A stretch of 63,986 nt of DNA, counting the filler. It is 6 parts of 6 records of this genome, joined end to end, with 100 filler letters (N's around TTAATTAATTAA, not from the genome) between each part and the next. Parts side by side here need not be neighbours in the genome. Positions count along the whole stretch, not along the records: positions 1 to 17,625 come from DRR723986_1813; 5 more parts are not named here. One strand, 5' to 3'. Made by a program: the position numbers and the translations under genes. The notes beneath the pieces are model-generated. The model saw only the letters and a list, made by a program, of their open reading frames with translations, did no database searches and was not told the DNA's origin. Positions within the stretch are counted from its first letter, which is position 1, and each line of letters opens with the position of its first letter. Shown here one piece after another: positions 1-63,986 of the stretch.

Positions 1-59
1 AGCTCGTCGTCTTTGGTGTCATAGGTGCCGATCACCAAGATGGTTTTATCTGCGCTCAT
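1..59 (-). CDS. Tm-1-like ATP-binding (UPF0261) family protein, 5' fragment running off the window
   Basis: Manual translation from ATG at 59 gives MSADKTILVIGTYDTKDDEL, matching the GT(Y/L)DTK N-terminus of UPF0261 proteins. ATGA overlap with the kinase stop at 56-59. Confidence 0.75.
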   Translation of the reverse strand, partial: MSADKTILVIGTYDTKDDE

Positions 60-1003
60 GCGGATCCTCCGTTTACAAACCCTTCAGCAAAAAACTGGGC
101 GGTGGCTATGGCACGCTGGCTGCGCGCAGCGGCGCCTGGTTCGCCCAGCCGGTCGATCACCCACCCCACATAGGTGAGCGCGCGCAACACCAGCATCAAA
201 TCCAGCAATTCGGGCGCCACCACGCGCCGCTGGGCGTAGCCCTGCAACAGCGCCGTGCGGATCTGGGGGTAATCGGGCGCATCGATCTGGCGCATCAAAA
301 ACGTGGCCAGCTCGAAATCGCGAAAGCCCCAGCCGCCATCGTCAAAATCGATCAGGTAAATTTGCCCGCCATCCACCAGAATATTTTCGGTAATGGCATC
401 AGCATGGATCAAGCCGTAATCCATATCGCCCGCGCGTTGCGCCAAGATCTGGCGCGCCTTGTCGCGGGCCTGCAGCAGCAGCTGGCGCTGTGGCGCGTCT
501 AAATCGGGATGCGCCCAATATGGCCCCCAAAGCGGGCGATCCCCCACCAGCCCCGCACCATCCCATGCGGGGCGCTGAAAACCCGCAGGCGGCGCCCATG
601 CATCGGATATATCATGCAGACGCGCCAGCAAGGCGCCCAATGCGCGGGCAAACCCGCAGCGGTCTGTCACCACCTCTAGCTGGCCTTGCGCCCCCAGCAT
701 CTGGCCCGGCAACCACGACAGCACATCGTATTGCACGCCCTCTATGGTTTCCACGTAATTGCCCCGGATCGAGCGTTCGGGCTGCGGCACAGCCAGGCCA
801 TGGGCGGCCAAATGCGCCATCCAATCGAGTTCCGACAAAAGCTGGGCATCGCTGCGATAGCCTGCCCGGTGTTGGCGCAGGGCAAAACGGCCCTTGGGGG
901 TATCGGCGCGAAAGACGATATTTTCACGCTGCGCGGCCAGCATAATATGGGCCGGATCCAACTGCCAAAGGGCGGCCGCGCGCAGGGGCAGGGGCGCGCT
1001 CAT
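56..1003 (-). CDS. APH/homoserine kinase type II-fold phosphotransferase (putative amino-alcohol kinase)
   Basis: 315 aa with catalytic IHADAITENIL (HxD) and LIDFDD motifs. ATGA-coupled to both neighbours. Confidence 0.85.
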   Translation of the reverse strand: MSAPLPLRAAALWQLDPAHIMLAAQRENIVFRADTPKGRFALRQHRAGYRSDAQLLSELDWMAHLAAHGLAVPQPERSIRGNYVETIEGVQYDVLSWLPGQMLGAQGQLEVVTDRCGFARALGALLARLHDISDAWAPPAGFQRPAWDGAGLVGDRPLWGPYWAHPDLDAPQRQLLLQARDKARQILAQRAGDMDYGLIHADAITENILVDGGQIYLIDFDDGGWGFRDFELATFLMRQIDAPDYPQIRTALLQGYAQRRVVAPELLDLMLVLRALTYVGWVIDRLGEPGAAARSQRAIATAQFFAEGFVNGGSA

Positions 1004-2319
1004 GTAGCCAAATCGCCCATGGGCGCGGGTGGGGTTTGGGGCGCTGTTTCGGCCAAAACCGCATCCAGCGCCGCGATCATCTGATCGACATTGTCGCGCG
1101 AGAACACCATGGGCGGGCGCATTTTCAGCACATTTTTGTGCTTGCCCAGAAAATTCAGCAGCACGCCGCGCTGGCGCATGCCATTGGCCACCGCTTTGGT
1201 ATAATCGGCGGCGGGGGTTTTGCTGGTGCGATCTGTCACCAGCTCTACCCCAAAAAACAGCCCCGCACCGCGCACATCGCCAATGCTGTCATGGCGGGCG
1301 GCCAGTTCCTGCAGGCAGGATTTGGCATAGGCGCCAACCGCCTGTGCATTGGCCTGCAACCCCTCGTCTTGCACCACCTGCAGCGTGGCCATCGCCGCCG
1401 CACAAGATACCGGGTTGCCACCAAAGGTGTTGAAATAGCGGAAATTTTCGCGAAACGCATACATCGTGTCACGCGGCGCCACCACCGCGGCCACCGGGTG
1501 GCCATTGGCCATGGGCTTGCCAATGGTGACGATATCGGGGGTAAAGCCGATTTTCTCGTGCCCCCAGAAATGGCTGCCCAAACGGCCAAAGCCCGGTTGC
1601 ACCTCGTCGGCGATAATCAGACCGCCGGCACGGCGCACCACCTCGATTGTGGGGTCCAGCCAGCCTGCGGGCAGATCGGGAAAGCCTTCGTTTGCAAAAA
1701 ACGGGCACAAGATCAGCGCCGAAAACCCATGGGGCGTGGTTTCAAGATGGGCAATCTGCTGGGCCACGGCATTGGCAAAGGCCTGCGCATGGGGCAGGCC
1801 CGCCTGCCCCCCCAGCGGGCGATAGCTGTCGGGGGCGGGCACGAATGCGACGCTGTCCCAATACCCGCCCGGCGGCGGGTTTGAGCGCGACAGCTGATGC
1901 ACCGCGGTGGTGTTGCCGTGATAGGTGTGATCGGTGGCGATCACCCCGGTTTTACCCGTCAGGGCCTGCGCCATGCGCAAAGCCACGTCATTTGCCTCGG
2001 ATCCGGTGCAGCACATCAGCGCGGTGTCAAAGCTGGGGCCAAAGGTGGCGGTCAGCGCCTCGACATAATCCAAAATGCCTTCGTGCATATAGCGGGTATG
2101 GGTGTTCAGCGTGGCGGCTTGCTGGGCGATGGCCTGCACCACCTTGGGGTGGCAATGGCCCACATGCGGCACGTTATTGTAGCAATCAAGGTATTTGCGC
2201 CCTTGGGCATCCCACAGCCACACGCCCTGCCCCCGCACCAGATGCACGGGATCTTCGTAGAAGGTCGACATATTCGGCCCCAACAGGCGGGCGCGGCGGG
2301 CCTCTAAGGTTTCGCTCAT
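1000..2319 (-). CDS. Class III PLP aminotransferase-fold enzyme, AGXT2L/phospho-lyase subgroup
   Basis: YLDCYNNVPHVGHCHP, ADEVQPGFGR, PLP-lysine DIVTIGKPMANG and YFNTFGGNPVSCA resemble ethanolamine-phosphate and phosphohydroxylysine phospho-lyases. Confidence 0.85.
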   Translation of the reverse strand: MSETLEARRARLLGPNMSTFYEDPVHLVRGQGVWLWDAQGRKYLDCYNNVPHVGHCHPKVVQAIAQQAATLNTHTRYMHEGILDYVEALTATFGPSFDTALMCCTGSEANDVALRMAQALTGKTGVIATDHTYHGNTTAVHQLSRSNPPPGGYWDSVAFVPAPDSYRPLGGQAGLPHAQAFANAVAQQIAHLETTPHGFSALILCPFFANEGFPDLPAGWLDPTIEVVRRAGGLIIADEVQPGFGRLGSHFWGHEKIGFTPDIVTIGKPMANGHPVAAVVAPRDTMYAFRENFRYFNTFGGNPVSCAAAMATLQVVQDEGLQANAQAVGAYAKSCLQELAARHDSIGDVRGAGLFFGVELVTDRTSKTPAADYTKAVANGMRQRGVLLNFLGKHKNVLKMRPPMVFSRDNVDQMIAALDAVLAETAPQTPPAPMGDLAT

Positions 2320-3800
2320 AGCTGGATCCAGGCGGTTTTCAGATCAAAGTATTTATCAAAGGCATGCAGCGATTTGTCATGCCCGTTCCCCGATTGCTTG
2401 GTGCCACCAAGGGGCACGGTATTATCGCTGCCACCATAGGTGTTGACATGTATCACACCCGCCTTGATGCCCGCCACCATGCGATGCGCGCGCGATAGGT
2501 TCGATGTCCATACACCCGCGGCCAGCCCGTAATCTGTGGCATTGGCCAGCGCCAGCGCCTCGGCCTCGGTGTCAAAGGCGGTGACGGCCAGCACCGGGCC
2601 AAACACCTCGTGGCGGAAAACCCGGTCTTGGGGGCCCACGCCGGTGAGAATGGTGGGCTGCATGTAATAGCCGCCGGTTTCTTTCAAAATCTGCTGACCA
2701 CCCAGCGCCACATCTATGCCAGCTGCACGCGCCTCGGCCACAAAGCCCAGATTGCCCTGCAGCTGGCGCGCCGAATTGATCGCGCCCACCTGAGTGCCAG
2801 GCGCCAGCGGGTCGCCCACGCGCAGGGCTGCCGCAGCCTGGGCCAGCATTTCGACAAATTGATCATGCACGCCACGCTGCACCAACAGGCGCGATCCGGC
2901 CACGCAGACCTGGCCCGAGTTTCGAAAAATACCCATGGCGCTGACCTGCGCGGCCTGTGCCAGATCGGCGGTATCGTCAAACACGATATTGGGCGATTTG
3001 CCCCCCAGCTCTAGATACACCCGTTTCAGATTTGAGCGCGCCGCGTATTCCAGCAGCCGCCGCCCCACGCCGCCCGAGCCGGTGAAGACCAGCACATCAA
3101 CATCATGGTTCAGCGCCAGCGCCTCGCCGGTGATCTGGCCGGGGCCTGTGACCACGTTGAACACGCCATCGGGCAGGCCGCATTCCTGGCAGATTTCGGC
3201 CAACCGCAGCAAGGCAAGCGAGGCGGTTTCAGCCGGTTTCAGCACCACAGAATTGCCCGCAGCCAATGCCGGGGCAATTTTCCACGCGCCTATCATCAGC
3301 GGAAAGTTCCACGGCACAATGGCGCCCACCACGCCCACAGGCTGGCGGTGCACCAGGCCCAACACATCAGGGGCGGTGGGGGCAATTTCGCCATAGATTT
3401 TATCCAGCGCCTCGGCGTAATAGCGAAAACTGCCCGCGGCCGAGCCCGGCTCGGCCTTGAGCGCCATGGCCAGTTCGGTGCCATTGTCGCGCACACCCAA
3501 AACCGCCAGTTCCAACGCCTCGGCCTGGATGCGATCGGCGATTTTCAGCAGCACCGCCTTGCGTTGGGCCGGGGCCATGCGCGCCCAGCGCCCATCATCA
3601 AAGGCCCGGCGCGCCGCCGCACAAGCCCGCGCCACATCGCCGGCATCGGCGGTTTCCAGCGTGGTTAGTTTTTGTCCGTCGATGGGCGAGATAACATCGA
3701 GCGGCGCGCCCGCACCTGTTTGCCACGTTCCGTCAATAAAAAGTTTCTGCGCCGCGATAGATGCGCCTCGAAGCGCGTCGATGCGTGTTTGATCGCCCAT
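2316..3800 (-). CDS. NAD-dependent aldehyde dehydrogenase (PuuC-like)
   Basis: PWNFP, FTGS, LELGGKSP, catalytic GQVC, EVFGP; C-terminal DKSLHAFDKY..LKTAWIQL typical of the PuuC subgroup. Confidence 0.9.
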   Translation of the reverse strand: MGDQTRIDALRGASIAAQKLFIDGTWQTGAGAPLDVISPIDGQKLTTLETADAGDVARACAAARRAFDDGRWARMAPAQRKAVLLKIADRIQAEALELAVLGVRDNGTELAMALKAEPGSAAGSFRYYAEALDKIYGEIAPTAPDVLGLVHRQPVGVVGAIVPWNFPLMIGAWKIAPALAAGNSVVLKPAETASLALLRLAEICQECGLPDGVFNVVTGPGQITGEALALNHDVDVLVFTGSGGVGRRLLEYAARSNLKRVYLELGGKSPNIVFDDTADLAQAAQVSAMGIFRNSGQVCVAGSRLLVQRGVHDQFVEMLAQAAAALRVGDPLAPGTQVGAINSARQLQGNLGFVAEARAAGIDVALGGQQILKETGGYYMQPTILTGVGPQDRVFRHEVFGPVLAVTAFDTEAEALALANATDYGLAAGVWTSNLSRAHRMVAGIKAGVIHVNTYGGSDNTVPLGGTKQSGNGHDKSLHAFDKYFDLKTAWIQL

Positions 3801-5284
3801 TTTTCTTCCCTAAGCTCCTTACGATCCAGCCAGACACGGCGGAAATGCAGCGCCAAAACGCCCAAGATCATCACAAACAGAATAAAGGCGATGGGCCGGT
3901 CGATGAAATCCAGCGGGCTTTTCACCCGCGCCATGCCAGCGCGCAGCTTCACCTCCATGATACCGCCCAAAACCATACCCAGAATAATCGGCACCGAAGG
4001 CAGCGAGAGGCGTTTCAGCACGAAACCGATCAGCCCAAACACAGCCGCAATGATGCAATCTGTCACCGAATTGCGCAGGCTATAAACCCCCACAAAACTA
4101 AGGGTCAAAATGCAAACGCCCAAAAACCTGTTGGGCAGCTTCACAACCCGTATCAAATGGTTCGTGGCAAACAGCAAAAAGACCAAAACCAGCACATTCA
4201 ACAGCAGCAACGCCAGATAGAGTGCCACAACGAATGGCATATCGTTTTGAAACAGCTGCGGCCCCGGCACCACGTTATGCACATAAAAGACCGACAGCAT
4301 CATCGCCGTCAGCGCCTCGCCGGGAATGCCCAGCGCCAACAAGGGCACCATAGCGGCGGCTGGCACCGCGTTATTCGATGTTTCGGCCGCAATCAGCCCC
4401 TCGGACGAGCCCTGGCCGAAATCTTCGGGCCGTTTCGAGGTTTTTTGCGCATAGGTGTAGGATAAAAACTGCGCGGTAAATTCGCCAACCCCGGGGATCA
4501 TGCCCATCAGCACGCCAAAGCTGGCCGATACGGTGGCCACACGCGGGTGGCGTGCCAATTCGCGCAAGCCCTGGAACAGCCCGCCTTTTAGCTTGGTGAT
4601 GCGGGTCTTTTCATCTTCGCCCTGCAACAGATAAAAGGCCTGACTTAGCGCAAACAGCCCCAGCACCACCACAATCAGGTTGATGCCCGAAGACAAAAAC
4701 GCCTGATCGAATGTGTAGCGCTTGGTGTATTTCACCGCCTCTAGCCCGATCGAGTTAATGAAAATGCCAAAACAGGCCAGGGCCGCGGCAATCAGGGTTT
4801 GGCGACGATGCGCCGTGACCACCAGAATAATGCCCAAAAGCGCTGCCAGAAATATCTCGCGGCTGCCAAACATCGGGGCGATACGGGCCAGGATCGGGGC
4901 AAAGAAAATCAGGCAGAGCACCGAAAAGATGCCACCAAAAAACGAGGCAGAATAGGCCAGGCTAAGCGCCCGGCGCGCCTCGCCGCGGCTGGTCATCGGG
5001 AAGCCGTCATAGGTGGTCAGCGCGTTGACAGCCGTGCCCGGCGTGTTGATCAAAATCGCCGGAATAGCACCGCCATACATTGAACTGCCATAGATGCCCA
5101 ACAGCACGGTCAGCCCAACAATCGGGTCCATGCTAAAGGTGGCGGGCAGCAAAATGGCAATCGCCACCGCAGGGCCCACGCCGGGGATGGCACCAATCAA
5201 CACCCCCCCGACCGAGCCGGTCAGCAGCGCCAAAATCACATCCCATCGCATCAAGATTTCGATGCTGGCAAGAAAAACGTCCAT
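3665..5284 (-). CDS. tctA: Tripartite tricarboxylate transporter permease TctA (apparent C-terminal read-through into the ALDH gene)
   Basis: Multi-TM protein with G.LIGAIPGVG, INTPGT, AAETSNNA and LALGIPG motifs. Overlaps the ALDH gene by 136 bp. Confidence 0.88.
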   Translation of the reverse strand: MDVFLASIEILMRWDVILALLTGSVGGVLIGAIPGVGPAVAIAILLPATFSMDPIVGLTVLLGIYGSSMYGGAIPAILINTPGTAVNALTTYDGFPMTSRGEARRALSLAYSASFFGGIFSVLCLIFFAPILARIAPMFGSREIFLAALLGIILVVTAHRRQTLIAAALACFGIFINSIGLEAVKYTKRYTFDQAFLSSGINLIVVVLGLFALSQAFYLLQGEDEKTRITKLKGGLFQGLRELARHPRVATVSASFGVLMGMIPGVGEFTAQFLSYTYAQKTSKRPEDFGQGSSEGLIAAETSNNAVPAAAMVPLLALGIPGEALTAMMLSVFYVHNVVPGPQLFQNDMPFVVALYLALLLLNVLVLVFLLFATNHLIRVVKLPNRFLGVCILTLSFVGVYSLRNSVTDCIIAAVFGLIGFVLKRLSLPSVPIILGMVLGGIMEVKLRAGMARVKSPLDFIDRPIAFILFVMILGVLALHFRRVWLDRKELREEKWAIKHASTRFEAHLSRRRNFLLTERGKQVRARRSMLSRPSTDKN

Positions 5285-5292
5285 TTTGGCCC

Positions 5293-5823
5293 CTAGAAAT
5301 TCAGGATGAAAAAGCTGCGCAATCCACCGGGCAGGTATTCGTAAACCGCAGCACCCGGGATTTTGACCTGCAAGACAGCCTTAAACAAAACCACAACCAC
5401 CACCCCAAACAAGACACCGGCCCAAAGGATGGGCGCGCGGCGATAGCCCATGCGCCACAGCATCAAGGGCACAAAAGCCATTGTTACCGGCAAATAGCCA
5501 AGGCGCGGCACCAGCAACACATAGGCGATGAACCACAGCGCATATTCCAAGGGCTGGGCCCAAATGCGCGCCTCGTTCAGATCGGTGCGCTGCGGGCGGC
5601 GGCGCGGCAAGCGCCACAGGTGCAAGCCCCCAAACAGCACCATCCCCCCCAGCCCAATGGCGGGCCAGAACCGGGGTTGGGCAAAAAATGCCGTTTTCTT
5701 TACCCATTTTGTTTCTTGGCCTATCTGCGACAGCAAGACTGCCGAAAAAGCCAAAAAGCCAAGTGCAAAGATAGTTTGACCGCTGATGCGGCCAATGAAC
5801 CTGCGCTGTTCAGGCGTGCTCAT
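5293..5823 (-). CDS. tctB: TTT small membrane subunit TctB
   Basis: 176 aa, about 4 TM segments, PRFWP and LGY motifs, located between tctC and tctA. Confidence 0.8.
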   Translation of the reverse strand: MSTPEQRRFIGRISGQTIFALGFLAFSAVLLSQIGQETKWVKKTAFFAQPRFWPAIGLGGMVLFGGLHLWRLPRRRPQRTDLNEARIWAQPLEYALWFIAYVLLVPRLGYLPVTMAFVPLMLWRMGYRRAPILWAGVLFGVVVVVLFKAVLQVKIPGAAVYEYLPGGLRSFFILNF

Positions 5824-5850
5824 TTACCAAAGGCCCTACAAGATAGGCAT

Positions 5851-5872
5851 GGGCCGGGGCATGCCCCGGCCC
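5851..5872. repeat. Perfect 22-bp GC-rich palindrome between tctC and tctB (likely mRNA-stabilising hairpin)
   Basis: GGGCCGGGGCATGCCCCGGCCC is its own reverse complement; no U-tract follows. Confidence 0.6.
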
Positions 5873-5879
5873 TGCCGAA

Positions 5880-6821
5880 TTAGTTCAGCATGGCACCAAT
5901 GCGGGCCACGGTTTCAATGTCTTTGGCCACACGCGCGGCGCTGTCTTCGGCGCCCTGCCAATAGACCAGCGCGCCGGTTTCTTTGGCAATCGCCTGCGCC
6001 CGATCGCTGGTGACGGTTTTTTGCGCCACTTTGATGATCTTTTCGCGCACGTCTTGGGGGGTGTCTTTGGTCACAAACAGCCCGTTCCACAAGGCGATAT
6101 CAAGGTTTGCGTCTACCTCGCCCGCGGTGGGCGCATCAGGCACCAGCGAAATACGCTCGTCGGTGATCGACACCAGAACCTTTACCTGATCCAGGCAGGG
6201 CAGGATCAGCTGTAGGGTTGTGTTGATCACATCTGCATCGCCCGAGGCCAGCGTGTTGCAGTCCAGCGCATCAAAGGCGGCATCGCTGCCCCATTCAAAG
6301 CCTTTGGAAACCGCCAATGCCTTGGTCACTTGCGTGGGCGTCAGCGGGTCGCCGAAATGGCCCAGGGCCACGTCGTTGTTTTTGGCATAGGCGGCCAGCT
6401 CTTCCATGTTGGAATAGGGCGCATCACCCTTTGTGGCGATGACGAAAGGATAGGTCAGGAAAATACCCAGCGGGTCAAAGCGCGCGGGCGTCAGCTCGTC
6501 GATGCCAATCTGATGGCCCACAACCGGCACACCGATCACGAAAGAGCCGATGGTGTAGCCATCTGCCGGGGCCTGCGCCACCTCGATTGCACCGGGGAAG
6601 GGGCCGCCGCCGCCGCCGGGCTTGTTCACCACAGCTGCGGATACACCGTATTCGGCCTGGAAATCTTCGGCGATCATCCGGGTCAGGACATCTTCCAAAT
6701 CACCGGGGGGCCAGGGCACGATAAAGCTGACCGGCTTCTCGGGGTATTCAGCCACAGCAGCACCGCCCATGGCCGCCATTGCCACAGCCAGCGCACCGCC
6801 CAAAAGCGTATTGAGTTTCAT
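5880..6821 (-). CDS. tctC: TTT periplasmic substrate-binding protein TctC
   Basis: Signal peptide, YPEKPVSFIVPWPPG, VVNKPGGGG and ADGYT motifs. ATG at 6821 is preceded by a GGGAGA RBS. Confidence 0.88.
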   Translation of the reverse strand: MKLNTLLGGALAVAMAAMGGAAVAEYPEKPVSFIVPWPPGDLEDVLTRMIAEDFQAEYGVSAAVVNKPGGGGGPFPGAIEVAQAPADGYTIGSFVIGVPVVGHQIGIDELTPARFDPLGIFLTYPFVIATKGDAPYSNMEELAAYAKNNDVALGHFGDPLTPTQVTKALAVSKGFEWGSDAAFDALDCNTLASGDADVINTTLQLILPCLDQVKVLVSITDERISLVPDAPTAGEVDANLDIALWNGLFVTKDTPQDVREKIIKVAQKTVTSDRAQAIAKETGALVYWQGAEDSAARVAKDIETVARIGAMLN

Positions 6822-6852
6822 TTTCTGTCTCCCTGTTAACATTTTGCTGGTC

Positions 6853-6913
6853 GGTTCATTATTTGAACCATTGGTTCTAATTCAGATTGACAGATGGCTT
6901 GTATTTCTGTCAA
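6853..6913. promoter_or_regulatory. Divergent promoter region with inverted repeats (candidate IclR operator)
   Basis: GGTTCA-N5-TGAACC (6853-6869), GAACCA-T-TGGTTC (6865-6877) and TTGACAGA-N11-TCTGTCAA (6887-6913; a TTGACA on each strand). Confidence 0.5.
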
Positions 6914-6998
6914 CACGTTTAAAAGCCAAACCATAAATTTACGGCCCAGCCCCCTGCGCTGCGCCGCAAACCGCCCAAAAACAAGGCCCTAAAAGACG

Positions 6999-7769
6999 AT
7001 GGGAACTGTCACTAAAGCATTGCAGCTGCTAACACTTTTTAGCCGCGCACAGCCTTTGATCGGCCTAAGCGACATGGCGCGCCTTGCGGGTATGAACAAG
7101 GCCAGCGTGCACCGGATGCTGGGCGAATTGCAGGCGGCAGGATTCGTGGAACAGGTGGGCAGCGGGCGGCAGTATCGGCTGGGCCCGGTCTATATGCGGC
7201 TGGCAGCATTGCGCGAACACGCGGTGCCGCTGCGCGATGTTGTGGGCGCGGTGCTGCAGCAGCTGTGCGATGAAACCCAGGAAACCGCGCATTTTTCGCT
7301 GCTGCAGGGCACGCAACTGGTGGCCACAACCCATGCCTATAGTCCCCATCATGGCACCCGCGTCACCATGGAAGACGCGCAAATTCTCACGCTGCATGGC
7401 ACCTCGTCGGGCCTGGCGGTGCTGGCCTATGCCAGCCCGGATTTTGCGCGCGCGGTGCTAGAGGCCCCGCTGCCGGCACGCACGAAACACACCATCACCA
7501 ACCCAGACGAGCTGCGCGCCAAGCTGGCGCAAGTGCAAAAAAATGGCATCGCCGAATCGATCAGCGGCTTTGAAGAAGATGTGCATTCCCACGCCGCGCC
7601 AATCTTTGATGCCCAGGGCCAGCCCTTGGGCGCCATCGCCGTGGCCGCCCCCGTGGCCCGTATGGATGACACGCTGCGCCAAACAGTGCGCCGCGCCACG
7701 CAAGAGGCCGGCCTGCACCTGACACGCCTATTGGGTGGGTTTCCGCCTGACACATACCCAACCCCTTGA
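6999..7769 (+). CDS. IclR family transcriptional regulator
   Basis: N-terminal HTH (TVTKALQLL...GMNKASVHRML); C-terminal effector domain with TSSG and AAPIFD. Confidence 0.92.
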   Translation: MGTVTKALQLLTLFSRAQPLIGLSDMARLAGMNKASVHRMLGELQAAGFVEQVGSGRQYRLGPVYMRLAALREHAVPLRDVVGAVLQQLCDETQETAHFSLLQGTQLVATTHAYSPHHGTRVTMEDAQILTLHGTSSGLAVLAYASPDFARAVLEAPLPARTKHTITNPDELRAKLAQVQKNGIAESISGFEEDVHSHAAPIFDAQGQPLGAIAVAAPVARMDDTLRQTVRRATQEAGLHLTRLLGGFPPDTYPTP

Positions 7770-7789
7770 AACCCCACGGAGACAAACGG

Positions 7790-9142
7790 ATGAAAGACGG
7801 CAACTTTTTGAAAGAACACAATGCCCGCTCCATGTGGCACCCCATGGCCCACCCTGCCGATAGCCTGGCCAACCCGCCCACCATCATCACCCGCGCCCAA
7901 GGCGTGCGCATCACCGACGTGGATGGCCACGAGGTGGTTGACGCCGTAGGCGGGCTTTGGAACGTGAATTTGGGCTTTTCCTGTCAGCCTGTGAAAGATG
8001 CCATTGCCGCCCAGCTGGATGTGCTGCCCTATTATTCTACCTTCCGCGGCACCAGCAATGACGCGGTGATCGAACTGTCAGAGGGCCTGCGCGATTTCTT
8101 TGCCCCCGATGGGCTGGTGCGTGCCTTTTACACCTCGGGCGGGTCGGATTCGGTGGAAACCGCGCTGCGGCTTGCCCGGCAATACCACAAAATCCGCGGC
8201 GAGGCGGGGCGGGTTAAGTTCCTCAGCCTGAAAAAGGGCTATCACGGCACGCATTTCGGCGGCGCCAGTGTGAACGGAAACGCCAATTTCCGCACCCAAT
8301 ACGAGCCGCTGTTGCCGGGCTGTCACCATATTCCGGCGCCCTATACCTATCGCAACCCGTTCAATGAAACCGATCCCGCAAAGCTGGCCGCGCTGTGCCT
8401 GTCGGCGCTGGAAGACGAGATCGCCTTTCAAGGTGCGGGCACCATTGCCGCGATGATCATGGAGCCGGTCTTGGGCGCGGGCGGCGTGATACCGCCCCAT
8501 GAAAGCTTTATGCCCGGCGTGCGTGCGATCTGCGATCGCCACGGCATTTTGCTGATTGCCGACGAGGTGATCACCGCCTTTGGCCGCACCGGTAGCTGGA
8601 CAGGCAGCCGCCACTGGGGCGTGCAACCCGATTTGATGTGCACCGCCAAGGCCATTACCAACGGCTATTTCCCGTTTGGCGCTGTGATGATTTCAGGCGC
8701 CGTGGCAGAGGTGTTTGAAAACGATCGCAGCGGCGCGGCGGCCATTGGCCACGGCTATACCTATTCAGGCCACCCGGTGGGGGCGGCGGCCGCCATTGCG
8801 TGCCTGGCCGAAACGCAGCGGCTGAACGTGCCAGAAAACGCCGCCGCCCGCGGGGCGCAACTGTTTGCGGGGCTGCAGGGGCTGCAGGAAAAATACAGCG
8901 TCATCGGCGATGTGCGTGGCGGCCATGGGCTGATGTGCGCGCTAGAGCTGGTGGCCGATCGCGGCACAAAAGCGCCCATCGACAAAGCCGTGATCGGGCG
9001 CGTGCAAGAGGTGGCCTATCAGGCAGGCGCGATGGTGCGGGTCTCGGGGAATAATATCATCATGTCGCCGCCGCTGGTGCTGAGCGCCCAGGATGTGCAG
9101 GTGATTTTGGCCGCCCTAGACGCAGGGCTGGCCACAACATAA
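7790..9142 (+). CDS. Class III (omega-amine/polyamine:pyruvate-type) aminotransferase
   Basis: DAVGGLWNVNLG, SGGSDSVE, YHG, ADEVITAFGRTG and TAKAIT motifs. ATG at 7790 follows GGAG. Confidence 0.88.
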   Translation: MKDGNFLKEHNARSMWHPMAHPADSLANPPTIITRAQGVRITDVDGHEVVDAVGGLWNVNLGFSCQPVKDAIAAQLDVLPYYSTFRGTSNDAVIELSEGLRDFFAPDGLVRAFYTSGGSDSVETALRLARQYHKIRGEAGRVKFLSLKKGYHGTHFGGASVNGNANFRTQYEPLLPGCHHIPAPYTYRNPFNETDPAKLAALCLSALEDEIAFQGAGTIAAMIMEPVLGAGGVIPPHESFMPGVRAICDRHGILLIADEVITAFGRTGSWTGSRHWGVQPDLMCTAKAITNGYFPFGAVMISGAVAEVFENDRSGAAAIGHGYTYSGHPVGAAAAIACLAETQRLNVPENAAARGAQLFAGLQGLQEKYSVIGDVRGGHGLMCALELVADRGTKAPIDKAVIGRVQEVAYQAGAMVRVSGNNIIMSPPLVLSAQDVQVILAALDAGLATT

Positions 9143-9150
9143 GGCCAAGC

Positions 9151-9180
9151 AAAAAGCCGGTGGCGCCTAGGCGCCGCCGG
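9151..9180 (-). terminator. Putative intrinsic terminator at the ferredoxin stop
   Basis: Minus strand CCGGCGGCGCC-TA-GGCGCCACCGG followed by CTTTTT, between convergent genes. Confidence 0.5.
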
Positions 9181-9478
9181 GCACCTGCAACACCAGCCCA
9201 TCCAGCGCTGGGTCGGCGATGATCTGGCACGAAAGCCGCGATTGCGCGGTGCGCGGGGCCTCGACCGCATCGAGCATGGCGTCTTCGAAATCGTCCAGCG
9301 CGGGCAAGGCGGCCGCGGATTGGACGTAGACGTGACAGGTGGCGCAGCTGAGATTGCCGCCGCATTCCCCCAAAACCCCAGGCACATTATGCGACACGGC
9401 CGCCTCCATCAAATTGGTGCCGGCGGGAACGGTTGCGCTGATTTCGCGGCCATCGGGCAAAACCCATGTGACATTCAT
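9167..9478 (-). CDS. 2Fe-2S ferredoxin (putidaredoxin/adrenodoxin type)
   Basis: GECGGNLSCATCHV and SRLSCQ; 103 aa. Confidence 0.92.
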   Translation of the reverse strand: MNVTWVLPDGREISATVPAGTNLMEAAVSHNVPGVLGECGGNLSCATCHVYVQSAAALPALDDFEDAMLDAVEAPRTAQSRLSCQIIADPALDGLVLQVPGGA

Positions 9479-9532
9479 TGATCTATCCTTTCAAAGTGCT
9501 GCGCAGGTGGCGGGCGGCCATGCCTGCGGCGC

Positions 9533-9553
9533 GAGTATTTTTAGCAAGATGAA
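9533..9553. repeat. Short intergenic repeat, copy 1
   Basis: GAGTATTTTTAGCAAGATGAA; near-identical copy at 13625-13646. Confidence 0.6.
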
Positions 9554-9563
9554 GGGGAAGGGG

Positions 9564-10853
9564 TTAAAGGAACCAAACGTAGAAATCGCGCAGCTGATCG
9601 CCCTCGAGATCTTTGGTTTTCTTTACCTCTTTTTCCTTCATGAAGATGTGGTTGTCGCACAATTCCTGGCCCACAGCCTGTTGCAGGGCGGTATCGGCGC
9701 GCAGATCTGACATGGCCTCTTTCAGGCTGATGGCGGCGCTGTCTTTGGCATCCCATTTCTCGAACCCATCGCCGGTTTCGATGGGGCCCAGCGTGTAGCT
9801 ATTTTGAACGCCCAGACGCGCCGCCTGCAAGACCGCGGCAACCGCGATATAGGGGTTTGACGAGGCATCGGCCATGCGGTGTTCAAGCCGCGCCTTGGCG
9901 CCACCCTCGGTAGAGATGCGGGTGGTGACATTGCGGTGATCGCCGCCCCAGTTGCACAAAAACCCCGAGAGCGAGCCGGGCTGCAGGCGCTGATAGCTGT
10001 TGGCGGTGGGCGCCACCAACCCTGCCAAGCCGCGGTGATGGTGCATCAGCCCCGCGATACACCCACGGGCCAGATCATTCATGTGATCGGGGCCGCCCTT
10101 TGGCCCCGAGGACAGGGCATTGGCGCCTTGGGCGTCGGTAAAGGAGAAATTGATATGCATCCCCGAGCCACCCGCCTGGGCGATGGGCTTGGGCAAAAAG
10201 GTTAAAACAACGCCATGTTCCAACGCAATTTCCCGCGCCATCAGGCGAAACAGCACGATGGCATCCACCGCCTTGAGCGCATCATCGAAGGTGAGGGTGT
10301 ATTCAAATTGCGGGCTGTCATATTCGGTGGTGATCATATCGAGGGAAAAGCCCAGCTCGCAGGCTTTTTCCCAAATGGCATCGTTAAACCGCAGCGGATC
10401 GGAAAAGGGGCCGGTGCCATAGACATGGGCGCCGGGCGTGTCATAGGGGGTGAGGCGGCCGTTTTCATCGGCGACAAGCGCGAAAGCCTCGAGCTCGATT
10501 CCCACTTTGGGCGACAGGCCCATGGCCTGCCAATCGGCCACGGCACGTTTGAGCGCGCCACGCCCGCAGAGCGGCAGCGGCTGGCCTTCGGTATCGTAGA
10601 GATCGCCGATCACGATCTTGGTGTTGCGATCCCAGCTGTCGCGGATGTTTTCGGCCTGCCAGTGCAATTCCATATCAGGCAGGCCCTGCATCATCATCGC
10701 ACCGGGCGCATCGAGCAGGTCTTTATCGTAATGCACACCGAAATTAGACCGGCAAAACCGGGTGGTGGCATCGGTGATTTTAGAGGCGGGCAGGTATTTG
10801 CCGCGTAAGATGGACAAATGATCGCAAAACAGTGCGCGCAGGCGTTCGGGCAT
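9564..10853 (-). CDS. Glutamine synthetase-like gamma-glutamyl-amine ligase (PuuA/IpuC type)
   Basis: GIELE, EYDSPQFE, KPIAQAGGSGMHINFS, NSYQRL and RLEHR motifs. True start is ATG 10853 with an AGGAGA RBS; the ORF-track extension overlaps the P450. Confidence 0.85.
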   Translation of the reverse strand: MPERLRALFCDHLSILRGKYLPASKITDATTRFCRSNFGVHYDKDLLDAPGAMMMQGLPDMELHWQAENIRDSWDRNTKIVIGDLYDTEGQPLPLCGRGALKRAVADWQAMGLSPKVGIELEAFALVADENGRLTPYDTPGAHVYGTGPFSDPLRFNDAIWEKACELGFSLDMITTEYDSPQFEYTLTFDDALKAVDAIVLFRLMAREIALEHGVVLTFLPKPIAQAGGSGMHINFSFTDAQGANALSSGPKGGPDHMNDLARGCIAGLMHHHRGLAGLVAPTANSYQRLQPGSLSGFLCNWGGDHRNVTTRISTEGGAKARLEHRMADASSNPYIAVAAVLQAARLGVQNSYTLGPIETGDGFEKWDAKDSAAISLKEAMSDLRADTALQQAVGQELCDNHIFMKEKEVKKTKDLEGDQLRDFYVWFL

Positions 10854-10909
10854 GGGGATCTCCTGTTGGGCGGCCAAGATCTGATGTCTTGATCCGGGAA
10901 AAGGGCCGA

Positions 10910-12166
10910 TTAGGCCAGCGTGACACGGACGGGCAAAGATTTCAGCCCGCCCACAAAATTCGAGCGCAAAAACTGATAGGGGCCTGCCGGTTCGATCGCG
11001 GTGATGCGGCGGGCCAGCTCCTGGAACAGCACCCGCACCTCGAGCCGGGCCAGCCACATGCCAAGGCACACATGCGGGCCGCCCTGGCCAAAGGACATAT
11101 GGCGATTGGGGCTGCGCGCCAGATCTACCTGGAAGGGGTTTTCAAACACGGTTTCATCGCGATTGGCCGAGGAAAACCAGAAAAGCACCTTGTCGCCTTC
11201 GCGGATGGTGCGGCCGTGGGCGGTGACATCTTGGGTGGCGGTGCGGCGGAAATAAAGCGCAGGCGTGGCCCAACGAATGATTTCATCTGGCGCGGTTTCC
11301 CAAATATCGCCCTGTTGCATCTGCGCCAACAGCCCCGGCTGATGGGCCAGCGCCTGAATACCTGCGGCGATGGAATAGCGCGTGGTATCGTTACCTGCCG
11401 CCACCAGAAGACAGAAAAAATTGCGAAACTCTTCTTCGGTGATGCGGCTGCCATCTTTGCCAGGTTCGCGAATGAGATGCAGCACGCCTGACGTGTCGCC
11501 GGCGGATTCCTTCTGCGCCATCAGCTCTTTAGCGTATTGATAAAGCTCGGCCCCGGCGGGCGAGTTGAACGGCATCATGCGAAATTCATCGGTGGTCATG
11601 CGATCGAGCACATGATCGGTAAAATCAGGGTCGGTGTTGGCGATCAGCGCGTCGCCCTTTTCCACCAGCCACGGCAAATCGGCGTCGGGCGTGCCAATGA
11701 TACGGCCCAGCATGCGCATGGGCAATTGCCGCGCGATGGTGCGTGTGGCGTCAAACTCGTGCGATTGCAGGACTTCATCCAGAATTTCGGTGCAAAGGGT
11801 GCGGATTTCGGCCTCGAATTGATCGATCACGCCTTTGGAAAAGGCGCGCGCCACCTTGATGCGGGTTTGCATATGCTCGGGCGGATCGGTTTCCTGAAAG
11901 GTGCGGCGCGCCAGATATTCCTCGTAGGTCTGGTCCTCCATCCGGATACCGCGCGCCGATGAAAACACGGCAAAATTGCGGTTCATCTCGGTGATATCGG
12001 CATGGCGGGTGATCGACCAAAACCCCTGCCCATCGGCGTAGTCTGTCCAATGCACCGGGTCTTCGCGGCGCAGCCGGGCGAATGTGTTATGCGGGGCGCC
12101 GGCCACAAAAGTATCGTGGCTGGTCAGATCGGCATAGCCATCGTCATTTGGAACCCAGACTGTCAT
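10910..12166 (-). CDS. Cytochrome P450
   Basis: Heme motif FGQGGPHVCLG, I-helix AAGNDTT, ExxR (EIIR), DPPEH; 418 aa. Confidence 0.95.
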   Translation of the reverse strand: MTVWVPNDDGYADLTSHDTFVAGAPHNTFARLRREDPVHWTDYADGQGFWSITRHADITEMNRNFAVFSSARGIRMEDQTYEEYLARRTFQETDPPEHMQTRIKVARAFSKGVIDQFEAEIRTLCTEILDEVLQSHEFDATRTIARQLPMRMLGRIIGTPDADLPWLVEKGDALIANTDPDFTDHVLDRMTTDEFRMMPFNSPAGAELYQYAKELMAQKESAGDTSGVLHLIREPGKDGSRITEEEFRNFFCLLVAAGNDTTRYSIAAGIQALAHQPGLLAQMQQGDIWETAPDEIIRWATPALYFRRTATQDVTAHGRTIREGDKVLFWFSSANRDETVFENPFQVDLARSPNRHMSFGQGGPHVCLGMWLARLEVRVLFQELARRITAIEPAGPYQFLRSNFVGGLKSLPVRVTLA

Positions 12167-12232
12167 ATTCTACCCTTTCCTTAACTTGTTTTGTATATTA
12201 TATGATGCTATAAATATGTAAAGGGAAATAGC

Positions 12233-12940
12233 ATGCGCTTGGCGATCTTGATGGCAAACACGGATGTGTCCGACTTTGCGCGCGGGCATCCAGATGATGG
12301 GCAAAAGTTTTCAGCCCTGATTGCCACTGTGCGCCCCAAATGGGATTGCACAGTATTCTTGGCACGCGACGGTGAATTTCCCGAAAATTTAGATGCGTTT
12401 GATGGGTTTCTTGTAACGGGCAGCCCTGCATCGGTGCATGATGGGCATGGCTGGATTGGCCAGCTAGAGGGGATGCTGCGCGCGATTGTTGCGCAAAAGC
12501 GCCCCTTGTTTGGCGCCTGTTTTGGCCATCAGCTGATTGCACAGGCGCTGGGGGGCACGATTGGGCCAAACCCGGGCGGCTGGGTGCTGGGCCGCGAAAC
12601 CACACACATAACCGCGCGCCCCCCCTACATGGCGGCGCTGCCAGATGTGCTGAACCTATACGCCGCCCATGTCGAGCAAATCACCACCCCACCCCCGGGT
12701 ATCGAGGTGCTATGCGGCAATGCGGCCTGCCCGATTGGCGGCTTTGCCATGGGGCGCCATGTATATACCACACAATATCACCCAGAAATGCAGCCCGGGT
12801 TTATTGCCGCGCTTACCCAGCATCTCGAGGGCAAACTGCCGCCAGAGGTGATTGAACAGGCGCGCGCCTCGTTGCAACAACAGGCCGACACGATGGCCTT
12901 TGCCGAAAGCATTGCCGCGTTTTTTGAGCAGGCGCGCTAA
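12233..12940 (+). CDS. Class I glutamine amidotransferase-like hydrolase (putative gamma-glutamyl-amide hydrolase)
   Basis: TGSPASV, nucleophile elbow GACFGHQ and QYHPE triad. Confidence 0.88.
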   Translation: MRLAILMANTDVSDFARGHPDDGQKFSALIATVRPKWDCTVFLARDGEFPENLDAFDGFLVTGSPASVHDGHGWIGQLEGMLRAIVAQKRPLFGACFGHQLIAQALGGTIGPNPGGWVLGRETTHITARPPYMAALPDVLNLYAAHVEQITTPPPGIEVLCGNAACPIGGFAMGRHVYTTQYHPEMQPGFIAALTQHLEGKLPPEVIEQARASLQQQADTMAFAESIAAFFEQAR

Positions 12941-13587
12941 TCAAGAACGGCCAGCAGATCCATGGCGGTCAGCTGATCAAACTGCACATGCGCAGCCATG
13001 GCCTGTTCGGCCGCATCGGGATCGCGCGCCAAGATCAGCGTGGTGATCTGGCGATGTTCGCGTGCCGAACTGCCGATCACGCCTTTGTAGTGATAGCGCG
13101 CGCGATAATAGGCCATCAATTTCCGCGCATTGGTTTTGATCATGTCCAGCAAAAACGGGTTGCAGGCGGCATCGGCCACTGCCGCATGATAGGCCATATT
13201 CAGCTGATAATAGGCATCGGGGCGGGCATCGCCATGGGTGGCGGCATGGGCCTCGCAGGCGGCGGTTGCGGCCTCGATACGGGCGGCATGCCCGGCCGAT
13301 AGCCGCCGCGCCGCCAGCCCTGCGGCCTGACCTTCAAGCTTGGCGTGCACCTCGAGAATGGCCAAAAATTCTGCCAGCGAGGGGCGAAAAACCACCGCCC
13401 CCTTGCGTGGCAACCGTTGGATAAGCCCGGCCGCTTCCAGCTGGATAAACGCCTCGCGCACAGGCGTGCGCGAGACGCCATGCGCCTCGATCAGCGCGCC
13501 CTCTTCGATCAGCTTGCCCGGTGTCAGGCTGCCATCTTCGATGGCACCAAGAATGGCCGCGATGATGATATCCGTCTGTCCTGCCAA
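12937..13587 (-). CDS. GntR family (FCD) transcriptional regulator
   Basis: wHTH GVSRTPVREA; FCD domain with N..YH and EH motifs. Confidence 0.9.
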   Translation of the reverse strand: MAGQTDIIIAAILGAIEDGSLTPGKLIEEGALIEAHGVSRTPVREAFIQLEAAGLIQRLPRKGAVVFRPSLAEFLAILEVHAKLEGQAAGLAARRLSAGHAARIEAATAACEAHAATHGDARPDAYYQLNMAYHAAVADAACNPFLLDMIKTNARKLMAYYRARYHYKGVIGSSAREHRQITTLILARDPDAAEQAMAAHVQFDQLTAMDLLAVLD

Positions 13588-13624
13588 ATCTTTGCCCGTC
13601 CACGCCTGGGGAAATGTTGGGTTT

Positions 13625-13646
13625 GAGTATATTTTAGCAAGATGAA
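13625..13646. repeat. Short intergenic repeat, copy 2
   Basis: GAGTATATTTTAGCAAGATGAA, same orientation as the copy at 9533-9553. Confidence 0.6.
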
Positions 13647-13691
13647 ATTATGCAATATGCGATAAATTCCGTCGTATCCCCAATCCAGCCC

Positions 13692-14465
13692 CTAGCCACG
13701 GCTTTGCCACAGCGCCACCGTATCGCGGGCGGCGCGGGCCAGCATCACCACATCGATGCCCACCGCCAGAAATTGTGCGCCCCATTTAGCATAGGTTTGG
13801 GCGGTTTCATCATCAACGGCCAGAATGCCCGCAGCCTTTGGGCTGGCCGCGATTGTGGCCAGGGCCTGCTGGATAGCCGCGGCCACGGGTGCTGCGGCAG
13901 ATTGCCCGGGATAGCCCAGATCGGCGGCCAGATCGGCGGGGCCGATGAACACGCCATCTACCCCCTCGACCGCCAGGATGGCATCGAGGTTTTCCAGCCC
14001 CGCGCGGGTTTCCACCTGCACCAGCAGGCACATTTGATCATTCGCGGTTGTGACATAATCGGGAATGGCCGAAAATTCAGAGGCGCGCGCCAAGGCCGCC
14101 CCTGCCCCGCGCACGCCCTGTGGCGGGTAGCGCATGGCGCGCACCAGATCCTGGGCTTGTTCCGCGCTTTCGACCATCGGGATCAGCAAGGTTTGCGCCC
14201 CGGCATCAAGCACCTGTTTGATCGCCCAGGTTTCGCCCATAGGCAGGCGCACCACCGGGTGGCTATGCGCCCCTTTCATCGCCACAAGCTGCGCCATGAT
14301 GGTGCGCAGATCGTTTGGGGCGTGTTCGCCATCGATCACCAGCCAGTCAAAGCCCGCGCTGGCCAGCACCTCGGTTGGATAGGGGTCGGCAAACCCGGCC
14401 CAGCAGCCGATCAGCCGCTGGCCTGTGGCAAGGCGGTGCTTGAAACTGTTTACTGGGGCAGGCAT
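13692..14465 (-). CDS. HpcH/HpaI class II pyruvate aldolase
   Basis: GFDWLVIDGEHAPND, VRAMRYPPQGVRG, QVET and DGVFIGPADL motifs. Confidence 0.9.
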   Translation of the reverse strand: MPAPVNSFKHRLATGQRLIGCWAGFADPYPTEVLASAGFDWLVIDGEHAPNDLRTIMAQLVAMKGAHSHPVVRLPMGETWAIKQVLDAGAQTLLIPMVESAEQAQDLVRAMRYPPQGVRGAGAALARASEFSAIPDYVTTANDQMCLLVQVETRAGLENLDAILAVEGVDGVFIGPADLAADLGYPGQSAAAPVAAAIQQALATIAASPKAAGILAVDDETAQTYAKWGAQFLAVGIDVVMLARAARDTVALWQSRG

Positions 14466-14468
14466 GGC

Positions 14469-15887
14469 TTATCCCTTTCGGATTTTATCGGCGATCTCGG
14501 TGATCACGTCATAGGCGGTGTTGATGTCGGCTGCGGTGCAATCGAATTGCCCGGCTTGGAAGCGGATAACAAAGCGGTCGTCAACGCGGGTTTGGGTAAG
14601 GTAAATGCGGCCATCGTTGTTGATCTGCGTGATCAGGTCAAGCGTGGCCTCTTCCGCCGACATGCCCGCGGGGCAAAAGCGGAAGGTGAAAAGCGACAAG
14701 ATGGGTTGGCTGACAATCTCGAAATCGGGCACGGCCTGCAGCCGCTGGGCCAGCGATTGGGCCCATGTGACATGGTTGCGGATCATCTGGCGCAGCCCCT
14801 CAAGCCCGTAGGCGCGCAGCAGAAACCACAGCTTCAGCGCCCGAAACCGCCGCCCCAGCGGCACGGACCATTCGGAATAGTTGATCACCCCATCGGCGCC
14901 ATGGGTTTTCAGATATTCGGGCTGGATGGCCAAGGTGCGGGTTAAATCCGCGGGCGAGCGGATAAAATGCGCCGATAGGTCAAACTGCGTGCCAAGCCAT
15001 TTATGCGGGTTGAACACAACACTATCGGCCATCTCGACCCCGGCCCAGAGGCTGCGGAACTCGGGGCAAATCATGGCGCTGCCGGCCCAGGCGGCATCGA
15101 CATGGGTATAAAGGCCAAAGCGCCCTGCGATGGTGCAGAGCGCCGCCACATCATCGCAGGCGCCCATGCCGGTGGCGCCGGTGCAGGCGATCACCCCGGC
15201 GGGGCGGTGGCCTGCGGCCAAATCGGCCTCGATCGCGGCGGTCAGCGCCGCTGGGCACATGGCGCGCATGGGGCCGGGGGCCAGGGGCACGCGCACCAGG
15301 TTTTCCTGCCCGATGCCTGCCACCCAAATGGCGCGGTCAATAGAGCTGTGCGCCTCGGGCGAGCAATAGATGCGCAGGCGGGGCTGGCCCGAAAGGCCGG
15401 CTGCATTGCCCTGCCAGTTCAACGCGCGTTCGCGCATGGTCAGCACCGCCGCCAGCGTTGCCGAGGAGGCGCTATCTTGGATCACACCGGCAAATGTTTC
15501 AGGCAGGCCCACCGCGTGGCGTAGCCATTCCATCATGCGGGTTTCCATCTCGGTTGCGGCGGGCGAGGTTTGCCACAGCATGCATTGCGGCGCCATCACC
15601 GTGGCCAGCTGATCGGCCAGAACCGCCGCGGGGGATGCGTTTGATGGGAAATAGGCAAAAAACCGGGGGTGTTGCCAATGGGTGATGCCGGGCATCACGA
15701 TACGCTCGAAATCTTCGATCACTTGCGCAATGGGTTGGGGCGCCTCGGGCGGGGTTGCAGGCAGGGCGGCCAAGGTTTCACCGGGCTGCACCTGTGCGCG
15801 CACGGGCCTGTCGCGCAGGCCGTTATGATAGCTTGCGGCCCAATCGGCCAGCCAATGGCCCCATTTTGGAAAATCGCTCCAGCGCAT
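14469..15887 (-). CDS. Aromatic L-amino acid decarboxylase (group II PLP decarboxylase)
   Basis: PGITHWQHPRFFAYFP, SPAATEME, HVDAAWAG, NPHKW and LGRRFRALKLW motifs. Start at ATG 15887. Confidence 0.9.
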   Translation of the reverse strand: MRWSDFPKWGHWLADWAASYHNGLRDRPVRAQVQPGETLAALPATPPEAPQPIAQVIEDFERIVMPGITHWQHPRFFAYFPSNASPAAVLADQLATVMAPQCMLWQTSPAATEMETRMMEWLRHAVGLPETFAGVIQDSASSATLAAVLTMRERALNWQGNAAGLSGQPRLRIYCSPEAHSSIDRAIWVAGIGQENLVRVPLAPGPMRAMCPAALTAAIEADLAAGHRPAGVIACTGATGMGACDDVAALCTIAGRFGLYTHVDAAWAGSAMICPEFRSLWAGVEMADSVVFNPHKWLGTQFDLSAHFIRSPADLTRTLAIQPEYLKTHGADGVINYSEWSVPLGRRFRALKLWFLLRAYGLEGLRQMIRNHVTWAQSLAQRLQAVPDFEIVSQPILSLFTFRFCPAGMSAEEATLDLITQINNDGRIYLTQTRVDDRFVIRFQAGQFDCTAADINTAYDVITEIADKIRKG

Positions 15888-15974
15888 TGCACCGCCCCCT
15901 TGATCATGATGTTTAACATGACAAGTAAACCAGCCGGGCCAGATGGGCAAGCCCGGCCTTGGGGTGCGGCGCCA

Positions 15975-16178
15975 CTAGGCGGGCTGGCCCGCCTGCTTTG
16001 CCGCTTGCAGCGCTTGGGCAATGATCTGACGATCACCGATATGGTTGGCCAACACCAAAATAAGCCGGGCATTCAGCGCATCAGATTGCGCCTTGTCCAG
16101 GCCTTCGTGGGCCTCAAGCAGATCGGCATACACATCATCGGGGCGGTCAAAATTTGGGGTCAGGATCAAACTGCTCAT
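15975..16178 (-). CDS. DUF2783 family small protein
   Basis: PDDVYADLLEAHEGL...NARLILVLANHIGD; directly downstream of the FAD monooxygenase. Confidence 0.8.
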   Translation of the reverse strand: MSSLILTPNFDRPDDVYADLLEAHEGLDKAQSDALNARLILVLANHIGDRQIIAQALQAAKQAGQPA

Positions 16179-16181
16179 GTC

Positions 16182-17625
16182 TTAGCCCTGTGCCGTTGCG
16201 CGCAGCAGGGCTGCGCATATGTCGGTTTCATTATAGCTGGGCCAGCGGGCCGCCACATGCTGGTCGGGGCGCAGCAGATAGACGGCCGTGGGCGCATCGC
16301 CCAAATAGCGCTGGGCCAAAGCGGGATTGGTTTCGGGATCGCAAGACAGGGTCAGCGGCCGCACGGCAATGCCATTGATCTGCAGCGCCTCGGGCGCGGG
16401 TGTATTGATGCACAAAATCACGAAATCATTGCCCAGCTGCGGCAGCAAATAGCCATTTTCTAGCGCCACATCGGGGCATGGGGCACCAGGGCGGGTGCGT
16501 GCTGGCCCTTGGGGCAGCGCATCTGCACTGTTCAAAACCGAGCCATCATAGGTGCAGGGCAAAGACAGACGCCCCGAATTCACCAAGGGGCGGGCAAAGG
16601 CGAAATGTTCAGACAGATCCAGCACCGCATCGCGGAAAATACGGCTTTGCTGGGATTTTGGGGTGATGAAATCGGTCGAGCGGGACGAGTTCAAGATATT
16701 CTCGTCGGCGCCATAGACCCGCTCGCTATCGTAGCTGTCCAGCAGCGCGGGTGGCGCTTTGCCATCGATCACCAGCTTTAATTTCCACACCAGGTTATCT
16801 GCATCTTGCAGGCCCGAATTTGCGCCGCGCGCCCCAAAGGGGCTGACCTGATGGGCGCTGTCGCCTGCAAAAACCACGCGGTTGTGGCGGAATTTCTCCA
16901 TTCGGCGGCATTGGAACGTGTAGATCGATACCCATTCCAGCTGGAAATTCACATCCTCGCCCAGCATGGCCTTGAGCCGTGGTATCACCCTTTCGGGCTG
17001 TTTTTCCTGCTCTTTGTCAATATCCCAACCCAGCTGCAGATCGATGCGCCACACACCATCGGGCTGTTTGTGCAGTAAGGCCGATTGGCCCTTGTTAAAG
17101 GGGGGATCGAACCAAAACCACCGTTCGGTGGGGAATTCAGCATCCATGATCACATCAGCGATCAAGAAGTTATCTTCGAAAACGCGGCCCACAAAATCGA
17201 GGCCCATCATCGCGCGAATGGGGCTGCCGGCACCATCGCAGGCAATCAGCCAATCGGCCTGCAAATCATAGGGGCCTTCGGGCGTATCGATGCGCAGCGC
17301 CACGTGATCGCCCCGGTCGTCTACCTGCAACACCTTGTTTTGGCCGCGCAATTCGATGGGGGCGCCTTGGCTTTGCAATTGCTGCGCACGCTGCACCAGA
17401 TAGGTTTCGAAATAATATTGCTGCAGGTTGATGAAGGCCGGGCGCTGGTGGCCATCTTCGGGGAGCAGGTTGAATTCATAGACCTTGCGATCGCCAAAGA
17501 ACACTTTGCCAAGGTTCCAGACCACGCCCTTATCGACCATCTGCTGCCCGCAGCCCAAACGATCGAGGATTTCCAGCTGGCGCTTGGCAAAGCAAATCGC
17601 GCGGCTGCCAAAGCTGACCTTGTCG
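16182..17625 (-). CDS. FAD-dependent aromatic monooxygenase (MhpA/PheA-like), 5'-truncated at the contig end
   Basis: Frame is open to the spacer (GSRAICFAKR); ACDGAGS, FAGDSAHQVSPFGARGANSG and LLRPDQHV motifs. Confidence 0.88.
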
Positions 17626-17725
17626 NNNNNNNNNNNNNNNNNNNNNNNNNNNNNNNNNNNNNNNNNNNNTTAATTAATTAANNNNNNNNNNNNNNNNNNN
17701 NNNNNNNNNNNNNNNNNNNNNNNNN
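17626..17725. other. Artificial contig spacer
   Basis: N44-TTAATTAATTAA-N44; genes are truncated on both sides. Confidence 0.98.
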
Positions 17726-17773
17726 TTCTTCCAGCTTGTAGGCTTTGATCTTGTCGAGAATGGTATCGGTCAT
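17726..17773 (-). CDS. trpC: Indole-3-glycerol phosphate synthase, 5' fragment
   Basis: MTDTILDKIKAYKLEE from ATG 17773; downstream of trpD-ung. Confidence 0.8.
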
Positions 17774-17783
17774 GGCAGCTTTC

Positions 17784-18443
17784 TCATGGGTTGGCCCAGT
17801 TTATGACCCCCATGCCGCGGGCCTGCAACCATGCATTGCTGCGGCTAAAGGGGCGGGCGCCAAAAAATCCGCGATAAACGGATAGGGGGGACGGGTGGGC
17901 CGTCTCGATCTTGAGGTTTTGATCCGGGTCGATGGTGTGTCCGATCTTATGCGCCGGACCACCCCAAAGCAGATAGACGCGCGGGCGATCTGCGAGTTTG
18001 GCCAGAACTTCCTGAACCAGCACGGACCAGCCCAGTTTGGCATGCGCCTTGGCCGCGCCCTGCGGCACAGTGAGCGCGGTATTGAGCAGCAAAACACCCT
18101 GATCGGCCCAATCTTGCAGATCGGTCTTGGTGCGGATCTGCCCCAGATCTGTCTCTATCTCTTTGAAAATATTGCCAAGACTATCAAGGCGCCCGCCAAA
18201 ATCCTGCGGGATCGAAAACGCGAGACCGTCGGCTTTGCCCGGTGTGTGATATGGGTCTTGGCCAAGGATCACGACACGGGTGTCCTCCGGCTGGCAGCGT
18301 TCCAATGCGTTAAAGACCGCATTGGCGGGCGGGAAGACCGGGCGCTCCTCTGCTGCGAGGGCGGCTTCGATCTTTGGCAATGTGGTCTCAAAGAACGGCA
18401 GATCGGCCCAACCCCCAAGGCGGCTGAGGTCGAGGGCGGTCAT
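17784..18443 (-). CDS. ung: Uracil-DNA glycosylase family 1
   Basis: [20 protein letters not shown] and HPSPLS motifs. ATGA overlap with the trpD stop. Confidence 0.92.
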
Positions 18444-19456
18444 TTTTCCTGCGACAGAGCCGCGCATTTGGTCAGGCGGTCGCGGGCGGCACCAGAATCG
18501 ATGCTGGCGCGGGCCATCTCTGCGCCGGTTTTCAAATCCGCTGCGGCATCGGCAACCACCAGCGCAGCAGCAGAATTCAGCAAGACCGCATCACGGTAGG
18601 CCGTTTGTGCCCCGTCTAGCAATGCGTTGAAATCACGCGCGTTTTCCTCTGGTGTGCCACCGATGATGGCCTCGAAGGGATGCACCGGCAGGCCTGCCTC
18701 TTCGGGGTGCAGTTCAAAATCGGTCACTGTGCCACCTTCCAAGGCTGACACCCAGCTGACCCCGGTGATGGTCAATTCATCGGTCCCGTCCGATCCATGC
18801 ACGAGCCATGCCTTTTCAGACCCCAAGGCTTGCAGGGTTTCGGCCATCGGGCGGATCAGATCGCGGCGATAAGCGCCGGTCAACTGCCGTTTGACGCTGG
18901 CCGGATTGGTCAGTGGGCCGAGGATGTTGAAAATCGTGCGCGTGCCCAGTTCGGAGCGTGTGGGCATCACATGGGCAATCGCAGGGTGGTGCATCGGCGC
19001 CATCATAAAACCGATGCCCGCGCCCGCCAGTTCGCGTTCCACCACCTTGGGACCAACCATCACGTTGATACCCATTTGGGTCAGTGCATCCGCCGCGCCG
19101 GATTTGGAGCTGAGGTTGCGGTTGCCGTGTTTGGCCACGGTCACGCCTGCGCCCGCCACGACAAAGGCCGTCGCGGTCGAGATGTTCAGGGTGCCTTTGC
19201 CGTCGCCGCCGGTGCCGACAATGTCCATCGCACCCTCTGGTGCGGTCACCGCGTTGCATTTGGCCCGCATGACACTGGCGGCGGCGGCATATTCATCCAC
19301 TGTTTCGCCGCGTGTGCGCAGCGCCATCAGAAAACCGCCGATCTGGCTTGGCGTGGCCTCGCCATCAAACAGGATTTCAAAGGCTTCGGCGGCTTGTGCG
19401 CGGGTCAGCGGGCCATTGGCCGCGGCGTCAATCAGCGGTTTCAGAGCGTCACTCAT
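18440..19456 (-). CDS. trpD: Anthranilate phosphoribosyltransferase
   Basis: [23 protein letters not shown] and [13 protein letters not shown] motifs. Confidence 0.97.
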
Positions 19457-20034
19457 GCGGGCACCTTCATTTCATTCAGGAAGTTCTGGAGCATCGCATG
19501 CCCATGTTCGGAGCGGATCGATTCAGGGTGAAACTGTACCCCGTGCAAGGGCAGGCTGCGGTGTTGCAGGCCCATGATCGTGCCGTCCTCCAGCTCTGCG
19601 GTGATTTCCAACGTGTCTGGCAGGCTGACCCGATCCACCACCAGCGAATGATAGCGTGTCGCGGCAAAGGGGCTGGGCAGGTCGGCAAACATGCCCTTGC
19701 CCGTATGGTGCATCTGGCCCATTTTGCCGTGCACAATGTCTTTGGCCCGCACCACCTTGCCGCCAAAGGCCTGGCCCAGCGTTTGATGGCCCAGACAGAC
19801 ACCCAGCAAGGGCATTTCCGCTGCGGCGGCGGCGCGTGTCAGATCGAGGCAGATGCCCGCCTGATCGGGGTCACATGGACCGGGAGACAGCAAGATCCCC
19901 GCAGGGTTCATCGCCATGGCCTTTTCCACAGTGATCTGGTCATTGCGCACCACATGCACATCCGCGCCCAAAGCGCCGAGATAATGCACAAGATTATAGG
20001 TGAAACTGTCGTAGTTATCGATAAGCAGCAACAA
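19453..20034 (-). CDS. trpG: Anthranilate synthase component II
   Basis: [28 protein letters not shown] and QFHPES motifs. Probable TTG start at 20034. Confidence 0.93.
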
Positions 20035-20204
20035 TGGACAACTCTTTGTATTGGGGCCGGGCATTAGGGCTAGAGTAACCCCGCCGAGACGGAGTATACA
20101 CGGTGCCATACATGTTCAGGCTTGTCCGCTGGCGTCAAGAGCGGGGCAGCCAGATGAGGACAGAGACCGCATAGCATGTGGTCGTTTGAGCAGGAGAGTG
20201 CGCG

Positions 20205-21704
20205 ATGGCACGGGGATTTCTAAGCGGTGTGCTTTGGGGCGGCGTATTGAGCGTTGGCGTGGCCGGTGTGGCCTCGGTGATGATGCCTTTGCCGCAATCA
20301 CCTGTGGTGGATGATATGGCCCCCGGCGCGGTTGATGCGCCAGTGGCGGATCCCGAAGCGCCGGACACCCAGACCCAGACCCAGACAGACACAGCGCCCG
20401 CATCTGTTGGCACCGCGCCGCTGGCCGCTGCGCCCGACAGTGAAGCGGCGCTTGACGCTGAGGCGCAATCCTCTGCTGTGCGGCCCGAAACCGGCACTGC
20501 GGATGGCTTGCAAGCGCCCGCCGGTGCCGAGGATACAGGCAGCGTGGCGGTTGCGCCCGACGTGCCAGTTCTGCCCAACCCGCAGGCCTTGGCCCCGATG
20601 GCCCCCCCCGCAACTGATGATGTGGCGATCAACACCGATCCCGGCCTGCCGCAACAACCTGTCACCCAAAGCGCCGATCCTGCGCTGTCCACGGTCCCTG
20701 ATGCCGAAGATGGCATAGAGGCACCGGTGCAGATTGGCGATGCCCCGGCGGAGCCTGCCAAACCGGCATTGGCTGGCAACGCCGTGGCGGACCAAGCGCC
20801 CGAAACACCCCAAACGGCGAGCCTGCCCGAAGCGCAGGCACCTGCGGCAGAGCCTGCGGTTGAACCGGCAGAGGACAACATTGGCCGCCCTAGCATCGGC
20901 AAACCCGCGATCTCTTTGACAGATCGCGACAGCGGCGTGACCATCAATCGCGGACCCGCGGCGAATGCGGCGGCGGCGGAAACCGATGAGGTCAAACCCG
21001 AGGTCGTGGCGGATGTTGGGCCTGCGCTTGAGATCAACGCAGAAGCCTTTGAAAATCCTGAAAACAAACCCCTGATGGCGATTGTCCTGATTGATGATGG
21101 CGCAGCGCCAGTCACCGGCGCCGCAGGCATCGCCGCGCTGCGCAGTTTTCCCTACCCGCTGAGCTTTGCGGTCAATGCAAATGCCCCTGACGCTGCCGAA
21201 CGGATCGCGCTGTATCGGGCCGAGGGGCTTGAAGTGTTGATCGAGGTGGACCTGCCCGAGGCCGCCACTGCGACAGATGCCGAGACCCTGCTTGGAACTG
21301 CGCTGGCTGGTTTGCCGGGGGCGGTGGCCGTGCTTGAAGGGTCCGAAACCGGTGTGCAAGGGTCCAAGGATCTGTCCGATCAGGTCACTGCGATCCTTGG
21401 CCAGACCGGGCACGGGCTGGTGACGCAGGACAAGGGCTTGAACACAATGCCAAAACTGGCCCGCAAGGCTGGTGTGGCTGCTGACCCGATTTTCCGCGAT
21501 TTTGACAGCAAGGGACAGACCGCCACTGTGATCCGGCGTTTTCTGGATCAGGCGGCGTTTCGTGCTGGGCAGGATGGCGGCGTGATCATGCTGGGCCGTT
21601 TGCGGGCTGATACGATCTCGGCGCTTTTGTTGTGGGGCTTGCAGGACCGCGCGGGCAAAGTGGCATTGGCGCCCATATCTGCGGTGCTGAGCCGCGAACA
21701 ATAA
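20205..21704 (+). CDS. Divergent polysaccharide deacetylase family protein with membrane anchor and Pro/Ala/acidic linker
   Basis: N-terminal TM, long low-complexity linker, then KPLMAIVLIDD, RRFLDQAAFRA and VALAPISAV. Confidence 0.8.
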   Translation: MARGFLSGVLWGGVLSVGVAGVASVMMPLPQSPVVDDMAPGAVDAPVADPEAPDTQTQTQTDTAPASVGTAPLAAAPDSEAALDAEAQSSAVRPETGTADGLQAPAGAEDTGSVAVAPDVPVLPNPQALAPMAPPATDDVAINTDPGLPQQPVTQSADPALSTVPDAEDGIEAPVQIGDAPAEPAKPALAGNAVADQAPETPQTASLPEAQAPAAEPAVEPAEDNIGRPSIGKPAISLTDRDSGVTINRGPAANAAAAETDEVKPEVVADVGPALEINAEAFENPENKPLMAIVLIDDGAAPVTGAAGIAALRSFPYPLSFAVNANAPDAAERIALYRAEGLEVLIEVDLPEAATATDAETLLGTALAGLPGAVAVLEGSETGVQGSKDLSDQVTAILGQTGHGLVTQDKGLNTMPKLARKAGVAADPIFRDFDSKGQTATVIRRFLDQAAFRAGQDGGVIMLGRLRADTISALLLWGLQDRAGKVALAPISAVLSREQ

Positions 21705-21711
21705 ACGCGGA

Positions 21712-22494
21712 CTATGCGGCCGCCTTGCGGGCGGTGATCACGAACTGGCTGATTGAGAAAAAGAAATGCCCCCTGCGGGCCAGTTCTTCTTGCTCGGCAA
21801 ACCAATCGTCTGCTTCGCCCTGTGAAACATGACCGTTTTCAACGGCGTAGCGTGTCATCAGATGCATCATCATGCGCGCCAGCCCGTCCGGTTTGAGGCA
21901 ATGGTCGGTGGTGGTGAAGGGATGAACCGCTTCGATCCTATGACCGGCGTTTTTCAGCAAAGGCAGCATCTTGTTTGGCAGATCACCGTGAACAAAATGC
22001 TGATCCCATGCGGCCCGCATACGGTCCATACGTTCGGGATGTTCACTGTGCCAGATCCAGCTGCCGAAATGCAGATCGCCGATCACCAGACGGCCTGCGG
22101 GCCTGAGACAACGCATGGCATCCTGCATGGCGGCGTCTAGATCTTCCACATATTCAAAAACTTGCAGCGCGACCGCTCCGTCCACTGCCCCGTCATCAAC
22201 AGGCAACGCACCCGCCAAACCATCGAGAAACGTCACATGAGGTTGTCCGGCACATCGCACGGAGGCGGCTTTGAGCATATCCTGGCTCGGATCAATGCCA
22301 ATGACCCGTCCGGCCGGGCCAGTGGCGCGGGCAAGGTCCAGCGTCAGCAAGCCATTGCCGCACCCGATATCCAAAAGCGTCTCGCCCGGTTGTGGTGATA
22401 GGGCGGTGTAAGACGCCAGACGCCGCGCCGTGATATCGGCCCCCTGGTAGGCGTTTTCAAGAATCCTGGTGGTTTCGGCGTCAAACCGGAGCAT
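21712..22494 (-). CDS. Class I SAM-dependent methyltransferase
   Basis: LLDIGCGNG, GIDPS, LRPAGRL motifs. Confidence 0.85.
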   Translation of the reverse strand: MLRFDAETTRILENAYQGADITARRLASYTALSPQPGETLLDIGCGNGLLTLDLARATGPAGRVIGIDPSQDMLKAASVRCAGQPHVTFLDGLAGALPVDDGAVDGAVALQVFEYVEDLDAAMQDAMRCLRPAGRLVIGDLHFGSWIWHSEHPERMDRMRAAWDQHFVHGDLPNKMLPLLKNAGHRIEAVHPFTTTDHCLKPDGLARMMMHLMTRYAVENGHVSQGEADDWFAEQEELARRGHFFFSISQFVITARKAAA

Positions 22495-22590
22495 CTTGGC
22501 CCTCCCTTGCGGATTGCTGCTCAGAGTCTAGCAGAAATAGCGGCATGTGGTGAGCTTGGTTGCTGATGCAGCAATAGTGCGTTGATCTGG

Positions 22591-23631
22591 CTAGATAATC
22601 TCATCTTCATCAAACAACGGATCGCTTTCCAATTGTTCTGCAAGATCCTCAACCGTGTCTGCATTGGCACGGGGGCTAAGCTGCGCCAAATGAAACACGG
22701 CATCGCCTTCATTCACCACCGGCAGGATCGCACGGCCGATCAGGATGCCAGCGGAGGGGGCGATCAGATCAGCCTCCACATCGCCAAACGGATCGGACAC
22801 CGTGGCAAGCACATCGCCTTCGGCGACGGTTTCACCCTCGGCGCGGAAGGTGCGCAGCAGCCCGCCCGCAGGGGCGCGCAGCCATGTGGAAGAGGTGCAG
22901 ATATGGGGCGCACTCTTGGCCTTGGCGATGCCTTTGGCGGGCAACATATCGCGCCCGCGCATGACCCGCAGGATACCGGCCACCCCGGCCCGCACGGCCA
23001 TCTCGTCAAATCGCAACCCTTCGCCTGCCTCATACAGCAAAATGGGTGTGCCGTGTTTGGCTGCCACGGCCCGCAACGACCCGTCCCGCAGTGGCGAGGT
23101 CAGCACCACGGGGGCGCCAAAATCCAGCGCCATGGCAGCGGTCACCTTGTCCGAAGGGGAAACCCGCACCTGCGGCAGGTTGGTGCGGTGGATCGCAGCT
23201 GAATGCAGATCAATTCCGAAATCGCAGCGCAGGACGACCTCTTGCAAGAAGATATGCGCCAGCCGTGACCCGAGCGAGCCAGAAGGATGGCCCGGAAAAC
23301 ACCGGTTCAGATCGCGCCGGTCGGGCAGATAGCGCGAACGGGATAGAAACCCGTAGGAGTTGACCACCGGCACCACCAAAAGGGTGCCGCGCAGGGACTT
23401 GAGCTGTGGCGCGCGCAACAGGCGGCGCACGATCTCAACGCCGATCACTTCATCGCCGTGCACCGCCGCACTCACACACATGGTGGGGCCGGGGCGTTTG
23501 CCGTGGTGGACCTGCACCGCAAGACCAACGGGGGTGTGATCGGGCAGGATCGAGACGGGCAGGGTGACAGTTTGGGAGGTGCCGGGGGCAACCGAGATGT
23601 CGCCTATCGAAAAGGGTGCACGTGCCGCCAT
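22591..23631 (-). CDS. Succinylglutamate desuccinylase/aspartoacylase (M14) family protein
   Basis: AAVHGDE, RRDLNRCFPG, IDLHS and YEAGE motifs. Start at ATG 23631. Confidence 0.88.
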   Translation of the reverse strand: MAARAPFSIGDISVAPGTSQTVTLPVSILPDHTPVGLAVQVHHGKRPGPTMCVSAAVHGDEVIGVEIVRRLLRAPQLKSLRGTLLVVPVVNSYGFLSRSRYLPDRRDLNRCFPGHPSGSLGSRLAHIFLQEVVLRCDFGIDLHSAAIHRTNLPQVRVSPSDKVTAAMALDFGAPVVLTSPLRDGSLRAVAAKHGTPILLYEAGEGLRFDEMAVRAGVAGILRVMRGRDMLPAKGIAKAKSAPHICTSSTWLRAPAGGLLRTFRAEGETVAEGDVLATVSDPFGDVEADLIAPSAGILIGRAILPVVNEGDAVFHLAQLSPRANADTVEDLAEQLESDPLFDEDEII

Positions 23632-23684
23632 CGTTTTTGTCCTATTCACCTGAAACTGGATTGTGCTGTTGCATAGATTGGGCC

Positions 23685-23743
23685 CCGGATCGCCCGGCGA
23701 TCCGGTTCGCGCCCGACCCCGCCCCCCAGGGCGGGCGCGAACC
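23685..23743. repeat. Paired GC-rich hairpins (REP-like) downstream of trpE
   Basis: CCGGATCGCC-C-GGCGATCCGG (23685-23705) and GGTTCGCGCCCG...CGGGCGCGAACC (23704-23743). Confidence 0.55.
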
Positions 23744-23781
23744 TTGCGGTGGTCCATGTGCGGCGCCGCAAGATCAAGGCG

Positions 23782-24702
23782 TCAATTCCGCCCCTTGCCA
23801 TCAAAGCGGGCCGCATCTGCCGCTGCGCGGCGGATGGCACCGGATTTGTGTACGGTTTCCATGAACTCCGCCTCTGGGTCGCTGTCATAGACCACGCCGC
23901 CTCCGGCCTGGATATACAGCGTTTCGTCCTTGATGACGGCTGTGCGCAGGGCGATGCACATGTCCATATCTCCGCCCGCGCTGAAATAGCCGACGCCGCC
24001 GCCGTAGACACCGCGCTTTTCCGGCTCCAGCTCATCAATGATCTCCATCGCGCGGACTTTGGGTGCGCCGGACACCGTGCCGGCTGGCATTCCGGCAAAG
24101 AAAGCATCAAGCGCATCACAGCCTTCTTTCAGCTCTCCCACCACGTTCGAAACGATGTGCATCACATGGCTGTAACGCTCAACGATGAACTCTTCGGTGG
24201 GGCGCACAGTGCCGATCTTGGCCACCCGGCCCACGTCGTTGCGGCCCAGATCCAGCAGCATCAGATGCTCTGCCAACTCCTTTTCATCGGCCAGCAATTC
24301 GGCCTCCAGTGCGCGGTCCTCTTCGGGGGTTTCGCCGCGGCGGCGTGTGCCTGCGATGGGGCGGATTGTGACCTCGTTGCCGAACACCCGCACAAGGATC
24401 TCCGGCGAGGCGCCAACGACATGGAAGCCGCCGAAGTTGAAATAAAACATGAAAGGTGACGGATTGGTGCGCCGCAAAGACCGATAAAGAGAGAAGGGCG
24501 GCTGGGTGAACCCTTGGGCCCAGCGTTGGCTTGGCACCACCTGAAAAATATCGCCAGCGACGATGTATTCACGGGCCTTTTCGACGGCGGATTTATATCC
24601 CTCGCGGGTGAAGTTGGACACTGGCGCTGCATCCTCGCCTGCATCGCCCAGATCGCGGGAGGCGCCGGGCATGGCGCGTTCCAGATCGCGCACCGCATCC
24701 AT
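23782..24702 (-). CDS. trpE: Anthranilate synthase component I, 5'-truncated
   Basis: [40 protein letters not shown] and QAGGG motifs. Confidence 0.96.
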
Positions 24703-24802
24703 NNNNNNNNNNNNNNNNNNNNNNNNNNNNNNNNNNNNNNNNNNNNTTAATTAATTAANNNNNNNNNNNNNNNNNNNNNNNNNNNNNNNNNNNNNNNNNN
24801 NN
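24703..24802. other. Artificial contig spacer
   Basis: N44-TTAATTAATTAA-N44. Confidence 0.98.
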
Positions 24803-24973
24803 AAACTTCACGCAACCATCTCCGTTGATACCCGCGAAGGCGCCGTCGAATCCGTCAACGAGCTCACGGCTATCCTGAATAAAACGGGAACAGTCACCAC
24901 AGCAAAATCTCCCTCCCGCAACGACGCCTGCACTTGCGGTAGCGGACTCAAATTCAAGAAATGCTGCGGCTGA
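24803..24973 (+). CDS. SEC-C (SWIM/SEC-C) metal-binding motif protein, 3' fragment
   Basis: Manual translation ends SPSRNDACTCGSGLKFKKCCG-stop. Confidence 0.8.
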   Translation, partial: KLHATISVDTREGAVESVNELTAILNKTGTVTTAKSPSRNDACTCGSGLKFKKCCG

Positions 24974-25001
24974 GAGTAACCGGGGCATAGGGGGCATTAT
25001 T

Positions 25002-25442
25002 ATGATTGTATGCGGAGTAGAACTGACCGGCAGCGATGCGGTGGTGTGTATGCTGAATATGGACCGGGGCCAATTCAACCTGCCCGACTGCAAAGTACGC
25101 AAACTCTCGCTACCCAAAAACCACAGCCGGGACGACCTGAAAACGTTTCAGGCCACCTTTGCGGCGCTGATGGCCGAGAGCGGCGTGGCCACGGTTGCCA
25201 TCAAGGAGCGGATGCAAAAAGGCAAGTTTGCCGGTGGCGCCATCAGCTTCAAGATGGAAGCCGCCATCCAGTTAATTGCCGACTCTGAGCTGAACGTGAC
25301 CCTGGTGCCTCCGGCCCTGGTTAAATCCACTTTGGCCAACAACCCCGTGCCCATCGCCTTTGCCGACACAGGCCTGAAAGCCTTCCAGGAAAACGCTTTT
25401 ATTACCGCCTACGTCGCCCAACTCAGCGGCACCAACAGATAA
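25002..25442 (+). CDS. DUF3010 family protein
   Basis: CGVELTG and IKERMQKGKFAGGAISFKMEAAIQL motifs. Confidence 0.75.
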   Translation: MIVCGVELTGSDAVVCMLNMDRGQFNLPDCKVRKLSLPKNHSRDDLKTFQATFAALMAESGVATVAIKERMQKGKFAGGAISFKMEAAIQLIADSELNVTLVPPALVKSTLANNPVPIAFADTGLKAFQENAFITAYVAQLSGTNR

Positions 25443-25573
25443 CCGAACCTCCGGCTACACACCCGACACTTACTTCAAGCCCTCCCCAAGTGCCTAATTT
25501 TCAAACCTGAATCATTAGGCACTCTCATATCAATCTGGCTCACTTTTCGGTACTATCCCGCGCCAATTTTTTA

Positions 25574-25593
25574 TTAATTGAACGTTCAATTAA
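25574..25593. promoter_or_regulatory. BetI operator
   Basis: Perfect palindrome TTAATTGAACGTTCAATTAA, 10 bp upstream of a choline-binding protein start; matches the ATTG-AACGTT-CAAT BetI-box pattern. Confidence 0.8.
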
Positions 25594-25603
25594 GGGATGC
25601 AAC

Positions 25604-26551
25604 ATGCGAACGATATTTCTCCTGGTGATGCTTGCGTGGGTCTCAGTTGGGACAAAGGCTTACGCCGCCGGACAGTGCGAGCAGATACAGTTTGGCATTG
25701 TGGATTGGACAGACGTGAAAGCGACCACCGCCGTGGCGTCGGAACTCTTGCAGGCGCTGGGCTACAACGTGGAGATGTCCAGCCAGTCGGTGGCAGACAC
25801 GTACCATGGAATGGCCAATGGCGACATCGACGTGTTCCTTGGCAACTGGATGCCGAGTATGGCGCCCGTGGCCGATCCACTGATCGAAGCCAACAAAGTC
25901 GAGCGGCTGGGGCCTAATCTTCAGGGAGCCAAATACACTTTGGCGGTTCCTCAGGCGGTCTACGAGGCCGGCGTTAAAAGCTTTTCCGACATCGCCCGAT
26001 TCAAAGACAAGTTTGATCACAGCGTGTACGGCCTGGAGAAAGGTAACGATGGTAATCAGCTCATCCTCGATATGATCGAAACCAACGCCTTTGGCCTGGG
26101 CGAATTCAACCTGGTTGAGACCTCCGAGCGCATCATGCTGGCCCAGGTGAATGGCAAGATTCGCGACAAGGAATGGATAGTGTTCCTGGCGTGGGCACCT
26201 CACCCCATGAACGAGCGGTTTGATATTGTCTACCTGGATGGCGGCGATGAGTACTTCGGCCCGAACAAGGGTGGTGCTACGGTCTACACCAACACCCGTG
26301 CCGGATTCAGCGAAGACTGCGCGAATGTGGCGCAGCTTCTGGAGAACCTGGAATTCTCACTGGCAATGGAAGGCCAGGTAATGGACATGATTCTGAACCA
26401 GTTTGTTCCGCAGGAAAGGGCCGCTCGCCACTGGATGCACCAGAACCCCGACGCTGTTGAAGCCTGGCTGGAAGGCGTGACGCATCGCGACGGAAGCCCG
26501 GCTGACGCCAACGCCATCGCACAGTCCATGAAGCTGACGGTGAATAACTGA
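25604..26551 (+). CDS. Choline/betaine ABC-type substrate-binding protein (ChoX-like)
   Basis: Signal peptide; WTDV..TT, DVFLGNWMP, GAKYTLAVP, GNDGN and FLAWAPHPMN motifs. Confidence 0.88.
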   Translation: MRTIFLLVMLAWVSVGTKAYAAGQCEQIQFGIVDWTDVKATTAVASELLQALGYNVEMSSQSVADTYHGMANGDIDVFLGNWMPSMAPVADPLIEANKVERLGPNLQGAKYTLAVPQAVYEAGVKSFSDIARFKDKFDHSVYGLEKGNDGNQLILDMIETNAFGLGEFNLVETSERIMLAQVNGKIRDKEWIVFLAWAPHPMNERFDIVYLDGGDEYFGPNKGGATVYTNTRAGFSEDCANVAQLLENLEFSLAMEGQVMDMILNQFVPQERAARHWMHQNPDAVEAWLEGVTHRDGSPADANAIAQSMKLTVNN

Positions 26552-26569
26552 GTGTTGCAGTAAGACGAC

Positions 26570-26594
26570 AAAGCCCCCCTGCTGGGGGCTTTTG
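26570..26594 (+). terminator. Intrinsic terminator
   Basis: AAAGCCCCC-ctgct-GGGGGCTTTTG immediately after the binding-protein stop. Confidence 0.75.
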
Positions 26595-26653
26595 TGTTCA
26601 TGGAGACTCGTAAGTAAACTCGTTCGTTAACCGAAACGAGAGCCAAAGTTCAC

Positions 26654-27211
26654 ATGGCAAAACCCAAACGCATCTACCTGGCCGGCCCGGAAGTGTTTTT
26701 CCCACACGAAGAACACAACGCCATCGTCGCCGAGAAAAAGCGCCTGCTTCGCGAAGCCGGCTATGAAGGCATAGACCCACTGGACACCGCCCTGACGTTT
26801 TCCGACCAGGAAGCGAAACCGGCGCGCGGCCACCGGATCTACCAGGCCAACCGCGAACTGATGGACAGTTGCGACGCCATCATTGCCAACCTCACCCCCT
26901 TCCGCGGCATCAGTGCGGACCCGGGCACGGTGTTCGAAGTCGGCTACATGATCGGCCAGGGCAAAGCTGCATTCGGATTCACAATGGACCACAGACACTA
27001 CCGTGAACGCGCGGGCGCAGCCGATCGGGATGAACTGGGCCACAGCATTGAAGACTTCGAGATGAGCGACAACCTGATGATTGAGGGTGGAATTCAGGAG
27101 TCCGGTGGCCAGCTACTCGTGGCAGAGCAGCCCGGCGAACACCGGTTTTTCTCGGCTGAACTGTTCCGCCGTTGTGTTCAGGCGCTGATAGACTACTCCC
27201 ACTCCAGGTAA
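26654..27211 (+). CDS. Nucleoside 2-deoxyribosyltransferase family protein
   Basis: IYLAGP, DAIIANLTPFRG, DPGTVFEVG and DNLMI motifs. Confidence 0.85.
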   Translation: MAKPKRIYLAGPEVFFPHEEHNAIVAEKKRLLREAGYEGIDPLDTALTFSDQEAKPARGHRIYQANRELMDSCDAIIANLTPFRGISADPGTVFEVGYMIGQGKAAFGFTMDHRHYRERAGAADRDELGHSIEDFEMSDNLMIEGGIQESGGQLLVAEQPGEHRFFSAELFRRCVQALIDYSHSR

Positions 27212-27251
27212 TACTCACTCGCGCCATCAAGACACAGGTTTAATCCGGATC

Positions 27252-28433
27252 ATGATCAAAGCCTTTGCCGTTTCCAACTATCGCAGCCTCAGAGACGTGG
27301 TCGCGCCGCTGGCGGGCCTGAACGTTGTTACCGGTCCAAACGGCTGTGGCAAATCAAACCTCTATAAATCGTTGCGCCTGCTGGCGGAAACGGCAAAAGG
27401 CAACCTGATTTCCTCCCTGGCGGAAGAAGGCGGCCTGGACTACACCTTCTGGGCAGGGCCCGGCCAGTTCTCAAAGGAGATGCGGGACGGCTCAGCGCCC
27501 GTTCAGGGGACCGCCGGGAACACCCCATCCCGCCTACGGCTGGGGTTTGCCGGCGAAGAATTCGGCTACGCGATTTCTCTTGGGATTCCGGCCTCTACGG
27601 GGTTTGCAGGTTATCAGGAACCCAGCATGTTCCAGCTCGACCCTGAAATAAAACGCGAATGTATCTGGGTGGGTGATGTCTGCCGCCCAAGCAGTTGTCT
27701 GATTGATCGCGTCGGGCCGGTTGTCAAAGTACGTTCAGGGCGGAAATGGGAGGTCTACGACACCCGGCTAAACACCTATGAGAGCATTCTGAGCGAGATC
27801 AGTGATCCTGTGGCTGTGCCTGAAGTCCATGCCGTCCGGCAGGCCATCAGGCAGTGGCGCTTTTACGATCAGTTCCGCACCGATCAACACTCCAGCATCC
27901 GGACCCCGCAAATCGGGACCCGTACCCCGGTGCTGGACCACAATGGCCATAACCTGGTTGCAGCCCTGCGTACCATTCACGAAATCGGCGACCGGGAGGG
28001 CCTGCACAGCGCTATTGAAGATGCCTTTCCCGGAGCGAGGCTCGGGTTCAGCACAGACGCAGGTAACCGTTTCGTCCTGGCATTTGAGCAGGCCGGCCTT
28101 CTCCGCCCCCTGAATCAGGCCGAGCTTTCTGATGGCACCCTTCGCTACCTGCTGTTGGTTGCCGCGCTGCTCACACCCCGCCCGCCATCACTACTGGTGC
28201 TGAACGAACCAGAAACAAGCCTGCATCCCGACTTGCTTCCAGCCCTCGGCCGACTGATCATTCGCGCCTCGCGGGAAACCCAGGTGTGGGTTGTTTCCCA
28301 TGCCCCTCGACTGGTAGCCGCTCTGGAAGCAGACGACGATTGCCATTCCATCGCACTGAACAAAGAGCTGGGTGAAACCCGCATTCTTGGCCAGGGGCTT
28401 CTGGACGCGCCCCCCTGGAACTGGATGGATTGA
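27252..28433 (+). CDS. RecF/SMC-like ABC-class ATPase (AAA_21 type)
   Basis: NYRSL, Walker A GPNGCGKS, signature LSDGT, Walker B variant LVLNEPETSLHP, and VVSH. Confidence 0.85.
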   Translation: MIKAFAVSNYRSLRDVVAPLAGLNVVTGPNGCGKSNLYKSLRLLAETAKGNLISSLAEEGGLDYTFWAGPGQFSKEMRDGSAPVQGTAGNTPSRLRLGFAGEEFGYAISLGIPASTGFAGYQEPSMFQLDPEIKRECIWVGDVCRPSSCLIDRVGPVVKVRSGRKWEVYDTRLNTYESILSEISDPVAVPEVHAVRQAIRQWRFYDQFRTDQHSSIRTPQIGTRTPVLDHNGHNLVAALRTIHEIGDREGLHSAIEDAFPGARLGFSTDAGNRFVLAFEQAGLLRPLNQAELSDGTLRYLLLVAALLTPRPPSLLVLNEPETSLHPDLLPALGRLIIRASRETQVWVVSHAPRLVAALEADDDCHSIALNKELGETRILGQGLLDAPPWNWMD

Positions 28434-28726
28434 CTATTCAGAGAGTCACTAGGCTCCGGACATCACCTCCTGCAGGTTACGCATCAATTCCTCCAGCGGT
28501 GATCTCCACAGCACGCCCCCGTGCGCCCGGAAACACACAAGCGTCTCAGCAGTTACCCTTCCGCGACTGGCCCGGTGGGCAGAAAATGCTCGCTCAACGG
28601 CTAGACTGGGCAGACCGGAGGCGGCATTCTATTGTGCTCCGGCACCCAAAGGCGCCCGGACCAACCACAACAGAGTGAAAACTCACTCAACCCTCTGAAC
28701 CGAATCGATGGAGCCTCGTAAGACCC

Positions 28727-29287
28727 ATGAAAATTGCCGTGTTTTGTGGTTCAAGCATCGGTGAAAACCCGGAATTCGCCCAGGCAACCCGTGCTCTGGG
28801 GCACTACCTGGCAACCAACGGAGTGGATCTGGTGTACGGCGGCGGCAACGTCGGCCTGATGGGCGTGGTCGCAGACGCCTTTCTGGAAAAGGGCGCCCAA
28901 GTGTACGGCGTGATTCCCGAATACCTGAAAGATCGGGAGCTGGCTCACCCCGGCCTGACCGAGCTGAAAATTGTTGCTGATATGCACGAACGAAAAGCCG
29001 CCATGGCCCGAATGGCCGATGCCTTTGTGGCCCTGCCCGGCGGCGTGGGTACCCTGGAAGAAATCTTCGAAGCCTGGACCTGGGCTCAACTCGGCTATCA
29101 CGCAAAACCCTGCGCCTTTTACAACGTCAATGGTTTCTACGATAAATTGTTCGAGATGATCTCGAACATGACCGATTCCGGCTTCCTGAAACCGCACCAT
29201 GCCGAGATGATTATCCACACGGATAACGAAGCGCAACTGCTCTCGGCCATCCAGTCCTACCAAGCGCCCAAACTGAAGTGGAGCTGA
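28727..29287 (+). CDS. LOG family nucleotide phosphoribohydrolase (TIGR00730 type)
   Basis: VFCGSS, VYGGGNVGLMG, MHERK and PGGVGTLEE motifs. Confidence 0.92.
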   Translation: MKIAVFCGSSIGENPEFAQATRALGHYLATNGVDLVYGGGNVGLMGVVADAFLEKGAQVYGVIPEYLKDRELAHPGLTELKIVADMHERKAAMARMADAFVALPGGVGTLEEIFEAWTWAQLGYHAKPCAFYNVNGFYDKLFEMISNMTDSGFLKPHHAEMIIHTDNEAQLLSAIQSYQAPKLKWS

Positions 29288-29376
29288 ACCGGCGGGCCGA
29301 ACCAAGCCCCGAAAGACCGGGACGACCGTCGGCCTGATTCCTGCCCGGCTTTATCACGAACTTTACTCACAAAACC

Positions 29377-29385
29377 TGTGGATAA
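29377..29385 (-). promoter_or_regulatory. Consensus DnaA box in an intergenic region
   Basis: TGTGGATAA is the reverse complement of TTATCCACA; degenerate TTACTCACA at 29363-29371. Confidence 0.4.
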
Positions 29386-29521
29386 CTGTGTTGGAAACCT
29401 CGGGTTAAGCGCCCGGAAGCCCCGTAGCAAAAGGGCTCGGGAAAGTTGATGCTAAAACGGGCAATCCCGTGACCATCCACCTGCCATAGCGTTCTCCAAT
29501 CATCAATTCTATTGATTCAGC

Positions 29522-29824
29522 CTAGGGCACAAGAGGGTAAGCCGCCCTCACCCGCCCCATCACAATCCGGGCATCCTCCGGCTTCAAACCCTGCTTTCGC
29601 AATTGCGGCATCACCATCGCGCCGACCTTCTGGCAACGGGAGCTATCAATTCCGTGCTTTTGAAACACATCGGCAATGGCCTGTGGTTGGACATCCGGAT
29701 TGGCTTTCAGCAGGTTGCCGATGTCGATGGCACAGGCCTGCTCTTCAGGGGCAGTGTTCTGTTTACTACGCCAGATCAGGACAGCCACGATGGCGACGAA
29801 AACACCGATGATCAGAAACTTCAT
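29522..29824 (-). CDS. Hypothetical protein with N-terminal membrane anchor
   Basis: 100 aa, hydrophobic N-terminus, co-oriented downstream of trxC. Confidence 0.65.
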   Translation of the reverse strand: MKFLIIGVFVAIVAVLIWRSKQNTAPEEQACAIDIGNLLKANPDVQPQAIADVFQKHGIDSSRCQKVGAMVMPQLRKQGLKPEDARIVMGRVRAAYPLVP

Positions 29825-29851
29825 ACTAAGGCACCTTTGTCCCGATTTTTC

Positions 29852-30292
29852 CTAGCGAATACCCTGCGATTGCAGCCACTGACTGATCTGGGCCTGATTC
29901 ATGGCGCCGCTCTGGCGCGCCACCTCCCGGCCGTTCTGGAACAGAATCAGGGTCGGTATGCTGCGAATCGCAAACTGACCGGCCGGCCCGGGGGCTTGTT
30001 CCGTATTCAGCTTGGCAAAGCGCACTTTCCCGCGCCAGGCCTTCGCGGCCTGCTCGAACTGGGGCGCCATCATTTTGCACGGGCCACACCAGCTGGCCCA
30101 GAAATCCACTAACACGGGCAGATCGCTGCGCCCGGTATGGGGAGCAAAGTTCTGCTGCGTTAACTCAAGAACCTGATCAGGCCACAGCGGTTGTTTGCAG
30201 GCGCCACAATTGCCGCCGGAGGACAACTTGTCGGCCGGTACGCGATTCACTTTGTGGCAATGGGGACATACCAGGTGTCGAACGTCAGTCAT
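29852..30292 (-). CDS. trxC: Thioredoxin 2
   Basis: N-terminal CPHC and CGAC zinc finger; WCGPC active site. Confidence 0.92.
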   Translation of the reverse strand: MTDVRHLVCPHCHKVNRVPADKLSSGGNCGACKQPLWPDQVLELTQQNFAPHTGRSDLPVLVDFWASWCGPCKMMAPQFEQAAKAWRGKVRFAKLNTEQAPGPAGQFAIRSIPTLILFQNGREVARQSGAMNQAQISQWLQSQGIR

Positions 30293-30849
30293 GATGAACA
30301 GGCCTCTGATTAGCTGATTGTAGAAATAATCAGGGCAGGAGGAGAGAAATCAAGCGACACTAAAAACCGTGCATCTCACGAACACGCATCAACCGCTTTC
30401 CGCTACTATCAAAGTAAGTCGGTGTCAGAGGCTCAACCGCCATGGGGCTGTCGATAAAACAGTCGGAATTTACAGCCCCAGCGCCAGGCGGTCTCCATGT
30501 GTTTCGGTTTTCCGAAGTTTTTTTATAGGAATGCGCCCCAAACTATTAGGTTGCATTTCAAATAAACAATCAGAGGGAATCTTGATGACACAGATTATCG
30601 AACAGTTTCTCGAAGTTTCGAGTACTTACCTGCTATCACCCTGCGACAGTGACTGCTGCCACCAATCCGCCGCCTGATCTGGTTGCCCCTGAAACCACAG
30701 GGTAATGCCAGGCAACGGCCAGAGTGCTGCCCCCCTAGTTTAAAAAGCTTACCCCCCTTGTGTAACGAGTGGGTTCTCCGTAAAAAGGCATAGGAATCAC
30801 AGCGGCCAACCCTCAGGCAAGGCCGTCATCAACCCCAGGAGTGTTAACC

Positions 30850-31257
30850 GTGATTGTTCGCGAGCGCCCCGGCCCACTCCGGCTGTTGCTGGCCTGGAAA
30901 GGGTCTGTTGTCCCCCACATTCTGCCGCACATTGTGCTTACGGGAATGTTTGCAGCCGCCGTTACCTGGGTTTCGCGCCACCACTACCTCGACGGCATGG
31001 TCGACTACACACTTCTGCCGTTCACGATCATGGGCATCGCCCTGTCCATCTTTTTAAGCGTGCGCAACACCGCCATCGTGGCCTACACGTTTTTCGGGCT
31101 GGATCGCCTGTCTGAACAGCTTGAGTTTCCCTTTGGCCGACACACCAACGACCTGCCGCTGGATGCCATCTGCCGCATTCATGAAATCAGTGTTGCCGAA
31201 GCCCTGGGCGACCCGGCGCCCGAACCGCTGCAGCCGGTCAAATACCAGTTGCAGTAA
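30850..31257 (+). pseudogene. Bestrophin (YneE-like) channel gene with a large in-frame internal deletion
   Basis: The N-terminal part (MIVRERP...GIALSIFLSVRNTA) joins directly to the C-terminal part (IVAYTFFGLD...LEFPFG..NDLPLD). About 135 aa versus about 300 aa typical. GTG start after AGGAG. Confidence 0.7.
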
Positions 31258-31268
31258 GGGCCCGGCAG

Positions 31269-31501
31269 TTACAACGGCCTGCGCCCGGTTCTCTCCAGCC
31301 GCTCGCTCACCCATTTGTGATACAGCTTCGCCAGCGCTGGCCGAATTACCGGCAAACCAATCAGCCAGGCAAGCGGTTTCAGCAGCCAGACCCGCGACAT
31401 CAACAGAATATAGGCATCCAGTTCCCGGTGGATGTTGCCCTGGCCATCTTCCACATGGAGCTCCTGAAGCGCGGCTTGCGGATCAATACCACGTTCCTCC
31501 A
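31269..31501 (-). CDS. DUF393/DCC family thiol-disulfide oxidoreductase-like protein, 3' fragment
   Basis: EERGIDPQAALQELHVEDGQG...DAYILLM...P.IRP...YHKW; frame open to the spacer. Confidence 0.65.
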
Positions 31502-31601
31502 NNNNNNNNNNNNNNNNNNNNNNNNNNNNNNNNNNNNNNNNNNNNTTAATTAATTAANNNNNNNNNNNNNNNNNNNNNNNNNNNNNNNNNNNNNNNNNNN
31601 N
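31502..31601. other. Artificial contig spacer
   Basis: N44-TTAATTAATTAA-N44. Confidence 0.98.
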
Positions 31602-34320
31602 TGAATATGGCGGCAATCGCCATGGCTTCCTTGCATTTAGTGAAATTCATCCTGATTACTATCAAATTCCTTTGGAAGATCGTCGTGAATTGATCGAAGC
31701 CGAAACAAAGGCTGCGCTTGAACGGTCGCGGGAAATTGACGCGAAAATTGAGCAGGAAGCCGAAGAGGAAGAAAAGAAGAAAAAACCTCGTCGTGGTCGT
31801 CGTTCAAAAAAGGCTGACAATGATACGGAAGAATTGCAATCGGCTGATTCATCATCTGACGCTGGAACGCAAGATGAAAAAAGCGAAGAAGGCCCCCCTG
31901 AAACCAAAACTGATAAAGTTAATGATACCGTTGATGCAAACGATGATGATAACGATGACGAAGACAGCATTGATGACGGCAAAGACACAAAAGACAGTGA
32001 TGAAGAAGACACTGACGATGAAATTGCCGAAGCCGCCGCTCGTCGTCAGGCCCTAAAGGCTCTAAAGCGTCGCTACAGCATTCAAGAGGTTATTAAACGT
32101 CGCCAGGTTCTTCTGGTGCAGGTTGTTAAGGAGGAGCGCGGTAATAAAGGCGCAGCTCTTACCACTTATATGTCTTTGGCTGGCCGTTACTGCGTTTTGA
32201 TGCCCAACAGCACTCACGCCGGCGGTATCAGCCGTAAAATTTCCAATGCTTCTGATCGCAGAAACCTGAAGAAAATCATTTCCTCGCTTAAAGTACCCGA
32301 TGAAATGGGTTTGATTGTTCGCACCGCTGGCATGGAGCGGACGAAAACGGAAATTAAACGCGATTTTGACTATCTTGTCCGTTTATGGAGTGGCATTCGT
32401 GATTTAACCTTGAAATCAGTTGCCCCGTCTTTGGTTTACGAGGAAGGCAACCTGATTAAACGCACAATCCGCGACTTATATACCCGCGATATTGATGAAA
32501 TTCAGGTTGAAGGCGAAGATGGCTATAGGTCAGCAAAAGAGTTTATGAAAATGCTGATGCCAAGCCATGCAAAAAAAGTGCAGCATTATATTGACCCTAT
32601 TCCGCTCTTTCATCGATATCAGGTGGAAAACCACCTTGAGGCCATGTACCAACCAGTGGTTCAACTTCGGTCCGGTGGATACATTGTTATTAACCCTACG
32701 GAAGCGTTAATCTCAATTGACGTGAACTCTGGTCGGGCGACTAAAGAACATAATATCGAGGAAACTGCAGTTAAGACCAATCTGGAAGCGGCAGAAGAAG
32801 TAGCACGCCAACTTCGGCTGCGCGACTTGGCCGGACTGGTTGTGATTGACTTTATCGATATGGAAAATCGGTCAAACAACCGTTCTGTAGAACGTCGCAT
32901 GAAAGACGTTCTCAAATCAGATCGTGCACGCATACAAGTAGGCCGTATTTCCAGCTTTGGTTTAATGGAAATGTCACGGCAGCGCCTGAGGTCAAACCTT
33001 CAGGAAATGTCAATGGACACCTGCTCCACGTGCGGCGGGATCGGGATTGTTAGATCTGTTGAATCGGCAGCGCTAATGGCCCTGCGACAGCTTGAGGAAG
33101 AAGGCATTAGAGGCCGAAGCTCAATTGTTCGGGTTGCAGTATGCCCTGAAGTTGCAGTTTATCTGCTCAATAAAAAGCGTAAAATTCTTACCGGCTTTGA
33201 AAATAAGTACGGAATCGAAATCGAAGTTCTTGCCCAATCTTCAATGGGTCCTTCTGATCTTGAATTGACGTATGAAGCTGGAGGTGACGGCAAGCCCGTT
33301 CAAGCAGACAACGTTGTTAAACCTGATACGCAGGCTGATGTTTCAGATAGTGCAACAACCGTGGCGGAACAAACTTCATCCCATAACGCAAAAGCCGACG
33401 ACGAAAAGCCACAAAGAACGCGTCGTAGGCGCAGACGCAGACGCCGCGGTGGTGATGACAATCAACACACACCAACAGACACGGATAACACGGAAAATGA
33501 AAATGAGGGCGGTCAAAACAAAGACGGCTCAGCTCCTAAAGATGGTGACGGCGACGAACAGCGCAAACCGCGTAGACGTCGAGGCAGCCGCGGCGGCAGA
33601 CGCCGTTCAGAGCGAAAGCGGGATAACAATTCCGACCAGCAACAAACTCAGCAGACTGGGGATATTGATGACACGACGCCGGCTACTAACGATTCACCAG
33701 TAAATGCAGAACTAAGCAAAGCTGATGGCAACGTAGGTACTGAAAAGCCCCGTACACGCCGGCGCAGAGTGCGCAAATCTGATGATAATTCATCCGCTGA
33801 TTCTGGCACTTCAGATGCAAAGACTACTGACCTTGCGGTAGAGCCGGTGGACGACACGGAAACTAAACCTCGCCGGGGGCGCCGGAAGAAAGCTGATACT
33901 GAGAAGGCTGAAACTTCATCAGATAGCGCCCTGTCAGACAATGGTAAGCGCGATGAAAAAGCCGATGAGCAGGCAAAACCTCGTGGACGCCGCAAAGTTG
34001 CGGGCAACGATAAAGCTGAAAAAAGCGCTGATACTAAAGCGGAAACTGAGGCGAAAAAGCCGCGTGGTAGACGCAAGAAAGCCGACGATACTGCGGATAA
34101 AACTGCGCTGGTTGATGACACCGTTAAGGAGTCTGTAAAAAAGCCGACACGTGGTAGGCCTAAAAAAGCATCCAGCGAGGCTAAAGAAGCACCTGCTTCG
34201 GCTTCCGTTAAGGAAGCACCCTCGGCCAAAACGGAAGAAGTAAAGAAGCCAGCCCCTAAAGATAGTGGCGGTGATGACCAGCCTAAACGTAAGGGCTGGT
34301 GGCAGCGTAACTTTGGTTAA
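31602..34320 (+). CDS. rne: Ribonuclease E, 5'-truncated
   Basis: EYGGNRHGFLAFSEIHPDYYQIP from 31603; QVVKEERGNKGAALTT, IDVNSG and VIDFIDM motifs; CxxC zinc link; Arg-rich disordered tail ending KGWWQR. Confidence 0.96.
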
Positions 34321-34355
34321 CTAAACAGTTGGTTAGCCAATAATTGCAGAAATAT

Positions 34356-34388
34356 AGAAGCGACGAAAAGTCATCGTCGCTTCTTTTA
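34356..34388 (+). terminator. Intrinsic terminator after rne
   Basis: AGAAGCGACGA-aaagtca-TCGTCGCTTCT-TTT. Confidence 0.75.
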
Positions 34389-34526
34389 TGCCTAATCTTT
34401 CCTACGGAAGAGCTAATTAAACCAAAACCATAGAAATACCGCATTTCAATCACAGGCTTGTTAACCGATATTCATTGACGGTTAAGCCTTCACAGCCTAG
34501 CGTTCCTGCAACTTTGGAGCAGTTTT

Positions 34527-35924
34527 TTGATCAAATTTTTTCGACATCTAGTGATAACGCTTGTCGTTACTCTTAGTACGGCTTCGCATGTTACCGCACA
34601 GTCTTTACTTCGAGATGCCGAAACCGAGGCTTTTTTTCGGGAAGTTTCCTACCCTGTTTTCAGAGCCGCGGGCCTTACGCCTCAATCTGTTCATATGTAT
34701 TTGCTTGGTGACAAATCGATCAATGCGTTTGTGACCGGCGGGCAAAATATATTTTTCCATTCGGGTTTAATTTTGGCTGCTGATGATGTTGATGAATTTC
34801 TAGGGGTGTTAGCCCACGAAACCTGCCATATTTCTTGTGGCCACCGTATTAGTCGAGGCGAAGCGGCAACAACCGCAGGGGCATTCAGCATTCTATCATT
34901 AGTTTTAGGAGCAGCGGCCATTGCCCTGGGTGGCGGTGATGCAGGAATAGGCATTCTGGCGGCTGGCCAAACTGTGGCGCAGCGGCAATTTCTTGCCTAC
35001 ACACGCGGACAGGAAAGTGAAGCTGATCTTGCTGGGGCTCGCTATCTTGAAGCGGTAGGTGTTTCACCCACTGGCATGATTCGCTTCTTTGATAAATTGC
35101 GCGATCAGGAAATTCTCGCTCAAGTTCGACAAGACCCTTATGTCCGCAGCCACCCACTGAATCGCACTCGTATTTTGCAGCTTCAACAAACGGCATCAAA
35201 CAGTGCTCATTTTAATACGCCGCCAAATCAATATAACAATGAACGCTTTAAGCGCCTACAGGCAAAGCTTGGCGGCTACCTTGACCCACCGCGCCAAACC
35301 CTAAGAAAATACCCGGTTACAGACACCAGTATTTCAGCAAGATATGCACGGGTCTACGCATACAACAAAGCGCTGGAGTGGAGTTTGGCATTGGCTGAAG
35401 CCGACGCACTGATAGAGGCCGAGCCAAACAACCCATATTTTTATGAGATAAAAGGCCAAATCTTGTTTGAAAACGGCCGCGTTGCGGAATCAGTGCCGAT
35501 TTTTGAGGAAGCCGTTCGGCTTGCACCGCGTGAACCACTTATTGCCACGGCTTTAGGACAGGCGCTGGTTTCATTTGAAGACAATGATCGCATGCAACAA
35601 GCTCTGCCTATTTTGAAAGCTGCAACACGACAAGACCCGACCAACACATTTGCCTGGTTTAATCTGGCCAAGGCTTATAGTTGGCTGGAATTACAGCCTG
35701 AAGCTAGTTTAGCAACAGCTGAACGGTTTTATTCTGGCGGTGCTGCCGCCCAAGCCCTGAGCCATGCAAGGCGGGCAATGGACGGGTTTGACACAGGCAC
35801 GCCGGAATGGATAAGGGCACAAGATATTCTCATTGCAGCGGAGGAAGCTGCCAGCAACCAAAGTCGGCGTGGCCGACGGCGAATAACAACAAGTTTTGGC
35901 CATGAGCCACATAGTAACGAGTAA
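34527..35924 (+). CDS. M48 family metalloprotease with TPR repeats (BepA/YfgC-like)
   Basis: Signal peptide, INAFV, HETCH (HExxH), ESEAD, SHP and a TPR C-terminus. Confidence 0.88.
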   Translation: MIKFFRHLVITLVVTLSTASHVTAQSLLRDAETEAFFREVSYPVFRAAGLTPQSVHMYLLGDKSINAFVTGGQNIFFHSGLILAADDVDEFLGVLAHETCHISCGHRISRGEAATTAGAFSILSLVLGAAAIALGGGDAGIGILAAGQTVAQRQFLAYTRGQESEADLAGARYLEAVGVSPTGMIRFFDKLRDQEILAQVRQDPYVRSHPLNRTRILQLQQTASNSAHFNTPPNQYNNERFKRLQAKLGGYLDPPRQTLRKYPVTDTSISARYARVYAYNKALEWSLALAEADALIEAEPNNPYFYEIKGQILFENGRVAESVPIFEEAVRLAPREPLIATALGQALVSFEDNDRMQQALPILKAATRQDPTNTFAWFNLAKAYSWLELQPEASLATAERFYSGGAAAQALSHARRAMDGFDTGTPEWIRAQDILIAAEEAASNQSRRGRRRITTSFGHEPHSNE

Positions 35925-35928
35925 AGTT

Positions 35929-36717
35929 ATGACTATTTTTGGAAAAATTTTGGGCCTTACGGCTTTGTATTTAGCCTTTATTTCTGCACCTTTTGCTTCA
36001 ACTGCATTCGCGCAAGAACAAAAAGTAAATGATGAGGAGCGTGAAAAAATTGAACAGGTTGTACAAGACTACCTTCTTGAAAACCCTGAAATAATCGCCA
36101 TTGCCATCCGCGAACTTCAGCGTCGTCAAACCATGGCGCAAATGGGCCCCGCCATTAAAATGTACCGCGACTATCTGGAAAAAGACCCTGAGGCTCCTGT
36201 AATAGGAAACCCTGAAGGTGATGTAACGGTAGTTGAATTTTTTGATTACCGCTGCGGCTTCTGTCGCAGGCATTTTCCCGAAGTTATGAAACTTGTCCGC
36301 GATGACGGCAATATTCGTTATATCCCTCGACAGTTCCCTATTCTTGACCGTCAGGGTGAGACACCTGTTTCCTATTTGGCCTCCCGCGCGGCATTGGCGG
36401 CCCATAAGCAAGGCAAGTTTGAAGACTTCCATATCGCTGCCATGACATCACAAGGTTCTCTTACTGAAGAGCAGCTCTATCAAATTGCCGCTAGATTGGG
36501 GCTTAATGTGACACAATTAAAAGCCGACATGAATGACCGTTTGGTCATCAAGGCAGTGCAAAACACATTAGCCATTGGCAAAGACATTGGCTTTGAAGGC
36601 ACACCCGGATATATCATCGGTGATGATGTGATTACCGGCGCAGAAGGCTATGGCCGCCTGCTGCAGGCTGTTAACCGCGCTCGTAAAGAAGCCGACGGTG
36701 CAAAGCCTGCCGACTGA
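35929..36717 (+). CDS. DsbA family (Com1-like) thiol-disulfide oxidoreductase
   Basis: YLLENPE, VEFFDYRCGFC, FPIL and GTP motifs. Confidence 0.88.
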   Translation: MTIFGKILGLTALYLAFISAPFASTAFAQEQKVNDEEREKIEQVVQDYLLENPEIIAIAIRELQRRQTMAQMGPAIKMYRDYLEKDPEAPVIGNPEGDVTVVEFFDYRCGFCRRHFPEVMKLVRDDGNIRYIPRQFPILDRQGETPVSYLASRAALAAHKQGKFEDFHIAAMTSQGSLTEEQLYQIAARLGLNVTQLKADMNDRLVIKAVQNTLAIGKDIGFEGTPGYIIGDDVITGAEGYGRLLQAVNRARKEADGAKPAD

Positions 36718-36738
36718 ACGTAACCCGGATTGATTCTG

Positions 36739-37527
36739 TCAAATCAAACCCGAAAGCGGTGAACTGGGGTCGGCGTATTTCTTTTTAGGCATACGCCCGG
36801 CCAAATAGGCCATTCTGCCGCTTTCAACGGCAAGCTTCATGGCTTGCGCCATCATGACAGGGTCTTTTGCATCCGCAATCGCCGTGTTCATCAACACGCC
36901 GTCACAGCCGAGTTCCATGGCAACTGATGCGTCTGACGCCGTGCCAACACCTGCATCAACCAACAATGGCACCTTAACCTGCTCAAGCATTAGCCTGATT
37001 TGCACGGGGTTTTGAATGCCGAGGCCAGAACCAATCGGCGCGCCCAGCGGCATAATCGCCACGCAGCCCATGTCTTCCAACTTCGCTGCCGCAATGGGGT
37101 CATCGCTGCAATAAACCATCACTTTGAAACCTTCTTTGATCAAGATCTCAGCGGCGGTAAAGGTCTCTAACATATTGGGGTATAATGTTTTTTGGTCTCC
37201 CAAAACTTCCAGCTTCACCAGGTCCCAGCCCCCTGCTTCTCGCGCCAAACGCAATGTGCGCACAGCAGAATCTGCATCAAAGCAACCCGCTGTATTCGGT
37301 AAATATGTAATTTTCTTTGGATCGAGATAATCAACAAGCATTGGTTGATTGGGGTCAGAAACATTCACCCGTCGCACCGCAACCGTAACGATTTCCGCGC
37401 CAGATGCTTCAACCGCAGCAGCCGTTTCTTCAAAGTCTTTATACTTGCCCGTGCCAACAATCAAACGGGAGGTATATGTGTTCCCGGCTAATTGCCACGA
37501 ATCGTTTACTGTTTCGGTTGGTGCCAC
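36739..37527 (-). CDS. thiG: Thiazole synthase
   Basis: [32 protein letters not shown] and DAGVG motifs. Confidence 0.97.
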
Positions 37528-37532
37528 TGTCG

Positions 37533-37739
37533 CTATCCTCCGCCGATAAAATGCACAATTTCCAGCTGGTCGCCGTCCTCAAGTATTGCCTCTCTAAAGG
37601 CAGATTTGGGCACTATCGCAAGGTTTCGTTCAACCGCAACTTTTTTGGGGTCAAGCTCAAGCCCTGTCAGAAACGACCATATGGTTTGCTTGGGCTGAAT
37701 TGAACGGGGCTCCCCGTTAACTGTTATAGATACACTCAT
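37533..37739 (-). CDS. thiS: Sulfur carrier protein
   Basis: ITVNGE, VAVERN and C-terminal EIVHFIGGG. Confidence 0.95.
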
Positions 37740-37908
37740 ATCGTCTTTTTATAACTCAACCATTCGATAAATATTACAAGCTGATATCTTGCATTTTAGC
37801 CAAATAGCCATTAGTCAGCAGCAAGCTTTTTATGTTCCAGCTTTAAACGCCATCAATATGGCATTATACAGGTGGCTTCAAGAGATCTGTGGAAAGAGTG
37901 AGCCGCTG

Positions 37909-38352
37909 ATGCAGAAAAAAATTATTGTTCTGAATGGCCCGAACCTAAATTTACTCGGCACCCGCGAACCAAACACATATGGCACCACTACTCTAGACGA
38001 AATTCGTGAGATTGTTGTTGAGCATGCAGCCAACCACAACCTTGAGATAGATTTTCGTCAATCCAATATTGAAGGCACGTTAGTTGACTGGGTACAGGAA
38101 GCCGGAAAAACCGCTGACGGCGTTATTCTAAACGCTGCAGCCTATACACATACATCAATAGCACTGCACGATGCTGTAAGCGCTGTTGATGTTCCAGTTA
38201 TTGAGGTTCATTTATCAAATATATTCGCCCGGGAAGAATACCGGCACCACAGTTTCATTTCTGACGTTGCGGTTGGCGTCATTTGTGGCTTTGGGGCAAA
38301 GGGATATGTTCTTGCGGTTGACGCGTTAGCGAGTATGCTTAGTAACAAATGA
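37909..38352 (+). CDS. aroQ: Type II 3-dehydroquinate dehydratase
   Basis: LNGPNLNLLGTREP, QSN.EG, YTHTS and EVHLSN motifs. ATG at 37909. Confidence 0.96.
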   Translation: MQKKIIVLNGPNLNLLGTREPNTYGTTTLDEIREIVVEHAANHNLEIDFRQSNIEGTLVDWVQEAGKTADGVILNAAAYTHTSIALHDAVSAVDVPVIEVHLSNIFAREEYRHHSFISDVAVGVICGFGAKGYVLAVDALASMLSNK

Positions 38353-38396
38353 TGCAAACGATATGAATAATATCGATAGCCGAAGGGGAAGACCGA

Positions 38397-38870
38397 ATGT
38401 CAAAAATAAAACAGTATAAAGAGCTAATACGCGAGCTGGCAGAACTGCTCGATAAATCAACATTGTCAGAAATTGAAGTAGCTGAAGATGATTTCAGCAT
38501 TCGTGTTGCCCGCCAAGCCCCTGCTGCTGTTAATTATACGGCCCCCGCACCACAAGCAGCCCCGGCAGCACCAGCACAAGCCGCTGCTCCAGCTGCAGCA
38601 CCAGCCCCTGCCCCTGCGGCAAGCCCTGCAGACCACCCTGGCATGGTACCGTCACCAATGGTGGGTACTGCGTATGCAGCCTCTGGTCCTGAAGCAGAGA
38701 ATTTCATTAAAGTCGGTGATAAAATCAGTGAAGGCGACACATTGCTTATTATCGAAGCAATGAAAGTTATGAACCAGATCGCATCACCAAAATCTGGTAT
38801 CGTGAAAGAAATTTTATTTACCGATTCCCAGCCTGTGGAATTCGGTGAACCCCTTTGCATCATTGAGTAG
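38397..38870 (+). CDS. accB: Acetyl-CoA carboxylase biotin carboxyl carrier protein
   Basis: Ala/Pro linker, SPMVGT and EAMK biotinylation motif. Confidence 0.96.
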
Positions 38871-38881
38871 GAAGAACACCG

Positions 38882-40228
38882 ATGATTAAAAAGGTTTTGA
38901 TCGCAAACAGAGGCGAGATTGCACTGCGCATTCATCGTGCATGTCACGAAATGGGCATTAAAACCGTTGCAATTCACTCTACAGCTGACGAAGATGCAAT
39001 GCATGTACGTCTAGCAGACGAAAGCGTCTGTATTGGCCCACCTGCATCTGTTGACAGCTACTTGAACATTCCTGCAATTCTAACAGCTGCAGAAATTACT
39101 GGCGCAGACGCTATTCACCCCGGCTATGGCTTTTTGTCAGAGAATGCCAAGTTCGCAGACATTGTTGAAGAACATGACATCGCTTTTATCGGTCCGTCTG
39201 GTGACCATATCCGCATTATGGGTGACAAAATCGCTGCCAAAAAAGCCGTTAAAGAACTGGGGATTCCCGTTGTACCTGGCTCTGACGGCGGCATAACAGA
39301 CGATGATACAGCCCGCAAAGTATGCGAAGAAATTGGCTACCCGGTTATAATTAAAGCTGCGGCAGGCGGCGGTGGCCGTGGCATGCAAATTGTGAAGAAT
39401 GCTGAAAATTTAAGTGCGCAACTTGAAACATGCCGGAAAGAAGCAAAAGCGTCTTTTGGTGACGACGCGGTTTACATTGAAAAATTCCTAACCACTCCCA
39501 GACACATTGAGTTTCAGTTGATTGGTGACAAGCACGGCAACTGCATTCATCTGGGCGAACGCGATTGTTCGCTGCAACGTCGCCACCAAAAGGTGCTGGA
39601 AGAAGCCCCTTCCCCGGTTATTGATAGCGAAACCCGTGAACGCATGGGCGGCATTATCTCCAAAGCTATGTCAGACTTGGGCTATTGCGGTGCAGGCACC
39701 ATCGAGTTTTTATATGAAAACGGTGAGTTTTATTTCATCGAAATGAATACGCGTGTTCAGGTAGAACATCCTGTGACTGAAATGATCACTGGTATTGATA
39801 TTGTGCGCGAACAAATTCGCGTTGCTTCAGGTGAAAAACTTTCCTACACGCAAGACATGGTGCGCTTCTTTGGCCATGCGATTGAATGTCGTATTAATGC
39901 CGAGCATCCTTTCACATTCGTACCCAATCCGGGTTTAGTAACTCAGTATCACCCGCCCGGTGGCTTGAATGTACGCTGCGACAGTGCTGTGTATGCGGGT
40001 TATCGAATACCGCCTTATTATGATAGCATGATCGCAAAATTGATCGTATCTGGCTATTCTCGTGAAGGCTGTTTGTTACGGTTAAAGAGGTCACTTGAGG
40101 AATATGTGATTGACGGCGTTATCACAACAATTCCACTGCATCAGGCGTTGATGGAAAATGAGGAATTTCAATCAGGCGAGTATGACATTCATTGGCTTGA
40201 AAAATTCTTGGCTGAACGGGCCGATTAG
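38882..40228 (+). CDS. accC: Biotin carboxylase
   Basis: [38 protein letters not shown] and [10 protein letters not shown] motifs. Confidence 0.97.
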
Positions 40229-40258
40229 ACCAGTCCTTAACACGAAAAAGGTTCAGGG

Positions 40259-40918
40259 ATGACTGATACTAAAGTTACCCCTGAGCTTCTTCTAAACGCT
40301 TATGCTAATGGGATTTTTCCCATGGCTGATAGCCGTAATGATGAAGATTTATTCTGGGTGGATCCGACAGAACGCGGCATACTACCACTAAACGCATTTC
40401 ATGTGCCTAAATCTCTAAAAAAGCTGGTTCGACAAGAAAAATTTGATATCAGAATCAATACTGCTTTCCGAGATGTAATGCAGGCTTGTGCCGCCACGGC
40501 AAAAGGTCGAGACGGCACATGGATAAGCCAAACCATTGAAGACCTCTATTGTGCATTACATGAATACGGGCACACGCATTCGGTTGAATGTTGGAAAGAC
40601 AACAAACTAGTGGGCGGACTATACGGTGTGTCGCTAGCAGGTGGTTTCTTCGGGGAAAGTATGTTCCATACAGAAACGGGTGCCAGCAAGGTTGCCCTCG
40701 TTCATTTGGTTGCACGCCTTCTCGCAGGTGGGTTTACGCTCTTAGACACCCAGTTTGGCACCGAGCATTTAGCCCAATTCGGCGTAATCGAAATAAGCAG
40801 GCAAGAGTATCACCTCTTGCTTGATAACGCGCTTGATAAAACCGATGCAGACTTCTTGAAAATGCGTCAGGGGCTCTCAGGTTCAAGCATTTTACAATCA
40901 ATTACCCAGACATCATAA
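40259..40918 (+). CDS. aat: Leucyl/phenylalanyl-tRNA--protein transferase
   Basis: AYANGIFPMA, TWI, HSVECW, GGLYGV, GESMF and ASKVAL motifs. Confidence 0.95.
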   Translation: MTDTKVTPELLLNAYANGIFPMADSRNDEDLFWVDPTERGILPLNAFHVPKSLKKLVRQEKFDIRINTAFRDVMQACAATAKGRDGTWISQTIEDLYCALHEYGHTHSVECWKDNKLVGGLYGVSLAGGFFGESMFHTETGASKVALVHLVARLLAGGFTLLDTQFGTEHLAQFGVIEISRQEYHLLLDNALDKTDADFLKMRQGLSGSSILQSITQTS

Positions 40919-41319
40919 ACTGCATGTTCGAGGGCATTCAAAGCTGGGCTTGAGGCCACCATCCATCCCTCAAAAACACGCTCAATAGCACCTGAACGTT
41001 TAAGATCATCAATTTCCAGATAGGCATAAGTTTCAGGGGTTTCAATGGGCGGTCGGGTACGGCAATATTTTGCCCGAATGGCTAGTGTACCAAAGCGAAT
41101 TTCAGCGCCCAAAGGCAATTCTAGCTCAGTAATCCGTGCGGTAATTTTATCAAGCGCACGTAGAACCACAATGTCTTGTTCTTCGCTTTCCAGTGCGCCT
41201 GGCGCAACATCTTGCGCAGTCACCGCGACAGAAAAAATGCTTATGTATAATGCAGCTAAGCCAAGGCCAAGAGCGCGACACCATACAGCAATGTTAGTTT
41301 TTCGCCGCACTGTCATCAC
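40867..41319 (-). CDS. DUF2155 family protein
   Basis: LRALDKITAR and F.GWM.ASSPALNALEHAVYDVWVIDC motifs. Confidence 0.85.
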   Translation of the reverse strand: MMTVRRKTNIAVWCRALGLGLAALYISIFSVAVTAQDVAPGALESEEQDIVVLRALDKITARITELELPLGAEIRFGTLAIRAKYCRTRPPIETPETYAYLEIDDLKRSGAIERVFEGWMVASSPALNALEHAVYDVWVIDCKMLEPESP

Positions 41320-41752
41320 CGCCGTATATGAATTTACCTATCAACCCTAACAGGTCTACCGCGTCTTGGGTTTCGCTAATTTCGTCTCCATCTTGAAGAG
41401 TCTCTTCCATACCGCCGGGCAACAAATTCATATAAGTGCCGCCAAGCAGACCTTCAGCGGTAATTGCAACCGCAGTATCTGTTGGCAACTGAATTTCATT
41501 ATTGAGCGATATGGTAACAATGGCTTGAAAAGAAATGGGGTCTAATGTGCTGTCAACGACAGTACCAACCTTTATACCAGCCATGCGCACATCACTGCCA
41601 ACGCCTATGCCATCAATACGATCAAAACGTGCTGTCAGCTCATATCCATTGCCAGCGCCTGCGTCTGTGCGGTCGTAGGCAAACACCAAAAACCAACCCG
41701 CAACGAGCAGAACTAAGGCTCCTATTAGCGATTCTACTAAATTGCTGGACAT
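41294..41752 (-). CDS. mlaD: Outer-membrane lipid asymmetry protein MlaD (MCE domain)
   Basis: N-terminal TM, GSDVRMAGIKVG and EGLLGG motifs. Confidence 0.9.
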   Translation of the reverse strand: MSSNLVESLIGALVLLVAGWFLVFAYDRTDAGAGNGYELTARFDRIDGIGVGSDVRMAGIKVGTVVDSTLDPISFQAIVTISLNNEIQLPTDTAVAITAEGLLGGTYMNLLPGGMEETLQDGDEISETQDAVDLLGLIGKFIYGGDDSAAKN

Positions 41753-41813
41753 ATATAGTGCCGCTTTCCGTTAAGGTTAGTCATGAAAATCAAAGCGCAT
41801 CGTGCACAATTTA

Positions 41814-42212
41814 CTATGGGCGCCATGCCTCATAATCAGATGCGGTTGCTGCGCGCTGACCGCCTGCTTTTTCACTGCCACTTGGGAAATAAGCCGCCTC
41901 TGATCCTGTGAGGTTCGGCATATGGTCTTTTTCCCAGTCTTTCACCTTAAGCGGTTTTTCAGATGGCAGGTCATCGCTGGTGTAATGTAACCAGCCATGC
42001 CAATCAGCGGGAACGCGGGATGCTTCTACAGGACCATTTTTGTATATTACCCAACGACGATGACCATCTTTTTGCTGGTAATAAATATTGCCCTGCTCGT
42101 CCTCGCCAACCTTGCGGCCCTTCCTGCTGGTAAATAACATTGTGCCAAACGTGGCACCGTTCCACCAAGTAAACAAAGGAGAAGAGAATATTTTAGAAAT
42201 TAAACCGGCCAT
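41814..42212 (-). CDS. NADH:ubiquinone oxidoreductase subunit NDUFA12 homolog
   Basis: FTWWN, VGEDEQGN.YY, RRWVIY, WHGWLH and NLTGS motifs. Start uncertain (42212 or 42227). Confidence 0.88.
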   Translation of the reverse strand: MAGLISKIFSSPLFTWWNGATFGTMLFTSRKGRKVGEDEQGNIYYQQKDGHRRWVIYKNGPVEASRVPADWHGWLHYTSDDLPSEKPLKVKDWEKDHMPNLTGSEAAYFPSGSEKAGGQRAATASDYEAWRP

Positions 42213-42528
42213 GAATTGTATCCGCAATTATCAATTTTAAAACTTTGCATTCCGCTTTCTAGCATCAAAAAAGGTGATAACCAAAAGCCTTTCCGAAGCC
42301 GTTTATCATGTTTGTTAACCAAGGGAAAGTAACTGCTAAAATCTTTCTTAAAAGTGAAAGCCATCGAATCTGAAAAAATGAACTTTGGGCTTTATTACTC
42401 AGCAAGCTGGGGATTGCATATTACCGACATAGCTACTGGCACATTATGAGGATAATAAGGCAAATTTATGCGACTCATTGGCCTCCAACGATTCGGCATA
42501 GCCCTTTTAGTGGCTGCAAGAGTGTCAA

Positions 42529-42617
42529 CCACAACATATTGAAAATATCCCTTGAAACCCGCCAAATATAACGCCTAATGTTGTGGCAAGGAGTGTAGCA
42601 CCACCAAGATATAGTGG
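42529..42617. promoter_or_regulatory. NrdR boxes upstream of nrdJ
   Basis: CCACAACATATTGAAA (42529-42544) and CACCAAGATATAGTGG (42602-42617) fit acaCwAtATaTwGtgt. A weaker box at 42571-42586 lies 31 bp before the last. Confidence 0.7.
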
Positions 42618-42757
42618 GGTGTGTGGGTCCGGGTGGGTTAGTCCCAGAATAGAAATTGGGCAGGTATAAAGAAAATGTCTGCATCCTAGGGTAACGGCGA
42701 GAAGCACGAAAACGTGCGTCGCCTGAAGACAGTTTTGAGTTTTTTGAGGGGGAAATA

Positions 42758-45700
42758 ATGCGTTTAGAACGTCGGTTTACAAAAGATCAGCCATGTCCAT
42801 ATGCCGCAATAGAGTGGCATACTGCCGTAAGTGAAATACGGAATCCGGATGGATCAATCGTTTTTCATATGGACGCTGTTGAAGTACCCACCAGCTGGAG
42901 CCAAGTAGCGACCGACATTATTGCGCAAAAATATTTTCGTAAGGCTGGTGTACCGCAAGCGCTAAAACCCGTGCGCGAAAAAGACGTGCCTAGCTGGTTA
43001 TGGCGCAAGGAAATTGATAAAAAAGCGCTGGCTGATGTTCCGAAAGAAAAACATTTTGGAAGTGAGCAAAGTAGTAAACAGGTTTTTGACCGTTTGGCTG
43101 GAACCTGGACATATTGGGGCTGGAAAGGCGGCTACTTCGATAGCGAAAAAGACGCCAGAACATTTTTTGATGAAATGCGTTTCATGCTCGCCTCTCAAAT
43201 GGCGGCGCCCAATAGCCCGCAGTGGTTCAACACAGGCCTTCATTGGGCATACGGCATTGATGGGCCTGCGCAAGGACACCACTATGTTGATTTCCAAACC
43301 GGCAAATTAACCAAGTCTAAAAGCAGTTATGAACACCCCCAACCCCACGCTTGTTTTATCCAGTCAGTTTCTGATGATCTGGTGCAAGAAGGCGGAATAA
43401 TGGACCTGTGGACCCGCGAAGCCCGTTTATTTAAATATGGCTCTGGTACGGGTACTAACTTTTCAAATGTACGCGGTGAAGGTGAATCATTATCCGGTGG
43501 CGGTCAATCATCTGGCCTTATGAGTTTCCTGAAAATTGGCGATCGAGCTGCCGGTGCCATTAAATCAGGTGGCACAACCCGCCGCGCTGCCAAAATGGTG
43601 GTTGTGGACATTGACCACCCCGACATTGAAGAGTTTATAAACTGGAAAGTTATTGAAGAGCAGAAAGTTTCAGCTCTGGTCTCTGGCTCCAAGCTCAACG
43701 AAATTCACCTAAACCGAATTATGAAAGCGTGCCACGACGCAAAAGCTGAGTTGGGTGACGATGCTTTCGAGCCTAAGGCAAATAAAGAACTAAAAAAGCA
43801 AATCATCGCAGCCCGAAAAGTGATGATTTCCGAGAATTACGTTCAGCGCGTTATTCAGTTTGCCAAGCAAGGCTATGCATCCATTGACTTTAAAACCTAT
43901 AATACCGACTGGGATTCAGACGCTTACCTAACGGTTTCTGGCCAAAACTCCAACAATTCAATCCGTGTGTCTGATGACTTCATGCGGGCAATTAAAGGCG
44001 AAGGAGACTGGTCCCTTCGTCGGCGCACTGATGGCTCCGTTGCCCGTGAAATTAGCGCAAAAGATTTATGGCGTGACGTGGGCCAAGCCGCTTGGGCCTG
44101 TGCGGACCCCGGCATTCAGTTCCACACAACAATTAATGACTGGCACACCTGCCCTGAGTCCGGCGAAATTCGCGCATCAAACCCCTGCTCGGAATATATG
44201 TTCCTGGACGATACCGCATGTAACCTTGCGTCGCTCAACTTGATGACATTCCGTAATGAAGACGGAACATTTGCTGTTGAAAACTTCAAGCACGGCGTGC
44301 GCCTGTGGACCATGGTTCTTGAAATATCTGTGTTGATGGCGCAGTTCCCATCAAAAGAAATTGCGCAACTTTCTTATGAGTATCGTACGCTGGGCATAGG
44401 CTATGCCAACATCGGTGGCCTTTTGATGAGCAATGGCCTTGCATATGACAGCGAAGAAGGGCGTGCACTGTGCGGCGCAATCACTGCCCTTATGACAGGC
44501 GAATCATATGCAACAAGCGCCGAAATGGCCTCTGAGTTGGGTGCTTTCCCCGGTTTTGAAAAAAATAAAGAGCATATGCTGCGTGTAATCCGTAATCATC
44601 GCCGCGCAGCCTATGGCCAAAAGGACGGTTACGAAAAGCTCAATACAAAACCAGTGGCATTGGACATTGCCAATTGCCCTGACCAATTAATTACCGTTGC
44701 TGCTGCCGACGCCTGGGACCGCGCCTTGGAAATCGGCGAAAAGCATGGTTTCCGCAATGCTCAGTCGTCTGTTATTGCCCCTACAGGCACAATTGGCCTT
44801 GTGATGGACTGTGACACAACAGGTATTGAGCCTGACTTCGCACTGGTAAAATTCAAAAAGCTAGCTGGCGGCGGTTATTTCAAAATCATCAACCGCGTGG
44901 TGCCTCAGGCGCTTAAAGTGCTTGGCTATTCTGCCAAGCAAATTGATGCGATAGAAAAATATGCGGTAGGCCACTCCACACTTAAAGATGCACCAGGTCT
45001 TAACCACGCAACATTAAAAGAAAAAGGCTTCACCAGCCGCGAGATTGATTTGGTTGAAAGCCAGCTTGAGCATGCTTTTGATATCAAATTTGTCTTCAAT
45101 CATTTCACGCTCGGGTCTGATTTCTGCAAAGACACGCTTGGAATCTCAGACGAGCAGATGAATGATTACAACTTCAACCTGTTGGAATTCATTGGTTTTA
45201 CTAAAGCCGACGTGGAAGCAGCCAACTTATATTGCTGTGGTGCCATGACGCTTGAGAAAGCGCCGCATCTTAGCGAAAAGCATTATGCAGTGTTCGATTG
45301 CGCCAACCCTTGTGGGAAAATTGGCAAACGCTCTCTTTCTTGGGAAAGCCACATCCGTATGATGGCAGCCGCTCAGCCATTTATTTCTGGGGCAATATCT
45401 AAGACCATTAACATGCCCAACACGGCAGAAGTTGATGAATGCATGACCGCTTATGAATTAAGTTGGTCATTGGCCCTTAAAGCCAATGCGCTTTACCGGG
45501 ACGGCTCTAAACTCAGCCAACCTCTCAATGCATCCTTGCTGGACGAAGACGATCTTGAAGGTGAATTTGAAGAGAAAAACCTCTCGGAAAAAACGGAGGT
45601 TGTCGCTGAACGCATCGTTGAAAAAATTGTTGAAATTAAGCGCGAAGCAACTAGCCGTAACCGCCTGCCGGAACGCCGCAAGGGATACACACAAAAGGCT

Positions 45701-46426
45701 ATTGTCGGTGGCCATAAGGTGTATTTGCGCACCGGTGAATATGATGACGGCTCTGTCGGCGAAATTTTCATCGATATGCATAAAGAAGGCGCTGCCTTCC
45801 GTTCTTTGATGAACAACTTTGCCATCGCAATTTCAATTGGCTTGCAATACGGCGTGCCGTTGGAAGAGTTTGTTGATGCCTTTACCTTCACTCGCTTCGA
45901 ACCATTTGGCCGTGTTGAAGGAAACGACACAATAAAAATGGCAACATCATTGCTGGATTATATTTTCCGTGAACTGGCGATTTCCTATTTGGGTCGGGAT
46001 GATTTGGGCCATGCCACACCGGCTGACCTCATGCCCGACACAACGGGCCGAGGTGATAAAGACGATGGCTTGCCACCGCTCAGCGATGATGTCTCGGAAG
46101 CCCTTGAACGCGTTCAGAAATTCGCATCATCTGGGTATGTAAGAGGCAGCAACCTTGTTGTTCTCAACACCTCAAAAAATACATCCAAAGACAGTGACCT
46201 TAAAACTGTCGCAGTTGCGGCAGCAGGTGGTGCTACATCTGCAACGGTCGCGGTGGGGTCAGGCTCGCTGAATGGCGGGACGGATGCAACACCCGATGCC
46301 CGCACAACGGCCCGCATGAAAGGCTATGAGGGTGATGCTTGTGGTGAATGCGGAAACTTCACATTGGTGCGCAACGGCACCTGTATGAAATGTAATACAT
46401 GCGGGTCTACAAGCGGCTGTAGCTAA
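42758..46426 (+). CDS. nrdJ: Adenosylcobalamin-dependent (class II) ribonucleotide reductase
   Basis: [28 protein letters not shown] and SKTIN motifs; TSCPD-like domain and C-terminal Cys cluster; no intein evident. Confidence 0.96.
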
Positions 46427-46501
46427 AGTTTTGCGGTAGCAGGCACGCTGTTAACAATTGAATTCACCACCCACTAACCCGTCCCTGTGGGTGGCTATCT
46501 C

Positions 46502-46529
46502 GGGGAAGGCTTGCCTTCCCCTATTTTTT
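46502..46529 (+). terminator. Intrinsic terminator after nrdJ
   Basis: GGGGAAGG-cttg-CCTTCCCC-TATTTTTT. Confidence 0.75.
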
Positions 46530-46675
46530 GCCATTCAAGGGCACGCGGCATAACTCGCAGCAAAAAATATTTGTTATTTGGCTTTAAAAACGCCTGTTTT
46601 TACCAAATCTTTACCAGCCTCAGCCATTTTCAAAAAAATAGGTCACTCATATATATTGTTTTTGGGGAATAGGAT

Positions 46676-48457
46676 GTGTTTGTGGTTCAGGAAGCGGTAG
46701 AGAGCGCAGCAGCTATATCTTCAGCGCCAGCCCCTGCTCTCGCCAGCAGTTCTGACGTTGTTCCCCCAGATTATACCAGCTCGGTTATAGAAGCGTTGCC
46801 GTATGGAATTGTATGCCTTGGTATTGCCGATAACCTAAGCGTCATGGTCTATTCCCTCAATGCCCGTGCTCAAACCTTGTTCGGCTTTTCCAATGTCAGT
46901 TCACTGCCTGTGCCGCTTTCATCCATATGGGCATCGCCCGAAAGTGAACAATTGGCTGAAAAAGTAAAAGAAGCGCTAGCAAAGAAACGAGCTGTCACCT
47001 GTGATTGGGTTTCCAAAGACAATCATACTGACCATTATCGAACCAGCCAATTAAGGCCGATAACCGACAATACCGGTAATAACCAGATTGTTCTTTGTAC
47101 GATTGAAGACCAAACAGCAGAGAAACTGGCCGAAAAAAATATTATGCATCATGCATTTCATGATGCTCTTACCGGACAGCCAAACCGCGTGCTCTTTAGA
47201 AATAAGCTCGAAGAAACCGTTATGAACGGTAAGAAAAACAGCGAGCCATTCGGGTGCGCAATCCTAATTGTCAACATTGACCGTTTTCAACAAATAAACG
47301 AAAGCTTTGGCCATAGTGCAGGTGACAGGTTTCTAATTTCAATGGCGTCAACACTACGCCGCTGTATTGGCAGCAACGACATCTTGGCAAGACTGTCAGG
47401 CGACGAGTTTGCTATTTTGGTGCCCAATGTGCGCAAACTGAAACCGGTAACTGATATTTGTGACCGAATCCACACCGCCATGAAACAGCCGTATGACTTA
47501 GATGGCAACGAGGTCTTCACTTCTGTTTCCATTGGCGTTTCCAGTACAGTATCCAGCTCAACGCACCCGGAAGAGTTAATCCGAGATGCTGACTTTGCCA
47601 TGCACCGCGCCAAAAAAACCGGCAAGGCTTGCACCGAAGTTTATCAGCGGGACTCTCACCAAAAAGCTAGGTCTTTATTTCACCTTGAAACCGAGCTTAG
47701 GCGCGCCGTAGAGCGTAAAGAGCTTGAACTGTACTACCAGCCAATCATTGACCTAAGAACTTCAAAACTTCACGGTTTTGAAGCACTTACACGGTGGCAA
47801 CATAAGGAACATGGCTTCGTATCACCGGTAGAGTTCATTCAACTTGCTGAAGAAACTGGCATAATCGTGCCACTTGGAAGGTGGGCAATGCAAGCCGCAT
47901 GTTCCTGCTTAAAACAATGGGTTTTGCAGGTTGGTTTAGACAAGGTAGTGCCAATAAATGTCAATGTATCCGGCGTACAGTTTTCCCGTGATGATGTAGC
48001 AACCTTGGTGGAAAACACGCTGCATAAATACGATTTACCCGGCGAGTTGCTAAGAATTGAATTGACAGAAAGCTCAATCATGGCGAACCCTGAGCATATT
48101 TCAAAGTCGCTTGATCGTATTCGTGCGTTGGGCGTGAAAGTCGCTCTGGATGATTTTGGGACGGGGTATTCTTCACTGAATTATTTGCATCAATTCCCTA
48201 TCGATATCATTAAAATTGACCGCGCATTCATTAACCAGTTAGAGCGCGGCAACACCCAATTTAAAATTCTGGAAATGATCGGCATGCTGGCCCACAATCT
48301 TGGCCATGAGATTGTTGCCGAAGGCCTCGAAGACACCGACCACATCGACATGGTGACAGAGATGGGTTTTGCTTTTGCACAGGGCTTTTATTATTCGCGG
48401 CCCGTTACAAGTATAGAGGCTGCGAACATGGTCCATGGCAACTTACCCTGGACTTAG
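46676..48457 (+). CDS. PAS-like/GGDEF/EAL protein, probable c-di-GMP phosphodiesterase
   Basis: HDALTG.PNR, SGDEF, EAL, VNVS, ELTES, DDFGTGYSS, KIDR and AEG motifs. Confidence 0.9.
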   Translation: MFVVQEAVESAAAISSAPAPALASSSDVVPPDYTSSVIEALPYGIVCLGIADNLSVMVYSLNARAQTLFGFSNVSSLPVPLSSIWASPESEQLAEKVKEALAKKRAVTCDWVSKDNHTDHYRTSQLRPITDNTGNNQIVLCTIEDQTAEKLAEKNIMHHAFHDALTGQPNRVLFRNKLEETVMNGKKNSEPFGCAILIVNIDRFQQINESFGHSAGDRFLISMASTLRRCIGSNDILARLSGDEFAILVPNVRKLKPVTDICDRIHTAMKQPYDLDGNEVFTSVSIGVSSTVSSSTHPEELIRDADFAMHRAKKTGKACTEVYQRDSHQKARSLFHLETELRRAVERKELELYYQPIIDLRTSKLHGFEALTRWQHKEHGFVSPVEFIQLAEETGIIVPLGRWAMQAACSCLKQWVLQVGLDKVVPINVNVSGVQFSRDDVATLVENTLHKYDLPGELLRIELTESSIMANPEHISKSLDRIRALGVKVALDDFGTGYSSLNYLHQFPIDIIKIDRAFINQLERGNTQFKILEMIGMLAHNLGHEIVAEGLEDTDHIDMVTEMGFAFAQGFYYSRPVTSIEAANMVHGNLPWT

Positions 48458-48562
48458 CTTTCTGTGCCTACAAGGTGACTGGCCAAATTGCCGTAAACCT
48501 CTTGACTAATAGCGGCCAACTCCCCAAATACTCTGTATAAACCAGTTAATTTCGAGGATACT

Positions 48563-49168
48563 ATGGCCGACGAAAAGAAAATATCAACCACAGGCTCTGC
48601 TGCACAGAAGAAGCCTGCTGCAAAAAAAACAACGGCAAAAAAGGCACCTGCTAAAAAAGCACCAGCAAAAAAAGCGCCTGCGAAAAAACCAGCCACCGCC
48701 CCTAAAGCTGCAGCGGCGACCAAGACTACAACGACCAAGAAGCCTGCAAACACCACTTCAAACCAACCTTCTGCAAAGGCTGAAGCGGCGCAAACACAGA
48801 CGAAAGAGTCGTCTGCTCAACCTAGCCATGAAACAAACTCATCTGAAACTAATGCTTCAGATGGTGGCAAAGATTATAATACATCTAAAATGGTTGAAGA
48901 CCTTAAAGGGCGTGACTGGCCAAAAATTATACAGCGTGCTTTGCTGATGGTGTTTTTCGGCTTTTTGGCGTGGATCACCATTTCTGTCGCCTTCTTCTTG
49001 GCAACCGCTCAGGTCATTATCAGTATCTTTGTTGGCGAACCCAATAAAGCACTAACCCAGCTGATGAAACAGGGTGCAAACTACATCAAAGATGTGTTGG
49101 GTTACTTAAGTTTTGACACAGACGAGTGTCCATTTCCCTTTGGTAAAGACTTGCCTGAGGCAGACTAA
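48563..49168 (+). CDS. DUF4389-like membrane protein with N-terminal Lys/Ala/Pro (histone H1-like) repeats
   Basis: KKPAAKKTTAKKAPAKKAPAKKAPAKKP, then RALLMVFF..Q....GEPN...YLSFDTDECPFPF. Confidence 0.7.
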   Translation: MADEKKISTTGSAAQKKPAAKKTTAKKAPAKKAPAKKAPAKKPATAPKAAAATKTTTTKKPANTTSNQPSAKAEAAQTQTKESSAQPSHETNSSETNASDGGKDYNTSKMVEDLKGRDWPKIIQRALLMVFFGFLAWITISVAFFLATAQVIISIFVGEPNKALTQLMKQGANYIKDVLGYLSFDTDECPFPFGKDLPEAD

Positions 49169-49307
49169 CCAATAATGTGGCGGATATTTGAGCGGTCGTT
49201 AATTTACATATTAGCGGCCGCAAATAACATTTCTGCACCAACTTTAATAACAATCAAAGCGATTAGGGCTGTAATTAACCCTCGGGTATAATCAAACATG
49301 CTTTGGC

Positions 49308-50291
49308 CTATTCCTTCACACCATCAAAAGCAGTGTCTCTATATTTTACCGCGACGCCAGGAAAATCCGTAAAAACACCGTCCACCCCAGCGTCAAACAA
49401 TACTTTAAGCTCTTGCTCCATTGATTGGAAGCCCTTCGGCAAAGCATCGGCTCGAACAGTCCATACATGGACTATTTTTTCTGCGGTATGAAGTTTGTCA
49501 ATAATTCCAGTGGGCTTCATATCAGAATTGAACAATAAACCTTTGTTCAACCCAAATCCGTCAGCAACATCATAAAAATCTTCCAGATTGACATCCAGGT
49601 CTACCCATTGAGTGTCCGCGTTATATTTTCCACCAACAAGCAGCACGACCGGGGTGTCGGCAATTGGGGCAATTTCACGCACGAAATCAGAATCAAAACA
49701 CTGGAAAAACGCCGGTATGCCTGCGTCTTCTATATACGATAGTTTGCCGGCAATAAGTGTGGCAAGGTCTGAATATACACTGCTTTTGAACAGCTCAGGC
49801 CGCTTCATTTCAATATGCAACCCTATGGTTCGCCCCTCGGCTTTATAGGTTTCAACAAGCGCAATAATTTCGTCCAGGGTCGCTATTTCCAATTGGTCAT
49901 TAAAAGATACATCACGCCCTTTGAATGATTGGCGCACCCGCAATGTTTTTAACTCGGCAAGCGTGAAGTCCATGGCAAACCAGTCGGTGTGGTCACCAAT
50001 GGTGCGTTTTCGGTCAGCAAACTCAGGGCGACTGGCGACATTAGTGGTTGTAGAAAGATATATATCATGACGCGCCACCAAAACGTGGTCTTTTGTCATC
50101 ACAAGGTCCGGCTCAATGAAGTCAGCCCCCTGCTCTATACCAAGCTTGTAGGCTTCTAGAGAATGCTCAGGCAAATAGCCGCTTGCACCGCGGTGCGCAA
50201 TGATAATCGGCTCATCAGCCAAAGCCATTTGTGCATACTGCAACAGAATAGCAAAACTTAAAGCCACTATTGCGGCAATTTTTCTCAACAT
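49308..50291 (-). CDS. Secreted glycerophosphodiester phosphodiesterase
   Basis: Signal peptide, IAHRGASG.LPEH, IEPDL, RHD, HVWT and DGVFTDFP motifs. Confidence 0.92.
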   Translation of the reverse strand: MLRKIAAIVALSFAILLQYAQMALADEPIIIAHRGASGYLPEHSLEAYKLGIEQGADFIEPDLVMTKDHVLVARHDIYLSTTTNVASRPEFADRKRTIGDHTDWFAMDFTLAELKTLRVRQSFKGRDVSFNDQLEIATLDEIIALVETYKAEGRTIGLHIEMKRPELFKSSVYSDLATLIAGKLSYIEDAGIPAFFQCFDSDFVREIAPIADTPVVLLVGGKYNADTQWVDLDVNLEDFYDVADGFGLNKGLLFNSDMKPTGIIDKLHTAEKIVHVWTVRADALPKGFQSMEQELKVLFDAGVDGVFTDFPGVAVKYRDTAFDGVKE

Positions 50292-50417
50292 TCGATACCA
50301 ACCCTGGTTGCTTTACATTTAGTTCAAGCATCTTACGCTAGGATGTAAATATGTCACCGCTATTTCAGCACTTGACCCCATGAAAATCATGTTATCTTGT
50401 TGTGTGAGGAGAAAAGC

Positions 50418-50858
50418 ATGTCGTTGATGCAGTTTTTTGGGTCATTAATTGCCGTCACTGTTGTGGCGTTTATTGCCTCGCGCTTATTTCCCAATAAGCA
50501 GCAGCTTACAAAAGAAAGAGTGATTAACAATGTAGCACGCTATTGCCCTCATATTGATCTAAGCGGCGGTGAGCCGTCGGTTTACATCTCTAATAAAGGC
50601 GATAGTGCTGTTCTTTTATTTCCCAACAAAAATGATGGCATTGCCCTCGTGAGCCAATTGGGCGATAGAGTCGTTGTTCGGGAAATTACAAACATGCATG
50701 AGATAAAAACAGCGATAACATATGCAGGTGTTTCATTTAATATTGGCGACTTCACCCAACCAAAAATACAAATGCAGCTGTCAGAGTTAGAGCGCAACAC
50801 CTTGTTAGCCGCTATTCAAGATCAGTCATTACATTCGAAGAATCTAACCCATGCTTGA
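50418..50858 (+). CDS. Hypothetical protein with N-terminal TM helix
   Basis: ATG after GAGGAG; overlaps the next gene by 8 bp. Confidence 0.6.
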   Translation: MSLMQFFGSLIAVTVVAFIASRLFPNKQQLTKERVINNVARYCPHIDLSGGEPSVYISNKGDSAVLLFPNKNDGIALVSQLGDRVVVREITNMHEIKTAITYAGVSFNIGDFTQPKIQMQLSELERNTLLAAIQDQSLHSKNLTHA

Positions 50859-51783
50859 TTTACCTGCACCAACACAGCTTGCTGTTCCTGCTTTTACCAT
50901 ATTGATTTTGGTGGAAATGATTATTGGGTGGAAGAATGGCCGCGCCCGCTATGAGGGCAAAGACACCATGACATCCATGCTTATGGGGCTAGGCAGCACA
51001 GTTGCAGGCGCGCTTTCTGCCGCATTTTTCATCGGTTTTTCTTATTGGGTTTGGCAAAATTTTGCGATTTTTGACTTAGGCACTGGGCTGTGGGTTTTTG
51101 CATTAGCTTTTGTACTTGATGACCTTGCCTATTACTGGATTCACCGAATGGGCCACCGCATGCGCTGGATGTGGGCGGCGCATGTTATTCATCATTCAAG
51201 TCAACATTATAACCTGTCAACGGCGCTGCGCCAAACATGGACCGGGGCTTTTACTCCCGGCATTCTGTTCAAATTGCCGCTTTTTCTTATTGGCATTGAA
51301 CCCGCCATTGTATTTTTTGTCGCTGGTATAAATTTAATTTACCAATTTTGGATTCACACAGAAGCCATCAACAAAATGCCGGACTGGTTTGAATATATAT
51401 TCAACACACCCAGCCATCACCGGGTTCATCACGCCAACAACCCGCGTTATCTGGATGCTAACTATGCCGGTGTGTTTATGGCGTGGGACCGCATGTTCGG
51501 TTCCTTCATACCAGAAAACAAAGACGAAGCCTGCCGGTACGGCCTTGTGACCGACTTGGGCACCTTTAACCCGTTACGGGTTGCTTTTCACGAATGGCTG
51601 GGCATTTTTAAAGATATCTGGTCAGCAAAACGCTGGAAGGACCGCGTTATGTTTTTACTGGCCCCGCCCGGCTGGACACCCGATGGCAGCCGGATGACAA
51701 GTGATATGATCAGAGATGCCTGGTTGAAACGAGAGCCAGCGCAAAAGCCCCAGGAAATAGCCGAGAAAATACCCGCTGAATAA
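50851..51783 (+). CDS. Fatty acid hydroxylase/sterol desaturase family di-iron enzyme (alkylglycerol monooxygenase-like)
   Basis: His boxes HRMGH, HVIHHSS, WIH and HHRVHH; NLSTALRQ, NYAG..WDR.FG and YGL motifs. Confidence 0.85.
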   Translation: MLDLPAPTQLAVPAFTILILVEMIIGWKNGRARYEGKDTMTSMLMGLGSTVAGALSAAFFIGFSYWVWQNFAIFDLGTGLWVFALAFVLDDLAYYWIHRMGHRMRWMWAAHVIHHSSQHYNLSTALRQTWTGAFTPGILFKLPLFLIGIEPAIVFFVAGINLIYQFWIHTEAINKMPDWFEYIFNTPSHHRVHHANNPRYLDANYAGVFMAWDRMFGSFIPENKDEACRYGLVTDLGTFNPLRVAFHEWLGIFKDIWSAKRWKDRVMFLLAPPGWTPDGSRMTSDMIRDAWLKREPAQKPQEIAEKIPAE

Positions 51784-51793
51784 ACATAAAAAC

Positions 51794-51964
51794 CTAGGGC
51801 TTTGGTGCGTTTTTCTTATCGATACCAAAGCCAATAATACCACCAACAAGCCCCCCGACCAATGCTTCAATGCTGGGGATATACGGCAACCACAAGCCGC
51901 CAACAACACCGCCCAATAAGCCCACAAACACCATAACACCGGTTACAGTAGGTTTCTTTTGCAT
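51794..51964 (-). CDS. 56-aa glycine-zipper two-helix membrane microprotein (below the ORF-track cut-off)
   Basis: MQKKPTVTGVMVFVGLLGGVVGGLWLPYIPSIEALVGGLVGGIIGFGIDKKNAPKP-stop; AAGGAG RBS 7 nt upstream. Confidence 0.7.
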   Translation of the reverse strand: MQKKPTVTGVMVFVGLLGGVVGGLWLPYIPSIEALVGGLVGGIIGFGIDKKNAPKP

Positions 51965-52136
51965 GTTTCTGCTCCTTCAATTGCCCCGTTATAGACAGAA
52001 GCCATGAAGGGTCAATCAAATAACACTTGCGAAATTGCGACATTTTAGCCATTGTCCCGGCAAATTCTGACGCCTTGTAAGGGCTAAACATTTGCGGCCA
52101 GCTTCCCCGCGCCGCGCTATAAGTTGGAGTATATCA

Positions 52137-52328
52137 ATGTCTCAGGAAAAAATCGTAATTGTCGGTATGGCACGCACCCCCATGGGCGGCTTATTGGGCG
52201 ACTTATCTGCCGTTCCCGCCTCAGACTTGGGCGCAACGGCCATTAGTGCAGCCCTTGAAAATGCAGGCGTTGACGGAGAAGCAATAGACGAAACCATTAT
52301 GGGCTGCGTATTGCCCGCAGGCCAAGGC
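52137..52328 (+). CDS. Acetyl-CoA acyltransferase (thiolase), 5' fragment
   Basis: MSQEKIVIVGMARTPMGG...MGCVLPAGQG; GGAG RBS. Confidence 0.88.
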
Positions 52329-52428
52329 NNNNNNNNNNNNNNNNNNNNNNNNNNNNNNNNNNNNNNNNNNNNTTAATTAATTAANNNNNNNNNNNNNNNN
52401 NNNNNNNNNNNNNNNNNNNNNNNNNNNN
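52329..52428. other. Artificial contig spacer
   Basis: N44-TTAATTAATTAA-N44. Confidence 0.98.
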
Positions 52429-52436
52429 TCACGTCA

Positions 52437-52483
52437 CCTCACCCTCTGGCAGAGGTCGGGCTTCCACCCCGGGTAAGGGTTCT
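52437..52483. repeat. REP-like intergenic element, copy 1
   Basis: CCTCACCCTCTGGCAGAGGTCGGGCTTCCACCCCGGGTAAGGGTTCT aligns with 58754-58799. Confidence 0.55.
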
Positions 52484-52504
52484 TATCGGTTTACGCTCGG
52501 CGCA

Positions 52505-53998
52505 CTAAGGCTTCGGGAACTTCTTTTCTGAAAACTTGCTATCTGCCTGGGCGGTGTCGAGCAGGCGGTTGGCTAGGGCGGGGGCGAAACCGCTGGTGAA
52601 CCATACTTGATCGCCATCAATGCGAACGACGTGATAACTATCCGCCGTAAAGACCTCCTCGGTGCAAGCACTAGAGTACTGAATCACCGCCGAGCCCCGT
52701 TGTGACTCCGCACCTTTGACTGTGGTTTGCTTTGCTAGCGAGCGTTGGGATAGCTTAGGACCATCAACGCTTAGATACTCACATATTGCATCGAAGAACT
52801 CCGCTGCGTCTTCATCACTGTCCCAAACACTGCCCATCACCAGGCCAAGCGAATCATCATGAGCGAACACTTCGTAAGCGTCCCCGTCCCAACCCTCGGC
52901 CGCAACGCGACCAAGCTGTGTCTTCTTCAGCAAAACCGAAGTCTGGAGCTCGCCAAGGCAGTTCCGACCAAGCGACTTCCAACCGTCTCCCAGAATCTCA
53001 CCGCTATCGGCAAGTTGGATCGCTTGGGGTGGATCATAGGAATCACCGCGTAGATATTTTTTGGGATGCAGGATTTGTTCTGTACTCGCGGGCGGACGCT
53101 TGTACATCTCGTGGACGCCTTCCCAGCCTTCCTCCGACGCAACGGCCAGAACACACAATAGCCCCTGGAAGTATGGAAATGTCAACGTGTCACGAAATAT
53201 AGCTGGCGCCTTTCTGAACGACTCACCGCCGGCAATGGGCATCAACCAACTCATCAGGTTAAAAGTCGCTCGCATCGCTGCAGGATCCATGTCCTTGACG
53301 TCTGAGTCCTGCATTTCACAGAACATCAGAAGCGTCGCGTCGCCTTCGACTAGGGCGGAGAACGCGTAGGACAAATCGTCATCGTCAACGATCCCGTCTT
53401 CCATGGCATTCAAATCGTAAAGCTGGTCTTGCAAGGCATGGGTCAGCTCGTGTGCCAGAGTCGTCTTCTGTTCATCCTTGTTGAACGGATCGCCCGCAAG
53501 CAAACGCTCTAGCCAACCGGGCTGCTTCTCCGGCGGATCTTCGACAATCAATACCATGCGTTCGTCGTCCGGGTCGTAGAACCCTGCGACTTGTTCGGTT
53601 AACAAGTCGGTGTAAATTTTAGCCGGATCATCGTCTGCCGCGACAAAGCCGAACGCCTTCAGTGCACCGTTAAGTTCTGCCAAATCCTCGTCGGTGAGCT
53701 CTTTGTCGAGCAAGCGCTTCATCTCTTGCCCAAGCTCTTCACGATCGAACATCATCGGTTTGACTGGTCGCGAGAAAGCTTGCCCACGAATGTCAGATAC
53801 GACGTCCGTGTAGGCCGTCGTGTAGTTCTTCAACGCATCTTCGTATCGATATTGGTCTGCCAGCCGGTCGCCGTCGCGAATCAGCTTCTCCACCTGACCT
53901 TCGGAAAGATCTGGCACCTGCCCGAACGCCGCAGGAAATGAAAAGAGTAGAACCACAGCCGCTGCAATGGCGGTCTGGGTTAGCGCAGATGGTTTCAT
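52505..53998 (-). CDS. Secreted acidic protein with a zincin HExxH motif (putative metallopeptidase)
   Basis: Signal peptide, VAGFYDP, LAHELTHALQDQ, ALVEGDA, FPY, STEQILHP and GWDGD motifs. Confidence 0.72.
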   Translation of the reverse strand: MKPSALTQTAIAAAVVLLFSFPAAFGQVPDLSEGQVEKLIRDGDRLADQYRYEDALKNYTTAYTDVVSDIRGQAFSRPVKPMMFDREELGQEMKRLLDKELTDEDLAELNGALKAFGFVAADDDPAKIYTDLLTEQVAGFYDPDDERMVLIVEDPPEKQPGWLERLLAGDPFNKDEQKTTLAHELTHALQDQLYDLNAMEDGIVDDDDLSYAFSALVEGDATLLMFCEMQDSDVKDMDPAAMRATFNLMSWLMPIAGGESFRKAPAIFRDTLTFPYFQGLLCVLAVASEEGWEGVHEMYKRPPASTEQILHPKKYLRGDSYDPPQAIQLADSGEILGDGWKSLGRNCLGELQTSVLLKKTQLGRVAAEGWDGDAYEVFAHDDSLGLVMGSVWDSDEDAAEFFDAICEYLSVDGPKLSQRSLAKQTTVKGAESQRGSAVIQYSSACTEEVFTADSYHVVRIDGDQVWFTSGFAPALANRLLDTAQADSKFSEKKFPKP

Positions 53999-54304
53999 TC
54001 TTGGCTCCGAAAGCGTTGAGTATTAGCCGCATGGATCCCAAGGGCTGTTCTAGTGGCGTCGTACCCTGGCTACTCAATCGCGGTTGATAATTTAGCTGAC
54101 TGTTTGGCGTCCGCGGTGTCGGTCTTTAGTGAATACGCTCTTTGATGAATATCGTAACGCCCAAGGCAACTACCTGCGATACACTCGGTCGCGACTTTCC
54201 GTTACGATGCCTGTACTTATGAGCCGCTTGCCGGGCTCGGTCGAGGCGCTGGCAAGCTAGCACAGAACCATCCCCTTTTCATTTGAATCAGAAGTCGCCG
54301 CAGC

Positions 54305-56749
54305 ATGAGTCAGGATGTCGATTTTGAGCTCCTTGGTGAGTTCTACCTGGGCAAGAAGTTTGATCTGTCCCAGCGGGAAATGCTAAACGACCTGGTGTTG
54401 TACGATTCAAAAGATCTCACGACCCACGCGATGTGCGTCGGCATGACCGGGAGTGGCAAGACGGGACTCTGCCTGTCGCTGCTCGAAGAGGCCGCCATCG
54501 ATGGTGTTCCGGCAATCTGCATTGATCCAAAGGGCGACTTGGGCAACCTCTTGCTTGCCTTTCCCGACTTGGCTCCGGATGATTTTGAACCCTGGGTCGA
54601 GGACTCGGACGCGACACGCAAAGGCATGACGCGAGACGAATATGCCGCGTCGACTGCGGCGAAGTGGCGGGAAGGGCTGGCCAGTTGGGGACAAACGCCG
54701 GACCGAATCAAGCGCTACCGCGACGCCGTGGATGTGAGTATCTACACACCTGGTAGCAACGCCGGGCTCCCGCTAACGGTGCTCAAGAACTTTTCCGCTC
54801 CGCCGCAAGCGGTGTTGGACGATCCAGACATCATGCGGGAACGCGTCGCCGGTGCAGCGAGTGGTTTACTTGCTCTGATGGGTAAAGAGGTCGACCCGCT
54901 CAGTTCGCGTGAGCACATTTTGCTGTCGAACATTCTGGATCGCAGTTGGCGTGATGGCAAAGACTTGGGACTCGCGGATCTGATTCGCAGCATCCAATCG
55001 CCAGGCTTTGACAAGATCGGTGTCTTCGATTTGGAGAGCTTTTTCCCAAGCGACGATCGCTTGAAGTTTTCCATGAGCCTAAATAACTTGCTCGCTAGTC
55101 CGTCCTTCGCTGGGTGGCTAGAGGGTGAGCCGCTCGATATCCAGCGACTGTTGTACACCAAAGAGGGCAAGCCGCGACTAACAATTATTTCCATCGCACA
55201 CTTGAGTGATCCGGAGCGGATGTTCTTCGTCACCATCCTGCTCAACGAGATGCTCTCCTGGATGCGTGCCCAGCCGGGAACCAGCAGCCTTCGAGCGCTG
55301 TTGTATATGGATGAAATCTACGGCTATTTTCCTCCGACTGCGAAACCGCCTAGCAAAACGCCCATGATGATGCTCCTGAAGCAGGCGCGGGCGTTCGGAC
55401 TCGGCGTGGTCTTGGCGACACAGAACCCCGTCGACCTTGACTACAAGGGCTTGAGCAACATTGGAACCTGGTTTCTCGGCCGACTGCAAACACAACGGGA
55501 CAAGGACCGTGTTATCGAAGGGCTCGAAGGTGCTGCCGCTCAGGCTGGTGGCTCGTTCGATCGTGGTGCGATGGAAGAAACACTTGCCGCCCTTGGCAGT
55601 CGAGTGTTCTTGATGAACAACGTGCACGATGACGGCCCCACGATCTTCCATTCGCGATGGGCCATGTCGTTCTTGCGCGGGCCACTAAGCCGGATGCAGA
55701 TCCAGGGGTTAATGGAGAAGCGGAAGCAGTCCGCACCGAAGGCCCAGACCGACAAGCCAGAGAAATTGTCTGCCAAGGAGCAAGGTAAGTCTGACCAGCG
55801 GCCAATTGTGCCAAACGATGTCGAGGAGCGATTCTGGGTTCCCAGCGAGCGACCTCCGGCAGACGGGAAACTGAAGTATCGCCCCGGCCTGCTGCTGCAG
55901 GCTTCTTGCCACTACGTTCGAGTGTCCGCCGATGTCGATGACTGGATCGACCGAACACTACTTTACATACCAAAGGGTAGGCTACCGACCAAACTCTGGA
56001 GCTCCGCCGTAGAAATCGATACAGAGCAGCTCGATTTGGCTTTCGATCCCGAGGAGCAGTATGGGTTTGCTGATGTACCGGCTTCAATGCTGGACGACAA
56101 GCAAATGCGTCGGTGGGAGAAGGACGCTCGCGATCACCTTTACCGTCATGTCCCGATCACAGTCTTTGAGTGCGAAGAACTAGACGTGTTCAGCCGTCCT
56201 GGCCAAGACGAGATTGACGCACGAATCGCATGGAAGCAGCTTGCCCGCGAGGTTCGCGACCGGGAGAAGGAGAAGCTGCGATCCAAATACGCCTCCAAAC
56301 TCAAATCACTTGAAGACAAGATTCGATCCGCCCAACAGCGGCTTGAGCGGGAAAAAGCCCAGTACGACAAGGAAAAGTGGAACACCGTACTCAACTTCGG
56401 GCAAACCGTCCTGAGCGCGTTTCTTGGAAAGAAAGTTTCATCGCGAGGCGCAACGACCGGCCGAAGCCTTGGCCGCGCCGCACAACAACGAACTGACGTC
56501 ACTCACGCCGACGAAAAACTCGAAGATCTCATGGCAGATCGTTTCGACCTCCAATCGGAGTCCGAGACCGCTCTGGCCGAGTTACAATCGCAGTTTAGCG
56601 TCGAAAACCTAACACTGGAACCATTGGAGATCGCGTGCCGCAAGGGTGATTTGAAGGTGCATTATATCGGAATCGTTTGGGTTCCATTTCACCTTGACGC
56701 ATCTGGATTTGCCACGCCGCTGGTCCGCCTGCCAAACCGCAAGGCGTGA
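54305..56749 (+). CDS. HerA/FtsK superfamily (DUF87-like) ATPase with C-terminal coiled coil
   Basis: Walker A GMTGSGKT, IDPKGD, Walker B LLYMDE, arginine finger KQARAFG and LATQNPVD. Confidence 0.82.
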   Translation: MSQDVDFELLGEFYLGKKFDLSQREMLNDLVLYDSKDLTTHAMCVGMTGSGKTGLCLSLLEEAAIDGVPAICIDPKGDLGNLLLAFPDLAPDDFEPWVEDSDATRKGMTRDEYAASTAAKWREGLASWGQTPDRIKRYRDAVDVSIYTPGSNAGLPLTVLKNFSAPPQAVLDDPDIMRERVAGAASGLLALMGKEVDPLSSREHILLSNILDRSWRDGKDLGLADLIRSIQSPGFDKIGVFDLESFFPSDDRLKFSMSLNNLLASPSFAGWLEGEPLDIQRLLYTKEGKPRLTIISIAHLSDPERMFFVTILLNEMLSWMRAQPGTSSLRALLYMDEIYGYFPPTAKPPSKTPMMMLLKQARAFGLGVVLATQNPVDLDYKGLSNIGTWFLGRLQTQRDKDRVIEGLEGAAAQAGGSFDRGAMEETLAALGSRVFLMNNVHDDGPTIFHSRWAMSFLRGPLSRMQIQGLMEKRKQSAPKAQTDKPEKLSAKEQGKSDQRPIVPNDVEERFWVPSERPPADGKLKYRPGLLLQASCHYVRVSADVDDWIDRTLLYIPKGRLPTKLWSSAVEIDTEQLDLAFDPEEQYGFADVPASMLDDKQMRRWEKDARDHLYRHVPITVFECEELDVFSRPGQDEIDARIAWKQLAREVRDREKEKLRSKYASKLKSLEDKIRSAQQRLEREKAQYDKEKWNTVLNFGQTVLSAFLGKKVSSRGATTGRSLGRAAQQRTDVTHADEKLEDLMADRFDLQSESETALAELQSQFSVENLTLEPLEIACRKGDLKVHYIGIVWVPFHLDASGFATPLVRLPNRKA

Positions 56750-56836
56750 ATTCCACCAATGGGCTGCATACCCGCCAAACTGACCTACCCACACTACAGC
56801 TAGCTACATTCCCACCTGAAACCAAGCTTCAATCGC

Positions 56837-58423
56837 ATGTCAGAACCTGCCGCCAACAACAACGAACCGCCAAACTCTGAATCTCCAACGCCGCAGCCAA
56901 GAATTAGCGACGATTGGCTAGCGGTCATCTGTGGGCTTCTGGTCCTAGGAGTAGCTTTTGCGGCCGTGTGGTCCTCGTCAGGCGTCAACGAAGAAGGCGA
57001 GTTTGCGGCGTCAAATCCACTCAAGCCCTACATTGCCAAACCAACCAAATGGACGAACTCGCCCACCGCTGCATTTGCAATCACGCAAGAGCCCGAAGTA
57101 GAAACTAGCGAGGCAGACGCAGCCGGTGAAGCTGCGTCCCAGAAAATTGACTTCAGTCCGACGATCGGCATCCTTGGCAGTCTAGCGATCCTGACCACGC
57201 TCATGTCCGTCGCCATTGCCATTCGAGACGGCGGCAAGAATGTTGGCAAGTTTGCCGCGGCGTTTGTCGGCGTCTTCCTGCTTGCGATGCTTGCCTATGT
57301 TATGGCGGCACAGAGTGTCGTAAAGAGCTACAACCTGGAGTATGCGCTCTGGGCGCTGTTGGTCGGCCTGGTCATTAGCAACACGGTCGGGACGCCTAAG
57401 TTCCTCCGCCCCGCCGTTCAGACCGAATTCTATATCAAGACCGGCCTCGTACTTCTCGGTGCAGGGGTTCTTATGTCGCGTCTGGTTGCCCTTGGTCCGC
57501 CCGGTGCCATCGTCGCCTGGGTCGTCACACCAATCGTGCTGATCAGCACCTACGCATTCGGGCAGTTGGTGCTGAAGATGCAGTCCAAATCGCTCAACAT
57601 GGTCATCTCCGCCGACATGTCCGTCTGCGGCGTCTCTGCGGCGATTGCATCAGCGGCCGCATGCAAAGCGAAGAAAGAGGAATTGTCACTCGCCATCGGC
57701 ATGAGCCTATCATTCACGGTGATCATGATGATCGTTCTCCCGGCAATCATTCAGGCGGTGGGAATGGACGACATGGTTGGCGCGGCGTGGATGGGAGGAA
57801 CAATCGACTCTACCGGAGCGGTCGCAGTAGCTGGAGCAGCGCTTGGCGACAACGGATTGTTCATCGCTGCCACGGTTAAGATGATTCAAAATATTTTGAT
57901 CGGCGTTAGTGCTTTCGGCATTGCGGTTTACTGGGTCGCCAGAGTCGACAAATCACCAGACGCGACCCGTCCGCAAGTCTCCGAGATCTGGCATCGCTTC
58001 CCGAAATTTGTCCTTGGATTCATCGGCGCATCCATCATCTTCTCGTGCATCCACGCCTGGGTGGCCGGAGGTGATGAGATGGTCACCGCTATGGTCAAAG
58101 GTACCTCGAAGACACTCCGTGGCTGGCTCTTTTGCCTAGCATTCGTATGCATTGGACTCGAGTCGCGTATCAAAGATTTACTGCCGTATCTGAAGGGCGG
58201 CAAACCACTTGTGCTTTACCTGTGTGGGCAGTCGCTCAACCTGATCCTAACACTCGTAATGGCTTGGCTGACCTTCGGTTACTTCTTCAAGGACTCCGTC
58301 AGAGAGATTTTGCCGGAACCAGAGGCGGCCGAATCCACCGAAGTCAATTCAACCAACCAGGTTTCACAGGAAAACGACACTTCTGAAGACGTGTCATCGG
58401 AAGATGGTGAATCCAATGAGTAG
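56837..58423 (+). CDS. YeiH/putative sulfate exporter family membrane protein
   Basis: YIKTGLVLLG, SVCGVSAAIA, GGTIDSTGAV, VKMIQN, RFPKFVLGF and F.CIGL motifs. Confidence 0.85.
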   Translation: MSEPAANNNEPPNSESPTPQPRISDDWLAVICGLLVLGVAFAAVWSSSGVNEEGEFAASNPLKPYIAKPTKWTNSPTAAFAITQEPEVETSEADAAGEAASQKIDFSPTIGILGSLAILTTLMSVAIAIRDGGKNVGKFAAAFVGVFLLAMLAYVMAAQSVVKSYNLEYALWALLVGLVISNTVGTPKFLRPAVQTEFYIKTGLVLLGAGVLMSRLVALGPPGAIVAWVVTPIVLISTYAFGQLVLKMQSKSLNMVISADMSVCGVSAAIASAAACKAKKEELSLAIGMSLSFTVIMMIVLPAIIQAVGMDDMVGAAWMGGTIDSTGAVAVAGAALGDNGLFIAATVKMIQNILIGVSAFGIAVYWVARVDKSPDATRPQVSEIWHRFPKFVLGFIGASIIFSCIHAWVAGGDEMVTAMVKGTSKTLRGWLFCLAFVCIGLESRIKDLLPYLKGGKPLVLYLCGQSLNLILTLVMAWLTFGYFFKDSVREILPEPEAAESTEVNSTNQVSQENDTSEDVSSEDGESNE

Positions 58424-58637
58424 CGACGTCGCACCGCGGCGCGGCCTGCTCAGGCTAGGACTATCGGTCGCAGCAATTGGATTCGTTTGGTGCATCGCAT
58501 TGCCTTACATCGGCACGCTTAAGCCTGTTCGCCAGCACGTCGATTTCTTGGACGCTCGGGACATTGACGCAAGCGCCATGTTCTACACCGAACTCGACGC
58601 CATGGACCCGATCTTGGATCACTTGGAATCACGATAG
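58416..58637 (+). CDS. Small hypothetical membrane-anchored protein
   Basis: 73 aa, one TM then IDASAMFYTEL; 8-bp overlap with the YeiH stop. Confidence 0.6.
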   Translation: MSSDVAPRRGLLRLGLSVAAIGFVWCIALPYIGTLKPVRQHVDFLDARDIDASAMFYTELDAMDPILDHLESR

Positions 58638-58753
58638 TCGCGGTGACCGTTGCTACAACCGCGTCGACCAGCACCGTAGTGCAGGCAGCCTGCCTGCAAC
58701 CATAGTCCGTTCTTGCGATGCAACAGCATGTCACCACCAAACATCACGCCCGG

Positions 58754-58799
58754 CCTCTCAACCAGGGAGAGGCCGGGCGTCAGCCCGGGAGAGGGTTCT
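58754..58799. repeat. REP-like intergenic element, copy 2
   Basis: CCTCTCAACCAGGGAGAGGCCGGGCGTCAGCCCGGGAGAGGGTTCT; two hairpins. Confidence 0.55.
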
Positions 58800-58867
58800 G
58801 TGCGCTTTTCCTGGTGTTTCAACTTCAGGTCGTTGTTGTAAGTCTCTCGGTTGCCCAGCCCCCTCCC

Positions 58868-58967
58868 NNNNNNNNNNNNNNNNNNNNNNNNNNNNNNNNN
58901 NNNNNNNNNNNTTAATTAATTAANNNNNNNNNNNNNNNNNNNNNNNNNNNNNNNNNNNNNNNNNNNN
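58868..58967. other. Artificial contig spacer
   Basis: N44-TTAATTAATTAA-N44. Confidence 0.98.
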
Positions 58968-61923
58968 CGATCTGCTTTTCCTTGCGGGGCGGGCGCGATT
59001 CGAAGTTCTTCGGACCGCGATCCCGGTCGCCCTTCGGCCCCTTGGCGCCCTTGCCCTTCGGACCCTTGCCCTTGCCACCGCCGCCGGAGCGGTCGCCGTG
59101 GTCGCCGCGCGGGCGGTCGCCGCCCGCCGCATCCCGGCGGGGCTTGCCACCCCCGGCGCCGCGACGCTGACCGCCGCCGCGAGTGTTGCCGCGGTTGCCG
59201 CCCCAGGTGAAGGTGTAGAAGACCTCGACCTCGGCGCCCGCAAGCGCCTCGTCCGGCGCGGTGCCGGGCAGGATCTCTTCCTCGGGGGTCTCGGGCACCA
59301 CCGCCTCGTTCGAGGCTTCGTCCGTCGTCTCGGCAGGCTCGGTCGAGATCGGCGCCTCGCCCTCGTCCTCCAGCGCGGCGACCGGCTCTGCCACATCGGC
59401 GGGCGCGGGCGTCTCGCCGGCGCCGGGTTCCAGCGCGGGCGCGGTCTCGGCGGCGATGTCCATGACCGGCGTGTCTTCGGGAAGCTGCGTGGCCTCGCCT
59501 TCGACCTGCTCGCCGGTCTCGGGCATCACGACCGCATCGGCGGGCTTCACCTTGGTGCGCTCGCCCTGCTCTGCCTTGTAGCCGAGGCCGCCCATCAGGT
59601 CGGCGAACTGCTCCAGCGTCATGCCGGTGATCGACAGCATGTCGGCCTTGGCCTCGAAACCGGCGCGCGAATCCTCGGCGCGCAGCATGTCGGCGAGACG
59701 CTCCAGCATGTCGATGCGGATCGCCCGCTGCCCGGCCTTGCGGTAGCCCGCCAGCGTGTAATGCTGCTCCGGCACGTCCTGCACGTTGGGCACCGTCACC
59801 AGCCCCGGAGGCGGCGCCTCGGGGAAGATGTCCAGCCCGTTCGCCAGCGACCACAGCACCAGCCGCAACCGCGTCGGCGCGGGCTTCAGCATCAGCGGCA
59901 TGAAGACCGTGTACTGGCCAAAGCGCACGCCATGCTTGCGCAGCGCGCCGCGCGCCTCCTGATCCAGCGACTTGACGTCCTCGGCCACCTCGGCGCGCGG
60001 CAGCACGCCCATGGCCTCGACCAGCCGGAAGGCAAAGCCGCGCGCAAGGCCGGTCAGCGCCTCGTCGTCGCGCATTTTCACCAGCGGCTCGAAGAGCGCG
60101 GCGATCTTGCGGTCCATGAAATGCTGCAGGCGGCGCTCGACCTTCTGCGCCACATCCGGCCCGGCCTCGTCGTCGACGAAGACAACCACACGCGGCTTCA
60201 GCGCGTCGTCGCCCTTGGCGAGCTTGCCGACCGCCTGATCGCCCCACATCAACCCACCCTGTTCGGTAAAGTCGATCTCCGTATCGGGCGCGTTGTAGAA
60301 ACGGTCCGCGCGCAGGTGGAAATGCGGCGTCAGCGCCTGCACGGATGCCTGACGGAGGGTCTTGGCCTCCTGCCCGGTCGCGTCCTTGTCCTGACGGAAC
60401 CGGAAGCCTTCGAGTCGCCCGACGAATTGTCCTTCGACGGTGACTTCACCTTGATCGTTTACCTCGGCCAAGAGGGCCTCCTTCTGTTTCAACCGCCGAA
60501 GCAGAACGCTGGTCCGCCGGTCTACAAATCTTTGCGTCAGAGCCGCGTGGAGCGCATCCGACAGGCTGTCTTCTACAGCGCGCGTCGCCCCGCGCCAATG
60601 GTCTTCGTCCCGAACCCAGCCGCGCCTCTGCGCCACATAGGTCCATGTACGGATATAGGCCAGCCGTTTCGACAATGTGTCAATGTCGCCGTCGGTCCGG
60701 TCGATCCGCTTCACCTGCCGCGCGAGGAAATCGTCGGGGACGTGTCCCTCCTGATGCAGATGTCCGAAAATAACGCCGAGCAGCGACGCATGTTCCGCGT
60801 GAGAGATGCCGCGGAAATCCGGGATCCGGCAGACGTCCCACAAAAGCTTCACCGAAGCCGGGTCGGAGGCGCGCGCCATGACCTCGGCCTCCTGCGCCAG
60901 CGCGCGCAGTGCCCGCAGGTCGTCCGCCTCGCGCGCCTTGGTCAGCCGCTCGTCCTGCGGGGCGCTGTCGAGCGACGTCTCCAGCGCCGCGATGGAGCCG
61001 AAGCGCAGGTCGGCGTTGCGCCAGTTCAGCTTCTTCAGCGGCGTGAAGGAATGGTTGCTGATCGCCTCGACCCAGTCGTCGGGGATCGGCCCCGCCTCGC
61101 CCGTCACGCCGAAGGTGCCGTGGCTCATGCCCCGCCCGGCACGGCCCGCGATCTGCGCAAGCTCGTTCGGTTGCAGGGGCCGCATTCGCCGCCCGTCGAA
61201 CTTCGTCAGCGAGGAAAAGGCGACGTGGTCGATATCGAGGTTCAGCCCCATGCCGATGGCATCGGTCGCGACGAGGTAATCCACCTCGCCGTTCTGGTAC
61301 AATTCCACCTGCGCGTTGCGGGTGCGCGGCGAAAGCGCCCCCATGACCACCGCCGCGCCGCCCTTCTGACGCTTCAGCAGTTCCGCGATGGCATAGACAT
61401 TATCGACCGAAAACCCGACGATGGCGCTGCGGGCGGGCAAGCGGCTTATCTTTTTCGAACCTGCGTAGACAAGCTGGCTCATCCGCTCGCGGCGCACGAA
61501 CTCGACGCCGGGCACCAGCCCCGCAATCGGCCCGCGCATGGTGTCGGAGCCAAGGAACAGCGTCTCGTGCGTGCCGCGCATCCGCAGCAGGCGGTCGGTG
61601 AAGACATGGCCGCGCTCGGGGTCGGCGCAAAGCTGGATCTCGTCCACCGCGACGAAGTCGGCGCCCATGCCCTCGGGCATCGCCTCGACGGTGCAGACCC
61701 AATATTGCGCGCGCGGCGGGACGATGCGCTCCTCGCCGGTGACCAGCGCCACGACCGACGGCCCGCGCGCGCCCACGATCCGGTCATAGACCTCTCGGGC
61801 GAGCAACCGCAGAGGCAGCCCGATGATGCCGGTCCGATAGCCCAGCATCCGCTCTATCGCGTAGTGGGTCTTGCCTGTGTTGGTCGGGCCGAGGACGGCC
61901 GCGATCCGGGAGTGCTGGGGCAT
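58968..61923 (-). CDS. Suv3/MgpS-like SF2 helicase, 3' end truncated by the spacer
   Basis: GPTNTGKT, PLRLLARE, DEIQ, ATDAIGMGLN and QIAGRAGR motifs; acidic and Gly/Arg-rich tail. Confidence 0.9.
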
Positions 61924-61968
61924 AGCCCGCCTATCCTGCCCCCTCGAACGGGGTATTCCGGGGAAACG

Positions 61969-62550
61969 CTAGAGCGTCACCCCCCTGACTTCGCCTTCCA
62001 GCCGCTTCATCGCGCCGAGGGTCTCCTCGTCGTGCGGCCGCATCTCAAGTACGCGCTGATAGGCGTCATAGGCAAGGGCGCGGCGCCCCACCTGCTCGTT
62101 GATCGCGCCGACGCCCTTCAGCGCGGCGAAATGCTGCGGGTTCAGCGCCAGCACATGCTCCAGCGCGTCCATCGCGGGGCCGAACATCTCGGCCTGATAA
62201 TAGGCCAACGCCAGCCCGTGCCAGCCCTCGGCGAACTCCGGCGCATGGTCGGTGAGCGCGGTGAAATGCTCCAGCGCCGCATCGACATCGTCGACCTCCA
62301 GCGCGTCGCGGCCGCGCTTCAGCAGCAGGTCCATCGCCGCGGAACCGCTCTTGGACCACTCCGCGAGAAGCTGGCTTTCCAGCCGTCGCGCCGCCTCCTC
62401 GTCCGGGGCCTCGGCCAGTTCGGACAGCAGCCGCGATGCGCGATCCTCCGCCGAGGCGCCCTGGGTTGACGCAGCGTGGGGTAGGGAAAACATGACTACG
62501 GCCAGAAATGCCGTGGCGGTAGATTTGTAATCCATGGGACCCGTCCTCAT
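61969..62550 (-). CDS. Tetratricopeptide repeat protein (probably exported)
   Basis: WSKSGSAAMDLLL.RG, HAPEFAEGW and LNPQHF TPR units. Start at 62550 or 62535. Confidence 0.8.
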   Translation of the reverse strand: MRTGPMDYKSTATAFLAVVMFSLPHAASTQGASAEDRASRLLSELAEAPDEEAARRLESQLLAEWSKSGSAAMDLLLKRGRDALEVDDVDAALEHFTALTDHAPEFAEGWHGLALAYYQAEMFGPAMDALEHVLALNPQHFAALKGVGAINEQVGRRALAYDAYQRVLEMRPHDEETLGAMKRLEGEVRGVTL

Positions 62551-62622
62551 AACCTGTTCCCAATGTAGCCGATGCAGGCCGCATTGCCAGAGCACGATTG
62601 TGAGAGAGGCTAAGGAAGACAA

Positions 62623-62913
62623 ATGAGCGACACCATAAGCGCCGCCGTGACCGCGCTGAACGCCAAGATGGCCGGGGACGGCTTCGATGGCACCGCGAAA
62701 TTCGTGATCGAGGATGAGGGCAGCCTCATCATCGACGAGAACGGCGCCCATGCCGGCGACGAAGCCGCCGACGTGACCCTGACCGCGTCGCAAGAGACCT
62801 TCGAGGCGATCCTGTCCGGCGATCTGGACCCCACCAGCGCCTTCATGTCGGGCAAGCTGGCGGTCGATGGCGACATGTCCGCCGCCATGCGGCTGGCGCA
62901 GGTCCTGAGCTGA
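62623..62913 (+). CDS. SCP2 sterol/lipid-binding domain protein
   Basis: ADVTL, G.LDPTSAFMSGKLAVDGDM..AMRL; AAGGA RBS. Confidence 0.9.
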   Translation: MSDTISAAVTALNAKMAGDGFDGTAKFVIEDEGSLIIDENGAHAGDEAADVTLTASQETFEAILSGDLDPTSAFMSGKLAVDGDMSAAMRLAQVLS

Positions 62914-63875
62914 TGCCGCTGACCCCCGCTCCCTTCGACAGCGCCCTCGCCGAGGGACCGCTGGACAGCCGTGCCTTCTGGGTGAAGGCCTCTGACGGGC
63001 TGCGCCTGCGCGTGGCCCACTTCCCCGGAGAGGGAGAGCGGGGGACGGTGCTGCTGTTCCCGGGCCGCACCGAATACGTCGAGAAATACGGCCGCACCGC
63101 CCGCGAACTGGCCGGGGCCGGCTATCACACGCTGGCCATCGACTGGCGCGGACAGGGGCTTGCGGACCGGATGCTGGGCGAGCGCCGCACCGGCCACGTG
63201 GGCCTCTTCGCCGACTACCAGCGCGACGTCGCCGCCATGGTGGCGCTGGCCGAGGGGATGGCCCTGCCCGGGCCGCGTCACCTGATCGGGCACTCCATGG
63301 GCGGCTGCATCGGGCTGCGCGCCGCGATGGACGGGCTGGACGTGGCCTCCTGCGTGTTCACCGGGCCGATGTGGGGCATCCGCATCGCCAACCCGGTGCG
63401 CCCCGCCGCATGGGCGCTGAGCCGGATGTCGCGGTCGGTCGGTCTGGGACATCTCTTCGCGCCCGGCACCGGGGTCGACAGCTACGTCGCCTCCGCCGCC
63501 TTCGAGGACAACCTGCTGACCACCGATCCGGCCATGTGGGACTACATGCGCCGTCAGGTCATGGCGATCCCGGAACTGCAACTGGGCGGGCCGTCCCTGC
63601 ACTGGCTGCACGAAGCCCTGATGGAGACGCGGGCGCTGAACCGCCGCGCCTCTCCGGACCTGCCCTGCCTGACCTTCTGCGGCAGCAACGAACGCATCGT
63701 CGACGTCGACCGCATCCGCGCGCGCATGGCGCGCTGGCCGGGTGGGCGGCTCGAGATGGTCGAGGGCGGCGAGCACGAGGTCATGATGGAGGCCCCGGCG
63801 CTGCGCGAACAGGTCCACGCGGGCATGATCGCGCATTTCGACGCGGCCTCGGACGCGGTCGCCTTACGCGCCTGA
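62913..63875 (+). CDS. Alpha/beta hydrolase (lysophospholipase L2/PldB-like)
   Basis: PGRTEYVEKY, DWRGQG, GHSMGG and HE motifs; TGATG coupling to SCP2. Confidence 0.88.
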   Translation: MPLTPAPFDSALAEGPLDSRAFWVKASDGLRLRVAHFPGEGERGTVLLFPGRTEYVEKYGRTARELAGAGYHTLAIDWRGQGLADRMLGERRTGHVGLFADYQRDVAAMVALAEGMALPGPRHLIGHSMGGCIGLRAAMDGLDVASCVFTGPMWGIRIANPVRPAAWALSRMSRSVGLGHLFAPGTGVDSYVASAAFEDNLLTTDPAMWDYMRRQVMAIPELQLGGPSLHWLHEALMETRALNRRASPDLPCLTFCGSNERIVDVDRIRARMARWPGGRLEMVEGGEHEVMMEAPALREQVHAGMIAHFDAASDAVALRA

Positions 63876-63970
63876 CGGTTGGTCGTGATGCGCGGCTGAC
63901 GGTTGGTTGAGGTGTGACGGGCGGGCGCGTTGCGTGACTGACGGGCGGGCGCGTTACGCGACGGACGGCC
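63873..63970. repeat. Degenerate tandem repeat, about 24-bp period
   Basis: (T/G)GACGG unit starts at 63873, 63897, 63915, 63939 and 63963. TGACGGTTGGT occurs twice and TGACGGGCGGGCGCGTT twice. Confidence 0.55.
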
Positions 63971-63986
63971 TGCGAGGCGGCGTCGG

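Follow-up and report, generated by a model that had tools for sequence, protein, structure and literature searches.

A kinase, a phospho-lyase and an aldehyde dehydrogenase (ALDH) acting in turn are known to deaminate amino alcohols: ethanolamine or aminopropanol in bacteria, hydroxylysine in mammals. [quoted passage not shown] Pseudomonas degrades tyramine and dopamine through 3,4-dihydroxyphenylacetate, and orphan “dehydratase” activities on octopamine and synephrine are not known to be assigned to a gene. Elimination by a class III PLP enzyme is also represented by PbfA, an (R)-1-hydroxy-2-aminoethylphosphonate ammonia-lyase (PMC8154272). Additionally, MarK of Novosphingobium aromaticivorans, a member of the UPF0261 family, was shown in 2025 to be an ATP-dependent aromatic kinase, and with this finding the family is no longer without any function (PMC12624787).

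Here we analyze an operon located in a 63,986-nucleotide stretch of DNA (the window). The original prediction saw in it a candidate undescribed deamination pathway, a label that is not supported as regards the chemistry, since the succession of kinase, phospho-lyase and ALDH is already known for other amino alcohols. It is also unsafe to assume that the source organism is a member of the Rhodobacteraceae. From sequence and gene context we propose instead, with a probability of about 0.5, that the operon would form the amine-handling part of a funnel that leads from phenolic arylethylamines to (3,4-di)hydroxyphenylacetate and on to homoprotocatechuate meta-cleavage.

Organization of the operon and its divergent genes

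ORF calls and Pfam matches place genes for TctC, TctB, TctA, ALDH, a class III PLP enzyme (LYA) and an APH-fold kinase (KIN) on the minus strand, divergent from an IclR-family regulator and a second class III enzyme (AT2) on the plus strand (Table 1). Genes and gene order are as originally predicted, and both motifs ascribed to the PLP enzyme occur in its translation. Tight coupling by ATGA overlaps holds from ALDH to the last gene of the operon, where overlaps were read directly at the ALDH/LYA (2319-2316) and LYA/KIN (1003-1000) junctions and between KIN and the next gene (59-56). It does not extend to the transporter genes, where gaps of 56 nt and 8 nt separate TctC/TctB and TctB/TctA, respectively, and where the tctA/ALDH junction has no ATGA overlap, the TctA ORF as called overlapping the ALDH start by 136 nt.

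Table 1. Features of the operon and flanking region, in window coordinates
Feature	Position	Strand	Basis
Start of UPF0261 (Tm-1-like / MarK family) gene	1..59	-	runs off window; orthologous loci
APH-fold small-molecule kinase (KIN), 315 aa	56..1003	-	PF01636, 105.4 bits
Class III PLP enzyme, phospho-lyase clade (LYA), 439 aa	1000..2319	-	PF00202, 260.5 bits
NAD(P)-dependent aldehyde dehydrogenase (ALDH), 494 aa	2316..3800	-	PF00171, 534.6 bits
TctA, large membrane subunit of TTT transporter	3665..5284	-	PF01970, 431.1 bits
TctB, small membrane subunit of TTT transporter	5293..5823	-	PF07331, 58.5 bits
TctC, periplasmic binding protein	5880..6842	-	PF03401, 64 bits
Palindrome GGTTCATTATTTGAACC, candidate IclR operator	6853..6869	.	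tctC/iclR intergenic region
IclR-family regulator	6999..7769	+	PF09339 + PF01614
Omega-(amine:pyruvate-type) transaminase (AT2), 458 aa	7766..9142	+	NF005683, 746.7 bits (cut-off 575)
Glutamine-synthetase-like (GS-like) ligase	9564..11069	-	Pfam + NCBIfam
Cytochrome P450	10910..12166	-	Pfam + NCBIfam
Class I amidotransferase-like protein	12233..12940	+	Pfam + NCBIfam
HpaI-like 4-hydroxy-2-oxoheptanedioate aldolase	13692..14465	-	PF03328; TIGR02311, 351.3 bits (cut-off 368.8)
Aromatic L-amino-acid (DOPA) decarboxylase-like enzyme	14469..15950	-	PF00282, 316.2 bits
FAD-dependent aromatic-ring monooxygenase-like protein	16182..17558	-	PF01494; NF006002, 679.9 bits (cut-off 416)

The last gene of the operon enters the window with its first 19 codons only (MSADKTILVIGTYDTKDDEL), the ATG at 59-57 overlapping the KIN stop. 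Its earlier naming as UPF0261 stands because of orthologous loci, in which the gene after the kinase encodes a full-length UPF0261 protein (PF06792 and PF23189) with an N-terminus near-identical to the 19-codon start. The orthologue scores 647.3 bits against NF002676 (cut-off 556) and matches the MarK structure 9mpy at 3.9e-56. Lys16 of the DTK motif, which corresponds to MarK E16K and Tm-1 K20, is present in the window fragment. The MarK ligand residues G195, H219 and H304 are kept in operon-type UPF0261 proteins but are kept in Tm-1 too, and are therefore uninformative on the UPF0261 substrate.

With up to one mismatch allowed, the palindrome GGTTCATTATTTGAACC occurs once in the window, where 0.13 occurrences would be expected. 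Of 87 fetched loci, 21 have one exact copy each of GGTTCA-N5-TGAACC. All of these carry the extended cluster described below, and the copy adjoins iclR at every position compared with gene coordinates; in 36 of 80 loci the fetched flank includes an IclR gene.

Family placement of the enzymes and the transporter

LYA has as its best PDB matches 5g4i, titled “phospholyase” (3.5e-115), and human ETNPPL (6tor, 2.9e-105), the next match standing at 5.4e-54. Both of these best matches align with LYA over its NNVPHVGHCHP and GKPMANGHP motifs. In sequence LYA resembles proven phospho-lyases much more closely than any transaminase; the NCBIfam PbfA model gives 206.5 bits (cut-off 525). KIN, whose translation contains HADAITEN and IDFDD motifs, best matches 6ef6 (4.6e-27). 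Among 80 related loci it directly follows LYA in 75, of which 74 were scored by script and the last is L017, whose two matches overlap. The lack of co-conservation that would have refuted the original prediction was thus not observed. Together with the clade placement of LYA, this adjacency supports the predicted logic in which a kinase product would pass to a phospho-lyase and then to an ALDH.

It is quite improbable that LYA is not a lyase but acts on an aromatic amine by transamination or some other reaction, with the two kinases acting on other intermediates, for example by phenol phosphorylation only. Sequence gives no certain reaction type in class III enzymes, a family that also includes decarboxylases, racemases and the non-phospho lyase PbfA (PMC8154272). 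However, a large score gap separates the phospho-lyase matches of LYA from all non-lyase structures, the kinase is a near-obligate neighbour, and the cluster already has a dedicated omega-transaminase. The nature of the characterized relatives is a different matter. The 5g4i and 6tor enzymes act on phosphoethanolamine, and 6ef6, titled “aminoglycoside phosphotransferase” in the PDB, is the aminopropanol kinase; these are small aliphatic substrates, which counts against an aromatic-amine reading of LYA and KIN.

The ALDH best matches 5iuu, 5iuv and 5iuw (1.4e-151) and reaches no NCBIfam equivalog, succinate-semialdehyde models included, its best score being 525.8 bits to PuuC (cut-off 850). AT2, present at at least 50% identity in 35 of 80 loci, best matches 5lh9, an “omega transaminase” (1.7e-138). 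Its assignment to the amine:pyruvate type goes against a transamination following oxidation, as formerly envisaged, and AT2 fits a parallel entry for non-hydroxylated amines better than a step after ALDH. TctC best matches 2f5x (5.1e-27), the structure of BugD, an aspartate-binding protein. Carboxylates are the known ligands of TTT systems, so that amines would be unusual, and this counts against the arylethylamine funnel.

Conserved neighbourhood and aromatic-pathway genes

UPF0261, AT2 or ALDH is carried at at least 50% identity by 40 of the 80 related loci (the extended loci), and 28 have all three. Gene order varies between lineages, and the recurrence of the same genes in several orders argues that the arrangement is not chance. 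The fetched flanks of the extended loci contain genes for HAD phosphatases (21 loci), HpaD-type dioxygenases (11), FAA-hydrolase family proteins (11), APC permeases (10), HpaI (6), decarboxylases (6) and DMGDH-like demethylases (6), whereas for every one of these genes the count in the remaining 40 loci is 0 or 1, apart from three weak SDR matches. Extended loci are thus enriched for homoprotocatechuate (hpa) genes and a DOPA-decarboxylase-like gene and the others are not; N-demethylase-like genes recur beside the cluster in some loci. Several neighbours exceed the cut-offs of curated models, namely HpaD (TIGR02295, 408.7 bits vs 321.4), HpaD_Fe (TIGR02298, 446.9 vs 315.95), HpaH (383 vs 351.5) and HpaR (125.4 vs 121.2). 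Locus L083 reads tctC..tctA-ALDH-UPF0261-hpaE-hpaD-FAH-LYA-KIN on one strand. In the deposited annotation of Rhizobium leguminosarum plasmid pRL9b4, IclR-UPF0261-HAD-AT2-LYA-kinase is flanked on one side by hpaB-like/flavin reductase genes and on the other by hpaR-...-hpaE-hpaD-decarboxylase-gabD-...-hpaH-hpaI.

The HpaI-like gene (17 bits below its curated cut-off), the DOPA-decarboxylase-like gene (PDB 7xin, “DOPA decarboxylase”, 1.6e-117) and the aromatic monooxygenase-like gene of the window lie 4.5-8.4 kb from AT2. It speaks against the funnel that no HpaD homologue occurs in the first 30 kb of the window, and that hpa genes are missing from the 9 kb around the cluster copy of Ruegeria pomeroyi DSS-3 (SPO_RS21615-21635). 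The decarboxylase is present in 5/5 cluster genomes and in 4/5 genomes whose fetched locus is the lyase-kinase pair alone, and does not discriminate between them.

Co-occurrence was also scored across 201 genomes sampled from the family of genome G002, using NF002676 (71 genomes) and HpaD (66 genomes) as markers. Both markers were present in 58 genomes and absent from 122, while 13 had only NF002676 and 8 only HpaD, an odds ratio of 68 without correction for phylogeny. The two genes are at most 27 kb apart in 11 of the 58 genomes with both. A LigB-type HpaD (TIGR02298), searched for in the UPF0261-positive genomes only, was found in 6 of the 13 with UPF0261 only, leaving 7 of 71 UPF0261 genomes in which neither HpaD type was found.

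These neighbourhoods bear on what the kinase and lyase act upon. The substrates named originally, 5-hydroxylysine or 4-amino-3-hydroxybutyrate (GABOB), would be imported by the TTT system, phosphorylated, eliminated, oxidized and then transaminated. Carboxylates are typical for TTT binding proteins, BugD being the closest solved TctC homologue, and the logic is that of the hydroxylysine kinase and PHYKPL pair (PMC8154272). Nevertheless, we regard this pathway as very unlikely, as no gene for the catabolism of lysine, aminoadipate or GABA is recurrent in the 40 extended loci, where hpa and DOPA-decarboxylase-like genes recur, and the sole gabD seen is inside an hpa operon, succinate semialdehyde being an hpa pathway product. 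The ALDH scores below succinate-semialdehyde models and every other equivalog, AT2 is not of the alpha-amino-acid transaminase type, and the TTT system gives way to an APC permease in rhizobia and some other lineages.

Alternatively, the pair could convert ethanolamine or 1-amino-2-propanol into acetaldehyde or propionaldehyde for oxidation to the acid by ALDH, the aromatic genes belonging to a separate amine pathway that is merely co-regulated. We consider this unlikely even though it agrees with the closest solved relatives, with lone lyase-kinase pairs being common in housekeeping contexts, and with the rhizobial APC-family permease, whose superfamily includes ethanolamine permeases (a weak model match). 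In the window, translational coupling links the pair to ALDH and UPF0261, and in L083 it is inside the hpa operon. In the lyase tree, moreover, a 20-row clade (support 97) holds solely lyase-kinase pairs in housekeeping contexts, and rows with the extended cluster are separate from it; the hpa enrichment is likewise specific to extended loci.

The amino alcohol might also be made within the cell. Three proteins encoded at 9564-12940, the GS-like ligase, the P450 and the amidotransferase-like protein, possibly form an accessory gamma-glutamyl-amine hydroxylation module, with homologues beside AT2 in L017, L056 and L082 and the GS-like gene alone in L002. Were these enzymes to attach a gamma-glutamyl group to an arylethylamine, hydroxylate the beta carbon and then take the group off again, leaving the kinase and lyase to complete deamination, an external beta-hydroxy amine would not be needed. 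The Ipu pathway from isopropylamine to alaninol has the same three enzyme types. We nonetheless doubt this scheme strongly, for only 3 of the 40 extended loci have the GS-like gene and only 2 the P450, none of the three proteins scores as a curated equivalog, and ATP and reductant would be spent on a job that AT2 could do directly.

Proposed arylethylamine funnel and comparison with known systems

We infer all substrates and reactions of the preferred arylethylamine funnel. AT2 would deaminate arylethylamines without a side-chain hydroxyl (tyramine, dopamine) to the arylacetaldehyde, the nearby decarboxylase possibly supplying dopamine from L-DOPA. Because transamination cannot give an arylacetaldehyde from beta-hydroxylated amines such as octopamine and noradrenaline, KIN would phosphorylate their benzylic hydroxyl and LYA would eliminate phosphate and ammonia to yield the same arylacetaldehyde, which ALDH would oxidize to 4-hydroxy- or 3,4-dihydroxyphenylacetate. 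UPF0261 would be a second ATP-dependent kinase of the MarK type whose target may be the phenolic hydroxyl. The TTT system would import some member of the funnel, with a carboxylate (L-DOPA or a hydroxyphenylacetate) best fitting the transporter type, and IclR would control the divergent promoters, probably through the palindrome. If true, this ATP-dependent kinase and lyase route for adrenaline-like amines would be a predicted variant of known chemistry.

LYA shares with ETNPPL (6tor) and 5g4i/5g4j, its best matches by far, the class III PLP fold, the NNV.HVGH.HP and GKPM.NGHP motifs and a predicted 1,2-elimination of phosphate and ammonia to an aldehyde. Their substrate is phosphoethanolamine, whereas LYA occurs in an aromatic-amine and homoprotocatechuate context. 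The hydroxylysine system likewise has an APH-fold kinase feeding an AGXT2L-type lyase to give aldehyde, NH3 and Pi. However, the cluster has no lysine-pathway genes nearby, and the bacterial operon also encodes UPF0261 as a putative second kinase, together with an omega-transaminase and a transporter. The RMM pathway also runs from an amino-alcohol kinase (6ef6) through a phospho-lyase to an aldehyde dehydrogenase, but its substrate is aliphatic and encapsulated, while no shell genes were seen at the operon and its context is another. PbfA likewise forms an aldehyde from a vicinal amino alcohol by 1,2-elimination, but what it eliminates is water, without prior phosphorylation, and it has no kinase partner (PMC8154272). 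MarK belongs to the same domain family as the last gene of the operon, which has the ATP-site lysine; in contrast, the operon-type protein falls in another NCBIfam subfamily (NF002676), has Trp at the position of the ketone-binding His348 of MarK, and has no acetovanillone carboxylase genes nearby (PMC12624787). Finally, the tyramine/dopamine and octopamine/synephrine routes share with the operon the end points predicted here, from arylacetaldehyde through hydroxyphenylacetate to homoprotocatechuate meta-cleavage. They reach them by amine oxidases/dehydrogenases or a direct dehydratase, whereas the operon is predicted to use phosphorylation followed by PLP-dependent elimination.

Gene content and predicted enzymes

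The original prediction described a tightly coupled operon for a tripartite tricarboxylate transporter (TTT), an aldehyde dehydrogenase (ALDH), a class III PLP enzyme (here LYA) and a kinase (KIN), divergent from an IclR regulator and a second class III enzyme (AT2), and ORF listing together with Pfam and NCBIfam scans recovered all of these genes. The transporter is assigned to the TTT family by the joint presence in the window of the TctA, TctB and TctC genes as scored by Pfam. ATGA overlaps are likewise found at the ALDH/LYA and LYA/KIN junctions and between KIN and the next gene, and the two LYA motifs, YLDCYNNVPHVGHCHP and YFNTFGGNPVSCA, both occur in the translation. Unlike the other junctions, the TctA ORF as called (539 aa) and the start of ALDH overlap by 136 nt (3665-3800); the overlap may be genuine, or may come from a read-through tail or an error in the sequence. 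The TctA of L003, one of the fetched loci with a LYA homologue, has 507 aa and stops just short of ALDH.

Coordinates and assignment of genes in the cluster and in the region beyond AT2
Feature	Coordinates	Strand	Evidence
Next gene (UPF0261 by orthology)	ATG at 59-57, extends beyond window edge	minus	19 codons; overlaps KIN stop
KIN, APH-fold kinase	1003-56	minus	PF01636, 105.4 bits (cut-off 23.2)
LYA, class III PLP enzyme	2319-1000	minus	PF00202, 260.5 bits
ALDH, aldehyde dehydrogenase	3800-2316	minus	ORF listing, Pfam/NCBIfam
TctA	5284-3665	minus	PF01970, above cut-off
TctB	5823-5293	minus	PF07331, above cut-off
TctC	6842-5880	minus	PF03401, above cut-off
IclR regulator	6999-7769	plus, divergent	ORF listing, Pfam/NCBIfam
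AT2, second class III enzyme	7766-9142	plus, divergent	ORF listing, Pfam/NCBIfam
GS-like ligase	9564-11069		Pfam/NCBIfam
Cytochrome P450	10910-12166		Pfam/NCBIfam
Class I amidotransferase-like gene	12233-12940		Pfam/NCBIfam
GntR regulator	12937-13587		
HpaI-like aldolase	13692-14465		351.3 bits, below cut-off of 368.8
Decarboxylase	14469-15950		Best PDB match DOPA decarboxylase 7xin, 1.6e-117
Aromatic-monooxygenase-like flavoprotein	16182-17558		

When compared with all PDB sequences, LYA is nearer to proven phospho-lyases than to the transaminases, decarboxylases and racemases of the same fold: the top two are 5g4i, described as a bacterial "phospholyase" (3.5e-115), and 6tor, the ethanolamine-phosphate phospho-lyase from human (2.9e-105), followed by a dialkylglycine decarboxylase at 5.4e-54. 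The PLP lysine within GKPMANGHP of LYA aligns with GKPMGNGHP in both lyases, as does the NNV.HVGH.HP stretch, and the top NCBIfam match is to the C-terminal part of NF004799 (positions 587-1012 of a model of approximately 1000 residues, 509 bits). LYA is predicted to be an AGXT2L-type PLP phospho-lyase that would release phosphate, ammonia and an aldehyde. The top PDB match of KIN is 6ef6 (4.6e-27), an M. smegmatis kinase acting on (S)-1-amino-2-propanol. The KIN translation contains IHADAITEN and IDFDD, which correspond to the H.D....N pattern of the catalytic loop and the D.D pattern for metal binding in the APH fold. AT2 scores above the curated cut-off of the omega-(amine:pyruvate) transaminase model NF005683 (746.7 versus 575 bits) and its best structure matches are omega-transaminases (5lh9, 1.7e-138). 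ALDH meets no NCBIfam equivalog, and its best PDB structures (5iuu/5iuv/5iuw, 1.4e-151) are presumably of indole-3-acetaldehyde dehydrogenase.

The gene that follows KIN contributes 19 codons to the window, and these include the DTK lysine of the ATP site. In the closest related loci this gene encodes a full-length UPF0261 protein (PF06792 and PF23189; NF002676 at 647.3 versus a cut-off of 556) with an N-terminus near-identical to those 19 codons. A 2025 study (PMC12624787) shows ATP-dependent phosphorylation of acetovanillone and other phenolic monomers by the UPF0261 member MarK. An orthologue of the window protein matches the MarK structure 9mpy at 3.9e-56 with the ATP-site lysine kept, and has Trp at the position of MarK His348. 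We rejected the MarK ligand residues as a clue to substrate, as G195, H219 and H304 are kept here but also in Tm-1.

Conservation, regulation and occurrence of the cluster

A LYA scan with one genome per species gave 598 confirmed candidates, of which 80 loci are listed and were searched for neighbours by tblastn with the window proteins. KIN lies immediately 3' of LYA at 75 of these 80 loci (74 identified by script, and L017, in which the two matches overlap). The five lacking it comprise two on short contigs (L022 and L046) and three (L045, L052 and L054) that group in a clade of their own. The idea of a kinase acting with a phospho-lyase is therefore sound, given that LYA is nearest to proven lyases and KIN is its near-constant downstream partner. 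At 50% identity or more, UPF0261, AT2 and ALDH are found at 37, 35 and 33 of the 80 listed loci, respectively, with at least one of them at 40 (hereafter extended loci) and all three at 28; IclR is present at 36 and TctA at 22. Gene order varies with lineage and includes that of the window, one with ALDH shifted beside AT2, a rhizobial order of IclR-UPF0261-HAD-AT2-LYA-KIN and others, which argues for function rather than inherited synteny. An APC-family permease takes the place of the TTT in rhizobia, in Hydrogenophaga and in one Rhodobacterales MAG.

Ten of the other 40 loci, in which LYA and KIN form the pair only, were sampled and eight of these were Pfam-scanned. Four (L008, L010, L037 and L060) hold LYA and KIN only among housekeeping genes such as pncB (L008, L010, L037), pncA (L008, L010), an RF-1-domain arfB-like gene (L008, L037) and a Vut_1 transporter (L037, L060); the transporter also occurs in L014, where the pair again lacks other cluster genes. 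In all five of these loci the pair sits around position 10000-12300. A FastTree phylogeny of 77 lyases, which left out four rows including L014 owing to an in-frame stop in the tblastn segment, places 20 LYA-KIN pairs in a clade (support 97) that includes L008, L010, L037 and L060 and no extended locus. The remaining pair-only rows are intermixed with extended ones, and for at least five (L022, L046, L049, L051 and L065) the contig is short or truncated. The paralogous pair of the 20-row clade probably has a different, housekeeping substrate. On the megaplasmid of the model roseobacter R. pomeroyi DSS-3 (NC_006569.1, 392691-399119; L081) the order is AT2 / ALDH-LYA-KIN-UPF0261, with a DMT transporter and a winged-helix regulator upstream, a kinase annotated as "homoserine kinase", and no TTT, IclR or homoprotocatechuate genes within 9 kb.

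The tctC/iclR intergenic region contains the palindrome GGTTCATTATTTGAACC at 6853-6869, the single match in the window with up to one mismatch against 0.13 expected. Exact GGTTCA-N5-TGAACC occurs once in each of 21 of 87 loci, all 21 of which carry the extended cluster and which come from both Rhodobacterales and Rhizobiales, and it adjoins iclR in the three loci where coordinates were compared (L003, L031 and L087). This palindrome is a good candidate for an operator.

Of the words sampled from 56-9142, DNA runs from six marine or seawater metagenome studies contain a fraction above 0.9, and one of those samples may be the source of the window. RNA-library runs from three studies contain 0.24-0.52 of the words, and contigs from four such runs (three studies) align at 95% identity or higher with much or parts of 1-17600, where uncovered stretches carry no meaning. 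One contig (X16 record 18) spans 962-2584 and thereby crosses the KIN/LYA and LYA/ALDH junctions, but a contig is no evidence for one continuous transcript and carried-over DNA may contribute, so these are not counted as proof of expression.

Named relatives of LYA are from Rhodobacterales (74-84%). The GC content of the window falls from approximately 0.60 to approximately 0.47 (0.45-0.51) near 30.5-31 kb and recovers at approximately 53 kb, and the low-GC stretch carries housekeeping genes encoding RNase E, ThiG, AccC, Aat, a class II ribonucleotide reductase and a GGDEF-EAL protein, with AccC nearest among named proteins to that of Kordiimonas (84-88%). The window contains no tRNA gene. Either the cluster lies on horizontally acquired high-GC DNA or the contig is chimeric, and the identity of the cluster is unaffected either way. 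Within the high-GC part, 17784-24702 encodes UDG, TrpD-like and TrpG-like proteins, an AstE/AspA-family protein, a methyltransferase and an unassigned ORF of 467 aa, together with a chorismate-binding protein whose 306-aa ORF looks truncated relative to the usual anthranilate synthase component I.

Association with homoprotocatechuate genes

The original prediction proposed 5-hydroxylysine or GABOB as substrates, and this part is unsupported as the genes that accompany the cluster in the 40 extended loci point elsewhere; no lysine or 2-aminoadipate metabolism genes occur among the neighbours examined in these loci. Within the fetched flanks the extended loci carry a HAD phosphatase (21 of 40), an HpaD-type extradiol dioxygenase and an FAA-hydrolase-family protein (11 each), an APC permease (10), HpaI, a group II PLP decarboxylase and a DAO-GCV_T protein resembling dimethylglycine dehydrogenase (six each) and a TMADH-like flavoprotein (two), while the 40 pair-only loci have zero or one of each such neighbour save three weak SDR matches. 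The assignments to homoprotocatechuate (3,4-dihydroxyphenylacetate; hpa) catabolism include neighbours scoring 408.7 bits for HpaD (TIGR02295, cut-off 321.4), 446.9 for LigB-type HpaD (TIGR02298, cut-off 315.95), 383 and 376.9 for HpaH (cut-off 351.5), and 125.4 and 128.4 for HpaR (cut-off 121.2). The DAO-GCV_T gene (830-850 aa) adjoins UPF0261 in L030, L043, L048, L055, L023 and L041, with the TMADH-like OYE/Pyr_redox flavoprotein also in L030 and L043 and a PurU-like formyl-THF deformylase also in L048, L055 and L041. These variants suggest the use of N-methylated substrates.

Whole islands are seen around UPF0261 in other genomes, where five regions were fetched. Locus L082 has the order hpaD-FAH-hpaH-hpaI ... 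amidotransferase-P450-GS-like ... AT2-IclR / tctCBA-ALDH-LYA-KIN-UPF0261, and L083 carries tctC..tctA-ALDH-UPF0261-hpaE-hpaD-FAH-LYA-KIN on a single strand. According to its deposited annotation, R. leguminosarum pRL9b4 groups IclR, a Tm-1-like protein, HAD-IA, two "aminotransferases" and a phosphotransferase, flanked on one side by a 4-hydroxyphenylacetate 3-hydroxylase-like gene and a flavin reductase and on the other by hpaR, CHM isomerase, hpaE, hpaD, a pyridoxal-dependent decarboxylase, gabD, an FAA-family hydrolase, hpaH and hpaI. LYA matches many rhizobial plasmids, with the full cluster confirmed on this one. In the window itself the HpaI-like gene, which misses its cut-off, is the only hpa gene, and the first 30 kb contain no HpaD homologue. 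The GS-like, P450 and amidotransferase-like genes beyond AT2 also have homologues beside AT2 in L017, L056 and L082, and the trio resembles, in its logic, the hydroxylation of gamma-glutamyl-amines in the isopropylamine (Ipu) pathway. The GS-like and P450 ORFs as called share 160 nt, which makes a misplaced start in one of them probable.

The association extends to the genome level. Five cluster genomes without hpa genes at the fetched locus all encode HpaD above cut-off, in two cases just beyond the fetched stretch, versus one of five genomes with a pair-only fetched locus; that genome (G008) is also the sole one of those five with an NF002676 UPF0261 gene, 17 kb away. Among 201 genomes sampled from the family of genome G002, NF002676 occurs in 71 and HpaD in 66, with 58 carrying both, 13 NF002676 only, eight HpaD only and 122 neither (odds ratio 68, Fisher p 9e-29, the p value being overstated as shared ancestry is uncorrected). 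The two genes lie within 27 kb of each other in 11 of the 58 genomes. A search of the UPF0261-positive genomes located LigB-type HpaD in six of the 13 with NF002676 only, once 2.5 kb from UPF0261. The decarboxylase was rejected as a discriminator, being carried by five of five cluster genomes and four of five genomes with a pair-only locus.

A candidate route for aromatic amines

Homology and genomic context point to aromatic amines as substrates and fit a funnel to (3,4-di)hydroxyphenylacetate. AT2 would deaminate tyramine or dopamine. Starting from octopamine or noradrenaline, KIN and LYA would arrive at the same arylacetaldehyde through phosphorylation followed by elimination. ALDH would oxidise the arylacetaldehyde, with HpaBC and HpaD-I, encoded elsewhere, completing its breakdown. 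At loci with demethylase-like genes (DMGDH-like or TMADH-like), N-methyl amines such as synephrine or adrenaline, for which a Schiff base with PLP is impossible, would be demethylated first. The transporter ligand is the weakest point of this proposal: amines are atypical TTT ligands, and L-DOPA or hydroxyphenylacetate would fit better.

The co-expression of a UPF0261 kinase with a HAD phosphatase suggests a transient phosphate. For adrenaline-like amines a "protect, activate, eliminate" route can be proposed, which we regard as speculative, with roughly one chance in five of being correct. The MarK-type UPF0261 kinase would first phosphorylate the phenolic hydroxyl, and this phenol phosphate would let the APH kinase phosphorylate the benzylic hydroxyl without quinone methide collapse and could also shield PLP from attack by the electron-rich ring. 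LYA would then expel phosphate and ammonia to give the arylacetaldehyde, and the HAD phosphatase would take off the protecting phosphate. That a phenol phosphate might stabilise the benzylic phosphate is chemically sensible, and is purely something that we infer.

To our knowledge, the octopamine and synephrine "dehydratase" activities have long been orphans with no gene, and our limited literature search returned no description of this cluster or of a gene for octopamine deamination. If the protected route is true, it would supply the genes for this "dehydratase" step, give UPF0261 a second physiological role, and point to bacteria as a widespread sink for the catecholamines and trace amines of seawater and rhizosphere. 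If the aromatic amine reading holds, the phosphorylate-then-eliminate trick for vicinal amino alcohols has been recruited for aromatic signalling amines, and would be common to judge from the NF002676 marker in the family of G002. That reading would likewise attach genes to the orphan activity and give UPF0261 a testable second function, and microbes with the cluster would take up the octopamine, noradrenaline, dopamine and L-DOPA that algae, invertebrates and plants release. All steps are testable, as the substrates are commercial and the strains tractable. The chemistry of a kinase followed by a phospho-lyase is known, and the variant predicted here from homology and genomic context is widespread.

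What the first reader, a model, noticed from the sequence alone, without database searches (positions are those of the whole stretch)
9167..13587. Gamma-glutamyl-protect / P450-oxidise / deprotect module for an unknown amine
Seen: P450, GS-like ligase and 2Fe-2S ferredoxin are co-oriented, with a divergent class I amidotransferase and a GntR regulator. Known: the Pseudomonas ipu isopropylamine pathway uses the same parts (IpuC gamma-glutamylamide synthetase, P450 system, IpuF hydrolase) and yields an amino alcohol. The mycobacterial pip/mor cyclic-amine loci pair a GntR regulator, P450, ferredoxin and a GS-like gene. Inference: this is a Roseobacter-type pathway for an alkyl, cyclic or arylalkyl amine, substrate unassigned. 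No ferredoxin reductase is in this contig, so one must act in trans.
Basis: partly seen in the sequence, partly recalled or inferred. Interest (0 to 1): 0.72.

Follow-up and report, generated by a model that had tools for sequence, protein, structure and literature searches.

The report
P450 amine-breakdown cluster of Roseobacters
A gene set conserved in marine Roseobacter bacteria probably tags an amine such as dopamine, tyramine or phenylethylamine with glutamate, oxidises it with a P450 and passes it to ring-breaking pathways; this route is untested and would be a new way to consume such amines.

Summary
On the minus strand lie a 2Fe-2S ferredoxin (9167-9478), a glutamine-synthetase-like ligase (9564-10853) and a P450 (10910-12166). 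A class-I amidotransferase (12233-12940) is divergent, and a GntR/FCD regulator (12937-13587) follows. In the 80 best related genome loci, the amidotransferase and the ligase each flank the P450 in 79 of 80; each single miss is a contig end. P450 relatives down to 38% identity, in Sphingomonadales and Actinomycetota, also sit beside a GS-like gene (10 of 10 examined). The ligase is not a true glutamine synthetase: it scores far below the curated cut-offs and its catalytic flap Glu is replaced by an invariant Leu.

An aromatic-amino-acid decarboxylase and an HpaI aldolase lie just upstream. In other lineages the same module abuts complete homoprotocatechuate operons (9/80), homogentisate genes (19-23/80) or paaABCD (12/80). 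All three are arylacetate routes.

Best reading: a gamma-glutamylation/P450 route turning arylethylamines into arylacetates. It stands where amine oxidase and aldehyde dehydrogenase stand in E. coli. Substrate and P450 chemistry are inferred, not shown. This is a new variant of a known kind.

The parts
9167..9478 (-). 2Fe-2S ferredoxin, presumed electron donor to the P450
   Evidence: Pfam Fer2 7.6e-10. The four Cys of CGGxxSCxTCH...C are invariant in 59/59 sequences. Present in 39/50 full-flank loci.
9564..10853 (-). Glutamine-synthetase-like ligase (429 aa), presumed glutamate-amine ligase
   Evidence: Gln-synt_C 4e-70. Below every NCBIfam GS and PuuA cut-off. Start ATG 10853 follows AGGAG. 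Metal-binding Glu residues, GSGMH and RxExR are kept; the flap Glu is Leu in 77/77. 28.4% identity to E. coli PuuA.
10910..12166 (-). Cytochrome P450 (418 aa) of the CYP125/124/126 neighbourhood
   Evidence: PDB best hit CYP125MRCA 4e-92, then CYP126 1.7e-66. Cys367, NDTT and ExxR are invariant in 81/81. Orthologues are 76-96% identical in the 80 loci.
12167..12232 (.). 66-nt divergent control region with a conserved AT-rich element
   Evidence: Promoter-like TTTACA-16-TAATAT at 12222-12195 on the minus strand. CATATTTA and ATATACA blocks are kept in at least 80% of 13 aligned rows from different genera (9 further loci were dropped because my start-finder failed).
12233..12940 (+). Class-I glutamine-amidotransferase-fold hydrolase, presumed gamma-glutamyl-amide or glutamine hydrolase
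   Evidence: GATase 3.6e-15 and Peptidase_C26 25.2 bits. Best PDB hit is plant gamma-glutamyl peptidase 1, 4.7e-18. Cys96 is invariant in 80/80; His183 and Glu185 are kept in 79/80 rows (the other row has a gap). No match to E. coli PuuD at E<=1e-5.
12937..13587 (-). GntR/FCD transcription regulator
   Evidence: Pfam GntR plus FCD. Present in 47/50 full-flank loci.
13692..14465 (-). HpaI-type 4-hydroxy-2-oxoheptanedioate aldolase
   Evidence: PDB 7v8t 5.7e-87. NCBIfam HpaI 351.3 bits, just under the 368.8 cut-off. Present in 26/50 full-flank loci.
14469..15950 (-). Eukaryote-type aromatic L-amino-acid (DOPA) decarboxylase, 3 nt upstream of HpaI
   Evidence: PDB DOPA decarboxylase 7xin 1.6e-117 and human AADC 1.4e-97. 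NPHKW, AHSS and PEYLK align with the human enzyme. Present in 20/50 full-flank loci.
16182..17625 (-). 5'-truncated FAD-dependent aromatic-ring monooxygenase (remnant)
   Evidence: NCBIfam PRK08132, 679.9 bits, matching only profile positions 80-549. Residues 1-60 of the L054 orthologue have no counterpart. Collinearity with L001 ends at 17625.
7766..9142 (+). Class-III omega-aminotransferase
   Evidence: NCBIfam PRK07481, 746.7 bits, above the 575 cut-off. PDB omega-transaminase 5lh9 1.7e-138. Present in 33/50 full-flank loci, in several arrangements.
6999..7769 (+). IclR-family regulator
   Evidence: Pfam IclR_C and HTH_IclR. Nearest NCBIfam model is the PcaR/PcaU/PobR family, below cut-off. 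Present in 33/50.
3665..6842 (-). TctC (5880-6842), TctB (5293-5823) and TctA (3665-5284), a tripartite tricarboxylate-type uptake system
   Evidence: Pfam TctC, TctB, TctA. TctC's best solved relative is BugD, 5.1e-27. Present in 31-32/50.
2316..3800 (-). Aldehyde dehydrogenase (start uncertain; the ORF overlaps tctA)
   Evidence: Aldedh 2.3e-160. Best NCBIfam model is PuuC, 525.8 bits, below the 850 cut-off. 47.5% identity to E. coli PuuC and 39.3% to FeaB. Present in 28/50, an undercount because it lies near the flank end.
56..2319 (-). APH-type kinase (56-1003) and second class-III aminotransferase-like gene (1000-2319); membership in the pathway is uncertain
   Evidence: Pfam APH 5.1e-30 and Aminotran_3 2.8e-77. 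The latter matches the C-terminal part (positions 587-1012) of the fused NCBIfam model PRK06148. AT3b is found in 16/80 loci.

Best explanation
The five genes form a GntR-controlled catabolic module that consumes an amine through a gamma-glutamyl amide.

Proposed steps:
1. The GS-like enzyme uses ATP to join glutamate to the amine.
2. The P450 oxidises the gamma-glutamyl amide. Electrons come from the adjacent ferredoxin and from a reductase encoded elsewhere.
3. The amidotransferase-fold hydrolase splits a gamma-glutamyl amide.

The amine is most likely an arylethylamine (dopamine, tyramine or 2-phenylethylamine). It would be made by the adjacent aromatic-amino-acid decarboxylase or taken up. 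The end product would be the matching arylacetate. That is then degraded by the homoprotocatechuate, homogentisate or phenylacetyl-CoA genes that flank the module in different lineages.

Two versions of the P450 step fit the data.
- (A, slightly favoured) The P450 hydroxylates the carbon next to the amide nitrogen. The product falls apart into arylacetaldehyde plus glutamine. The aldehyde dehydrogenase makes the acid, and the hydrolase regenerates glutamate.
- (B') The P450 hydroxylates the ring of gamma-glutamyl-tyramine. The hydrolase deprotects it, and the omega-aminotransferase and aldehyde dehydrogenase finish the job.

Shown here: gene identities, catalytic motifs, synteny and contexts. 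Inferred: the ligase's amine, the P450's substrate and regiochemistry, and the order of steps.
For: The trio is coupled.
- The amidotransferase and the GS-like gene each flank the P450 in 79/80 loci, and in 50/50 loci with full flanks.
- P450 hits H1-H10 in the plasmid collection (78-38% identity; Roseobacters, Novosphingobium, Sagittula, Streptomyces, Embleya) all have an adjacent GS-like gene, 10/10.

The ligase is not a glutamine synthetase.
- It falls below all curated cut-offs.
- The flap Glu is replaced by an invariant Leu, while the metal and ATP motifs are kept.

The hydrolase looks active.
- Cys96 is invariant (80/80) and His183 and Glu185 are kept in 79/80 rows, the other row having a gap.
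- Its nearest solved structure is a gamma-glutamyl peptidase.

The context is aromatic.
- An AADC (7xin 1.6e-117) with the decarboxylase markers aligned lies 3 nt from an HpaI aldolase, with GntR 104 nt further downstream on the same strand.
- In Oricola (L046) the AADC sits inside a complete operon hpaF-E-D(Fe)-D-AADC-G-like-H-I, divergent from GntR. HpaE, both HpaD types, HpaH and HpaI all score above the equivalog cut-offs.
- Shimia thalassica (L062) has hpaE-D(Fe)-D-G-like-H-I-GntR, co-directional.
- HpaD is found in 9/80 loci; HmgA, FAH and the FAD monooxygenase in 19, 21 and 23/80; paaABCD in 12/80, 0.1-6 kb upstream of GntR. Together, 49/80 loci carry one of these sets.
- The distant clusters repeat the theme. 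S. canus has ferredoxin, a reductase, ALDH, an annotated 3,4-dihydroxyphenylacetate 2,3-dioxygenase and an FAH-family gene beside GS-P450. Novosphingobium EMRT-2 has P450-GS-ALDH beside a ring dioxygenase and FAH- and ADC-family genes.

Precedents.
- In E. coli K-12, feaR-feaB-tynA lie directly beside paaZ and paaA-K.

For version A specifically: the clusters without an amidotransferase within the fetched flanks.
Against: - There is no biochemical, genetic or expression evidence for any step. Nine full-text searches were run; none of the papers whose passages I read, and no title or abstract among the listings, describes this cluster.
- The P450's nearest solved relatives hydroxylate terminal methyl groups of sterols and lipids, not arylalkyl amides.
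- The aldehyde dehydrogenase is closer to PuuC (47.5%) than to phenylacetaldehyde dehydrogenase FeaB (39.3%).
- The associated transporter is of a carboxylate-uptake type, so the imported compound may not be an amine.
- The adjacent omega-aminotransferase could by itself deaminate arylethylamines, which would make an ATP-costing route look redundant.
- 31/80 loci show none of the three aromatic sets within 10 kb. Several of these are short contigs.
- All 80 loci come from related Alphaproteobacteria, so the counts are not independent events.
- In this window the FAD monooxygenase is truncated, and no hpaD/E/H, hmgA or paa genes are present.
- Only the best 80 of 551 stretches were seen.
Confidence: 0.55

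Rival explanations
1. An ipu- or Puu-like route for an aliphatic amine. A small alkylamine is gamma-glutamylated. The P450 hydroxylates or omega-oxidises its alkyl chain. The PuuC-like dehydrogenase makes the gamma-glutamyl amino acid, the hydrolase releases it, and the omega-aminotransferase deaminates it. The P450 would stand in for the PuuB oxidase.
For: - All Puu enzyme types except PuuB lie within 10 kb: GS-like, ALDH (47.5% identical to PuuC), a GATase-fold hydrolase and a class-III aminotransferase. The enzyme list of the Puu/Pau pathway was read in the Figure 1 legend of PMC10606097.
- The P450's nearest solved relatives are terminal-methyl hydroxylases: CYP125, CYP124, CYP153.
- The AT3-IclR-Tct-ALDH block stays next to the trio in at least four arrangements.
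- A Mesorhizobium loti plasmid has a 34%-identical P450, an APC permease, a GS-family gene and a PuuD-family hydrolase.
Against: - It leaves unexplained why three different arylacetate pathways and an aromatic-amino-acid decarboxylase flank the module in different lineages.
- It also leaves unexplained why distant GS-P450 pairs sit with ring-cleavage genes.
- The GS-like protein scores 170 against the 650 cut-off of PuuA.
- The hydrolase does not match PuuD at E<=1e-5.
Confidence: 0.2
2. The amine stays gamma-glutamylated through ring cleavage. Gamma-glutamyl-tyramine is ring-hydroxylated by the P450, and the gamma-glutamyl-dopamine is cleaved by the Hpa-type enzymes. HpaI then releases pyruvate plus gamma-glutamyl-gamma-aminobutyraldehyde. 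That product enters a Puu-like lower pathway of ALDH, hydrolase and aminotransferase.
For: - It gives every conserved gene a role: HpaI, the PuuC-like ALDH, the hydrolase and the omega-aminotransferase.
- Carbon bookkeeping of the textbook Hpa pathway predicts exactly PuuC's substrate. This is my own inference.
- An AADC is embedded in an hpa operon.
Against: - The Hpa proteins score above the equivalog cut-offs built on enzymes acting on the free acid, so the ordinary substrate is the simpler assumption.
- Most Roseobacter loci, including this window, have only HpaI nearby.
- The paa- and hmg-type neighbourhoods do not fit this reading.
Confidence: 0.08
3. The P450 does not act on a gamma-glutamyl amide. 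It oxidises or dealkylates a free aromatic or lipid compound. The GS-like enzyme and the hydrolase only capture or release the amine or ammonia that results.
For: Genomics cannot order the steps. The P450 family resembles lipid and sterol hydroxylases.
Against: - The tight pairing of this P450 clade with GS-like genes across phyla, 10/10 down to 38% identity, is what a shared intermediate would give.
- In the aniline system, glutamylation comes first (passages read). For the ipu system this order is recalled only.
Confidence: 0.08
4. The cluster is biosynthetic. It makes a hydroxylated amine or a gamma-glutamyl amide as a signal or secondary metabolite.
For: A decarboxylase, aldolase and aminotransferase could in principle build amino alcohols. 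An FkbM-type methyltransferase is inserted in 14/80 loci.
Against: - The neighbours are uptake transporters, GntR and IclR regulators, aldehyde dehydrogenases and ring-cleavage operons.
- No synthetase, exporter or tailoring set recurs.
Confidence: 0.05
5. The GS-like gene is an ordinary ammonia-assimilating glutamine synthetase, and the clustering is incidental.
For: The best solved matches are true glutamine synthetases, at 1.9e-38.
Against: - Scores are far below the GlnA, GlnT and GlnII cut-offs.
- The flap Glu is lost in 77/77.
- Synteny with the P450 is invariant.
Confidence: 0.02

Closest known systems
Isopropylamine (ipu) pathway of Pseudomonas sp. KIE171, via gamma-glutamyl-isopropylamide to L-alaninol
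   Same: The logic is the same: a GS-like ligase, an oxygenation of the gamma-glutamyl amide, and a gamma-glutamyl hydrolase. That gamma-glutamyl-isopropylamide belongs to this pathway was read in passages of PMC10832564. That ipu clusters occur on Arthrobacter plasmids was read in PMC1713258.
   Different: The gene-by-gene make-up of ipu (which Ipu protein is the P450, the hydrolase and so on) is recalled only. The primary paper is not held and no Ipu sequence could be fetched, so orthology is untested. Here the context is aromatic, no reductase is in cis, and the P450 may cleave the C-N bond rather than make a stable alcohol.
Puu/Pau gamma-glutamylation pathway for putrescine (E. coli PuuA-E)
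   Same: It has a GS-like ligase, an aldehyde dehydrogenase (47.5% identical to PuuC), a gamma-glutamyl hydrolase of the amidotransferase fold, a class-III aminotransferase, a dedicated regulator and a transporter (enzyme list in PMC10606097).
   Different: There is no PuuB-type flavin oxidase in the window; a P450 plus ferredoxin takes its place. The ligase is only 28.4% identical to PuuA and scores 170 against the 650 cut-off. The hydrolase is not of the PuuD subfamily.
Aniline dioxygenase systems (AtdA/Tdn type)
   Same: A GS-like protein and a GAT-like protein are encoded beside an oxygenase that acts on the gamma-glutamyl amide of an aromatic amine, with ring-cleavage genes nearby (passages).
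   Different: The oxygenase here is a P450 with a ferredoxin, not a two-subunit Rieske dioxygenase. No such genes are in the window. The presumed substrate is an arylethylamine, not an arylamine.
TynA/FeaB beside paa in E. coli K-12, and the tyramine/dopamine '3,4-dihydroxyphenylacetic acid catabolon' of Pseudomonas putida U
   Same: The position in the pathway and in the genome is the same: an arylethylamine-to-arylacetate step encoded next to the arylacetate degradation genes (E. coli layout). For the P. putida work only the title in a reference list was seen.
   Different: No copper amine oxidase homologue is in the window. The step would be cytoplasmic, ATP-dependent and P450-dependent, and would pass the nitrogen through a glutamyl amide.
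CYP125/CYP124/CYP126 P450s of actinobacteria
   Same: They are the best solved sequence relatives, aligned over the full length with all heme-thiolate motifs.
   Different: Natural members match at only 1e-54 to 1e-66. No sterol or lipid catabolic genes are nearby. This clade is defined instead by an adjacent GS-like gene.

Membership tests
True glutamine synthetase (GlnA type I, GlnT type III, GlnII) | Score above the curated NCBIfam equivalog cut-off | tested here: not met
   GlnA 166 against 429; type III 196.8 against 469.6; GlnII 22.3 against 500.
True glutamine synthetase (GlnA type I, GlnT type III, GlnII) | Catalytic flap glutamate in the PGYEAP motif (its role is recalled from the GS literature) | tested here: not met
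   Aligned to PGSLSG against five solved GS chains. Leu is at that position in 77/77 orthologues.
True glutamine synthetase (GlnA type I, GlnT type III, GlnII) | Metal, glutamate and ATP site motifs of the GS fold | tested here: met
   ExE, E...E, GSGMH and RxExR are aligned and invariant. The protein is therefore a GS-fold ligase, but not an ammonia-type one.
Gamma-glutamyl-amine ligases of the GS fold (PuuA, GmaS, IpuC, AtdA1/TdnQ) | Equivalog-level similarity to a characterised member | tested here: not met
   PuuA model 170 against 650. 28.4% identity to E. coli PuuA. Solved GmaS and PA5508 chains match at only 6e-33 to 3e-29.
Gamma-glutamyl-amine ligases of the GS fold (PuuA, GmaS, IpuC, AtdA1/TdnQ) | Encoded beside a gamma-glutamyl hydrolase of the amidotransferase fold and an oxidising enzyme | tested here: met
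   79/80 loci and 50/50 full-flank loci.
Gamma-glutamyl-amine ligases of the GS fold (PuuA, GmaS, IpuC, AtdA1/TdnQ) | ATP-dependent ligation of glutamate to an organic amine | not testable with these tools
   Needs an enzyme assay.
Ipu-type pathway | Complete P450 electron chain (P450, ferredoxin, ferredoxin reductase) in the cluster (the make-up of ipu is recalled) | tested here: not met
   P450 and ferredoxin are present. No reductase is in the window or, for the putidaredoxin-reductase type, in the 80 loci.
Ipu-type pathway | Orthology of the ligase, P450 and hydrolase to IpuC, the Ipu P450 and IpuF | not tested
   No Ipu sequence or paper could be obtained.
Puu pathway | PuuB-type FAD oxidase acting on the gamma-glutamyl amine | tested here: not met
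   tblastn with E. coli PuuB found nothing in the window at E<=1e-5.
Puu pathway | PuuC-type gamma-glutamyl-aminoaldehyde dehydrogenase | tested here: inconclusive
   PuuC is the best NCBIfam model, but at 525.8 against 850. 47.5% identity to PuuC.
Aniline dioxygenase (AtdA/Tdn) | Two-subunit Rieske oxygenase plus reductase beside the GS-like and GAT-like genes | tested here: not met
   No Rieske or ring-hydroxylating subunits among the window ORFs. A paralogous Sagittula cluster does have them next to GS-GATase-P450.
CYP125 family (steroid C26-monooxygenases) | More than 40% identity to named natural members, and a sterol-catabolic context (the naming rule is recalled) | tested here: inconclusive
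   Natural CYP125 chains match at 7e-62 to 1e-53, and only the reconstructed ancestor reaches 4e-92. Identity was not computed because the chains are not held as sequences. No sterol genes are nearby.
Aromatic L-amino-acid decarboxylase (group II PLP) | PLP lysine, active-site His and catalytic-loop Tyr that separate decarboxylases from aldehyde synthases (the markers are recalled) | tested here: met
   NPHKW, AHSS and PEYLK align with the human AADC chains 9hrh and 3rbf; NPHKW and AHSS also align in 7xin and 6eei, where the loop motif differs.
Homoprotocatechuate (Hpa) meta-cleavage pathway | HpaD, HpaE, HpaH and HpaI above the equivalog cut-offs in one operon | tested here: met
   Met in related loci, not in the window. 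L046: HpaE 786>638, HpaD_Fe 448>316, HpaD 424>321, HpaH 392>351, HpaI 379>369. L062 is similar, with HpaI at 338. In the window only HpaI is present, at 351.3 against 368.8.

The most novel reading that the evidence does not exclude
The glutamyl tag is not removed before ring cleavage. Gamma-glutamyl-tyramine is hydroxylated by the P450 to gamma-glutamyl-dopamine, and Hpa-type enzymes open the ring of the protected amine. HpaI then releases pyruvate plus gamma-glutamyl-gamma-aminobutyraldehyde. That product flows into a Puu-like lower pathway: the PuuC-like dehydrogenase, the amidotransferase-fold hydrolase and the omega-aminotransferase. This would fuse two textbook pathways and explain why all these genes travel together.
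Probability: 0.08. Interest if true: 0.85.

Novelty: new variant of a known kind. Interest (0 to 1): 0.66.

Why it matters
Roseobacters are major consumers of algal and animal metabolites in coastal seas. Close relatives of this P450 were found in 551 stretches of a one-genome-per-species collection, including model strains such as Ruegeria pomeroyi, Ruegeria sp. TM1040 and Tritonibacter mobilis. None of the papers found by the nine full-text searches describes the module.

If the reading is right, it defines a third way for bacteria to deaminate biogenic arylethylamines, besides amine oxidases/dehydrogenases and transaminases. This way is cytoplasmic, ATP-driven and P450-dependent, and the nitrogen may pass directly into glutamine.

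It would also assign a substrate class to a P450 clade that spans Alphaproteobacteria and Actinomycetota and is recognisable by its GS-like neighbour. The clade would give biocatalysis P450s that act on gamma-glutamyl amides.

The finding is directly testable in genetically tractable strains.

Tried and rejected
Literature.
- Nine full-text searches found nothing on this cluster, on a P450 acting on gamma-glutamyl amides in Roseobacters, or on gamma-glutamyl-tyramine/dopamine in bacterial catabolism. One search was swamped by unrelated words containing 'ipuc'.
- The primary ipu paper is not held under either id.
- An accession recalled for the Arthrobacter ipu plasmid is not in the plasmid collection.
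- An Arthrobacter citreus plasmid hit to the ligase turned out to be a GS-formamidase-permease cluster, not ipu.
- The 'ipuC' of the Roseobacter litoralis proteome paper is only an annotation label.

Gene calling.
- Greedy longest-ORF calling in the related loci failed. Antisense ORFs of these GC-rich genomes displaced real genes, and only 63/80 P450s were recovered. I replaced it with stop-to-stop ORFs scored by phmmer.

Regulatory signals.
- An inverted-repeat search in the P450/amidotransferase and GntR upstream regions found nothing.
- The promoter scan as a whole is not above shuffled expectation, 3 found against 4.5. Only the position and conservation of one site are used.

Other.
- TctC's solved relatives are too distant to name a ligand.
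- The ALDH comparison with FeaB and PuuC does not decide between models.
- Structure prediction, fold search, complex prediction, the representative-protein search and the atlas search were not run. No coordinates are returned, so the P450 pocket could not have been measured, and none would name the substrate.

Not checked.
- The metagenome and viral collections (closed).
- 471 of the 551 related stretches.
- Plasmid hits H11, H14-H16 and everything below H17.
- Supplementary tables of Roseobacter transcriptome or fitness studies, which may hold expression or fitness data for the orthologues.

Full report
**What is there.**
- A 103-aa 2Fe-2S ferredoxin (9167-9478, minus strand).
- A glutamine-synthetase-fold protein.
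- A 418-aa P450 (10910-12166, minus).
- A 235-aa class-I amidotransferase-fold protein (12233-12940, plus).
- A GntR/FCD regulator (12937-13587, minus).

The long GS-like ORF (9564-11069) overlaps the P450. An ATG at 10853 preceded by AGGAG gives a 429-aa protein starting 56 nt after the P450 stop. The P450, ligase and ferredoxin form one co-directional unit. The amidotransferase diverges from the P450 across only 66 nt. No ferredoxin reductase of four types is detectable anywhere in the window.

**Is it more than chance?** The P450 has orthologues of 76-96% identity in many Roseobacter genera and a few Hyphomicrobiales. Of 551 related stretches in the one-genome-per-species collection, the best 80 were fetched with up to 10 kb on each side. 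Using stop-to-stop ORFs scored with phmmer against the window's proteins:
- The amidotransferase and the GS-like gene each flank the P450 in 79 of 80 loci. The two misses are contig ends.
- Among the 50 loci with full flanks, the amidotransferase and ligase are present in 50, GntR in 47 and the ferredoxin in 39.

The pairing reaches far beyond Roseobacters.
- In the plasmid collection, the ten best P450 hits (78-38% identity) all have a GS-like gene next to the P450. They are Tritonibacter, Ruegeria sp. TM1040, Novosphingobium (three strains), Sagittula, Streptomyces canus and two Embleya.
- A 37% hit (Nonomuraea) and a 35% hit (Rhodococcus) have none.
- A 34% hit in Mesorhizobium loti has one 2.7 kb away, with a PuuD-family hydrolase.

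**The parts look functional and specialised.**
- Ligase. It keeps the metal-, glutamate- and ATP-site motifs of glutamine synthetases. It scores far below every curated GS or PuuA cut-off. In alignments with five solved glutamine synthetases, their flap motif PGYEAP reads PGSLSG, and the Leu replacing the flap Glu is invariant in 77/77 orthologues. That this Glu is needed for ammonia chemistry is recalled from the GS literature.
- Amidotransferase. Cys96 is invariant (80/80), and His183 and Glu185 are kept in 79/80 rows, the other row having a gap. Its best solved relative is a plant gamma-glutamyl peptidase.
- P450. The heme cysteine, the NDTT acid-alcohol stretch and ExxR are invariant in 81/81. 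Its nearest solved relatives are a reconstructed CYP125 ancestor (4e-92), then CYP126, CYP268A2, CYP124 and CYP125.
- Control region. The 66-nt divergent region carries a promoter-like TTTACA-16-TAATAT. AT-rich blocks are conserved across genera in 13 aligned rows; nine loci were dropped there because my start-finder failed.

- Directly upstream, on the GntR strand, lie an HpaI-type aldolase (13692-14465; 5.7e-87 to a solved HpaI) and, 3 nt before it, a eukaryote-type aromatic-amino-acid decarboxylase (14469-15950). The decarboxylase matches DOPA decarboxylase at 1.6e-117, with the PLP lysine, active-site His and catalytic-loop Tyr aligned.
- Next comes a FAD aromatic monooxygenase that is 5'-truncated in this genome.
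- On the other side lie a class-III omega-aminotransferase, an IclR regulator, a TctCBA uptake system, an aldehyde dehydrogenase (47.5% identical to E. coli PuuC and 39.3% to FeaB) and a kinase/aminotransferase-like pair.
- The aminotransferase-IclR-Tct-ALDH block is next to the trio in about two thirds of full-flank loci, and in at least four different arrangements. That argues for a functional tie.

**The decisive pattern.** What lies upstream of GntR differs between lineages.
- In 9/80 loci it is a homoprotocatechuate meta-cleavage operon. In Oricola (L046) the order is hpaF-hpaE-hpaD(Fe)-hpaD-AADC-hpaG-like-hpaH-hpaI, with the decarboxylase inside the operon. HpaE, both HpaD types, HpaH and HpaI all score above the NCBIfam equivalog cut-offs. 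In Shimia thalassica (L062) hpaE to hpaI run straight into GntR.
- In 19-23/80 loci it is hmgA, a fumarylacetoacetase and the FAD monooxygenase, followed by AADC and HpaI.
- In 12/80 loci it is paaABCD(E), 0.1-6 kb from GntR, as also annotated in Ruegeria sp. TM1040.
- Together, 49/80 loci carry one of these sets. Several of the remaining 31 are short contigs.
- The distant clusters echo this. S. canus has a ferredoxin, a reductase, an ALDH, an annotated 3,4-dihydroxyphenylacetate 2,3-dioxygenase and FAH- and ADC-family genes beside GS-P450. Novosphingobium EMRT-2 has P450-GS-ALDH beside a ring dioxygenase. Sagittula has AraC-GS-GATase-P450 beside a Rieske dioxygenase.

All three Roseobacter neighbour sets degrade arylacetic acids. 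Those acids are what arylethylamines become after deamination and oxidation. E. coli K-12 shows the same genomic logic: feaR-feaB-tynA sit directly beside the paa genes.

**How it most likely works.** I conclude that the module converts arylethylamines into arylacetates through a gamma-glutamyl amide. The amines would be products of the adjacent decarboxylase, or dopamine, tyramine or phenylethylamine taken up from outside.

The order 'ligase first, oxygenase on the amide' is inferred from the aniline dioxygenase systems (passages) and from the ipu pathway (passages; details recalled). Two versions remain open.
- Version A. The P450 hydroxylates the carbon next to the amide nitrogen, giving aldehyde plus glutamine. 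This needs only the ligase, P450 and an ALDH. It fits the clusters that lack an amidotransferase.
- Version B'. It gives roles to the always-present hydrolase, the aminotransferase and the ALDH.
- A bolder reading, ring cleavage of the still-protected amine, would make HpaI release exactly PuuC's substrate. It is kept as the novel case.

**Against my reading.**
- There are no experimental data of any kind.
- The P450's relatives are aliphatic hydroxylases.
- The ALDH is PuuC-like.
- The transporter is a carboxylate type.
- The aminotransferase alone could deaminate such amines.
- The 80 loci are related, so the counts overstate independence.
- This window itself lacks hpaD/E/H, hmgA and paa genes.

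**Comparison and novelty.** The module works like the ipu, Puu and aniline-dioxygenase systems, all of which route an amine through a gamma-glutamyl amide. It is a member of none.
- It fails the PuuA, PuuB and PuuD tests.
- It has no Rieske oxygenase.
- Orthology to Ipu proteins could not be tested.

None of the papers returned by the nine full-text searches, as far as I read their listings and passages, describes this cluster or a gamma-glutamyl/P450 route for arylethylamines. I rate it a new variant of a known kind, of good but not exceptional interest: widespread, ecologically placed and readily testable.

Noticed in passing
window 16182-17800: The FAD-dependent aromatic monooxygenase lacks about 60 N-terminal residues. 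Collinearity with the closest locus L001 (89.5% nucleotide identity) stops at 17625. L001 continues with a fumarylacetoacetase and hmgA, whereas the window continues with ung and trpD. This looks like a rearrangement that removed the homogentisate genes here.
   Followed up: yes
window 24400-58000: G+C falls from about 0.62-0.64 to 0.45-0.49 between about 31.4 and 52 kb, and rises again to 0.61-0.66 after 58 kb. The low-GC stretch holds housekeeping genes (RNase E, accB/accC, class II ribonucleotide reductase, thiG). No tRNA gene is in the window. A mosaic or a chimeric assembly is possible.
   Followed up: partly
window 56-2319: An APH-type kinase and a class-III aminotransferase-like gene lie side by side. 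The latter matches the C-terminal part of the fused NCBIfam model PRK06148. This may be a kinase/phospho-lyase-like pair for an amino alcohol (that function is recalled). The aminotransferase-like gene recurs beside tctA/ALDH in 16/80 loci.
   Followed up: partly
related loci, e.g. L049 19386-20639; TM1040 locus L081 24820-26052: A UPF0261 / Tm-1-like ATP-binding gene of unknown function follows the aldehyde dehydrogenase in 23/80 loci.
   Followed up: no
related loci, e.g. L041 14305-15096; L081 16856-17602: An FkbM-type methyltransferase gene is inserted between the GS-like gene and the aminotransferase in 14/80 loci, with or without the ferredoxin.
   Followed up: no
related loci, e.g. L057 7532-8371: A cyclase-family gene (Pfam PF04199, the family of kynurenine formamidase and isatin hydrolase; that membership is recalled) sits just upstream of GntR in 12/80 loci, mostly Ruegeria and relatives.
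   Followed up: no
L083 5013-5819, L082 14838-15641, L085 6417-7541, L088 6127-6933: Acetoacetate-decarboxylase-family genes accompany GS-like genes in four actinobacterial or sphingomonad clusters, with or without the P450. Their role in gamma-glutamylation pathways is unexplained.
   Followed up: no
L046 4074-5933 and L062 4065-6013: Two different types of 3,4-dihydroxyphenylacetate 2,3-dioxygenase (NCBIfam HpaD_Fe and HpaD), both above cut-off, lie side by side in the same hpa operon.
   Followed up: no
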